Shown here piece after piece: positions 1 to 64,000 of a stretch of 64,000 nucleotides of DNA (positions within the stretch are counted from its first letter, which is position 1; each line of letters begins with the position of its first letter). A program made the position numbers and the translations under genes. Source of the stretch: Fimbriosthenelais zetlandica (Eukaryota). The notes below the pieces were generated by a model. It was not told the origin of the DNA. It did not search any database and was given only the letters and a program-made list of their open reading frames with translations. The stretch is taken from positions 36,084,001-36,148,000 of the forward strand of contig OZ365110.1 of the NCBI GenBank assembly GCA_977030845.1, written 5' to 3'.

Positions 1-3000
1 AAGGGCAGCTGGGCAAAAGTTGACCACCCGAAATGACAACACAGACCATTGCCAGCCTTCGGCCAACAAGCCCTCCTCGGGACACCAGTGCTGGTAGCGG
101 GCTCAGATTAGTAGTTTGAGCCTGGCCAAATTAGATCTAGTTGCTGGAGAAGGGGGCTGATCAATCGGTCATTCAGGGGAGGAAGTCCAGGCATGGACTG
201 GATTACATGAGGGGAAGTGCAGATTAACTAAGTCCTGCAGCATGTTAGCATATGGCGAGGATAATCTGCTAACCCCACCATGTATGTATACTCAAATAGA
301 CAGCTAATCCAACCCCATTTGTCTGCCAAGCGACACCCATCTCTCCTTCCTCTGCCAACCAGACCTGCCCAATTCCCATTTCTTTCAAACAAATTCATAC
401 AAGGGTGGAGTTCAGAAATTGGGACAGTGGAATATTGGTATTATGACCTAAAAAAAACTGGTATATTGCAGCAGAGCTCAAGCAGGAGGATATCAGGCAT
501 GAATAGGCCCCCTCTAGATCCACATTTCCTCTTGGTGGTGCAGTAAGGGTGTGAGCACTGAAGTGGAATGGCTCGATTGAAAGTTGGTATCCGCTGGTCT
601 TTCACAGCGGTATGTGACCCAGTAACCCACAGCAAGAATCCCCTTTTCTTCCTGGATTGAGAGCCCCCACTATGGCGTGGGCTCATCCATTTGAGAAATA
701 ATAGGCCAATGGCAAGCCAATAGTCACTCACTGCCAATGTCAACACGCGTTACATGAAAACATCATCGAATGAGACTGAAGGAGGAGGGGATGGATATGG
801 TTCTGCTTCCCTTGGGGACAGGGCAGGAGCCCAAAGAATAGGCCTGCTAGGGTCAGTCCTCATGGAAATGGGATTCCTGATAAGGTGGTACCGACCCCTT
901 GGGCAAGGAATCACGGGCTGTGGGCATGACAATACCGTCCTTTATAGAGAGTAATGGCCAGATCGCATATCGACAAGAGTGCTCTGATGATCATCATTGG
1001 GAACAGGATGACAAAAAAGCGTCCTAAGCGACGGGATCACTTCCGGCCTGAGCTGCTGATATATCAGCTGGTAACCCAGTCCTACTTGGTACTAGCCATG
1101 TCCCATCAAGGGGTATTAGGACACTATTCACCATGTTATTTATTGGGTGAGGAGACGCAGGCTTTCTTAAATGCACAGTCGATTCATCATCAAAAAGGGA
1201 TTGGACAGGCTCCAATTTGCCACTTCTTGACGGCCACAGCAACAAAGTTCATATTTATGGGGGTGCTATGCATGTTCTCAGGCTGTCCCTAGTATAACTC
1301 TTCAGTTCAAGCTCTTTCACCATGTCTTTCCATACAATTTTGCATTATAACACAGTATGCAGTAAGGCAATATGGTAAAAATACTCAAGGGTTTGCCTAG
1401 GATATTTAGGACCTGCTATGCTTTCTTATACATCTATGTATCTGCTCTTTGTTTTAAAGAGCCTCAGAATTACATTCCGAATGAAGGATCCAATATTCTG
1501 CATGGTTTAGGGAAACCGGAAGAAAATAAATGGTTTGATGCATTTTCGATCTTATAGTACGTATACACACGGTGACGTGTTGTGGTGGGTGGTGTTTGTT
1601 TGGGGTCACACGTTGCTAACACAGGCCCTCGGTCTAAATATGCCCTGCCTTTGGATACAACACCACCTTAAGAGCATAATTCACATCTATGCGGGCGTTA
1701 GGTAATATAAACTACCTGTGGCTACCTCCCTAAATCCATTTGGAAATTGGTCATTATCCAAGGCTCTCCAAGCTAGGCAATACCTTTATATTACTGAAGC
1801 TGGCCTGTATCTAGAGGCAATATCAACATTTTCAAGATCCGAAACCTTGGTTTACATGCTTAAAAGGAGATATTCTCAAGTTATGTGAACATAGGGAAAA
1901 GGTTGAAATGAATAATTTGAGAGTTTCCCTAAATGACGTCACTTCATCTGAGGATGGTCATCCCTTTGATGGCGTCAAGGCAGCAGATCATTGTGGTAGG
2001 CATGGACCACATGAAAGAGCAATTACTAATGTGGTTTACTTCACTTAGTCTCAGAGAGCCTAACATGTTCTGAGCAATTAAATATTTACTTGTTTGTTTC
2101 CAATTACCCTCAGGTCGAATTCTGTGCGAAAAGAGAAGTCTAGATCACTTATGTATGAGAAGGTTAATTGTTTTTTCACACGCAACGATGGCGATGGACT
2201 CTCAGTGGGACAATGCTGCACTTCATCATCAGCCTCATGTAGAGACGTACATCATTTTGTTTGTGGGTCACTAACTGCATACGACCCCACAACGTCCCAG
2301 ACAAGACAACATTACTATGAACTACTGCACAACTTGGGGCTCTTTATTGCAGCTCAATTTGGCAATAAACCAGTGGCAGTGGGGCGCAAATAGGAAGCCA
2401 CACGTTGATTCAGTGATCTCAAAGAAATAATGCGAAATGATGACTGATCTCACTACATATATATTCTGCTTAACATGTCATGGACAGTTTTGTAAAATAA
2501 GCAGCTGAAATTGAACGTGCTAAAAACTGAAATATATATGCTTGCAAGTAGTACGAGTGGCATAAAAAAATCCTGGACCGTATTTCTATATATTTATGTA
2601 CTAAGTCATAAAAACACTTATTATTTGATTTAGGTCTTGTATCAGCAATGAATTTGTCACTACAAAATGCTTACTACAGACACAAGTGAAAATGGATATA
2701 TGATATTGGATGGACCTTTAGACAGTGCAATACAACGTCAGCAATATACTATGACTGTGTATTATCATATAGATATGAACAATATAATTGACTGGTGAAC
2801 ATGGCCGGTTGGATATTGGGGAAACCTTTTATATACGAAGGTAAATATATCACACCCCGGGTAGATAAGTACCTTCATGAAATAAACATCAAGGCAGCCG
2901 CGCTGTGCTGAAAGCAGTAACAACATTAACGTCCAAAGTGTTAGAACTGCGCAACGGATCGATGTAATTTACGAATACTCATTGATTGGTGAAAGGAAGT

Positions 3001-6000
3001 GGGCCTAGGTGATTCATCAAAAGTCACCAGCATTATCAAAAATTGATCCACAATTGACATTAGACATAAGTCATTATTTGTAGAACTTTTTATTTCAGGC
3101 AATTCTACACATATACATCATTACATCCTACATATATATGACTCATATATTTATTGCCTTGGAAGTACTAGTATTATATAAGGCAATTATGATCGTATAC
3201 CAGCCAACCTAAAATTTGCAGTACCACGCATTGACGATGATTCCCGGTATTTAGTGTATGAGAGTAATTCATTTTATGCTGTAATAAACGCCTGGGTGTA
3301 ATAAATTCACCACTTTGGTGATGAAGATATTCTATCACACCCATATATAGTAACTTCATAACACAGTATAAAGTATGGCAACAGATACTCTTGGGTCTAT
3401 TATATTGAATGCTATTGATGTATACTGTAGCATTATAGATCACTGTTTGTGTATCATTAGATACATAGGCATGGTTCGGATGGTATTGTTGCTCCACATA
3501 GAAGAAACCACCTCTTCAGTCAACCCCTGAAGCCATAGTATTTTGATCATTGGGGTGTGCATGATCTGAGCTAAGCAAATATCCCCTTCCCTCTCTTTGA
3601 TCTATATCAGATCCTCGCTGTCTAACACGACTCCAGCAATCTCATTTTTAAACATTGTCATGGCAGGAGAATATACATACACTGACTGGTCCAGTTGATG
3701 TAAACATCACATTGATTAAAATATCTCTACATCGACATGTACAAGCATTGAGGGGCCATCTTCATGTGAGTCTGTTGAAAGGTTTGTGTCAATAAATGGA
3801 ACTCTACGGGGCCTTCATGTTCCATATATCATTCATCAACACTCATTCTGGAACCAATAAGCAGCCAAAAGCTATTCATCGCCGTCTATGTGGCTAATTA
3901 TTGAAAAGGCTTTGCTCGAGAATGAAGGAAAATTGCTGTTCAGGTAAGAATTAGGCAATGGTTTCCTCACACAAAGAAAACTGATGTTTTAAGGATCAAA
4001 CATAGAACACATAGACAACTTTGATTCCAGGCTCTAGAGGGGTTTCCCATCTATTCCTGCCTGCATTAAATGTATCTTGTTTTTGCTGCCTCTGGAGAGG
4101 AAAATCCAATATGCTGTCGACTGTATTTACATTCCAATTCCAGCTGTTGTGAATAAATAATATATATCACGACGCAGCTTGCGTGTTTTTCCCTCTGAGA
4201 TCAATGGTTGCAGTGATATGGATATTTGTTTCCATTTTTTTCTCAGGTCTGTTCATTACATTGAATTTCATACATCCTCTGAACTGCTTGTAAAGAATAG
4301 CTGAATCCAGCATTCCTCAAGCCACAGTTTTAGTTATCACTATAATTATATTATGTCAAGCAGATGAATTCTAAACATAACAATGCTTTAGCTTATGGTT
4401 ATGAAGCAGGCCCCTAAATAAAACTCATGGTTCTCGTATAACAGTAATTGCTATGTTATTTATGAAAGTGAGTCAGACGGTGAAATAACTTTCAATAAAC
4501 CAAAAGGGGGTGAAATATTATAAAGTATGCATTTTTAGGTCTTGTTTAGTATTATACAAAGACATAAAAGACAACTGCATGCCATGAAGGAAACCTGTAT
4601 TGTTGTCAGGTTGTCATCATATAGCTTCATTGTTTTGCAAACAAAGGAAACAATCTTCCAGTCCATCTACTGTACACGCTCAGTGAAAAACCTTCCATTT
4701 GAGCAAGTCTTTCTATTTCGTGAAGCAAAGCTCAGTACAGCAATGCATCACCTGTCAATACTCTGTTTGGCAACATCAAAGAGCTGTAGCTAGACAGTTG
4801 GCATACTTTGAATTTCATTTCTGCAGAGTATGGAGGGTGCTATAGTGGCGTCTGAGAGATAACCAACAAGATATTGGCAAAGTGAGTGTGGATGATGGAT
4901 GAAAAGGGATGAGCCAAGGTTTATGCTTTATGCGTTCTGTGGCTTGGTGCTGGGAGAGATGGTTCCAAGCAGTCTTGGGACTCAGGGCTCGCTATGGAGG
5001 ATTGTAAGGCACTAAACATCTTGAGGCAGTGTACTGGGGTCCTTAAGTTTCGATCCAGAGTCCAGGGTTGTAGATCTCTGACAGGTGCCAGCTTTATAGT
5101 GCTGGTAAACACCTATGCTGGACAGCACTTTATCTACAGCTCCATCAGCAGCCTATAGCAGCCTGCTGGATGGAAATGCATGAAATAATGATGGCAGACA
5201 ATAGGATCGTTCAGGGATGGACGTGAGCAGTTAGATATCACTAAGTTCATCTGGGTGCTGCTTCATTCTTCAATAGATAAACTGCATACACACAGTTGAA
5301 TAATTAATATCCCGATATTGAATGACTGAAATGTACATATTCCCGTTAATACTTTGGATGTTAAAATCTTTTGATGGACACACTTTGAGGAAAGGAGCAC
5401 TACAATAAAATTAATTGCTTTTATGAGAAATACTAATGGGGGTGGTATCTTGATCTTGTGTAGATAGTGATTCTGCCATGTCAGACAAAATGACAGATTA
5501 AAATCCTTTTCTTGTTATTCGCCTTTGTCAATGTGTGGAACTATAAAAGGGCGATCTGATTTAATGATTGTTGACTTCAACAGGCATTCTTCACCAGACC
5601 CTGGACAAAAAATCAGGCAAGATATTTATTAAGGATGAGGTCATTTTTATCTGAAGAGTACTTATAAATCGTTCGTCATTTCTAATATTCCCCAATGAAA
5701 TATTACTATTAATCAGTCAGTACGAAACTGATGATAAGCCAGAAATGTTAATGTAAAGGAAGGAGGAAAGGAAGTGCGACAAAAACCAAAAACAACTAAA
5801 GCAAGAAGGAAGACGTATGGAGCGATTGGTACACATGTATGGGAAGTAAGAATTACGGAGAAGCAAAGGAAGAACAAAAAACAACAATGACAGCAAGAAA
5901 GAAGGTATATGGAGTGGTAGGTGGTGTAGGCATGGGAATATAGAATAACAGACGAGGGTGAATCTAACTTTTAGAAAACATCCACGTGTTAGTGGACAAT

Positions 6001-9000
6001 ATATTTCTCTGAAGTGTTAATCAATATGAGAAGAGGCAGGAAGGAATACGAGATTGTAGCGTGAGAATGACTGGTACTTGTGTCCCAGACCCGATTTTCT
6101 CAGCAATAAAAGGGGAGGGCAAATGTGAAGCAAAACGAGTAGTAAACCGTAGTATGTCCCTTCAGGGTCATGCGATCTATTATCCTCACTCTCTGAAGGC
6201 GAGAGATAACAAGAATCGCTGATAAGAGTTCTTCATGAAGACCTTCCCACTGAAGAAGCCATTGTCCAAAGGGGAACGACATGCACCTGTAAATATATGG
6301 AGGGCCCCAGGTTTTCACACACTTTGTTGTTACCAAGGGAAATACAGCTGAGATATTTCTATACTCTGGTCGTGATAATGTGTTCTTGTTTTAAGAATAG
6401 GATTCAAACTGGTCAAATTAAAAATGATTGAGAAAAGCTTCAATGCTATGGATTTTCCTATTCAAACAGGGATTGATCAATGGAAAGGATTGCATAGTGT
6501 ATCCCAATCCCTTCTCTAGCTAACATATAACACTAGATCTAAACAGAGTCCTTATAATCACCACCAAACCTTTATTGCTACGTTTCATGAAGCCTTTGCA
6601 GCTGATTCCCTGTTTGCATGACACACATCTCTTTTGTTCTGTGATTTGTGGCTACCCAATAGCCCTTCATGCTTCTACCGGTCATCAGGGAAGCAATGCA
6701 TCCATCGCGTTTTCCCCAGCTCTTAAGCTCTTTACCCCAGGCAAGGCGAAAACATTAACATTACAAATGCCTCAGGCCCAGATGGCATGCAAAAAAGGAC
6801 CTTTACAAAGGACTAAATCCTCTGACAAAAACTCAATGGCAAGATCAGACCCAGGCAGTCAGGTAAGGAATCAGCTGATAGCTCAGTCATGGATTTCTCT
6901 ATATGAAACATGATACTGCAATGGATCAAACTTGCCAAGGGCCTTTAAGCATGGACATTGTGTTCATCTCTCCTCACGAACGGTAACTTGATATTTTTTT
7001 TCTTCAAAATGTTGAAAAACATCTGCATGGGAGGAGCAGACTGAGAAGAAGTCACATCAAATGCACAGGGTAATTTCTTGCCTCTGGAAAATTTAATTCA
7101 CTTCATTTCACTCTGAAGAGGGACCATTTTATGAAAGAAGACATAAATAATTTATGTATCCATTTAAGGGTTAATTCCACGGGATTAATATTCTTACTTT
7201 AATTAAGATTTCTTTTACTCCTAGAATAACTTTCAGTTTTAATCTCCTTGAAAGATTGTGAGCATTTGTCAAGGCAGCAAATTGTGTATGATAGTTAAAC
7301 TATATTTATGGTGGAAGGCCAGGACGCTTCATAGAGTTGGGTTGGAGGAGAAGTATGTGGAACAAGAGTACTTCAGAGAGAGAATGGAGAATGGAATGCT
7401 AGGATCAAGAGCTTGCTGAGGAAATGCTGCTTTCCCAAGCCAACAAAATGTGGGCTTATTGTTTGCAAATACAAGCAAGAGTGCACCCTCTATTTATGAT
7501 TTCAGGCTTCGCCCTATCACAGCTAGTAAGAAAAAGGCACATTGCTTCTGGTTCCACTTCAAAGTATTTCGTGGGTTGGCTAGAGGCATGTTTAGCTAAG
7601 GAATTCCCGATTTTGATAGTTATATGAGATGTCAAGAAGAAGAATTGATCTAATCACCACTGAGCAGATATGAGCAGGTCGCAAACTAAGCAGTGTCCAG
7701 AAGGTAGCATTAGCATGACCAAGAAATAATTTTTCTATTACACAAAATATATATTTATCCCATGGGATAGAGAGCATTGAGAGGGGAGGGGAAAGAAAAG
7801 GGCCAGAGGTGGGAATGGTCATGAGCAACTCATAACAGAGCATCCCATCAGAGCAGATGTGAGCAGGTCGTGACCTGAAGACTAGAAAACAAGGATGGAA
7901 GATGTAAAGAAAAGGGTTGGAAAGGGAGAAGAAGTGACTGATGAGAGCAGCTCATTTTTTTAGGTTGAGTTTATTTATTGTCCCAGTTTCTAAAGTGTAT
8001 ACTATAAGAATTAATATTGGCTGAGGCGGAGACTTTTCTTAGGATGTCATATTAGTGAGTCAGAGGGCCCAGCAGAATAGATCTAATCACCTCTGCTATG
8101 GCGGTTAATTACATTGTCCCAACATCACCATTAACATAGGCCTATCTACGGTACAGAGAAACTCGAAAAGAAGAGAAAATAAGGAAAGGGGAAAACAGGG
8201 GCATTCTCGAGCGGTTCATATTAAAAGTGATGCAATTTTATTCAGAAACATGACCCAAGGTTAAATGTATAATGTCATGAAAAGGGGAAAGTAGGAAATA
8301 AGAGAGATACTAATTCTCAGAGGACCAGCGTAATAGTCTGAGAGTTTCGGTATTTCCTTATATGTGCAGTCGCGATAGTCAACATAGGACTGCGACCTAT
8401 ATTTAGATTGGGGGTAGCTGAATGCCATTATTCCCCAAAGGAGCAAATCTGTATGTCTCTCTGGGATTTCCTGCACATTAACCTGTGGCTTATCCCTCAT
8501 TTGACATCTTACAGTAAATGGAGCTTTGAAGACCTGGCTTAAAAGCTATAAATAGAGATTCTTTACTGTTCAATGAGGTCCATGCTTGCATATATATCTC
8601 CATCATATACATGATGTATACAGTTCCTGCATGAAGTTCATAGACTCATGCATAGTCTCCATCTTTTCACAATAACTATGAGATACATTGGCAACCTCGG
8701 GGAGAGTGTCAGTGGCAAATTTGAAAAGATTAGAAAAAAAATTAGAACTGCATCTTTGTAGGTAGTGTGCAGATTTAAAGCCTGTTCTGGGAGTGCAATG
8801 AATCACATCCCATTACTCGACTTTTCAGGCCTCTGGTCTAAGACCTGCATGGAATTCAAGGCACGCCAATTCTTGCCTGCATGGTGTCATTTTAATGACG
8901 GAGGAAACCTCTTTTGGTTGAGGTGGCAATGTGACTGAAGCAAGTATTGGATGATATATAACACTTTAGACCCTGTGATCAATATTTCTGTGGAAAGAAT

Positions 9001-12000
9001 CGCTCTGCACCTGTTGAGAATCACCATATTCGTCGTAAGTGGTCAGCCTGACTACTTAAAGTACCAATCGATGAGGACACTTTAAAAGATGTTTTTGCTG
9101 GGAGGGCAAGGCCCTGCATCGATCGCTTGTGGGTAGGAGGGACCTGGAAGGTCCTTGACTCTCACGGTCCGTCGACTTGATAGAACACTTACATGGGTCA
9201 CACGCTAACATCACTTCACGCTGATTACTTCTTGTAGCAGACATCTGTCAGTTCCATTGGATTTGTGCTTACTTAGTGTCCGCCTTCTATGGTCTGCTCC
9301 ATCAGGGAAGAGGGACGAGCCAAGCCCTATAACTCCCCAGCCACAATTGACCAGGCGAGGAATAAAAGACTTCCTCGGTGCAAACAGTGCACTGGTTGAG
9401 AGGTTTCTTTGAAACCATGACAACGCATTCATCCAATTTTCTAACGCATTGTAAATATGATGATAAAGGACAGTCTATATATGTCTCACCATCCATTAGC
9501 GTACACCTCAATAATACATGTACGTAGATGATATACAATGTACTATAGAGATAACAAGAACAAAATGCCATATTTCTTCTTGAGAAAAAAATGGCATAAT
9601 TATTTCTAGTCCCCGTGTCTCATGAATCAGCCACAAAAGACATAAGGCTGAGACCAATGATGCATTATGGTTCAGCTCCACCCTATAGGTCTTCAAGGAC
9701 CCTCTTTATCAATAGCTGAATGTGTTATCGGGGAATGATTTGACATTGAAGACGATACGTTATCCTGAATCAATTCATTGCGAGGGGTTGTTGTGAGATA
9801 GCATCAGGTCAAGGCAGACAGGCCTTGTTCTGCAGAGACACCGCACCCCAACAGATTTCAGTTCATGGCTCTGGATGACCCTCGAAATTCCCCCCTCAGC
9901 GTGAGCACTTCCCTCAAGGCTGAGAAACGTTAAAGTCACTTGGTCAGATAAACAAGATGATAAATTTAAAGATGGGTCGGACAGAGCACGCCCATTAAAC
10001 ACTATTCATCACAAACAAGGCCCTGTTGGGAAACAGGAAGTAACATGGGCTAGGCCCTGGGATACGTCAAAGGAGGTATTATGGGATGGAAGATCAGGGG
10101 AGAGCTACTATCAGTGCAAAGGGTGCCATCTCAACTCCTCTTAAATCTTCTTTACTGGGTCATCTGAATATTGAATTCCATGCAGCTTTACTACATTATG
10201 TGTGAAGCCAAAGCTGGTTGATTTCTGTTTCACCAGGATACAGATCAGTGAATTTTAAAATTTTAAAGTACCTGAGGTTTGTGGGGTTTTTTCCATTTAA
10301 TTGTGTCTCATTAATGTTTTACGCTGTTATTTTGGCCTCATCTAATCAATCGATTTTTAAATGATTTTCTGTCATTATAAATAACTAAATATTGGATATA
10401 CGCAAAGCATTAATTATTTGCCAAGCTCAACAGATTATAGCATGTGTCTGTTAAGTGACCCCATCTGCTTAGGAGGCATTGATTATTTCAAGTCAGTTAT
10501 TAATGAAATTTGTAAGCATTTTGCACTGTATTTTCCAACTGCATAATGGTTAAATGACATGCCTTCCATTTTTTAGGTGTCATCGGTTTATTGACCTAAA
10601 TATGGATCTTTCCCGGGGGATGCCATTACCTCGTCATAATGCATCATTTCCGGTCCACTTGTCCCACGGCACAGACAATGAATCCATCAAAATAAACACC
10701 CTAATGACGCGCGCGGACTGCGCCAAATTTTATTAATGAATTTCCAATCAGCTAGCGTCCCTAATCCATGCCCTAACAGAGGCCCCTCCCACCCATCTCC
10801 CCGTTTTTTAATTGCTTGTTTCGTAATAATCAAACGTATTCAACAGGCGAAGAAATTCACAATGATTGGCCAGGCAAGATTCATTCTTTAAGGGACGTGA
10901 AAGGAAATTCGCGCCCTGCAGTAATGAACTGGAGTAAGAAATGGATCTTCCCCAGAGGGATCAATATCCATCCAATGCTCTTAAGACCCTGTCAACATGA
11001 GCCTTCCTGGGGTGCCGGACTCCAGACTGACTGCCAAATTGATAGATTCCTCGACTGCAAAATTCTGATAAGCTCAGATTTGCCAGGCCAACACAAAGCC
11101 TGAATGCAGGAAAGTGTAATAAAAGAAATATAAACCGCTTTCCTGCTGGAATCATGAGATTTCTTCATCCATGTGAATGTTTGCTTCGTGTATTATTAAG
11201 TCACTTATATCAAGTTTGTCTTGCTGGAATGGACAAAGCGGTCTGACTGACAGTAAAAATATTTGCAAAAAAAAACATTCAGTGGAAGATTCTGGCTATG
11301 TACACTAGGGTAGCTCAGGTCTACGAGTTTTTTCTCTGGAAATCTGTAACTCAATAGCGTGCATGTTGGGAACATTTTCTTATTAGTTCCATTAAAAATG
11401 TAGGAGATGGTAAAAAGCCTTTTCATTCAGGAGGCACTGCTATATGACTGCAACATTACATGCACCTGATGCCACGAGAGCTTAGCTGGCTCAAAGAAGC
11501 AAACACACTGCATCTGAATTATGCAGGAAATGTCGGTGTCATTCAAATTAAAGCAAGAGGATTCTCAGCAGGTCTGAGTGATAAAAAGTAGAGCAAAGAG
11601 TAACAAATCACCGACAGTCAGTAATTGCCTTGCCTCTTCCTTTGAGAAAATAAGTCCTGCTGCTTATATAGCTCTGTCCCACCAGAAGCCAATCATTCCA
11701 GCTTGTCTCTAATGATGAATGGATTCTGATTTTAATTATATTCAGTCCAATTAACAGGGAATGCAGATCCAAGGCTTAATAAGAACGAAAAAGGATAAGC
11801 TACAGAGAATAACTCTGGCTTGAGTTTCTACTCCATTGGCTATATATACTAACATGGAAAAGTGTGTAGGCCTATACTCATTTTGAAAGGAAAGGTCATA
11901 GGATAAACTCAAATCAGTCTCATTAACAAATTCATCATCACAGAGTGGGCGACATATAAAGTTTATATAGCTGCATGTGTAGGCTATTTTTCTTACCTAA

Positions 12001-12521
12001 AATATACAAAGACGGTAGGAAGTTTTATTTCGGTCAAGCCTCACACTGCAGTGTTTGTGAATGTCCCGGAGTGTGCAAGAAGCAAACTTACCAAATGTAC
12101 CTATAGTCTTCGAGAAAATTCAGTTGCTTAGACTTACAAACGCAACTTGGGCCAAAATATTGGCATCCAAGTATGCTAACGGTGGTATAAATAGATCTAC
12201 TCATGCTTGGTATAGTACAATTCAAGAGGTAGGTGCTCCAATTGTATCAGGTACTTTAATAATTAGTTCCCTTTCATAAATGGGCAATAAGAACTAAAAG
12301 CGTGAGATGGACAGGTTGTACAGTTTGAGGTCATGGAACTAAGTTGATTATTTCGCTAATTTTGAAATATATAATATATAATTTCAGGCACGTATACGGG
12401 ATTTATTTGGCGGTGACCATTTTGAAAATTGTGGACCATATACAGGACTATGTGACGTGCTCCTATGACACAATGTGGCTGACAACACTAACTCAACACC
12501 ACCCCCCAATTTCAAGTCTGG

Positions 12522-12662
12522 NNNNNNNNNNNNNNNNNNNNNNNNNNNNNNNNNNNNNNNNNNNNNNNNNNNNNNNNNNNNNNNNNNNNNNNNNNNNNNN
12601 NNNNNNNNNNNNNNNNNNNNNNNNNNNNNNNNNNNNNNNNNNNNNNNNNNNNNNNNNNNNNN
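12522..12662. other. Assembly gap (141 N)
   Basis: Run of N bases. Confidence 1.
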
Positions 12663-12970
12663 AAAGGAAATGTACATGGTCGAGTATAACACCAATTAAA
12701 GGAAACTCTGCAGGGAGACAAAAATAGTAGTTTCTTACCATTTTTGATTGGTAAACAGTGTCGGGTATTAACGGGATCAATGACCTCGCCTGGATTGGCT
12801 CGGCAGGTTAGAGAAAAGCTATGACTGAGGGCCGTCAGGCTCGGTCATTAATCCCTAATTTATAAACCTAGTCCCCTCCTGTTTGGGAAGCCTATTGGAA
12901 AACATGGGTATGAATTGCAAGTTATGAATATCCAGTGCATATATGGTGGATATCTGGAACAATAATTGGA

Positions 12971-13421
12971 TACCTACCAGGAATTATTGCCTGGTGATTC
13001 TTGCAGTGATTCTTGCACGTGGAGCTTGTCTACAAGAGCGTCATCATCAAATGCATCAATTGCTATCCGAAAATGATATGCTGCCATAATCTGAAAGTAA
13101 AAGCAACCAATTGTTATCTCCCTCAACAGAATGTAGACACGCATGCACCTTAGTCCATGTAGGTGACTCACTGGCATCGGTAAAGTTCTCCGGCCCCTTC
13201 CGGTGTGGGGAGACATTGGGGGATATAGGTAGAAACGTTTGCAAGAATTGCAAGACATGTATACCTAATAGATATCTCTAACGACTTTCTACACAGATAG
13301 GGTACCTACCAGGGATCAACGTCAAGTGCACCAATTGCCACCAGAAAATGATATGTTGCCAGAATCGCAAGGTAAATGTCAGAAATTGAGATCTCTCTCG
13401 ACAGAATTCGACAACATGCAT
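12971..13421. repeat. Diverged tandem duplication (two ~110-170 bp copies, about 275-330 bp apart)
   Basis: 13043-13146 aligns with 13315-13421 (shared aaaatgatatg, caattg, acagaat, catgca). Both copies are preceded by tacctaccagg (12971, 13303). Confidence 0.7.
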
Positions 13422-16400
13422 GGGTATGAAAGCATGTCAGATTATATCTTGGACGTTGTTCTATTGTAGGCCTACTACTAGGTACCAGTATGTATGTATA
13501 TTTAACCAATTGTTTACCATATATATTGTCCACCGCCACCACCACAGTGCCACCACTACAACGTTACGTAATTTTGAATGGCACCTTATCCTTTCAATGA
13601 ATTGATCGATTGAAAAGTTCCCTCCATGATCCAATAGGCCATTTACCACCACATACTCACCTGGCATGTAATGAATCAGTAAAGAACATTATGTTTGTAA
13701 TAAAATATTTATTTTGTCACCAAGAGTGTCCTGCAGTATAAATCTGTTGTGTAGTTTTGTAATCAAACAAACAATGATGGTCAGAATTGTTGATTCCCGC
13801 AGCACATACATGTATACATTATGTCTCGAGAGTTGTTTAATCATTGAAATATACCACAATGCATTGACCCCAGAATCCTTATACTATTAACTACACACCA
13901 ACAAATGGCTGAAGATTGCCATTGAGTTAAGGATTTACAGGCACACTATTTTCTGTATAAGATCATTAGGGCCAGCTTGGGTCCAAACTGCAATATCGGC
14001 TGAGGCAATAACTCGTATACAACATTATCCTTATCATTCAAAAGTACAAAGCTACATAAGTATCAGGTCAATCAGATGCTGTCCACATTAACTAACTACG
14101 AATAATGTTCAGGCATATTATGTATACCTACTGACACTGTTTTATTTAATTGATTCAACTGTTAGCAAGTTAAGGGAACATGTTGACACTATGAATTCTA
14201 ATAATAAATTATTTCCATATCACTTTCCAATCCATTTTATGAATACAGATCATTTCGAAGTCTGTTGTTATTGACGATTGGGACCGGAAGTTCGTCCTAG
14301 CTGAAGATTCTTTTGTATGAATCATTGTGCAAAATCACGAAGAGGCACGTCTTGTGTTTAACTCAAGAGGCATTAACGTACACAGTTGGATATAATGTGG
14401 GTGCTATAGGAAAACCAGGAATCATCTATTTGAGTTTAACTATAGCATCGTTCCAAAACAGACGGCAGATAACCACAATCCTTACGTGGATGTTTGCCGG
14501 TGACTTCATAGATCTTGGACTGGATTATCATTGCTTTTATATAATGAATACACTAGTGGTCATTGCAACAGCAGAGGGAATTCACATCAGGAATTTTTAA
14601 ATAATTTAATCAGACATAAAGGACGTGAAACAAGTAAGTTTTTCAATACCAAATTAGCAGGAAGAGTATTCCCCAACCTTGGCATGTTTGTGCAAACAAT
14701 GGCCCCTCTTTCACTCGGAAAAGTATTAGTCCATAATAATGTAACAAATAAACAGATTCTGATGTCCACAGAACGTACAAGTCATACTTATGTATGATAA
14801 GTCAAACAATCCTGTAACTGGCCCCAACGGAGCATTAGCAGAAAATAGAAGTCATTTAATATAGCAATAATAAAAACATTAACCTCTTAAAGTGATAGAA
14901 ATGCCACGATCCTAAGATTTCAAAAAGATTTATCATGGATTTCTACTTTTATTTCCATACATGTTGTTCTTGCTCTCATTCGCTGACAAAAGCACACACA
15001 TAATGCATAATTATGTTAGAAAAGCAGTCATAATGTGTGGTGTTCAATGCGTTTTGTTAACCTTGTTATGAAAACAGTGTTATTCTGGAAAATGATATAA
15101 AGTTACTTAATTGCCTAAAACAGGTTTCACGCCTTCAGACACCTTCAAACTAATTTCGAAGGAATACATCACAGGATTTCTTCATAAAATTCAGTTAGAC
15201 TCAGTGGAAGGACTAGGTGCAATGACTTACAGTACGATGTGATATTGCTAAATAGATAATATATCTAATAGATATCACAATGTAGGTTCCACTGCATTTT
15301 CTTCCACAGATACACGACAAAAATGCTGAGTCAGGAAAGGCATTCAGATACTATATCCCATTTCAGTAATTGTAATAAAAGGCTTTTTGTATTCACAGAA
15401 AAACACACAAATACAAAAGAGATCAGCATTTCAATGCATTTAAGATGTTTAAGGCTTCAAATGAGACCCAGAGCGATCCAGTTCCTGAGCTATATTCTGT
15501 TCTTTTCTTTGTGATGCAGAGATTTGGACTTTTCTTTAAAACAGAAATAGGTCGATATTCCTGATGGTACTCTACTCAAAATTATCTATTATTTTCACTT
15601 TTCCGGATCTGCAAAATGTATTATTTGTAGTAAATTTATGATCGAAAAAAAGATTGGGATTAACGATGTTCTTGTCCGATTCTTGCAGGCCTGACCAAAA
15701 CGCTGTGCAAATAGGAATTGTCCATCTTTAGAGTCATTCATTTCTGCGTTTTAAATATACATAGCTAATACTGCATGAGAGAGTATGACATTTTGGACTC
15801 CAGGATTTCATTTTATTGAGAAAGCTGCATATTAATTGATGTAATTCCTATTAAGACAGTGGGCGTAAAAATGTGATTTGATGTATTTCAAACACTGTCT
15901 CACATCATCTGTATAGGATATGGACGCCGTCCTCTTAATCAAGAGGTGTCTTCTTTGCACGTCTCGACTCCAATATTAAACTTATATATGACGATGGAAG
16001 GTACCAAAGGCAATACTTTTTGGACCCACTGACTGATCATCACAAGCCATCTCATTCAAGAGATCTTTCTCCATTGGAACAGGATGTTCATGAACGGATC
16101 CTTTTCATTGCATTTGAAAGTTGAAATAATAATCTTGGTGGGAGACTGAACCTTAGAAAAGTTGAAAATGCTAAATGAAATAGGGAAGTAATTACCCTTA
16201 AAATGAGAGTGATTCATTGGCAGTACGGGGATGAGATCAAAGAGAGTGTTATTTTATGAATTGTTATATTTTATCCCTTGACAGGGAGTGGGACATGCTA
16301 AAAATCATTACAATCTGATTTACATTTCCTTTCCTATTCTGGATGGTTTTCTTCATGAATTGCACTATAGAGCTGCACCACAGTATATTCTTTTTTTCAA

Positions 16401-16973
16401 ATCCTGGCAATAAGATATCCTCTTCTTTCTCGGTTTCTTGTCTTTAATCCTTCCTCGAGAGAAGCTTTCATTTCTTTTCTTGGGTGGCAAAAACAGATGT
16501 GACCAAAATAAGATCACTTTCGAAAAACCAATTGATTTAATCCTAGTTTTTAACCAGCAGAGGGAGACATTCCATATAGATAGACACTCTCTGCATACGT
16601 TATGGTATGAAGTACAGATTCCTTAATATGCACATTAATATAAACACTGACACAGTTAATACAAATCCATGCTGGTTCTTATTGCCCAGTAGCCGGAACG
16701 ACTGACAGTAGATTCAAAATGGCCTTCAGTCCCTCTGTATAGATCTACAGAGAGCAAACCGTTTCCCGACAAGTCCTGAAGTAATCCGATTCGTACGTTT
16801 TTTTGGAAAAGATGTCCACGAAGTCACTGTTAATAAAGTTCAGTAGTAGCCATTCATAAATTTAAGCAGAATCTTATGGTTCAATCTTATGGTTTGTTCA
16901 GAACGTTCTAGTGATTTTGAACATTTATTTTCTTCTATCATGCTCGAACCAGATATGTGAATCTTACCATCAT

Positions 16974-16979
16974 TTTATT
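16974..16979 (-). promoter_or_regulatory. Possible polyadenylation signal AATAAA
   Basis: AATAAA on the minus strand about 100 nt past the stop. The hexamer is common in AT-rich DNA, so support is weak. Confidence 0.2.
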
Positions 16980-17075
16980 ATCATTGTAAAACTTGAAAGC
17001 CGCCATCTTTGCTAAAATCGGGATAAGGGGAGGCCATTTCGATCGGAACTGACTGTGGCTGGGCAAAAGCCATTC

Positions 17076-17645
17076 TCATACCCATCCATCGTGAGGTTTC
17101 CTTGTGGTGGGATAAAATGAATAATTAGGATAGTTTCCTTGACTGGAGGCGTATATGAGATAGTCCTGGTAATTGGGACCAGGAGGGAACATAGACCTTC
17201 CTGGGAAGTTCGAGTTATGGCCACCAGAGCTTAAGCTTGGCTGTGCCTGTTGGGAAGGCATTGTATTGTTGAAGTACATGGGTTTACCACTGGAGGAGTG
17301 CATGTAGCTGGTAGATAAAGGTGGTGAGGAGATCCTGTAGTTATCAGTATGTACACTTGGTGGGGACTGGTGGGGAGGAGGAGGGCCTAATGGCGATGGG
17401 TCGGTCCTCCAAGAGGACCTATTTTTCCACGCTTGTTGCGGGGGAGGAGGGAGAGGGGCAAATGCAGCAGCAGTTGTAGCAGGCTGCGAAGTCCTTGTGC
17501 TGAAACTTTGTACATTTCCAATGCCAGCACTAATGATTTGATTTCCTGTATTGACAGGAGTTGGAGGCTTTATGGGCAGCACCGGTGTTTGGTTAGCAGC
17601 TTTTTTCTTTCTTACCTTGGGTGAACAAATTTTGATGAAAAGTGC
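17076..17645 (-). CDS. ADAM10: ADAM10 terminal exon E13 (end of TM ALFIKICS, then a Pro/Ser-rich cytoplasmic tail ending HDGWV*)
   Basis: FIKICS matches the ADAM10 juxtamembrane sequence. Acceptor ttcttcccttcag|GCA. 570-nt stop-free frame (ORF 17076..17672). The 3' extent is less certain because of an internal donor at 17616/17615. Confidence 0.8.
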   Translation of the reverse strand, partial: ALFIKICSPKVRKKKAANQTPVLPIKPPTPVNTGNQIISAGIGNVQSFSTRTSQPATTAAAFAPLPPPPQQAWKNRSSWRTDPSPLGPPPPHQSPPSVHTDNYRISSPPLSTSYMHSSSGKPMYFNNTMPSQQAQPSLSSGGHNSNFPGRSMFPPGPNYQDYLIYASSQGNYPNYSFYPTTRKPHDGWV

Positions 17646-17926
17646 CTGAAGGGAAGAAAAAATTATAGTCATATTATATAGATAGTCATATTAAAAGATA
17701 TATACCTACTTAGAAACTGATTGTTTATAGATTAGACATTGCAACTATTGAAAGTTGTATTTCTGGCCTGTAGGATACGACTATAATAAGAGTATCCATG
17801 GTGAGAAAGTATTAAGAAACAAATTCTAGTCATGATTTATTGGAAAGTGTGCCTAGTGTGTTGTTTGATTCTGATGGAGCTTCCATTGACAATTTACATG
17901 CACAGAAACGTACTTACCAAGCTCAC

Positions 17927-18061
17927 AATCAAGATGATGAAGCCTAGCATAGCACTGAGTAAAATGTACCAATTCCTAACGATCCAGTTTTTCATGGCAC
18001 CAAGTCCTTCTGAACTGAAGAGTAACTTCTTCAGGTTTGCAAGAGGCCCTTCAGGATCCAC
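17927..18061 (-). CDS. ADAM10: ADAM10 exon E12 (VDPEGPLANLKKLLFS...NWYILLSAMLGFIILI; membrane-proximal region and most of the TM helix); alternative end at 17918
   Basis: VDPxGPLAxLKKL motif. Acceptor ctccttcag|GTG. Donors ATT|gtgagc (17927) or TTG|gtaagt (17918), both phase 0. Confidence 0.9.
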
Positions 18062-18272
18062 CTGAAGGAGTCATATTGTTAAGGGGTCAGCAAATATAGG
18101 CATTACTGTGTGGATGATTCAATGATATCTTTATTCTCCGTAGACTTTTATTTTGTTAAAACTAACTAATGATGAACCCTTTCCCTTCTCGACAGAGGAA
18201 TCTTTGACGCTCCAGGCGATTGGGTTTAGAGGAGGGAATTGTCTGTCATAGGGACGAGTGCTCGTCTATATT

Positions 18273-18462
18273 CTACGATCTACCTACGATCTGCTTGAAC
18301 ATGTTCAAAATAAGAACGTAGAGTTTTCTGATCCATGAAAAAAACGCAGAGCACACAGGAACATGATCGTAGGGTCATTCCACATACATTTTCAGTGGGT
18401 TCATTCCACATACTTTTTTTTGTAATTGTATCGTAAAGAAGAAGATTGTAGGGAGATCGTAG
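18273..18462. mobile_element. MITE-like element (190 bp) in intron E11-E12
   Basis: 20-bp inverted repeat ctacgatctacctacgatct / agattgtagggagatcgtag (18/20 match). Internal direct repeat tcattccacatac x2. Confidence 0.65.
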
Positions 18463-18655
18463 CTCAGTGGGTTCAGGCCCTGATCAAAATTGGATATTCT
18501 TGAAAGTACTGCGTGTTCTGAATTAATTGCCTTGTATTGGCCGTTACTTGACCAGATGATCAGTGGCTGGTAGGAATAATTGGTGGGGCATTAATTAGTT
18601 GTTGTGGTCAAGGTGCCTATATAGAGCGGGATCTATATGTTGATATGTAACTTAC

Positions 18656-18770
18656 CTCTCTACATTTATGTAATACATCACAGTATCCCTTATAATTATT
18701 GCAGGGCATCCCTGGTTTCGCCATCAAGTCTGGTACATCATAAGGCCGTATATTCCACACAAAAGACGAG
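18656..18770 (-). CDS. ADAM10: ADAM10 exon E11 (SSFVWNIRPYDVPDLMAKPGMPCNNYKGYCDVLHKCRE); not in the ORF track
   Basis: PGxPCNxYxGYCDVxxKCR motif by hand translation. Acceptor tcattactag|C, donor GAG|gtaagt. 115 nt, phase 2 to 0. Confidence 0.95.
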
Positions 18771-18842
18771 CTAGTAATGACAAGGACACTTCATTATAGA
18801 GCAAATAACTGATAAAACAGCTGCATAAGTTTGAAACCTGCG

Positions 18843-18933
18843 TCACACTGTCCCGATTTTTACAGCATTCGTGAGGGCCATCGACCATCGAATGGACATA
18901 CGATGGTCACACGACAAAATCGGGACAGTGTGA
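18843..18933. mobile_element. Miniature palindromic/MITE-like element (91 bp) in intron E10-E11
   Basis: Perfect 18-bp inverted repeat tcacactgtcccgatttt / aaaatcgggacagtgtga, plus an inner gaccatcg / cgatggtc pair. Confidence 0.7.
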
Positions 18934-19020
18934 GGTAGGCATTAGAAAATAGAGCGTAAATATTAGGCATTATCATATAAATTGAAAAAAATAGCTGATA
19001 ATAGTGTGTTGTGTACGTAC

Positions 19021-19154
19021 AGGCAGGGGTAGCCATCTCCAGGTTGCTTACAGCATAACTTACAGAGGTCAGGGTGATCAAAATCACTCGGATCATCTGG
19101 TTCACACTGGCATGATTCTAATTCATAAGCCATACAGATCGATCCAGTACATTC
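19021..19154 (-). CDS. ADAM10: ADAM10 exon E10 (Cys-rich, ECTGSICMAYELESCQC...LCKLCCKQPGDGYPCL)
   Basis: Kuz motif ECTGSICLAYGLESCQC. Acceptor tcatcgttgcag|GAA, donor CCT|gtacgt. 134 nt, phase 0 to 2. Confidence 0.95.
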
Positions 19155-19248
19155 CTGCAACGATGAGCAAAACAGATTATCTTTCTTTCTAGTAAAAAAA
19201 TAACTATGTTATTCTAGGTTTTGTCAGTTTAGAAGAAAGATGGCTGAC

Positions 19249-19330
19249 CCCTTGGTAGCAGACGTATCCGTCATCACAGAAGGATCTATCCCGCTTTTGT
19301 CTCGAGAACGGACAGGCTGGGCCTGTACCA
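19249..19330 (-). CDS. ADAM10: ADAM10 exon E9 (GTGPACPFSRQKRDRSFCDDGYVCYQG)
   Basis: Aligns to Kuz DGxxPxCP...CxxxxVCYxG. Begins after ...ttgtttAC|T, donor GGG|gtcagc. 82 nt, phase 2 to 0. Confidence 0.92.
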
Positions 19331-19582
19331 GTAAACAATGTTAAGGTAGTCAACATGATAGCTTTTCCTTCTAGAGATCTCAACATTTACTGTGCAATAT
19401 TTATTCTATACGATGTAATCTTTACTAATTTAAGAGTCAGATTGAAAAGAAAGAGTAGCTATATTGAAGGCTCAATTAAGATCCACTTTAAGATCAGATA
19501 TCGTGTTGAATTAATAATAATATTCGAACCCAGACTAATTTCCTCGTTATTTAAATGCAGGAAAGATTAAAAGAAAGGATAT
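19331..19582 (-). other. U12-type (minor spliceosome) AT-AC intron, 252 nt
   Basis: Minus strand begins ATATCCTTT. Branch-site-like ACCTTAAC at 19347-19340, about 10 nt before the terminal AC (19332-19331). No polypyrimidine tract. The junction GA|T restores the FCDG motif in frame. Confidence 0.92.
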
Positions 19583-19687
19583 TCGCAGAAGGCAGCACTC
19601 TTGCACGCAGTTGGTTCGCGGCAAGTTTTGTTCATCGCAGGACCGATAATCTGGCAGTAATCTGTGCAGCAAGGCCCTTCACTTGGA
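19583..19687 (-). CDS. ADAM10: ADAM10 exon E8 (disintegrin, PSEGPCCTDYCQIIGPAMNKTCREPTACKSAAFCD)
   Basis: CSPSxGPCC motif. Acceptor tctcttacag|T. Ends at TGCGA|atatccttt (U12 donor). 105 nt, phase 2 to 2. Confidence 0.94.
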
Positions 19688-19965
19688 CTGTAAGAGAATA
19701 ACCATGCAAAGTTGAAATTATTGATTCGAATGAAGCAATTATTGTTGTCTATTACTATAGTGAATAGGGACAACCAGTTACTGTAGATCTATTTTTCACT
19801 TATTCTCAAATGATCTATATTCGCTTTTGCCAACGCTTATGACAATGACGAAATAACTTTCTTCTTACAAGCTTTTGATTCATGTACACAGGAGATCCAA
19901 TTCTCAAGTGAGTGATCTTAATCAGGGGCTTGTTTCATATACAAAAAGATTTGCGATTCTAGTAC

Positions 19966-20125
19966 CTGCAAGATGCCGCCGGACGCCGGGTACACGGTCT
20001 TTCTCGGATGAGCTCGTTGGATGTTTGCGGGTAGCAGCATTGGTCAGCACATTCATCCTCCCAACCACAATCACACTCCTCTCCCGCCTCCACCACCTCA
20101 TTACCACATATTGATGTGGTAGGGG
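19966..20125 (-). CDS. ADAM10: ADAM10 exon E7 (disintegrin start, APTTSICGNEVVEAGEECDCGWEDECADQCCYP...CS)
   Basis: CGNxVVExGEECDCG motif. Acceptor ttttattctcag|CC, donor TGCAG|gtact. 160 nt, phase 1 to 2. Confidence 0.96.
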
Positions 20126-20599
20126 CTGAGAATAAAAAAGGTTAGACAGGTAATTAGTCCACATCTTCCTATAGGACTCCACTCTAAACATTAGTTACTA
20201 CCAGCAATCGGATAAAAGAAGTTGGGTGCGCTGCCTGTGTATTCTCTTGGGAAATTCCAGTCTTTACATATATAACCTTACTAGGCCTACTTGTTCACGA
20301 AGCCTACCGTACATTATAATAGGCATTTAAATTTACATAATTATTATTGAAATCAATTGTAATTGCAAATTAATTCAAAATTCATAAACCATTATCATAT
20401 TACAATGACAGATAATATCACCAATTTTTTTTAAAATCCTTTGCTGGATCATCATCTAGTTGAAATACCTTCTAAAAATTAATGACTCATTTTAAATTTA
20501 TTTCTTACTAATTGAATGTCAGACCCATGTACTGGCAACCACAAATTAAAGTCACATAACAGTGTGTAACCAGGATGTAGATTGTTATTAGTGGCTCAC

Positions 20600-20774
20600 C
20601 AATAAAGCATCCAGAGGAATGCCTGGCCTTGGCCTCCATCACTGTTGCCATGCTGGCTTTACTGCAGGCTGAAAATTTGTTGTTGTTTGGCTTGTCGCCG
20701 GAGGTCGCTCGAGCAAACATGATATAGTTCCCAGGTTCCCCGCCAGGCGAACATTCAGACGTTTCTGGATCATG
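20600..20774 (-). CDS. ADAM10: ADAM10 exon E6 (third Zn ligand and Met-turn, HDPETSECSPGGEPGNYIMFARATSGDKPNNNKFSACS...GCFI)
   Basis: ADAM10 signature GNYIMFARATSGDKxNNNKFS. Acceptor ttcttcctccag|CAT, donor ATTG|gtgagc. 175 nt, phase 0 to 1. Confidence 0.97.
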
Positions 20775-23700
20775 CTGGAGGAAGAAAAATGGGAAATTGC
20801 GTTATATGGGGAATATCAATCTGCAGGCTAATATTCATCTTTATTGCAGTGTTTATCGGAAAAGGCCCATATTTGTGAGGTGATCGCTAAAAGAGGGCCA
20901 GTCATATTCGGCCTGCATGGAAGAAACGGCCATTTCTACACAGGGCCCCATGACTAAGTGTATGGTGGGATTGACTGGGCAGGTTATTCATGAATGTTTA
21001 CGTGCGTTTCGACCCTTTCTCCCTGGAGCTCAATGAGGCTATACATTCCTATCAGAATTAATTTATAAATGTCTGCTTAGATGAGTCACAAGTGAAAAAG
21101 TAAGAAGCAAATAATTCAAGATTTATTATAGAAGGTTTGTTGTGCATATTGAAATCAGCCAGCTATCGTATTATCACGGCAGTTATTGTCGTTTGCACTT
21201 AAAAGTATTAACAAACTCAAATGCACAAAATGCTAAATTCGAAAAAAGCATGTGTTCCCTAGTTGCCTTTATACAGATACAGAACAGTGAGGATTGACGT
21301 CCCCCAGTCTCCTTTATACACTTTGTATAAGGCCGACTTAACCATTGAAAATAAAGCACTCGCATTTCGTTTTCGTGCATTATTGTCTCTTGCTGGGCTA
21401 GGAACCTGCCTTGCTAGGAACCCCAGACTGCAACCATGACAAATGGAGTTTAATGAGGTCATACATGAATTACTATCATAATTTGCAGTGGAAAGAAAGT
21501 AAAAAACAAAAATTACAAAATTAGAAATTACAAAAACATTTTTTCGTGGCCACAAGGCCTGATCCCCCACCATTAAAAACACGGATCCGTCTCTGAAACG
21601 CTAAAAATATATATATATCAATATTATGGTTATACTTGATCCTTAAATAGAAATTTAATTTCATTAGTTTGGGGTCGAGTCACCTGCTCCGTCCAACTCA
21701 GGCGTAGAGCATTGCATGATCACGACTGGGAGGCAGGAAAAAATGATGAAAGCATCAGCCAAGCCTCAGACATAATTGATCTCTCGACCAAAATCATTAT
21801 ATTCACTCGACAGACGTCTGGGCTTTTGATCCCAAGTATAGAAAGATGGGCACTGAGGGTTGATGGGAGAGTCAGGAAGCACTCAGATCTAAAGCAGGCA
21901 CCTATATATGCTTATTCTAGTCCCTCACTAACAGTCCCTTTTGAAGCATTTCCCTAGCTGCTTGTAGAAAGTGCCAATTGCATGACATTGCTAGGTCAAA
22001 TTGCAATTTCACATTTAATACTACAGAACATGCCTCTTCCCAGGGGTTTTCATCAGTAAAAAGAATATCAATTTCTATCTGGTATTTCACTGTCCTTGCT
22101 TTTGGCAAAAAAACATACCCCTTTGTCTTTGAAATTGGGAACATCACAGGAACTGTACCCATATTGGTTTTGAGTGCCCGGTCCGTGTATAGGGGAGGAG
22201 GGGTTTGGTGGATTGGGGGGGGGGTATAGAAGAGCAGTATCTGAGGACTAATGACTGGTTATCTCCCCGACTTTCTTTCTTTCTTCTATAATAATGCTGT
22301 ATAAACATCTTGAACAAAAAAGACCCAACCCCCACCCGACACAAAAGGTGGAACCTTTCTAGTACTTGGTTGTGCCAACTGTAGTTGTTTCTTAATGTAC
22401 CTCCAGACAGTCAGATAATGGGAGGCGTCAAGCTTCTAAGACATGGCATGTATAAATAGTGCTTAGCACCAGTCCTCAGGGGATCGGGGCGTCGCCTAAT
22501 AGAAGCAAAATGTTTTGAATTTGAAGATTGAAGTCACAAATGATTGATCGGGGACTAACGTTTGCATGTCTAAACGTGCAAAAGATAATGATAGATCGCA
22601 AATGATTGGTTCTCCGTGTCTGAAGAGAGAAAGGAACACCCTATCATAAAATCAATGAACATTTTTAGAAGACTGCAGCTGGGTTGATGTCAGGCGATCG
22701 ATAACATATAGTAAGTTTAGAATTGCGTATACAGTGTACCGCCAGCGGTGATTCAAAGAGAAGTTAAACGATAAACCTCCCAATGGATTATTCAAAAGCT
22801 AGCAAGCTGTTGTAGTATGCTTTAATCTAGCAATGACATGTTATTGAAAATGACTTTTAAGTACCCCGCCGAATCAATAGGCGACTGACATGGGTCATCT
22901 GGTACATCCCTGCTTCAAATCACTCAACAAAGAGGATGGATTAATAGAGCAGAATAGACAGGCTAATTGGATGTTTGGGTTCTTGTACCAAAGTGTAGGC
23001 TTAATAGTTAACACGAGGCTGGTTAGGGATTCCTTAATATTTAATAACAGGGATTACTCATACTCATATTGACTATTATTACTACATGAATTTCTCACTG
23101 TACAGAATATTTGTTTCAATTAATCAATATTAAATAATTGCAAGAACCCATGGAAGGCTTGTGAATGAAATATTATTTAATTTACAATTGATTTATATAG
23201 CTGAGAAATATATAGCCTAAATTAAATGTCCATCATGATAAAACCTTGTTGAGACCTTAGAACAGAATTGCTTTTAAAACATTTTAACAGTGATGGCATA
23301 TAGAAGGAGCAGAAGGTAAGAAGCAGGCTTAGTGAAGCAAGCCAGTGTAGCCATAGTGGGCGGCCCCAATATTGGCGCTGGTCTCAGGTTGTTGCTGGGT
23401 CCAGATGGATTGTGGCAGGATCCGTCCAGAGACAAAGGCGACTAATTACAGTGTTCAGGCAAGAAGCCACTGGGCCTGAGGATAGCTTGCTACTCTATGC
23501 ATACCAATGTTGGCTTCAGCAGGTGATGGGCTGCCTTGTGGCTCTCTGTCTAACTCAGAGCAACTCGGGTCTAGAGGCTTAACAATTGGCTCCCCGCCTA
23601 TCAACCTATAGATCTGTGCAGTGGGAAGCCAGGCCTAGGAGAAAAGTAATTATCTTTGCTAGGAGAGGGGCATACATTCTACCCAGACATTTTAGCTAGG

Positions 23701-26700
23701 TGATGTAAAGTCTAATTTACAAGAAAATCCAATGCTAAGCTTGATTTCGCTGGGAAATACTTATATGCCAGAGGTGCTGAAAAAGCCATATATCCAATCC
23801 TACAACCTGAAGAAAGCCATCAGTTTGTTTGAGATCTTATTGTTGCGTACTATTTTTTTATTATAGATAGCAAAGGGACATGTTGTGCATCCCTACAAGG
23901 GGGATCTTCTTGATGGAAGGCCTCGATATATATTTCAGTTTCATCTAAAAATACATATCTTGTCTCTGTCTTACAACATCTGTTTCCCATCTTCTGTAAT
24001 ATTGAACAATGTTAAGGTATTATAAAGTATAATTATCTTGTACGTGCCTGCTTCTGGTCTGTTAGGAAAAGATGCAAATCAAGGTTGTCGGTGTCTTTGG
24101 GAAAAGACACTCCACTTCATGAATATCAGAGATTCATGAATATGGATGCTTTCAAGAGACAAAGCATAAGAATATTTTGGTCCCAACATTATAGATACAT
24201 CATGGAACGATGGGTGCATCCTCATAATATCAATTATTCCACAGCCAGGCTTAATATTCCACATCATGGAGTGACTGCCTCCAAGGTCAAATTGCATCTG
24301 AATTCTGTCCCGGAAAATAGGTTTCATAAGCTGTGGCACCACAGAATTAAAGTATGATACTATATTGATATAATTATTATGTTCCTTGAAACCTTATTCT
24401 CAAGGTGTGGCAGGATGATAGGCCTAATCGTGCAAGTCACTACCCCTCCACACATGCTTGAGCAAGTAGACTATTTCAAAGACAAAGGAATGAAATTACC
24501 ATATCTATAGACTGTACATGTACACGCCATAGATGTACCACAAGGTTGCATCAGACATTTAAGACAGTGCACTCGATTCCATTTGTCCCAAAGCTTATTA
24601 TATTTAACAACATAAGGTTCCATGCAAATATGTCCAAGGAGTGGCATGATAGAACCCTTTAACCTATCCTACACAATTAGACTAACGAAATCACATATTA
24701 AAACAAATAAAGTTATGAATGGTCAGTCATACATAAGCAACTCGTGAATCAAATGATATCGGATGCACGGGAAATGTTTAACCGGGATGGGAGGTGCATT
24801 GGATAAAATAAAATGGCATGGTTCCCATTTCCTGCAGCAATGAGACCCTGCTGAAACGATTTTCTGATGGGTTAAAGCACCTGAACAATGAAATTCTATT
24901 AAGAATGCTCTTCTGTACCTAAATGGATTCAGTATTAATCCTCCTCGTTCCTAACTAATAGTCCATTTAAAATGGACCTTGATGGACTAATAGCTATTTA
25001 TAGGCACTCAATGGCATTATTCCACCAAGGCCATTATAACCTATACTATTTAGAAAATGAAAAATGGAGCAGTGGAGCATAAACTACCATAAGTATGATG
25101 AAGAGCAATGCTAACGTGAGAATCTTCTAGAGATGGGGAGTTTAAAACAAATCATCAATCTAGGAGAGAAGAAAGAAACAAGGAGCTGCAACTAGCGGAC
25201 TCACATTAGCTCATTAAGAAGGCATCTATCATAAATAATTGATTCTCCCTTTGCCAGGCTTCCTTTCCAAGCGTAAACAAGTAAAACATGTTCAGTAGGG
25301 ATAGTAATATCTTGTTAAAACTTTGCTAGCACTTTTTAATTGCCTGTCCAGCCATAAAATATCAGAGACGATATTGATTTTGCAATTAAGTTGAGCTGTG
25401 AAGCTTAATGAGGCATTATATATAATAAAGATAAGAAATGATATACATATGAACTACTCATAACCGCTCCCGCTTCTCGTTCTCCGACCTTCTCACTATC
25501 CCTTTTTTCTATGTCAAGTTTTCTTATGATGACCTAATTAATATATACGTCGGAGGGGGAAGTCTCAGAAGAAGGAATAAGCGCTACATTAAGCCCTATA
25601 CAGCTAACATTATATAGTTCATGAAATTATATATTATGTATTGGTCCCCTGGGTATATATTATAGTTGTCTTTAGAAATAATAGATGATGTGATATTAGT
25701 CATGCATAGAGGAGAGCTCATCAAATTTTCACGAACGAGTTGATGAGCTTCTTTAAGAAGATTTTCAATAGGTATACATCCCGTTATTACATGCATGTAC
25801 TTGGCTGTGGGGTGTTGTTATAATGACCACAATGCCTTTGAAAAACCTTCAGTTGTCCCCATTGTTTGTAGGCTTTTTTAAACGAACTGAATGTTGTATG
25901 TTCAATCCTCCTCCTGCTCCAGGGAGTTTCCAAGCCTCCTGCCATACTAATACAACGAGGCGAGATGAAGGCCACAGCCCGAGGGGACTTGAAATAGATA
26001 AATACAGGAGAAACAAATGGATTCCCCTGTGGAAAGAAAGGCATCTAATCCAGTGGGGCTCTTTATCTCAATTACTGACTACTCCATCATCTAATGAGCT
26101 ATCTCCAGCAGTTTAGGGGTAAGACTAGTTAGCCGAGCCATCGTTAAACTGCCTATGCTGGATCCTAAGTAATGAAGGGTCCCTTGCAAACGTTATGTCC
26201 CTGGCAATTGGACCGGTAGGAGCCTAAAATCAAATCAACTATAGGCTTAAAAAGCGTATCATGCAATTAGACAGCTACCATTGACTCAATAGATGTTAAG
26301 GGATCCATCAGCCACCTCTTAGGACTGGGCAACACACTGTGGGTAATGGACTTTACAGTGCATGAAATGTAACCAATTACAACTGTGATTAGCTGTGAGT
26401 AGCGATATTTGGATCCATGGCGATGCAATAAGAAATGATAGTTGAATTCCAGTTCATCTACCAAATTTCCCATGCGATATTCCTTCTAGTACTGCCTGCC
26501 TTGTCATAAGGTGCTCTTATTTGCTCATACTGGAAATGATTCTTCATTGGCAGGTCTTTCTGCAGGTTTCAAAAATAAAGTTCTATTCCCATAAATGGAG
26601 AATTTCTCATATTCCATTATTTCACTCGTGGAATGGAAGTGTATGCAATTGCATATTATTGCACTATTTCATAACACTGCACCTCATACACAATTTACTT

Positions 26701-28576
26701 TAAGCAATACTGAATGGGTATAGAATGAAGACCATTTTCATTAGTACAATCTGCCATCAGCAGGAAATATAAGCCCCTATCAGTATTGATGGTATCTGAA
26801 CACTTCTTAATGAACTGCTCCCCTTCCTCACCTCAGACCAAACCACTCCACCAATCAATCAGCAAATCTCCCATTTATATAGTAATCCCACGCTCAGCCT
26901 TTATAATATCTCTTTATGCCCTATGATCATAATTTTGATGATGGGAATTGCAACTCTGGAAATACTGCCCTGAAAAGCCATCTCATCGGGAAGCCAGTAT
27001 AACGTGGATTGTTTTTTGACAGAAAAAAAAACTCTTTGAGTGGGTATGGTTCTACAGACCAGCTCCATCTCCCCACTCGTCATATTGGTTCTGCAGTGGA
27101 GGGGGAGGGGAGTCGGGCACTTGCTCCACGACTCTTTTATCTTCATCCATGGAGTGGACAACTGAAAGCATTCGCTTAGGGCTATCATCAGTCCTTATTC
27201 CGCTCACTCCCTCCAGCTCTTTCCTCCTGCTCGTTTGTTCCAATATCTGTGGCCGGGAGAGCGTCTCGCTCCCCATAAATAACCATCTTCGCTTATTTCC
27301 AATGGCTAATGGGCATGTGGAAATCAGAAATATGGTGAAAAAATCCACCTCTCTAACAGTGTCTAATTTTACGGCCAAGTTACCTTCATTGGTCCCTGTT
27401 TCAGACGACCAGTTAGTCTTGACATGCATGCTTAATGAACTTATTCCAGGAGTTAAATGAGTAGGGTTACAGGTGAAAGTAAAAAAAAACATCTTAACCA
27501 TCTTTAATACAATTCTTGAAAGTTTCTCTTACTTACAAGTCTTCAATCTTCACATGTCTGTAGTACTAAAAAATACTCTGTTCCAAGCACATTGCATATC
27601 GACCACTGAGGCATTTTCCATTAATGCATTAGGAAAACCTACAGTATATATATAACAATGGACTCATTTAAAAAAAATAGATCTATGCATGTCTTAGAAT
27701 GAAATGTTTTTCTTTGAAGTGTTCAAAGATTCTAAAGCCGATTGAATTTTATGATTGTATGAAAATAAGTGGGTAAGCTCAAACATGAATAAGGGTGGGG
27801 TATTATGTATTACACTTTTAGAGACTTATTACCCATATATGTGAGCAGACACACCCAACCTTTCCCATTGTCTACAACATGAGAACAAATAGATATAGGG
27901 GGACTTTTTGAGCGCTACATAATATGTTGTCTTATCTTGTCTTTCATGCATTACCGGGATTGTAAGGTAAATGGATGGGTGGAATAGTTGAAGGCATCCA
28001 CCCACGTGTATTTTTTCCCCTCCAGACCTACCCTTTCAGACTGCCAGGTCCTCTCAAATTTCGGAACAAACGAGATAATTTAGCATGATTACCGAGCAGC
28101 AGTCGTCAGCCCGGAGACGAAATATCATCTCAGTAAACTAATTAGGAGCCTGCTCCGATAGCAGATATCTGGTAAAACCAGAAACAGAAGGCAAAATATG
28201 CGAGAAAGAAATAATATAAATACGCCTCAGGAATAACAGACATCTCATCTGCGACTGTGGCTGTAGACCCTGAACTCAGCAGAATTGCACAGGTCTATCA
28301 TTTCAGCCTATTTACTACAATGTTTACCCCTGGAATGGGGTTTGCCCAAGGCACCTCATGATATATAATATACCTAAATACATTTCTGGAGAAAAATAAC
28401 TATGTAATAGCCCATAGTCGTATCATAAACTAATATAATATAACGGCGTAGACAACCATTGTTTGTAAAGACATTTCCGCAATTTGCCACTACATACTAA
28501 AGATTTTATGAAATTTATAATTATTCCGAGACTTGCTTAATATTCTTTAGTATCATGATAATTATATTATACATAC

Positions 28577-28705
28577 CTGTGAGCCCATATTATGTCCTAT
28601 TTCATGGGCCATCGTTACATGCGAGACCGTTGAAGGCACATCCTTCCCGTAGTTTAATATTGTCACGATTCCAGAATTCAGACTTTTGAGGCTTCCGCGA
28701 AACTG
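28577..28705 (-). CDS. ADAM10: ADAM10 exon E5 (Zn-binding site, [43 protein letters not shown]); not in the ORF track
   Basis: Hand translation gives HEIGH (HExxH). Acceptor ctctatag|CAG, donor CAG|gtatgt. 129 nt, phase 0 to 0. Confidence 0.97.
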
Positions 28706-29400
28706 CTATAGAGATAAATGCATACATAACTGACAATTAACAGTGCTAAAAATGTTAGAAAGTGCTGGGTAGCTGTTGGATATTTAAATAGCAAAAGTTA
28801 AAGAGACTGTTAAATAGCCTAGGTCTGTATGGTCCAAAGGCAATACTATTAAATAAATCGGGGCCTGTGTCATAAGGAAGAAGGATTGCATTTGCCTATG
28901 CTGAGCTGATGGGCTAATGCAGCAGATCTTGTACTGAAACAGGTCGCTAATGTAAAATCATGAAACATAATCTGGGCGTGCCCAAATACAATTTTGGGTT
29001 ACTACAGAAACTGCAAGCCAATACAGAAAATCATTTCAAGCTATGGGGATTATGAGTACTTGTATACATGTTATTCCTCTAGAAAGCAAAGCTCAGCTGG
29101 GGTCAAGTCTATAGTCGAACGTCGCACATTATTCAATCCCCACATTTTGGAGGCAATTAACTGACTGTGACATCATTTTTCTTGGACACTTTTAACTGAG
29201 GTGTGTAGCACCAAGTATATCTCATCAGTCTTAAATCTTCTACGTGTTGGGCCCCTTCTAAGTAGCAAAGGAAATACTGATGCCGCTGTTTTAAACCTTT
29301 CATAAGTGGGAGAGGAAATACTGATTGATCATAATGTCGACACTAAGATGGCCGAGTAATGAGCTCAAGCCTCATCAATAATGATTGCTGGTCAACCTAC

Positions 29401-29660
29401 TCCATTCTTCTCGCAGACCCCACCAGCGTTCTGGAGATCACCAGTCCATGCCAAGCCGAGGGTCCCACCTTCAAAGTCTCGGTAGGTGAACATGTAAGCC
29501 AAACAAAAAGCATCAAAATTGTCCTCAGAAAATAGCTCCAGGAAAGTCTCCACTCCATAGCTGCCTGGGAATTTGTATCCGGAGGCTGAACTATCCGTAT
29601 GGACTTTGATGCGCTTGATGATAAAGTTGATGCTGTCTGGAAGGCTGTCTCCATCAAAAT
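29401..29660 (-). CDS. ADAM10: ADAM10 exon E4 (metalloprotease, ...FCLAYMFTYRDFEGGTLGLAWTGDLQNAGGVCEKNG)
   Basis: Near-identical to Kuzbanian CLAYxFTYRDFExGTLGLAWTGDLKNAGGVCEKNG. Acceptor tctttcag|AT, donor GGA|gtaggt. 260 nt, phase 1 to 0. Confidence 0.97.
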
Positions 29661-31675
29661 CTGAAAGAAAGAAAAAATGTTTGTTCAAAAGTTCTTCAAA
29701 GGAAGGAAAGTCTCATTTCTTGGAAGCATCTTTGATAAGCTGACCTTCGAACAGTATACCTACATGTATATGTTATAATTGTTTCTGAAAATGTTTTTAA
29801 AATTGCATATAATATATGTATATGACTGATAGGACAGGTGAAGTGAAATGTAATAATTATTATTTTGAAAGATTGTATTATAGGATTTGGCGATTCACCA
29901 TCGCCAAATAGATTCTGTTTTGGTGATGTGATTTGCCAATGCCAAATAGCATTTGTCTTAATTGTGTTGAGCAGAAATTTTCGCGCAGTGGGTTTCTGCC
30001 AGGCACGCAAATTATGCTCCCTAAAAGTGCAAGCATTTTTTGCAAGGAGAATCTGTTCAGCAACCCGCGCATTGTTGCTTAGTGTACAATAGTGTAAAAT
30101 AAACTAACCTTATTCTGTAAGAAATATTTAGGTATTATAACATTTCAAAACAAAGGCCAAGTCCTCAATTCAATAAAATTTTATATTTTATCAAAGAGTG
30201 CCAAGTCATCTATATGTACATTAACCCCTGGTCACATTGGGATAAGCAGTAAAGGAGGCATACAAGAGCTAATCCTGCCTGCTTCTGGCCAGGATCAAAC
30301 TTTTATGTCAGTCCCACACAGCCACAATAGTATAAATGTGCAGGTGGGCCCAGCTCTGTCCTCCTTTAACAGCCCCCTTTTCATACCATTTCCTCCCCAG
30401 TCTGGATGGTGACTATGGTAAATTAGAGATGTCTAGCGCAAGCTCACTGTAACACGGCCTTCCTTTATCCGCCCGTTGGGAAGGTCATGAAGTGTCCAGA
30501 ATTGACCTTTATTTCCTCGCCAGATGCCTCTGTGACCAAGTTAGTGATGCCGGGCAAGAAGTTGGGACTATCCTTCATGCTGCTATCTCTGGGCCAGCAA
30601 TGACAGTAGAAGCGGGGGAAGCGACATGGGTGGGTATGTCACGACTGATAAGGCAGACAAGATGTCAATTTACGACGTGATCCTCTCCAGGCAGTGGGAC
30701 TAAGCTGGTTGTTTTTAAGAGTCAACGAGAGCGAGGTCACCCACCATTGTTTGAATCCAGCACTGATGTTTGCTTCGTGCATTCATATTGCAATTAACTT
30801 GGTGTCTATTTGTATGACATCTTAATTTATATGGGCCTCAACATGCCAACTGCATAAAGCAGGCTTTCTTATCTATAGATGTATTTATACACCAGGAATC
30901 CTATACTTTTAGGCCATTGTCCTGCTTTCATTGCTTGTTTCACTGCCTTTCAGACCAGAATGAAATGTACTTCAAAGTGAAACACTGCTCTGCGTTATTG
31001 AAATCCTCTTTATGAAACCTCACAATGCTTGTCAAATATAAATTTCTATGACGGACATGTAGACCTGTCGATCGGGGTGTTCCAGAAAGTGTTGTGATAA
31101 GATATTATTGTAGAAAGAACTGAGCTGAAAAACGCACATTCTTCGAGGAAAATCTTTCAACCTGCTCCAGATATTCAACTCTAATAAAGTGATGACGCCT
31201 AGAATCTCAAATACAAACCATTTCAGATAGATTCTTCACTGAGAATAACAATTATACACATGCAATGAGAGGGAGGAGTTGCGTCTACCGACATTCGCCT
31301 GTCCAAACTATTGACAGAACTTCCATGGAAAAGAACAATAATTTCTGAAATGCGTCTCGTTCGGTATTGAAAATTACAAAGTCATTTCTTCAATGAGTGA
31401 TATAGACACTGAAGCCAAATGGAAATCGAAAGTTGTTAAAGTAATTCAAAGTTCATCCATCATGGAGCAGTGGCTTTTATCTTGGAAACTTTAGTGGTAT
31501 GTATTAAACCAAATTATCAAAGAGAGCATCATTTGAGACTTTCATAATTGCCTATGATCACTGGGACTTGTCAACATGCTGAAAAATATGACTTGCGTTG
31601 AAACCATATGAACCAGGCAGATGGTCGGACAGCATTGGAAATGTTAGACTCTATTAATTCAACTCAGGCCAATAA

Positions 31676-31717
31676 AGTGCCGATGAAGTCTAAGTCTCGG
31701 CTGAAACGCTCGGCATT
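31676..31717 (+). ncRNA. Degenerate minimal hammerhead-ribozyme-like motif (probably an inactive Penelope-like relic)
   Basis: agtgcc-GATGA-agtc-taagtctc-ggct-GAAA-cgc-TC-ggcatt: stem I and stem II pairings present. The core departs from CUGANGA and from the GAAACGCGUC pattern. Confidence 0.35.
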
Positions 31718-32383
31718 AAAAGCAATATACGTAACACCAACAACCAGCGCTCACTTAGTTTACATTGCTCTGAAATTGCAATAGCCCTGAAGCCAGGGAA
31801 GGTCTTTTTGATAATGAAAATGTATGTCGGGTGGAAATTTAAATTAATAACTATTGTCAAGTGAATACAGAAGATGAGAGTGTTATCTTGACTTGATAAT
31901 GAAGGCCTGGCACTGGCCTAGACTTGGTATTGCTATTCGCCTGATTGAACCCGGTCCATGGCATGTGGGAATATAGGCCAGACAGTCGATACAGTTGCCG
32001 CGGGCCTTTCATGAGCTACAATGGGCCCATCAATGCATGCCTCGTTGGCCTGCCAATAATATTTGATTAGCTTTCATCGACGACCTCAACCAGGTATATT
32101 CGATGGGAAGTAAAGACAGAAAACTCATGTAAAGAATGCTAGTTTTCTGCATGTAGTTACCTGCCTCGGTCGAACCATGTGTTCCTAAGTCAGGACTGTT
32201 ATATTATTCAGATTATGTTGGGATGGGTAAAACACTTAGCCTTTCATTGTATAGTGGCTTTGCGGTAGAATAAAAGGAAGAGACACAAAACAATGCAGTC
32301 TCAACGGGACAAAAGCGGTTTATATGCAGACCGTGTAAATTTGAAAAGGCCATGCAAAAGGCAGACACAGAGGGGATTTAAGC

Positions 32384-32386
<3 letters not shown>

Positions 32387-32418
<32 letters not shown>
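32387..32418. repeat. (TA)16 microsatellite
   Basis: Direct reading. Confidence 0.95.
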
Positions 32419-32420
<2 letters not shown>

Positions 32421-33955
32421 AGGCGAGATCGAGAGGTTTGGTGAAAAAGAAGAAAGAATATGAGCACTAGGAGAAAATAGAGCACATAAATTATATAGAA
32501 AGGTGCAATAGGTTGGATCAAGTTGCGTCTGCAACAACAGCAGCAATATATATAGCCGAGGCAAACACGACACAACATTGAGAGTTTTATAATATAAAAT
32601 GTATCAGGTGTTGGTCCTTCTACGGCTATCATGGACCTTAGTATACCACCCACGACCAAAGATCACCATGGCTAACGCTAATATGAACAGGTGCGTCTTC
32701 CCCTCCATATAGAGACTTGATTAAGTTTTTAATAGATGCCAGATCAGCAGGGCAAGGGGCCATCTCCCTGAGATCACATGCTGCTCAGCCATTTCCATGC
32801 CAGTGTTAACAAGACTGGACCAATCATGGCTCCAATAGCCGCCCCCCATATATACTGCCATGAAAAGCTTCATTGAGCCCTGGATGTGCCTCCCATCAAT
32901 TGCCTATTGCCTGGATGGAGCTATTTAATTATTCATCCCATGAGGCGGGGTCATACATTACATGAAACAAAATAATCAGAGGAGAACATACACAACTGGC
33001 TTAATTCGGCAACGGCAGAAGATTGATAACATTAAAGATTGTTTTGTATGGTAGCGCTGATCCATCAAGAATGAGTACGGTACTCGTACCATTCACGGCC
33101 ACACCTTACATAGAGAATTGATTGGGATAAAGCCTCTCTGACCCTCCTCTGGGAATTGATTTTGGTGACAGTGCCCTTTTTTGGACTATCACCAAGATCA
33201 ATTAATAATCTATCTTATGTAAACATGGAGCTGGCACCGCCGAGGCTTTAAAGAGCTATGAACGTCACCGACTTTCATTGATTGCCATACTGCCAACCAG
33301 TCTCTAAATATCTTTGAATTATTGAGGTTGGCTTGATGGAGGTCGGTGGGAGTGAATTGGACGTGCCCGGAAATATCTATACTGACTGTGGGTTGTTGAA
33401 ATATTATACCATATGTTAAAGGCGAGTCATGAAATGGAGTAGCTACTTTCTAATAGCCACAATAGGCAAACATTTCCTTCAGTACCGCACTCTTGATACT
33501 AATATTGCAAGCAATTCACTATGATAAAATATTGATATCACCGATCACCTCGGCTTATTTGAAATGCTTCTGATTTCCAAGTTAAAAGGGAACAATAGTA
33601 GGTATAGTTATTGCTGTTCATACTGGTGATTGTGGGATGGGGTCAAGTGATACTGAAAGGAAAATATTTTTTCTATCCATCGATATTCTGAAGGATTGCC
33701 TGCCTCGATCATCGTAGATACGTTCAGAGAGTGGACATAATTGAAGGAATATATTCAAAGGAGTATTTTTACAAATGGCCGAAACCCCTCACAATGAGTG
33801 TAATCAAAGCTACGAAATTATGGGAAATAACATGTATTTTAAGACTTGGAATCTATTTGATAACAATGATTAGCAAATATTAAGTCAACGGACTTATGTA
33901 TAAGACATTTTCATAAAAGGTCCCAGAGCTTTTAGAAGAGATGTAAGATACTTAC

Positions 33956-34540
33956 CTATAGCGCTGTATATATCGTTGACACCTTGCACGTGTTGTGTAA
34001 GTTGCTCTATCACAGTCTCGGTATTTTTATGAAACTTTCTGTAAAACAAGTGGTCTGCCTGCACGAACAAAGTACAGGTTGTTTTACTGGGATCTATGGC
34101 ACGTTTATGTCTCCGATGGAGATGCTGTTCACTTCGATGACCAGCTTGACCATCTTTCACTAGCTGCTCACCATCTCCAAATGCTAATTTATGTTTGGAA
34201 AAATCCAGAGAATGATGATCATCGGAATTAATCCATGTATATGTAGTGTTAGTGTGCTCGGTCCTTTGTTTAAGTAATTCACGGTTATATTTGTCTTGTT
34301 TATTAAGGGCTGGTTGCATTTGTCTTATCTTATGATGGAGTCTGTCCGCAGTACAGAGTGAAGCATTGAGGTGGGGCATGTGAATATCAGAGTGGCGGTA
34401 GATGACGGAATGGAAGGCCTGGGGGCTGGGGAAGTGGTGGAAGGACCTTTCCACCCTATATTTCTCTCCAGATGTCTCAATACTCCCTTCAAACACCCCC
34501 GTCGATGTGATCACACCGTGAATGCGAGAGTCTCGGTCGT
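33956..34540 (-). CDS. ADAM10: ADAM10 exon E3 (rest of prodomain, cysteine switch, furin site RHKR, start of metalloprotease domain)
   Basis: 585-nt open stretch within ORF 33894..34634: G.FEGSI, FHSVIY, CTAD, RRHKR|AIDPSKTTCTLFVQADHLFY. Acceptor ttttcag|AC, donor ATAG|gtaagt. Phase 1 to 1. Confidence 0.96.
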
Positions 34541-37500
34541 CTGAAAAGAAAAATAAGAAAATACTACAGTATGATGTCAAAAACTCGAACTGCAAAGAAT
34601 GTTGACAAATATAGGTTTCTCTAGAACGTTTCATAAACTACATCAGCAAGTCAATGGGGGGCTTATGTACTAAATCTCTCCTGCAGCCAAACCACTGATA
34701 AAATCATTCATAATCACTAAAATTTAATTTGCAGCCAGTGCCTTGTACTATGAAATATAAGTTGCCTAAATTGAACACCCAGAAATGGTTTTTCTGAATG
34801 TCATCCACGGATGCGAATTAGAGAGGCAGAGTCATGTTGAATTCCACCCCGCCCAAATGAAGACGCCGCTAATGTAACACAGTGTTAAAGGTTTCACTGG
34901 CACTGCTGAAATGAGCTTGTTCGCAAAGGCAATCCCTAAAGGATTGTGGAGGTTCCCCACTGCCCTCCATCCATCCTGGAGGCTTTTTATTTATTTTCTC
35001 CGCTGAAACATGGTCCAATATTACTGGCCTGCCAAGCAATTTCTCCCCACCTATAGTGGCGAAGCCTTGATCAGCGCCACAAACCTGGCTCCCACTTTGT
35101 CCTAAACACATTTGGCAGGGAAGAACAACCTATATATTCTGATATTTCCATCCGGAGATAACTTGCTTTATGTGTCCCTCTTGGGCTCAGGGCAAGAAGC
35201 AAGCTCAGCTTGGCTGACCTCGCCTGCTATAGGGATATATCATGCGCAATGAAATATTCAACACATTACAGCGTCCGAGGGGCAATCATTCCCCGAGGCC
35301 TCTACACCAGTGACACTTTCACCAAGCTGCATCCAATCAGTTGCACCCGAAGCCTGTTACTTCGTTCCGATTTCTATGGCAACAAATTCACCAGACACTT
35401 CTGCCGTCACATGCGGTTTCATACAGACCCAATCCTTTCTTGTTGGAAGGAGTCCCTTAGTGGGGTGCAGAGGGGGAGCCTCAAAAGCAGTACTGAGCTG
35501 AACGAACTGATCTCTTTTTGTCCCCTCGTTGGACACGAGATGGAACGGTACCATCCAGAAGAAGCAATGCTCAGGGACCTTCTCCCCTGCCTCCCTTGGG
35601 ACTTACCGACAAAAACCCAGTTGCCGAAAGGGAGGAACGAAATGTCGTCAACATGGTGATTTACTTCAATTTTTCACAGCTGGAGAACCCCCATCAGGAT
35701 ACATTGTTGCAAGGTCAATGACAATAAAGAGGTGAACAAAAAGCTAGAAATAGAAATTTGATTAAAGAATGTATCAGTTAATGGATAGTTCAGTGCATGC
35801 ATGGGAGGCAGTGTTGAAGACCTTGATGAAAGAACAGGGGAGCGTGTTACAATATTATTAGGCTCCTTTCCGCTTTCTTTGTCTTGTAATCAGAAAGTAA
35901 TGATCGTACCGACTTAAGGATGAAATAAACCAGATCGTTAAAAGGTCAAGTACAACAAGGACCAGCGCCTCCTTTCGGCAAGTCCTGTAACAGCTGATAA
36001 TTACCTCTCACCATTGCCAGGTGCTGGTGATTACTCTAATTCCGAAACACTGCCTGGGACAATACAAACTCTTTGGCTCATCTAGAAGAAATAACTCCCT
36101 AGCCATTTCTATCTGGAGACATTCCTCATCACCAACTGAGAGTGTGGGATCTACATGCGCGAGGACCAGCTGTAAATTTAAAAAAATGGATTTCTCTGTA
36201 GTCCTGCATTTTTAACGACTGCTAAAAGCCAATAATCATCTTTGTCCCGGCAACTCCTATCTAATCAGTTTCTATAGCGTCTCGCACATCTCAAATAATT
36301 AGGTTCCAAGAGCGTTAAATGTACACGAGCCTTTTCCATGGTGAAAGGGGGTGAATTGCTCTGCCATGTTGGCTTCCACTGATGTGTTATGCATCACACT
36401 GAAAGTACTATTAGTTGAAAGGGCTCATTTATTTTCCAGTGTACAAGTCATTACTATCATTTCCACGCATGTTGGCCAACTCTGTGGGGTAACCTAGGCC
36501 ACAAATTAACCAACCTCCCAACATTCCATGCAAGAGAGCAATTCTCCTTGATTGTACAACGGATCTGTTGGACGTATAGGCTGATTATTTCTGAATATAG
36601 AGGGTTCATAAGTGTTTGTTTTGTTTGTGTCTAGATTTAATATGGGTAATAGATCGATATCCACCATTTTATCAATCAATCCATCCTTCAGCTTTTCTTT
36701 CTGACTCCATGCTTTCCATCTAGACTTAAATTCAAACATTCATCCATCTTTCTCAACTTCCATCCGATCACAATCACAACTAGCCATTTTAATGACAGTG
36801 ATATAGTTCAACTGTATATAATATGTTGTATGTAAATCTGGAGTAGAGCTTTACAAAGACTAATTACAATGATAAATCAGTGTAGAAGAAGCCCATCACT
36901 CGCCAACATCGTTTTTGGGCGAGCAGAATTTGTTATCTAGTAGCACAGATCGTTAGGTGCATAGCTTTTCATTTCTAAGATTACATTCGCAATATAATAA
37001 ATAATTATTCATTGGTTGGAATAGTGTATATTGAATGAATGAATAGCTCTTTCACATGGCTCATCTTACCGCTTCCCATTTAACAATTTTAAATTAATCA
37101 CAAATTGCTATATTTGAATCGATGAGGTGCATAAAAACTTGATCGTACTTGTGCTTGAAATTCATCTGACAATATTATCTATGGGACTTTGGTTCATGCA
37201 TTGCAATGATGATCCCTTCGCCTTGTATTTACTTCAGAACCATTCAATTTTCACCATGCAGATATGGATATTATTTGCCCTTCAGTATAATTATACTTGT
37301 AATTTTTGTGGGAAAGTAATACAGGTTCAGTAGAAATCAATTATTATTCACTTCACCAGAAATGAGTGCTATTAACAATCCACCGGTGGTAAAGAATGGC
37401 AATAAATCACTGAATATAATTTAAGGAATCTGTCAACAGATCTGAAGTTGTTCCTCCCCTGAGACATAATTCAAATTGATGGAAATCCACGTCTGCACGG

Positions 37501-40500
37501 AAAAGAAAGTGCAACAAAGACTTTCGAAAATGACGCAAGCACTTAAAGACATAATTCAACTCGGTTTTAAACTGTCCTATTGCAAAATAATTCGGTCAAT
37601 TAACATTTTACAGGGTCCAGTGTATTTGTGTGCGTGTGAATTATGGGAAATGATTGAAGTTTTTACAGGGTCATAGCTCATGATACTTTGATTGGGCTCG
37701 CTTTAAGCAGCCGCCTGAATATTTAAAGATAAAAGGAATTGTATTCAATGAGGTGTTGAGAGACGTGGGGTGGGGGCTTTTAGATATTCTCGGCACGATG
37801 AATTGTGATTTAGGCAATGGACGAGTATTATCCTAATAACGCAAGAAAAACTTAAAAATGAAATTTGGATACAATAAAATTTCAGGAAATTGACATATTC
37901 AACGAATTTATAAGTGTATAGTATGAATATGTCCCTTCTAACTCAGTCAGGCAGGAACCTGTTTCAGACGAAATAATACACCGTTCTATGAAACAGGCCA
38001 AATGTCTGGCATATTAACCGTTTCATTGCTCAATTATATTACGCAGGAGCAAACCGGACAAAGAGACGAGCATGCAGATCTAAGAAGTCCAGCAATATTC
38101 TTCTCAAGCTTTTTTTCAGCCTAGGGAGAAGCTTCCAAACAAGCGTGATTAAAAATATCCGGATCAGTCTGAGGAACAGGTCCCTCGATGGCTGCCATTT
38201 TGTCTGCTGATCCTAATGTCCTTTCAAACTGACATGGCCACATTCAGATGTCAGCCTTGGTAAATGGGCCAAGCTACAGGGTGGCCCAGGAGGCCAAACA
38301 ATTCCCAGCCACAAATTGTAGGTGATTAATTGATATTGATCCTTGGGCCAGGCCTGCAAGTATAGCATATCAAATCAAGTCAAGACATCGGGGTGAGTGA
38401 CAGTCTGGTTTTGAGACGGACATTGTCCAGCAGAGAAAATGAGCAAGAAAATTGGCCAAACATTATCAGGTATATATATATGCATGGACGTAGGATATCC
38501 CAGCCAGCTATATATACTTTTATTTCAATCAATTGCAGCTCTTCAGTTCAAGGCCCTTAGTATGAAGTTCCCTTATATGAATTCTATCCTGATTGAAATT
38601 CAAGCAGTAGTGATGGACAATCAGTGGTGATGGAAAATCTGTGAAATCAAGGCAAAACAATCAACGGTTGGCCTAATAGACTTCAAGGTTTTTCTGCATA
38701 ATTTGCCCAAAATGACATATTGTGAGACTGTCCTTTTTGGTACACAGATAAAGTGGGGAAGTTTCAAATGTCAAGCTGCCTTCACTGACAAAGCTTGAAG
38801 ATGTTGCCAAGCTGTTCACTATCCGGTTTAAATGACAGGTACAACCATGACTTTTACTTTTAAAAATGATTGCCATAAAACCACTTGACTCAAGGCCATA
38901 CACTTGCAATGCTTTAAGTTTCACCTCTGGCCAGTCCCTGTTACAGAGACGAATAACACTTATCTAACAGAAAGTGCAGAGAGCCTCTTATATTTGGCTC
39001 CGTCTCAATAATCACAAAGCCATGGATGTACCTGGACTGGGGTGCATTGATTCAGTCCATGCACATGGATCAGACCTCAGAAATTTGAATCCATGGTGAT
39101 CCAAGTCGTATGATATGTTGATGCAAAAATAGGCAGTCGTGTTGACAGCTCAATTGGTGGGGAAGACAAACAGCCTTTTAGTTCACCAACCAAGAGAAGG
39201 TATTCAACACTGCACCATTTTGCAATAGGAGGAGCAGAGGCCATGAAATCGAAAATTAATATTGGCAAAGCCATCGGGTGAATAAAGTTGACGGTATGAT
39301 TGTTTGAAGTAGGCAGTTCGCATTTCATCTAAAGGTAATAATTTGTGTCAATGATCCAGCTGGGCCTTCGAAATTATTTGCCGGTGTGGTGTATCCATTT
39401 CATCCGTCGCAATGGAAGTTCAGTTACAGTGAAGTGTAGTTGAAAAGCACCAGCTGCCAGATCGCATATGCCTGACGGTGGCTGAGGCAGATCAGGGGAG
39501 AACATTCTATAATAACACCATATCAATAGATTAAAGTGGGCTTCTAAAGCCCTTCCATGGATTTTCTCTTGATGGTCATTTTTTTCTGTTGGTACGAGAA
39601 GCCAAACAGCCAATGACTCTGTGTCCATTTACATGCAAATGGCTCCTCAGCTGGCCAGAGTCTCCGAATCGATGGTATTATCATATAGAAGTGATTACTG
39701 GAATCGTTTATGTAAATTAGTGCTACTTGAATCAGCCTTCTGAAACAAGGTCAGAACTCAGAGACCTGGGCTTAAGTTATTGTTGGCCGCTTTACTGAGC
39801 AAGCCTGTAAGAACATAGTCCCCTATGATGCCTGCACCATGGGCTTGGAGACAGCCAACATGGTCTGGCATCATAGATAAAAATGTTATAAGAAAAACCT
39901 CAAAGTCTAAACATTAAGACATTCGTGGTACACACATGAGCTGTAATTGAAAGCAATCACCAGCTTCCAAGAAGCCATGAAACGTCCATATATACGTCAA
40001 TCAATGCAGGGTATTAGTAATAGATGGACCGAGCTTCTACTGACATTTTATTACATCTAGATTTATGGCTTGTGGGTACAAGCAGGGGAGATATTCACAG
40101 TGACTATGTCGACAACACATTTTCCTTCAGTCTTATGTCTTTCTCATTCAGCTCAGGAGATTACAGCTTAGCCTAGCCCTTTTTTTAAAAGTGATAAACT
40201 TAATTTCTATTATTTGGATAGTATATACCTCAGGGATATTTTTAAATCTAACTTGTCTGCTCCTCATGGAAGAAAATCAGTTTTGGTTTTAACTCAGATA
40301 CAATGGGTGAGAGGCGCTCAGCGGTTGCTGGAAAAGAAAGGTTATGCCCTACGGCTCCTGACAGGATTTCAAACCATGGTACTCCACCTACAGAAAAGAT
40401 CCTACTCAGAGCTGGGTCGCATTGCGTGCGAAAGTCGCTTCTTTCACTGAGTAACTCACTAAATGGGGTTGTGATAAGGTCGCGTGGATCCCTCTGAGAA

Positions 40501-43500
40501 GACTTGGGTTTGACTACAAGCCGTGTTGAACCCTTTCAAAGGACTGACCTACTTGATCAAAGCTGTTGAAAACCTTCCCGGGTGAATCATCTTTTGCAGG
40601 TCCTTTTCGAAGGGCCTAGTCATAACAGATTGGGGATAACTTACTTTACAAGGCATTAGTATTAAGATTTTGCAATTTTAAATGTTCTTCTGCTGGCAAT
40701 CAATAGTCTACGGCACACTTGTATACAGTTGCTAATAGAAATATATATCCTTAGTTTGAAAAGGTGCTGACAACTCTTTTTCAGGCAGAATTGCAGGCAC
40801 AAGCACTCTTGTAAGACAAAATTAATTTCATGATCGTGACTTACCAGGCATATTTATCAAATTATGGGCGTGGCTGATGATCTATATGATCTCAAATGTA
40901 TAGGCCGACCAAATGAATATCTGTGTCACCCAATAACTTCCACTCGCTTTCTAACGTAGTGAACATTGCAAATGACACAATCTTAAAAACATATCCCCGA
41001 GGTTGCAAAAAATCGTGATCGAGGGATCTTTACATGTGTCGACAGGATCATTTACCAGTTGATTATCAGTAAAATGATTTACTTCTAAAATGCTGATAAT
41101 CTAGCCCAGAGGGGGCCGCGCCTGGGAACCACATCGGAAGCCTACTCCATCAGATCTAGGGCACATAGCTGGCGGCAGCCTTCACTCAATGCAAGGCTCC
41201 AGTACCTTATACGCCACTCTACATGCATGCCAATCTATCATCAGGGGCCGTTTGATGATAGGGATACTGCATGTTTGGTTTACTTGTTCAATCTTGACTC
41301 TTTGGATGACAGGCAGCCTCGCCAAATATAGCCTAGAAGTGCAGATCCCTCGTTCCCCGACCCTGCGACTCAATAATTTGGAAGACGTTTGAAGCGCTGT
41401 TCGACACCCACTGGTAGTTCTTCTAACATTACTGATTCTGCATATAGGCCTATACCTACTATAAATATTATTCTTACAAAAATAGATAAATATATTCTAT
41501 TGAGTTGCATGATATGACTGTCAGATCCACTCAAACTACTTTTTGCTACTGGGGAAAGACACTTTAGTTAGATTCTATCTTGATACAATACTAACACCCT
41601 ACTATAATGTACATAATTCTATTAGCACACCGGACCCTCAACTCTGCAAGATACAGAGTTATATCCACTATTATACAGCAGATGGATCCACCCGGGTAGG
41701 GTGAATATTGGGGGACGAGGAGGTCTAATCCATATCAGTTGTATTCTGCTCAAAATCTTAACATGCGATTGCATGAATTGCAATGTATAAGTGCCCTTCC
41801 GTGCATGCAGAAAATTCAAACTCAGACACAAACTGCAATTACAGGTGAGGGGGATATAGTCACGAAATGATTCTCAATTGAACTGGGAAGATTTACACTA
41901 ACGGAACAAATTTCGCTTTTGTGTCTATAATTGTCTGATGGACTATCAAACAATGTATTTTAATGTTGCATTTGTTCTTTTCCCATCGAAGAATTATCAA
42001 GCTATCATTGTTCACCTCATGTGTTCCCAGCATACTGTAATATTTTATACAATATGATATATACCTCATATCCCCTAGTCACATATAGAATTGACTATTC
42101 ACTATTATAGTGAAAAATATGTATACAGACCTATATAGCATGCCAGAACATAGCTACATAGGAGTTAAAATCGGTCTTTGCTTATAATAGTAATTGCTTC
42201 TGGCTTCTTCTTGAATGACACCATTACGAGAAGGAGGTATTCCCTACCACCCATATATAACATGGTAGGAACCCTGCACGGCTGTGATCCATCCACCGTA
42301 CTAATAAGTCGACTGCCTGTGCTGTCGTGGGTACATAATCTATCATGAAGGAGTAGGGCTTAATCATGGCAGAACTCCACTGCTGAGGTTATGGTAGCCA
42401 CTCTTGAAGCCACTCCTCGAAGCAAGAGAATGTACCAACGAAATTAGTCTCAGGAGGCCTTGGACCTTTATACTCGGATATGCCATAAAGCAGCGCATGG
42501 GCGATCGATCCAATGGTATTTACATATCCAGGGAAAAAAGAGGAACAGACATCGATTCAAATGGGAACAGATCCAACTGGTTAGTGGAGGATCGAAGCTG
42601 GTCCCAATAAAGGCCTTGCTGGTGATCCACATCTGTGGGGGTATCTGTGGGATTGTAAATCACTGAGACAGGCCTCGCTAGGGCTGGTCTCACCGGCTGC
42701 TCTCCAAAATGCATTTCTCTATGCTCAAATAAACGGTTTCTGACCGGTGGAGGTCGCAGATCAGCCTGTTATTAAATTAGAGTTGATTATGAGGGAAAGG
42801 AGGGCTTTGGCATGGCCAGTCTAGGGATGGGAGGTGGGTATTGCTCTGGAAAGGAAGAGCAAGCTCAGGAGGGGAGGAGCCACAGCTGAATGGTGAAACT
42901 GGCGCCCACTGCAATGATAAAGCTAGGCCAACAGTTTTCTCTATTTGCCCCTGGCTAGGCCATGGACCGCGACTTAAGGTCTGGATGGCAGATGCATTAC
43001 ATCCTCATCAATTAAGCCCACGCCCACCGAGGCACATCTGTAGTTGTTATTGATTAACACATACGCCAAACCTATTTTTTTATTTTCAATTTTATCTTTA
43101 GTAACTTGGGCTCTGCTTCAGAAAAATCCATCCGCCAACATATTTATAGCATTGTCGCATTGGCAAAAGTAGCATTTTTTTGTAAAGCCCAAACGATTTC
43201 ACAAATTAGGATGTGTCTCTATAAATTCATGTGTACCACAAAATTATAGACAGTATCTAATACCATTTGCAATGTGACCTTAATTTTGGTAATTGGTTAT
43301 TTCGAAAAAAGACCAATTGGAGAGACTGAAGTCATGCCTTTATTTCAAGTGGATGAAAAAAAGGCAATTTTGCCAGCACTGCACTCACAGGATCCATGCA
43401 GACATTTGAGAAATTGACTGAGCTTTTAATAAAAAGAAATCATCTTCAAATAGACCAATATGCAGGATGGCTTCCTATGGCGGAGGAAATTCTAAACGTT

Positions 43501-46500
43501 TGATCTTCCCATTCACAAGAGGTGGTGCCCCTCAGTCTGAAGAATTCTGGTGGAAAGGGAGGAAAGAATTAAAGGCCATGGACGAGATCCATCAGCGGCC
43601 AAATTGCACTGTGGCTAAAGGCAGAAAATGGCAAACAGACATGCGAGTGGAGAATCACCGGAGAAAGAAGTTATTGCACCCTGTAGAGGATCCAGGTTTA
43701 ACTTGTAGCCAGTTAAATAAAGCTATTGCCTCATATGCCAATACATGTAAGATGTAATCCAGCCTGTATGTCGGCTCAGGTAGCATGATAGGCCTATATA
43801 ATATTATTCTCTTTAAGAAATCACCGACAGTATAGATCTTACAAACATGCATGTGAAAAAACGTCAACCCCACCCGCAGGCAATTGTCAAGTGCTTGTGT
43901 ATGGATTACCTGGAGAAGAAAATTGGTTCAAATTGATAAGTGTGTCACTGCTTTATTTGAAATTCCCTGCTCGGGGTTGAATGGTTACAGTATCTGGTTG
44001 CACCTTATATGTACCTAGTGAGGTTGCATGGGAAATTATTTCCATACGACATGTAATTAGATTTCCAGTATAAACTTATAGACATTGCATGGGCAAGAAC
44101 AGAAATGTATAGATTAGCTTGGATGGCATGATGGCTGGAAGGATTGCAATGAGACCTCTCCACTGCCGATTAGCAGCTGACCAACGACTTTCAGATTTTT
44201 GCTATAGTTTCTCACGACTATTGTGCACGTGCAGTTCGCCCGTCGTGATTCGAATTCCCCACAGAAAGCCACGAGTATAGCCACTTGGTGACTATTCCCT
44301 AACTCAACTGACATGAATAATATCAGTGTTAACTCTCAGGACTGGTTTTTTAACGACTTCAAAGCGAAACAACAACCCAGACCATGGGTTGAGGTAATTG
44401 GCTTAACCTGATTTTGCAACCATGCATACTTGCCTCTGCATTGCAGCATCTCTAGATAAGACAAGGTTGAAACTCATATCTTTCATTTTTAGTGGGGAAA
44501 GATTATATTGATGAGATCCATATTATGATATATTATAAATAGCCACGCCCATTGTAAGAAACTCACAGCAACCTTATGTATACATCAAGTATGTGGGAGG
44601 TATACAGAAACCTGGCCTTGGATGTGGTTTATCCTTCTATTTATCCTTTCTTCATACACGCTATGGCTTAGTTACACTGGGTATTTTTAGCAGTTGATCA
44701 TTCAGCCTCAATGCCACCAGTATGCAACACCCCGCCTGGGTTCTACCCACTTGGCCTATACATTGACCTGCCCTAGCTGATGCTCCTCCCCTTGCAGCCA
44801 TGCAACCGTTAGCTCTCAGCGAGCAGTGAAAGCGCATACCATTTAGTGCAGTGCCAAGCGACAAAGGTACCCAGTGATTCCTGACATCTCCATCTCTGCC
44901 CACCAGCCTCTCTCAATGTGTGACTGCCTTAGGGGAGAGAGAAAGGCAGAAAGTAGGTCAGCTGTTGTTAGGGTTATCACACCGTGGAGAACACTGGAGA
45001 ATGACGCAGAAGACCAGCATTTCATGTGTGAAATCAGAAAGAGCTCAAATGAAGCCCATAAGGATGTGTATACATGTACATAAGTACCATGGCACCATCG
45101 ATAAAGACTTGATATGGCGAAGATAACTACTGTAAAATTAGATAGGGATCGATGGTCAAGGAATAGGTTGTACATAATCAGATAACATTATATCTGTTGG
45201 TAAAACAATGATAAGCCATGTACGGTATAACACCGCATATAGAAATGGGAATGTTGAAATTTCATTTCATGTAAATGTATTAATCATGTACAATAAAACT
45301 AGAAAATACATGTTAACACGGGATAAGTGGAAAAAAATCATGTCACTCAGAAAAAACTCACACCGGGGCCATGTCAATTACAAGAAAACTGACGCTCAAA
45401 CACCAATATCATCTACCAAGCCAAACAGTATAGTAATAGAGGTATCATCGACCAAGTCAGGCAGTAAGTAGTAAAGCGAAATGTGGCTTTGCATGTGGCT
45501 ATATATGGTTAGTAGTATAGAGAAAGTGGGCATTGCTGATGGCAAGGGCTATATTCACTTTTACCATATGTTGCAGTCATATCTCTTACTTTTTCCCCCA
45601 GTTAATGGCCAAGTTCTGTGTAACGCTGGCTGAGGTTAAAACCGATTTCCAGAGAGGCAGATGGATGGTTTACATCACATGTAGGGTGGGATTGGAGCAG
45701 GTCGAGGTAAAGGTTACCTAAATAAGCATTAACGTTCATCATATCAATAATTCACCACGCCGCTACCAGTGCCAGACAGCAGGGAAATATTTTGTTACAC
45801 ATATTGGCTTGATTCCTCACGGGAAAGGTTTGTTCAGAGGGAGAACATCGATCTTTGTCATCACATCATGATACCTGCCACAATGGGCGACAGATTAAAT
45901 CAAGATCACGGTCGCTTTGATGTCAAATGAAAACTGGAACTTGCATGTTTGTTTTCCACATGGTTGCGGTTCATCATTTGCAATTTGGTCTCCTTTCAAA
46001 CTGTGAGGATGAATTATCGATCCAATGAGCTACACAGAGTATGGGTAGATTATCTATTTAGAGTACAATAAGGCCTCAATACTCCAAATCATATCTCGCA
46101 AAAATCCATAATTTGAGTGGTGAGATGGGACTGGGAGGCTTTTTACATTTTTCACTTGCTTTAATGGGTATTGGGGTTCTCGTCTTGCAGGGAGAAAGAT
46201 TTATGCTGGTGTCGTGTGACTGAGTGATAAATCTGACTTTCTAGCGGGAGATGTTGATGCATTAGCCGAGTTGACTGCGGCCTTTGGAGAGTCATTCGGG
46301 CCACATACGTCTGGACGATATTACCAAGGCTAAGTCCAAATTACTGGTCAAAAACATGAGATTTCTCCATCCTGGCAGATTCCAAGTTGACAGATTGTTA
46401 TCATTCTAGCTGCTTTGGCAGCAGGTGGTCCGCACACTTGTCTCATCTCCTGAGCCGAGGCACCCCATACACATGTATTACTTTCGATGCCATCCATTGA

Positions 46501-46795
46501 TATATTTCAATACTATGACCCCTGGTCGTATTCCATGATTCATTTGTATGTTTTGTTCCTGGTTATCAATCAAAAAGCGAAGAACCCCAAAGTCTGCATG
46601 TTGGAGAGATAAGTGAGTATGATTGGTGAGAATAAGCATCCGCTGCAATGAATTGGTGGCAGGAAATGGACCTTATTCCTGAGGAAGTTCCCCTCATAAT
46701 GCACATCTTATAGCTCATGAACTCTCATGCATCATATTCCATTATGATACACTACCGCTATTAAATATGCGACACTGTCCCATCTCAAATTTATA

Positions 46796-47046
46796 CAGGG
46801 GTGCCACACATAGGTCAGAAAAGAATTCACTGGCTTATACATGTACCTGGCTCATGATATCTTTCCAGGTAGGCTATAGTATTACCACAAATCCCACCGC
46901 AAAATAGGGGGAAATTTCAATCATATATATATGATTATGAAATTCCCTGACTTTCAGCAGAATTGACAATTTCCCTGACTTGACGTGTCCATGACCTTGA
47001 CAAATTGGCAGTTTTCCCTTACTTTTCAAATTGTGTGGCAACCCTG
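46796..47046. mobile_element. MITE-like non-autonomous DNA element, about 250 bp
   Basis: 15-bp terminal inverted repeats caggggtgccacaca / tgtgtggcaaccctg (14/15 match). Internal ttccct(g/t)ac repeats. No ORF. Confidence 0.75.
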
Positions 47047-49194
47047 TGGAAAGTATGGAAAATTCTAGAAAATGACGAGTGAAACCCGTGGACGAAGCGT
47101 TGGGTTCTTTAAGGCACTACGTCCATACATCAGAACAAAACCATGGATAATTCATTGATATTAATATCTCTCCCAGCATCCCTTCTGAAAGTTACCAATC
47201 CTAATCCTTTCTGTTCACTGCTCAAAACAGGCATGAGTGAAAGAATAATGGAAAGGAAAGTAGGGCACATCGATATAAGATAAGAGTGTTGTCTCCCCCC
47301 ATTGAGCGCTTCCTCCGCCTACTCATCCTCCTTCAAGGAGTAGACAGGGACCACAGAAGGTTGATATAATAAGCCAGTTCCCCTGCAAAGGGTTAATTTA
47401 TTGATGTAATGTAGAAGCCATGTTCACTGGAGAGATGTAGCTTTGTCTTTTTTATCATGAACGTCCAAGAGTAGCGTGTCTGTCAGATCCAGAGCGAAGG
47501 AAAAAGAGAGAAAGGAGAGAAGAGAAGGGGATCCTTGGTAAAACCAAGCATTATGTTCTCAACCGATTTATAGCACACCCTCTATTCCCCATTGGATTGA
47601 TCTGCCAAGCCTTGCTGGACGTCCCATTGTGTAGGCCGAGCAAGACGTTCTGCTTTAGAAAAGGCATCTCCCATAACAGGGGCCATGCCTACCACGGTCA
47701 GGTCCCAGTCTCCGCCTAATCAGTTTACCTGTAACAGAGGCCAGAATTGGGAGCGATTGGTGGCCAACAGCCTGCCAAGCCCTCTCTATGGAATCTGCTG
47801 ATCGGATCGGGATAAGTCTAATGACCCATTGACAACAATCAAAATAAATGATGGCCGCCCTTAGCATGATAAAATTGCATAGCCGGAGAAATGGAATTAG
47901 ACATCGGTTCCTAACCGGACATCCCCCCATATATATGTACGAAATACTGCAGATGGGTGGAAATAGGCAGATCAGGAGACAAATGGAGAATTTGGGAAGC
48001 TTAGGAACTGGGGTGTACGGTATAATAGGAAAAATGTGTAATTGACCAAGCTCTGATATGTGATATGGCAATTAATGCCTTTAGTCTGCCAGAGCAAGGA
48101 GAGAGATCAGCGTTAACAAGGATGGAACCTGAAGCCCTCCAGTGTATGGGCTGTGATGTTCCCACGAGTAGAGAATGCTTGTTAACATTATCCTGCTAAT
48201 TGACTTTCCATTATGGGTTCTCCTGTCAAGACAGACAGACAGAAAATAGAGGGCAGAGGCAGAACGATAAGAACAGAGAGAGAGAGAGAAGGCTTTTATT
48301 AAAGTGAACAGAAGCCTCTTCAATACCACAATGCTTATGTCCTACCGGACACTCAGCTAAGTGAAGTAAGATTGATGTCACCCTAGTCTTTCCTAGCGAG
48401 GCTGTGTTGAAAGAGATCTCATGTTACTGATTCCTAGACAATTGGCCCATCCACAATCCAGCTTCATCTCAACCCACTTCTCATAAATCTAGCCCGGGAG
48501 ATTAACTGATACACATTACGGATATTTATGTCCCCAGGTTAATTTCCATTAGCCAATAGAGTCTAATATAATACTGTGCACGCTCAAGCCGTCTTGACCT
48601 TTATAAGATGCTGGTCTACATATTGTACCTATCAGGTTTATCTTCTTATGGGAGAATTACCATAATACAGGATGTATCCAGCTGTTAGTTAGGCCTATCA
48701 CTGTGCCTCACATAATGACTGGTTCACCCATAGGTTAATGTCCTGGACTATAACCGATAGGTAACCGACCTTTTAACAAATTGAATAATTTGCATCAATC
48801 CATTGTTAAAATGTGCTCCACAAAGAGGCATTTGTTAGGTGGGTTCGAGGTGATGGATATGCCCAGTATCTGTTGGAACCCCAATCAACTGAATTAAAAT
48901 TTGGTATTTCCACTTAGATTAAACCCAGGCGCTTTTTACACCAAAAATGAACTATATATTAACCCATAGATTTGGATAATGTAGAATAAGTGTGCTGAAA
49001 CAGCTAGGCCCAAAAGCTTAACCACATTTTAGACACTGAATTGTACTCAAATACGGGGAGACTGAAGAGAAATTGAAGTATCTTGCTACATGCAATGTTT
49101 TTCATCAGTATCCAGAAATTTGTAAAAACATTCTTGACATGTTAACAGGACCAGGCTTTTACTTAAACTACAAAAACAAGTCTGGTTCACCTAC

Positions 49195-49313
49195 CTGTGA
49201 GTTGCCCAATGTAGGCGCGTGATGTATCGTAATACATTTCTCCCTGACTAGTTTCCACCACCAAATTTGGATGGAAAACACCGAGGTCCCGACGCATCCG
49301 CAGATTAAATGTT
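49195..49313 (-). CDS. ADAM10: ADAM10 exon E2 (prodomain, RTFNLRMRRDLGVFHPNLVVETSQGEMYYDTSRAYIGQLTG)
   Basis: Matches ADAM10 FNLRMKRD...YDTSHIYTG. Acceptor atttcag|A, donor ACAG|gtaggt. 119 nt, phase 2 to 1. Confidence 0.95.
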
Positions 49314-51269
49314 CTGAAATGACACAAGGTCATATTTCCATTATAAGTGAGGGCAGGATCAAATTCTAAGCACCTATACGACATGATTATTAACTGTCAC
49401 TATATCCGTTTATAATGTTGTGAGTCATATCGATTTCTAGTCTCATATTTTCATATAAAGAGGGGTGTCTTTTTGGTTTTGGTTTATTTATAAACATGTT
49501 AATTGCTTTTCTGATACATAAATATTGTGAGTATTCACAGTTTCGGCTGTATATTAACATTAAAATGGCATTCCATATTTCTGGGAATCAAGAAAAATGA
49601 CTTCGGTATTAACTACGCAGCACCCAAATGACAGTCTCGTCACACTAATATTGAGCCTTGAAACAAAGACTGGGTGTCATGTGAAGCTGGGAGAAACACC
49701 TGAAATTCCTCAAATGACACGAGACATTAACTGAGTTAATGGCATTTGGCTGGGAGATACGGAATTACATGCATAGAATTCCACAGGAACACTAGAATCA
49801 TCCGTGGGGGAACGAGATATAAATGGAATTATAATGAGGAGCTCCTGAAGCGTATACTTTATACGGGCAATCAGAATATGATGCTCTGAAGCAACTTTAA
49901 TAGAAAAAAGAACATCATCAAGACACTGATAAAACTATGAGCTTAAACTTCACTTTTACTGATCACCTTCGCACAGTAGTTCTTATAAATCATTATTCCA
50001 TCTTTAATAATCAGTTGGCTATTTTTTAGGTCACTAATGGAGCAGGCTTTCATGTGAATCAGGCCCCTGACTCTTGTTTCATAACGGACTTGCGCTACAT
50101 TAGACAATATGAGTTAATGTAGCACATCTTTCTTCTTAACATCGGTCTTCTGTTTTGCTACACGGCCTCTCTTGCCTCTCTCAGAGTCTGAGATGTAGAA
50201 GCTCTTACATCACCTCTCCCTGTTACTATAACTAGGATAAGTCTTTCTTCTTGCAGCGTCTAGCTTAGAAACAGAACCTTTCTACCGTAGCTAGACTAAA
50301 GCGTCATGATGTTCAGCCTATGGCAGCTTGCTCGTCTGACGGTTTGATGTATTCGATCCTTTCTCCCCCTGAACAAGGTCAAAAATAGACTTCCAATGAT
50401 AGGATCAGTCGGTACGACCAACCCTCCCTTCACTCCAGCCATTTTCCATGTCAGTAGCGATCATCATCATATTTTTTGTCGGATGTTGAATGGACATGTA
50501 TTTGGACTCGGCTGGTGGTTGCACGGTTATAGCAGTCTGGATTTTTGATTGATGTTGGAATGTTAGTGATGTGGATGAGGACGAGAGAAGATGATGAAGA
50601 TGGGGGAGAGAGAGGGTATAGAAGGGGATTATGATTAAAAGCGGGTGAATTCTGGCTTGTGGTACGGCTTGATTGATGGGCCTCGTGGCCTGATTAGAAG
50701 CAGCGTGGATTAACTAATAGGTGGATCAGTGGATGGGGGATGATAGGAATGTAAAGATATACAAATCAAATAATTAGCCAAAGTGTTAACGGATCATGAA
50801 GCAAACTGACCACAGATAAACAGTGTGGGGACAGACGTGATAGAATTAGTCATTTCATAAATGACGCAGCACAGCCATGATGAACTGAACGATTACCACA
50901 AATCCTATTCAATTGCTCCTAATTAAGCTACACCTTATTATAAATCTATATGACACAATGATAAATCATTATGGCTATATATAAGCTTTGGGTTTTCCAG
51001 ACCCTTCAAACTGTTTGTTCAATCATTTTGGATATAGAAATAGAGATCAGACGGAAAAGGGAATACTCCCAATGCATCAGTCAGAAAGATATTGCGCTAT
51101 TTAATTTAATAGCGTTAATAGAGTTATTATCAGAGTGGCAATTCTTATGTATTTCCATTAAACAGTTGAAACAGTCCATAAGATGATGATACATGGACAC
51201 GTTTATTGGTAGAGGAATATCAGGAGGAGGATATTGGTAAAGGAGCATGTAGTGTAAGAGGGAACTCAC

Positions 51270-51402
51270 CTGCCGTGGGCTTCAAAGCTGAGGTGAAGGT
51301 GGGTGTCAGGTGAGCGTTTAGCCCTGTGATGATCCAGGTGAAGACGGTCATGGTCGTAATACACTGGTTCATAATGGCGAATATAGTCACTTAAAGGTGT
51401 GC
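51270..51402 (-). CDS. ADAM10: ADAM10/Kuzbanian coding exon E1 (first visible; start of prodomain, [45 protein letters not shown])
   Basis: Recognisable ADAM10 prodomain start (YIRHYE...HxRAKR...F.AHGR). Acceptor ctttgttgtag|GC, donor GGCAG|gtgagt. 133 nt, phase 1 to 2. Confidence 0.93.
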
Positions 51403-51505
51403 CTACAACAAAGTAAAGACAGTCAGATAAGAATTCTACAACAGACAAAGTAAAGAGAGTCGTATAAGGAGTCTATAACAAAGTAAAGAGAGTCGGATAA
51501 GAATT
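51403..51505 (-). repeat. Three tandem 33-37 bp copies of the 3' splice-site region upstream of E1
   Basis: Minus-strand units: aattcttatccgactctctttactttgttatag / actccttatacgactctctttactttgtctgttgtag / aattcttatctgactgtctttactttgttgtag. Confidence 0.9.
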
Positions 51506-52460
51506 CTATAATTATTTTAGATTTCCCCTGACGGGTCCCCTGACCGGTGAACGTTTTCTATAGATTATGATCAGTGTACTGTATATGATGAACTACGAGG
51601 AAGAAATTCAAAATGTATCGTAGTTTTGATGTAAAGAAAGGGCCTCGGAGTAATTATATGACAGCAAAGTCCTGGTGCATTGTCCTTATTATTCAACTGA
51701 GGCAGCTCAGCATTCACTTGAAGGGCTATTAAAACACAGGCATACAATAAATGTATAGGCCTTACCTACATAATTTATAATACCTATATTGTCGACTCTG
51801 TGTTATTTTGATCTATAATTCATTTGATCATATTACGCTGATGTCAATTTTCTGGTTGCGCATCAATGCTTTCTTTGGTGCTGAAGATATTAATAAGATA
51901 TAAAGGATGGCCAATGAAAGTACATCGCTCCAAGACTGTCAGGCCACTTAGTCATGAAGTGTAGTCTGTAATACATGATGTATGATATCCAGGCATGTTC
52001 TGTCGATTTGCTAACTATTAAACCTTCCTGGTTGTGTTTGCCCAATCAAACGGGGAGTAATAAAGCAATGTAACATTTAACGGGCAGTCAAATAGACATG
52101 TCTTTCTTCTGTGTTTCTAGATGTTTCTACGTATATTCAAAGGAAACTGTAGCATCCAGTCAAGTCATACTTATCAGACTTATGTTTACCAACAATCAGG
52201 CATTTCGATATAGTATTTTAATTCTGTCTCTACTATATCAAAATGCCTGATTGTTGGTAAACATAAGTCTGATATACATGTACTGTATGCAATCGGTCTC
52301 GCCAATACATAATACCCAATCATAGAATTCGATGTAGACGGAATAATTTATTTAAAGTCGCCTTTTGCTACCGAACCAGACCCATGAAAAACATGCTTAG
52401 TAGCATACGAGAGGCGAGACATGCAATGGCAGCATTATATATTGGATGTAGTAAAATTAC

Positions 52461-52480
52461 ATATATATATATATATATAT
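52461..52480. repeat. (AT)10 microsatellite
   Basis: Direct reading. Confidence 0.9.
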
Positions 52481-53180
52481 GGTACATGCATACATGGTTC
52501 ATAGCATGAGAAAATATATTCCAAAACTCTTTGTCAGATTCCATGCTAAGTACCTGTACATGATTTCTCTGTGTAGTTCGATCCGTTTTAACCTTACTTG
52601 CTATGGTATACATGTACAATGTATATGCATATTCACTGGGTAAGGCTTCTCCGTCAGTTGGGTATATTGAATAACAGTGACATGCCATAGCTCAGGAGAA
52701 AGTTGCTATCATCAGTGTAATATTGCTCTGGGATCTATTTTATGCTTGCACCAACCGCCTCAAGCTTGCAGAGTATGGGCTTAGGGCCATACATCAAGCT
52801 GGGTCTATTCTGGCTGCTCCTACCAGACATTTGGAGCGTGGAAGCAGGAAAGGTGGGCACCACACGCAACTCACCAATGGTATCAAGCATCACTTTCTCA
52901 TTTACTCCTGGCAAAAATAACGAGATAATACTAGACTACATTGCTTAAATCTAAAGTTCTGCCGGGAACGTTGACATGACTTTATTTACCTTTAAGTTGT
53001 TGCTTTTAACATAATATTTGATTAATGTGACTTTCAGGTATTGCGTACCTCCCTGTATTTTCACGATAGATTTTTTGAAGATTAGATTAGATGGGAAAAG
53101 GTTGAGTTCTACATGCTCAATGCAAAAGGTGAACAGCCATTAAAATGTTTTATTTGCGTCGCAAAGATCATCCAAAACCT

Positions 53181-53652
53181 GGATTTGACGCACTGAGGTC
53201 TTTAGGTATCCAATGCTCGGATTTGAGGCACCAAGCATTGAGGACTTGAGACATCCAATGCTTGGATTTGAGGCACCAAGCATTGAGAACTTGAGATTTC
53301 CAATGCTTGGGGACATGAGGCATCCAATGTTTGTATCCATTTGAGGCACGAAAACATTGAGGACTTGATACATCCAATTCTTGGATTTGAGGCACCAAGC
53401 ATTGAGGACTTGAGGCATCCAATGCTTGGATATGAGGCACCAAACACTGAGGACTTAGGCATCCAATGCTTGGATTTGAGGCAACAAGGATTGAGGACAT
53501 GAGGCATCCAATGTTTGGATCCATTTGAGGCACGAAAACATTGAGGACTTGATACATCCAATTCTTGGATTTGAGGCACGAAACTTTGAGGACTTGAGAC
53601 ATCCAATGCTTGGATTTGAGGCACCAAGCATTGAGGACTTAAGGCATCCAAT
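53181..53652. repeat. Minisatellite, unit about 45 bp (ggatttgaggcaccaagcattgaggacttgagacatccaatgctt), about 10 copies
   Basis: Directly visible tandem repeat. It explains the overlapping 15-aa-periodic ORFs at 53140-53806. Confidence 0.95.
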
Positions 53653-56600
53653 CCTTTCACTTGGTCGGTTGAGGACTCAAATATATCGTGTAAGAGATCA
53701 GCATGGAAAAATACATCAGCCTCAGGGAATGCCTTCAGACAGCCCTAAGCTAAATTCCTCCATTCTCATTTCCAGGTGGCTGAAGGTTGTCCCAGTAACC
53801 ATGTAATACTCTGAGCAATGGTCGCTGTTAACTCTCGCCGTCTCAAAATTAGCCACGTTAGTATTCAACGCTGAAAAGGCAAGGTTCATAGCTCAACCCT
53901 GGTGGTGGGTCGAAGGGCGGCCTGTGTTCTACTACATTAGATAAAGTAAACGGCCGAATCCGGACCTAAGTCAAGCAGGAGTAGAAGGACAGCTGACTGA
54001 CATATCAACAACCCTAGCTGAGTGGTTATTAAGTACTCTCAAATCTACCTGAGGTAAACCAGAGCAGCAGGGAGAATATCAACAAGTTATGGTCTTCTTC
54101 ATATATATAGAAGAACTCAACTCAACCCAACTCCAATATCCTACATGGGTTATTGAAATTGAGGTCTGATGAAGAGCAAATGTCAGAAGAGACTGGGATT
54201 CTGGGATTCTCTAGATATTTTTCCATAAAAGGCAGTATCTGAGCACTGTTGATGGGTATGAATTCTCAACAGCAAAACTCAATACTGGAGACATAGCCTG
54301 GGTATAGGTCCATTGTCTTGTAAAAGGCTGTGAAGCGTGCCTGGTAGAACTGAAGGGCTATTTCTGCTTGGTCGACAGGGCGTCGAACAAGTCACGCTTA
54401 AGGTTCTTATTGGAAGAAGAAAAAACAAAAGATCCGTGAGGCAATCTTCATTGCCAAAAGAGGATATGAGTTCGGTGTCCTCCAGGCACTTGTTCCAATT
54501 AAGATGCTCTGTGACCTCTTATTGAAAGGCGGCTGGGAATAAGGTCAGACATTTCCCCTGCTACAAGGAACTGCGTAAAAATACAAAATCATTATTTCTT
54601 ATGAGAGTTTGATTATTACCACCAAAAGGCCAAATCCATAATTACGGACTCCGACATAGTTCCAATATTGTCCTCATCTTACACTTGCAAACTTTTTAGC
54701 CAAGTTATTTATAATTATTTTCTTATGATACTGCTCATGTTTTCATATTTATTCACCTTTTACTCTAGAGAAGTGCACAGAGGACATATTCCTGTTGGGG
54801 AACTGTGCTCAGTTATAGAGCCAGACGTCTCTTCCAAGTCACTGCCTATTCCCAATGGGAGAGGTGTACATAACGGGCTTCAGTAGGACCTGATGGCAGA
54901 GAGCCTATAGGAGGTCTCCCGGGGAGTAAGAAAAGGGCGACTTCAAGCTTTAATAGACATCTGCCTTTGTATGTCAGCTATTCAAGCTAGAACGAACAAA
55001 CCAGGGTCTGTTTCAGAAAATAGGTTACACCAAACAACCCGAGGCCTTATCACTGGTTTCTGTAGCCAATCTTTGTGATGAAACAGGACCCAAGCACAAT
55101 TCCACCTACCCAGAGAAGCAGTGGCCAAAATAGGTCCCCCTGCCCCAGCTCTGTCGTAAACACCTTTCCTGTAGCCACCACTCATACAGATATTTGCCAG
55201 CCTTTGTCCTCACTTGTATAGATCATTGGGCAGGTTGTGGGCATCGAGCTGTTAGTGCCTGTCTAGCATGGAAATAATCCACCAGAGTACTGCTGTGATC
55301 CCTATATACTGCAGGCTGTGAGGGAGGTGGAGTATAGCAGGAGAGGGGAGAAGGTCTCCAATCGCCCTTCATACACGAGCAACTCACTAGACTGATGTGC
55401 TGCTCTCCCAAAGTCTCCTGGGGAGGATCTGTCACAGACGGCAAAAAAGTCATCATTCGAGTGAAGAGGAAAGGACTTTTACTCGTTCTCCCTCTTTTCA
55501 CCTCTCTGTCGCTGATCCTTTCTCTCCTACATCTCCCAACATCCTCACTGGAATCTGTTCTTTCTTTTATATTCATTTATATTCACACATTCCCTAAATT
55601 CAATTCTTTCTTGCTTGTCCTTGACACCATGTAATACATGTAGATCAGCTTGAGTTAATTAACTGGATACAAAATAACATTGACGAGGCTCATTGGGGCA
55701 CGTTCTTGTATAATAAGATTGAGTTATTCAGTATATGCTATAGTAATGAGTTCTGAGGTCATCTGGATCATGGATTTGCTTATCTAAAGCATGGCTGATA
55801 AATACTGCCGTCAACACCCATGTTATCATCTTATCTTGGTCATGCAAGTTGAAATGGAAGGCCCATTGGCTTTTACAGCCCTGATATCTGATATTTGGGC
55901 GTCGGTGCTTAATCTATACTGCCATACATGTATATACATCTCAACTGATAAGCTCTTTAATTACATTTTATAAAAATAAATTTAATATAAGTTCTGCTAT
56001 AACAATTCTCAAAACTATTCAAGAAAACCACCATTGGAAAGAAGCAACAGTTACCGCCAATCCTCTATTGTGCCAAATACTTTTTGTCATGTTCAGCTAC
56101 TTTATGACTATGCAAACATGTCCTCCTGGACAACAGGTCTTGCATGTTTTCGCCATCAGCAGCCAGCACCAGACTCAGTTCGCCAAAAAAGGCGGCCTTC
56201 AATATTCATGACTTCTAAGCATTAGCTATATTTTTTCAGTAGTTCTAACAAAAGCTAAGCCTTTGCAATTGCCACATTTTCACAGGGCGAAGCCATATGC
56301 CCTGTTGCCTACTAATGACTAGATATATGTTAATCTCCCACATAATTCCTCTTCTACACTTGAGCAACAGGCTCCCGGGAACTACTGGGCTAGTCTGCTG
56401 GGAGGGTTTGTGATCACTGGGATCTCCGTTGGCGGAGCAGACCAGCAGACAGCTTGTTTTCTGTGGTCGTGTCTGAAGAAGAACTATTACCGGGCTTGTC
56501 TGGGACTTCCAGTCACTACACAACTGCAGGGCCTCCCTTGCCAACTGTCCCTCTAAAGCTTTTATTTTTCCTCCCACCAAAAGAAGACAGCTACAACCAT

Positions 56601-59600
56601 TCTCATTGATTTTCGATCACTCTGAATACTGTTTCATCTGCCCGCGCACGGTGCCTTGAGGCAAGGATCCACAGGATGATAATAACCGATGCAAAGATTA
56701 TAGAGGGAGCGATATTTGTTTATAGTCATGCTGCCCATTAGAAATGAAAAGCCAGGAGTCTGCTTCGAAACGATTATTAGCCATAGACTTAGCATTCCTT
56801 TTGAAACGGGTCCCAGGCCTTAATTTCAGTTCAAGCAGTTATACTTTTTCTGAGTGAGATCCAGTGTTTCGTATATCATATATCATAGTCTACTTTTCAG
56901 ATGATTAAAGCTAGTATTATATCATACATGTCTGAATGAGGTCTTATTACGAGATGAGGCCAGGGATTCCCCCTAAAGTTAAGGGTAATGAAATTCCTGA
57001 TAAAGAATATACACCTGATGATATAATCCATTTACTATTCCCAGGAGCTGTTATGAAGAGAGTACATGCCAAGAAAACAGATTACTTGAAACTGGGTCAT
57101 CGATCCGGCCTGGAAAATAGTGGATCTACCACCATCAAACCCAGCAGATAATCCAGCTTATTGCTCAAGCCTAAAACATACTTAGCAGCTTTTCCGATTG
57201 ACTGGGTATTGGTTGACCCAAAAACGGATTAAGGGACTGAAGTCCTATATCCCAAGCTTTTCCCTTGGCATCATCATGCAGTCAATAAAACATCAAGGCA
57301 AAAAGGAAAGATCCTGATGCTTTTGTTCAGGTTTAGTTTAACATAAAAAGGCAAGACTATTTTTACAAGAGCACCCATCTGTGTGTATGTTCCTAATATA
57401 TTCTGTGTGGGTGTAATTGCAGGCCCTGAACCCTATTGGCGACCTTCCTGTTGGTATCGATCAGCCCCTCCATGTACAACCTGAATGATGTGGCTGCTGA
57501 CATAACCATCAGTGCCAACTCAGATTCCTTCTTTACCTCCCACTGCATCTCTCATATAGAGATACCAATATGAGAGTAGTACAGAGTGCCATATATATAG
57601 TTATAAACCAAGCACTATACCAAAGATCCCCGGTTCCTACCCGGGAGCATTGGGGCCACCAGCAGTCCATTATAACATATCGGTCGATATCGGGCCAGGC
57701 TTATACGGCTTAGCCCTGGCGGCATTGCAACTGAGCATTACCAGCATCTTCTTGGAATTTGGAGGTGTCCTTAACAATGATGGATTACTTGGAGACGCCC
57801 CCATATAAAGACCAGCACCTTGAGCCGAGTCCCATTCTAAACACAAAGATGTTGGTTTAGTTGCATTAGTGGGGGCATTAGAAGGCCAAGCCCTGCTGGG
57901 ATTATGCGGGCATTGAAATGTAAATTGGGTTTTGTTAAGCATAAAGCAGTCAAGAAGGCTCTCAGGCAACAAAGGCTTTCATGATCTTTTTGGTACTGAT
58001 TGACACTCGGAACTGAAAACTGTCAGAGGAGCTGTGAAGCAAATGATTAATTATTTCCATATTTTAAGCCAGCTTGATTGATGTGATGAATATGGAGTGT
58101 AAATTAAGCCAAGATGAAGTGCAAGATGAAGAGGTGATAATGTATATGATTATAACTGGTCCTCCATTCAAACCGTACTGCCCAAACTTTACTGTCCTAA
58201 TTAACGTCAAATTCCTTACTTCTCATATATTATTCAACTGCCTGCAGACCATACTGTTATGTCGATGGGCAGCCATGAATCCGAACACAGTAACTACAGA
58301 AGTAAAGTTATTATGCCACAGCATGGAACTGACACGGTACTTGTCAGTTGCAAGTGTTCAGTTCATCATTATTAAGCGAATTGATTTAAACCTTAAGAAA
58401 TGCTACAGAACTGAACAGAAAATATTCATCATCATCAGATATGTTGCATTAATAATCTATTGTAAGTGTATGGTCTATAGGCCATCCCAGGCAATTTCTT
58501 TGCTGTTATTATGTCAATTCCTAAAGACAAGTGAAAATTTCGAAATAGTTGTCAAGTTGAAGTGTTAAAGGGGTGCACTAGCTCTAAGGGTTAACTCGGA
58601 GAGCTGCTGAGAGCAGATTCGCACCGACTTAGTCAACAAGCAGCAGATTAATATTGGAGTAGCAATAAAGGATATGACTCATCACAGGAAGTGGAATAGT
58701 TCCTTGCAATATCTGATGTTAGGTCTCAAGCAGACACGATCCCTACAGGACGTTACTGGGACCTCAATGCATCCTGTGCATAATGCTCACTTTCAGATTT
58801 ATCAAAATAACTATGGATATTGCCCCACAACAAATAGATTCGTATCTTAATTAAGAAATTGCGAAAAGTATATTAGTCATTTCCTTCCCCCTAAAGCTTC
58901 TGACCCATCAGAGGTCATAACTGTCTTTAGTCCCAACTTGGGCTGATGTGCTTAATGCCATGCACTTAAACATTTTCCCATTACATGAGTAATGGATGAG
59001 TCGTGGATTGTGGGCGCAAGATGATTTAAACAATTTCTGCTGTCAGCATTTTTTCCAGCCTCCCCATCTGATAAATAGAAATCAGCGCAATTATCTCTAA
59101 TGCGATAACATCGACATTATGAAGCCCATGTTTTATTTGATATTGAAATCATAGTATGGTGGTTGGCGGGTTGGCGTTTGTATATGGTCATTCCAAATCA
59201 TTGAAATGAAAATCTGTGTGGGTCGTTTCGGTATAGAAACATTGCAAACAGCATGGGTGGCCTTCATTCTATCATATATAAGCTGTTGGGAGGGTCGGGT
59301 GTATATTATTTCTGATCCACCATGATATATGACAGGGGCAGGTCCCTGGATACTGGGATTATCATCAAACATTGATGCAGAGAGTTACAAATCTAATCGG
59401 ATGGGATTTTCCTCGCGTATTTCATCACATCAGTAACGCCCCCAACCAAGACACTTCTTCCCATTAAGGCGAGGTTTTGTATGCGTCTTGGAGAGCGCAT
59501 TTTTCTCCCTGATTTATTTCTTACAAATGCAAGGTGCGGCAGCAGTATTTACAATGTTTATAGAACTGTAAATATCAATAAAACAGACTCTTTTATCATG

Positions 59601-60332
59601 CCCTCGTCCAAAGTATTAAGCTCCTCCTCCACCAGAAAATCCCATTACTAAATTCTCATCCACCGCCTCTTCTCCGGTTCCCATCGACCTCTCCCTCTCT
59701 TTGCTTTCTCTCCCTCGGCAGTTCATTTTTTCTTTTATTTCTGAACCGATGTTTCCTATTTCCGAACCAAAACATTTCCATTCCTACTATAAGTTGTATA
59801 CATACACACAAATCTTGCCTTATGTCAAGTTCAATTGTTTTCTATTTTGGAGTTCGCACCCCCATTTCCCGCTCCGCAATATCCCCTCGAATCTTTCCTG
59901 GCTTCCCTTTCTAGGAGCCTTATCTCCCCCATCTCTCCCCCCTCCATTAGAATTATGATGCTACATAATAATAAAACTCACGAGACTGCCGGTAAAGTCC
60001 ATATCCTTAATTTCTGCTGGAGATGGGAGCCAATCCTGTCGGACGTTTTAATTAGAAAGCCTATGAGGGGTAAAACAAGATTGACCTCTGTGGTTTCCGC
60101 CGACTAATTTCCTTATCCCCAGTATTACAGGAACTGCCTATCGTCATTACTCTTCAGATGAAGAATGACAGATTAGGACTACCTTCTTTTAATACTGCCA
60201 TCCCATATCCACCACTGACATGGAAAGGGGTTTATGTTGCCTGGTTAGCAATTCCAAATTTCAATTGATTAAGTTTTCTTAATTGTATGCTTGCATGGAT
60301 GTATACTTAAGTTAATTTGCGTGATAAATTTA

Positions 60333-60595
60333 GCCCGCGGGCACATCCAGCTATACACTCGGCAAAATATTCAGGCCTCTTCACTCCCGAGGTTCATTTA
60401 TATTTGTTTCACCTCTAAAAAAATAAAATCATATTTACGAGCCTGTCGTTGTGGCATGAGTGGGATTTTCTACTCGCCATGATCATATTGCCCGCGGGCA
60501 ATCTGCACTCGTTATTGACCAAGGCTATCAATATATCTATCAATGAGTTCTCAATGCAATACCTTGGTATTCAGTACCTCCCAGAGGTGAAACAA
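60333..60595. mobile_element. Palindrome-rich repetitive-element relic
   Basis: gcccgcgggc x2 (one inside a perfect 16-bp palindrome attgcccgcgggcaat, 60487-60502) and a 13-bp inverted pair ttgtttcacctct / agaggtgaaacaa. Confidence 0.45.
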
Positions 60596-63500
60596 TATGC
60601 TACAAGTCCTTAAAATCGGACAGGGTTGAGATCCAGACGATGAGAGATAATTTTATGATAGAGCCTGTATGGAATATGGGGTATAGAGGATCTGTGAAGA
60701 CTGGGGGAGATAACCTGTTGACATGCCAGGCATGGATAGACAACCGGTAAAATACACAATGCTCAAAGAAGAAATCAGCCACGAGTCTCAGGGGAATGTT
60801 TCCACCACGCCAGGGACAGGTGATAAAACGCTGATTACCTACAGAGGCAGAGATACTTGTCTTAAGCTCATACAGGCAGAAATAGACAGTCTCTGTCTTG
60901 ATCATGATCAGCTGTATATAGGCTTATGTGTACCCCCAACCAATGGCTCAGGTTGGGTCAGGATTAATGAGAGGACAACATGACATGATCCCAATTCAAG
61001 GAGGGAATTACTTCTATGGTAAATGGGGATAATCAACCAGGGGTGATTCTCCTTGCTCAGAGGACAAGGGGTTGGAAAAGCAGGCAGGGCGGCCTATATA
61101 AATAATATATTCACAGCGCTTCTCTCCAGGCCAGGGTTCTTAATCAATATAACACATTGTACCACCAAGAGCTGCTCATGTATGTATAATATATCAAGGC
61201 TTAGATCATATCTGAATGTTTCTTCTTCCGTCTCCTGGGTTTGTTACTATTCCTCAGGCAGACAGAATTATTCTTTTCATACTGACCTAATTTTGCATTG
61301 AAAGCACTGCATGGGGGAGTATTCGTATTTTCAGCGAAAGCGGCTTATTTGTCATTACAAAACAAAACATGTGAAGTGTTGGGTGGGAATTAAAGCTTAA
61401 TGAAACGGGCGCTTTAATCCAGCTTTTTTGTAAACTAGTTTTTTTGGTACATATTACCTCGTTTGGTACATGCACGCTTTATGATTAGAAAAGTTTCATG
61501 AAGACAACTCCAGGACACCATGCTTAAAGAAATATTAAAAATGAAGAAAAGTATCGCTTCTAAAAGTGATTTTCGTCAGGAAAATGCGCATTTGGCCTAT
61601 AATTATTGACATTTGCAGCAGGCATACATGTTTCTGAAAACCTTTCCCGTGGGATTGGACTCATATTGACCTTTACAATGAGAAATAAGCTGACATTTCC
61701 AATTTGTGGCAACGAATTAATTTGAAGAACATGTATTTATATCAACGAATTCTTAATCTCCATTTTCCGTGAAAGCAGCTATATTCAAATTCCTTTCGAT
61801 TATTCATATTATTTCCACTGATTGGGACTAGGCAATATTATTCAGTTTCTTTTGCGGGGATTTTTGGCTGCATCGCTTATGAGAAATCCTGTCATCGAGT
61901 AGATCTATAGGCATGGGAGGGACCATTGGACTTTTCTGCATGTACAATAGTTAATCACATTTGAGGGTGTGAGTCATAGGAGGGGGTGTCCCCGTGACCC
62001 TGACATGAAGATTGATCCGGGGTTAGTGGTCACTGTGGGAGGTCATTCATCATGTTATCAATCAGCCACCGCCTCCCACAGATGCTTGACCCTCTCCTCC
62101 CGCCATAGAATCTCACACAATCAAATAGCATTTCACATAGAAGTCTGCTCAACGGAACTCAATTGCTCTGTGCGAGGGCAAACTGTGCATCCGGCATGCG
62201 ACCCAGTTGATAAAGCTTGGAAAGGAAATACACATTGATTGGGGGTGCCTGCTGCTGCATACTGAGAATCCTTAAGACGTTCTCCTTACTACAGGGAGGG
62301 GCATGTTAGTCTTAGTGTATCCTCTTGGTTCCAAAGCTGCTCTCATGCCAGGAATAATGTCCTGCCTTGGAAATAAATGATTCTAATTGGAATCAATCTT
62401 GAAAGCTGGGTTTTTCCTAAGGAAGGGGGACTTTGCTCTAAGCCTTGATGTCAGCCCTTCTGTGATTTAAGGCTTACTCGAAGAAGTTGTCATTATCCAA
62501 AGGCAATGCCTAAGAATCCAGAGAATTTATACATTGTGAACACGTTCTGCTTAAATGTGTCCACGGAGTGTGCGTCCCCATAATTTTAATAGTAATAGGA
62601 AAATAACACAAGTCATTTGGAAGATGATTTTACTTTAAATTCAATTCCGGTTGGGGTTTTTTTTAAACTTCAGCATCATTCAGAATCTGTTTTCGTCAGC
62701 TTGTCAGATTTTCAATAATAATGAGGCATTTATAGGCACCTGAGGCAATATAGGGAAACACTAAATGGTTTTCTTAAACAAGGCTTCACGCAACAAGCCA
62801 AATATGAGCCTGTGATTGAATTAGAAGACAATATTTTTGTCACGTTTTCTGTCATTCAAGAGGAAGGCCTAACCTTTCCCCTGGAAGCAGAGACTTTCGC
62901 CTGCAGAAACCATACCATGTAGTGTGATCATGCCATTATAGAGTTTTCAACGTCACCGAGCAGTTGGCATTTTTTTTTGGTTTTCATTCTGTTTGCTGCG
63001 CATGCGGATGTTCGTCTTGAGAGGACAAAGGAACACATGCATGTTTTTCTTTTGCCTTTTTGACCTAAACATTTATCTTTGGCAGCAACTACCAACAAAC
63101 GTAAATGCTCGTTGAATTGAATATTCTCAGGGAATGGCATACATTCTGCATGCGAAATAACATTATTCCTATGGACTCAAGAATGTCCCGAAATGCCATA
63201 TAAGCACTGAAGGGTTAATGAACATGGAAAGGCTCATTTAATATTCATGTATGCTATAACCCTTGAGTTGTATTTTTCGCTCCTCAAAAGCCATACAGGG
63301 CCATCTCACATGGGATGAAACCTGAGCTGGTAAGGTCAACTTTCCTATTACTCTGGTGTTGCCACTTGTATAAAGGCAGAATTATTTCCTCCATACATAA
63401 CGGTTATAACTCAGTAATCATAACAAACCAGGGACGTACCTGCTGTGAATTACATAATAAAAGTCTACTCTCATACAACCAAGCCTGTAAGGGTCTATCT

Positions 63501-64000
63501 ATGGCACTACACAATATTACCACCCAATGTCTCCAGTCCCATTGCCTCTAATACCAAGCTAAATGTATGAACACCATGGGCCCTATAAACAATGTATTTT
63601 ATGTCTCTCTTCCTGGGAATATCACACCAATTGCCTGTAGACTGGGAACCAGGTCCTGCCTATGATTCTCCATTCATGACCATCTTTCAAATATTAAAGG
63701 CCATTAAAGTGATAATAAAAGGCTGCACTCCTTCCTTTCCTATTAGATTGGCATGAATATCATCGCCTATCGCTACAAGGCTTCAGCAAGCCTCAGAAAC
63801 CATCTTCATCGTTACCAATTAGGTGCAATGTTCTAAGTCATCTTAAGGGGACAGTTAATTGATCAGAACTGGTGTTGAGAGGATGCATTTGAGGTGATGC
63901 AATCCAGAGACAGATGACAGATGACTGCTTTCAACAGGCCTGGCAACCATAATCTTAGGTTAGCTGCCATGCCTAAATGCTACGAGCTAACTCACACAAT

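Follow-up and report, generated by a model that had tools for sequence, protein, structure and literature searches.

The window, as we call the whole 64-kb stretch of Fimbriosthenelais zetlandica DNA that was analysed, holds an ADAM10-like gene on its minus strand, and the disintegrin domain of this gene is interrupted by a short segment that begins with AT and ends with AC. This locus raises the question of how the two flanking exons are joined, and whether the way in which they are joined controls how much of the protease is made. From the genomic evidence described below, it is very likely that the segment is a genuine U12-dependent AT-AC intron that is ancestral and most likely constitutively removed. 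The original prediction was of such an intron within the disintegrin domain of a gene of the ADAM10 family, and this is supported by the splice signals, by their position and by their conservation. The coordinates and letters that it gave, including the join of 19583 to 19330, the motifs and the stop after FCEYPFF, were all correct. The features of the locus and of the related genes are collected in Table 1.

Table 1. Features of the ADAM10-like locus in the window and the corresponding introns of related genes; a slash marks an exon-intron boundary.
Feature	Position	Strand	Description
ADAM10-like gene, mapped part	17918..34540	minus	ten exons, 629 aa, stop-free
Two upstream prodomain exons of the same gene	49190..51472	minus	open frames 51269-51472 and 49190-49396
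Upstream disintegrin exon	19583..19687	minus	105 nt; encodes (S)PSEGPCCTDYCQIIGPAMNKTCREPTACKSAAFC and GA of the split codon
AT-AC intron	19331..19582	minus	252 nt, phase 2; disintegrin domain of the ADAM10-like gene
Intron terminus AT	19582-19581	minus	matched pair with AC
Intron terminus AC	19332-19331	minus	matched pair with AT
U12-type 5' splice site ATATCCTTT	19574..19582	minus	9/9 to RTATCCTTT, from the first intron base
Branch-site motif ACCTTAAC	19340..19347	minus	7/8 to TCCTTAAC, one mismatch
Stop TAA upon intron retention	19567..19569	minus	in frame; read-through ...FCEYPFF, then stop, after five codons
Downstream disintegrin exon	19249..19330	minus	82 nt; T of the split Asp codon, then GTGPACPFSRQKRDRSFCDDGYVCYQG
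Stegodyphus dumicola (spider)			TGTGA/ATATCCTTTTG ... TTTCTTTAACCAACTTTTAC/TGG; 2927 nt; annotated protein uses the junction
Paralvinella palmiformis (annelid, GCA_025642065.1)			TGCAA/ATATCCTTTTT ... TCCTTAACTCTGCCCAC/TGG; 369 nt
Lottia gigantea (limpet)			TGTGA/ATATCCTTATT ... TTCTTAACCATTAGCAC/TAG; 322 nt
Lingula (brachiopod)			TGCAA/ATATCCTTTTT ... GCCTTAACGTGCCTTCAC/TGG; 472 nt
Glandiceps (hemichordate)			TGTGA/ATATCCTTTAC ... TTCCTTGACCAATGTTAC/TGG; 1783 nt
Own paralogue	C10 near 3.35 Mb		AT-AC intron, 752 nt; branch motif GCCTTATC
Own paralogue	C19 near 1.79 Mb		AT-AC intron, 124 nt; branch motif ACCTTAAC
ADAM17-like gene (C22:2481000-2490999)	donor at locus position 8095	minus	GCGA/GTATCCTTT
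ADAM17-like gene (C29:12180200-12190199)	donor at locus position 8570	minus	GCGA/GTATCCTTT

U12-type AT-AC introns are defined by their 5' splice site and by a TCCTTAAC-like branch site that lies ~10 nt from the 3' end (PMC3584512), and the window intron shares both of these features. It also has the same termini, the non-zero phase, the deep conservation and the four minor snRNAs that go with this class; what differs is the host gene family. The likely branch A is at 19341 and the last intron base, 19331, follows 10 nt later, a spacing that falls at the short edge of the usual U12 range, the optimum distance between the branch site and the 3' splice site being 11-13 nt (PMC3584512). The branch site is separated from the terminal AC by attgttt alone, a purine-rich stretch is located upstream of the branch site, and a distinct polypyrimidine tract, as judged by eye, is absent before the 3' splice site. 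Minor introns tend to avoid phase 0, and the phase 2 of the window intron fits this known bias (PMC10639083). The assignment to the U12 type was made by consensus matching together with conservation.

The reading frame is restored exactly when this intron is removed. On the minus strand, the upstream exon is preceded immediately by the AG acceptor ttacag, encodes SPSEGPCCTDYCQIIGPAMNKTCREPTACKSAAFC and terminates in ...GCC TTC TGC GA at 19583, and the downstream exon opens with T GGT ACA GGC at 19330. Joining 19583 to 19330 results in ...CKSAAFC-D-GTGPACPFSRQKRDRSFCDDGYVCYQG with an Asp codon that is split GA/T, and the resulting FC-D-GTGPACP junction aligns to homologues without a gap. The spider protein, for example, reads YC-D-GQGPLCP at this point and is gapless to the window model.

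The motifs by themselves carry little information in a sequence of this length. RTATCCTTT is found twice in the window where 2.1 occurrences are expected and CCTTAAC is found eight times where 7.1 are expected, and loosely defined pairs of donor and branch site no more than 5 kb apart number four compared to a mean of 6.7 in simulated sequence. Motif counting was rejected as evidence, as the bare motifs show no excess over chance in 64 kb. What is beyond chance is that both motifs are located at the exact bases where ADAM10 homology breaks and resumes, and in frame. The weight of the U12 assignment is thus carried by the position of the motifs at the homology breakpoints and by their recurrence in seven other ADAM10-family genes. 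Two further matches in the window were also inspected. A second perfect ATATCCTTT is present on the minus strand at 58667-58675 with no recognisable coding sequence adjoining it; this copy looks like chance, about two such sites being expected per window. A CCTTAAC at 18078-18084 (window 18062-18084, minus strand) lies 14 nt before an AG acceptor and was considered as a U12 branch site, but the donor of this intron is GTAAGT and it was set aside as a chance look-alike within an ordinary U2-type GT-AG intron.

The chance-level frequency of the motifs would also be expected if they were coincidental and the major spliceosome used some GT-AG or GC-AG pair close by to join the exons. Every in-frame GT/GC-AG pair around the junction was enumerated, and several in-frame combinations do exist. 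None of these pairs restores the FC-x-GxxxxCP that is aligned with the homologues, which upholds the claim of the original prediction that no GT-AG pair gives the conserved junction. All of the alternative donors are poor. The GT donors GTCCTG, GTGCAA and GTGCTG are weak and each deletes conserved cysteines. The closest option combines the GC donor GCGAAT at 19586 with an AG acceptor from which the exon resumes at 19322, giving AAFC-PACP; every cysteine is kept by this pair, but DGTG is deleted and the Cys-x6-Cys spacing is shortened. This spacing is constant in 244 family members, in which the junction residue is D, N, S or K, so that each alternative either deletes conserved residues or alters conserved cysteine spacing. 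In the seven other genes, which come from five phyla, the ATATCCTT donor and the terminal AC are furthermore conserved, and they are held while the length of the intron runs from 124 to 2927 nt. A major-spliceosome junction is, on these grounds, highly improbable.

Whether the U12-type intron is used also depends on the state of the gene that carries it. The exon model was guided by the spider protein XP_035212925.1 (Stegodyphus dumicola) and every boundary was inspected. The 629-aa model takes in the zinc site, the disintegrin and cysteine-rich regions and the beginning of the membrane span. Several ADAM10-like copies are found in this genome, one of them intronless, and it could be argued that the window locus is a decaying pseudogene copy in which the apparent intron is never processed. 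The spliced model speaks against decay as it is free of stops, its zinc-binding motif HExxHxxGxxHD is intact and its disintegrin and cysteine-rich cysteine pattern is complete. The eight other introns of the model are all clean GT-AG introns with pyrimidine-rich 3' ends, leaving 19331-19582 as the only non-canonical one; its two neighbours among the GT-AG introns occupy 19688-19965 and 19155-19248. Its position in the family argues the same way: a maximum-likelihood tree built from 38 rows puts the window protein inside ADAM10 as the sister of the annelid Paralvinella protein (support 100/99, 60% identity), and its end branch of 0.51, against a median of 0.39, is not flagged as long. A pseudogene is accordingly a very remote prospect. 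The intronless copy is an ADAM10-like open frame of 795 aa without an internal stop (C11:19266017-19267033, minus strand); its identity to ADAM10 proteins is ~30-32% and its branch in the tree is very long. It looks like a divergent retrocopy that stayed open.

Two observations concern other parts of the window. On the minus strand at 53143-53744, upstream of the 51.4-kb exon, all three frames are open for ~600 bases, with ORFs of 104-180 aa, and the sequence repeats a unit such as NPSIGCLKSSMLGAS; this region has the appearance of tandemly repeated DNA. At 12522-12662 the window has a run of 141 N, which is an assembly gap or masked sequence.

The gene belongs to the ADAM10 family and has the same protein family and domain order as vertebrate ADAM10 and fly kuzbanian. 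Against solved structures, the catalytic exon matches ADAM10 best (70.6 bits, compared to 35 bits for ADAM17), and the nearest proteins carry the names ADAM10 or ADAM10 endopeptidase. Within the family, the window gene is nearer to annelid, mollusc and arthropod ADAM10-like proteins than to vertebrate ADAM10. The pair that it forms with Paralvinella joins an arthropod ADAM10-like clade with weaker support (87/91), with the mollusc rows unresolved, and the proteins of the spider, Drosophila and abalone (Haliotis) have a higher summed tblastn identity to the window gene than to its paralogues. The genome contains at least three further ADAM10-like genes, two of which show a closer relationship to deuterostome ADAM10 than does the window gene. 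Two intron-bearing paralogues group with hemichordate and vertebrate ADAM10 (95/100, for rows that are 19-27% filled), and by summed tblastn the identity of fish ADAM10 is 52% to the C10 paralogue and 42% to the window gene. Judged by these groupings, the animal is probably an annelid or closely related to annelids. The original prediction had referred to the gene as "the Notch-activating sheddase"; given these additional copies, its membership in the ADAM10 family stands, but its identity with that particular sheddase is uncertain.

A check of orthologues for a shared intron had been proposed, and it was determined that the intron is widely shared. A phase-2 AT-AC intron is present at the same position in seven other ADAM10-family genes (Table 1). 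It follows the first two bases of a D, N or S codon, and in all of these genes that codon directly follows a conserved Cys. The intron is shared by protostomes, by a deuterostome and by the genome's own paralogues, and we conclude from this distribution of sequences that it is ancestral. In Daphnia pulex, in the fly Musca vetustissima and in the teleost Cyprinodon variegatus the intron is absent and the two exons are fused into one, whereas the window gene carries the intron. The fused exon in Cyprinodon variegatus is 189 nt, compared to exons of 105 and 82 nt in the window. Exact deletion is the pattern that has been described for the loss of U12 introns (PMC3584512), and the fused exons in Daphnia, the fly and the teleost indicate that the intron was lost in this way, by exon fusion. 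The proposed history is of an ancestral intron that would have stayed at one codon position and that several lineages would have lost when the two exons fused exactly.

The machinery that would be required to remove the intron is encoded in the genome. Two U12 genes (124 and 123 bits) were identified in the 447-Mb assembly together with U6atac (103 bits), U11 (103 bits) and U4atac (94 bits), all above the Rfam cut-offs, and the recognition sequences of these minor snRNAs are intact. The U12 snRNA contains GUAAGGAAAAU (GUAAGG), which can form six pairs with the CCUUA-C of the branch site with one A bulged. The 5' end of U11, UAAAAGGG, and the AAAGGA box of U6atac, GAAAGGAGA, are both complementary to the UCCUUU of the 5' splice site. 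In the mechanism that we infer, U11, and later U6atac, would pair with ATATCCTTT, and U12 would pair with ACCTTAAC at a distance of 10 nt from the 3' end. With these contacts made, 19583 would be joined to 19330 by the minor spliceosome, a join that is required for the full-length membrane protease. An Rfam scan of the whole window gave no match, and no snoRNA or the like is hosted in the intron.

A related intron was found in the ADAM17-like genes. The genome has two of these, C22 near 2.49 Mb and C29 near 12.19 Mb, both on the minus strand. The C22 gene matches ADAM17 best among solved structures (55 bits, compared to 27 bits for ADAM10), and the C29 gene was placed with ADAM17 from just two features, the catalytic motif HEFGHNWG..HDPDT and a disintegrin exon of ADAM17-like sequence. 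The exon ends in ...CEGNGFC-GA in the C22 gene and in ...CEENSHC-GA in the C29 gene, and both are then followed by GTATCCTTT. The coding sequence resumes after TTCCTGAACcaagtaaAG/TGG (274 nt) as D-GTKLDCP and after TCTCCTTACattttctgacAG/TGG (624 nt) as D-GVSTSCP, respectively. These introns begin with GTATCCTTT, have TTCCTGAAC or TCCTTAC as the branch site and end in AG, and thus represent the U12-type GT-AG subtype at the homologous FC-D/G codon position. The presence of a GT-AG U12-type intron at the homologous ADAM17 site suggests that the intron probably predates the split of ADAM10 and ADAM17. A single U12 intron older than the split, with a later switch of subtype, is the simplest reading of these bilaterian genes and we regard it as probable. 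Subtype switching is a known but rare event for U12 introns (PMC3584512), and the difference between AT-AC in the ADAM10-like genes and GT-AG in the ADAM17-like genes resembles the switching in paralogues that is cited there. Independent gain at the same site could also give this arrangement.

The remaining question is whether the intron regulates the gene. According to this alternative, slow or conditional minor splicing limits the amount of sheddase, and transcripts that retain the intron are either degraded or translated to a truncated soluble protease. If the intron were retained, translation would reach a stop within the disintegrin domain after five codons. U12 introns are removed ~2-5 times more slowly and a general rate-limiting role has been proposed for them (PMC3584512), and both the ADAM10-like and the ADAM17-like genes have retained an intron of this type over a very long time. 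Several points weigh against such a gate. The intron was cleanly lost in Daphnia, the fly and the teleost and the ADAM10 genes are intact in all three lineages, so the intron is dispensable. A pan-eukaryotic survey argues that much of the evolution of minor introns can be accounted for by neutral processes (PMC10639083). A protein that is cut within the disintegrin domain would presumably lose part of its disulphide partners; the truncated "membrane-less protease" of the original prediction is only what the reading frame would allow. A regulatory gate is therefore considered unlikely, and slightly more doubtful still is the proposal that many invertebrates have retained the intron in the two sheddase lineages because it makes the amount of shedding protease depend on the activity of the minor spliceosome. 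Were the latter to be true, vertebrates, flies and Daphnia would have escaped a minor-spliceosome coupling of Notch-ligand and growth-factor shedding by losing the intron. Constitutive removal, as for other conserved U12 introns, is the most likely fate of the window intron.

The intron also has consequences for annotation, and the expectation that gene predictors would mis-model the junction is borne out by two public models. The Paralvinella protein KAK2144321.1 jumps from ...CTRRPGAIC to KQCTRSVC..., so that both exons flanking the intron are missing. The JGI Lottia model LOTGIDRAFT_235956 is missing the upstream exon and uses an AG that is three bases before the true AC. The omitted disintegrin exons are present and intact in the two genomes (Paralvinella locus 6812-7400 and Lottia locus 8886-9440), and the omissions are apparently due to the AT-AC junction being disallowed. 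The NCBI models for the spider, Lingula and Glandiceps use the AT-AC junction. The ADAM10 models of at least two invertebrates are thus without part of the disintegrin domain as a result of the missed junction, and pipelines that bar AT-AC introns will truncate or mis-join the ADAM10-like gene.

In a full-text search of the literature, no link between U12, minor or AT-AC introns and ADAM10, ADAM17 or kuzbanian was encountered, and ADAM10 or kuz is unmentioned in the minor-intron papers and supplements that were checked. Genome-wide catalogues of minor introns probably already contain annotated instances. The intron adds a new host family to a known intron type and would not surprise a specialist. 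With it, the ADAM10/ADAM17 sheddase family can be counted among the hosts of an ancient minor intron, and provides a clean example of the AT-AC and GT-AG U12 subtypes in paralogues. In animals that have kept the intron, defects in minor splicing would be expected to affect ADAM10- and ADAM17-type proteases.
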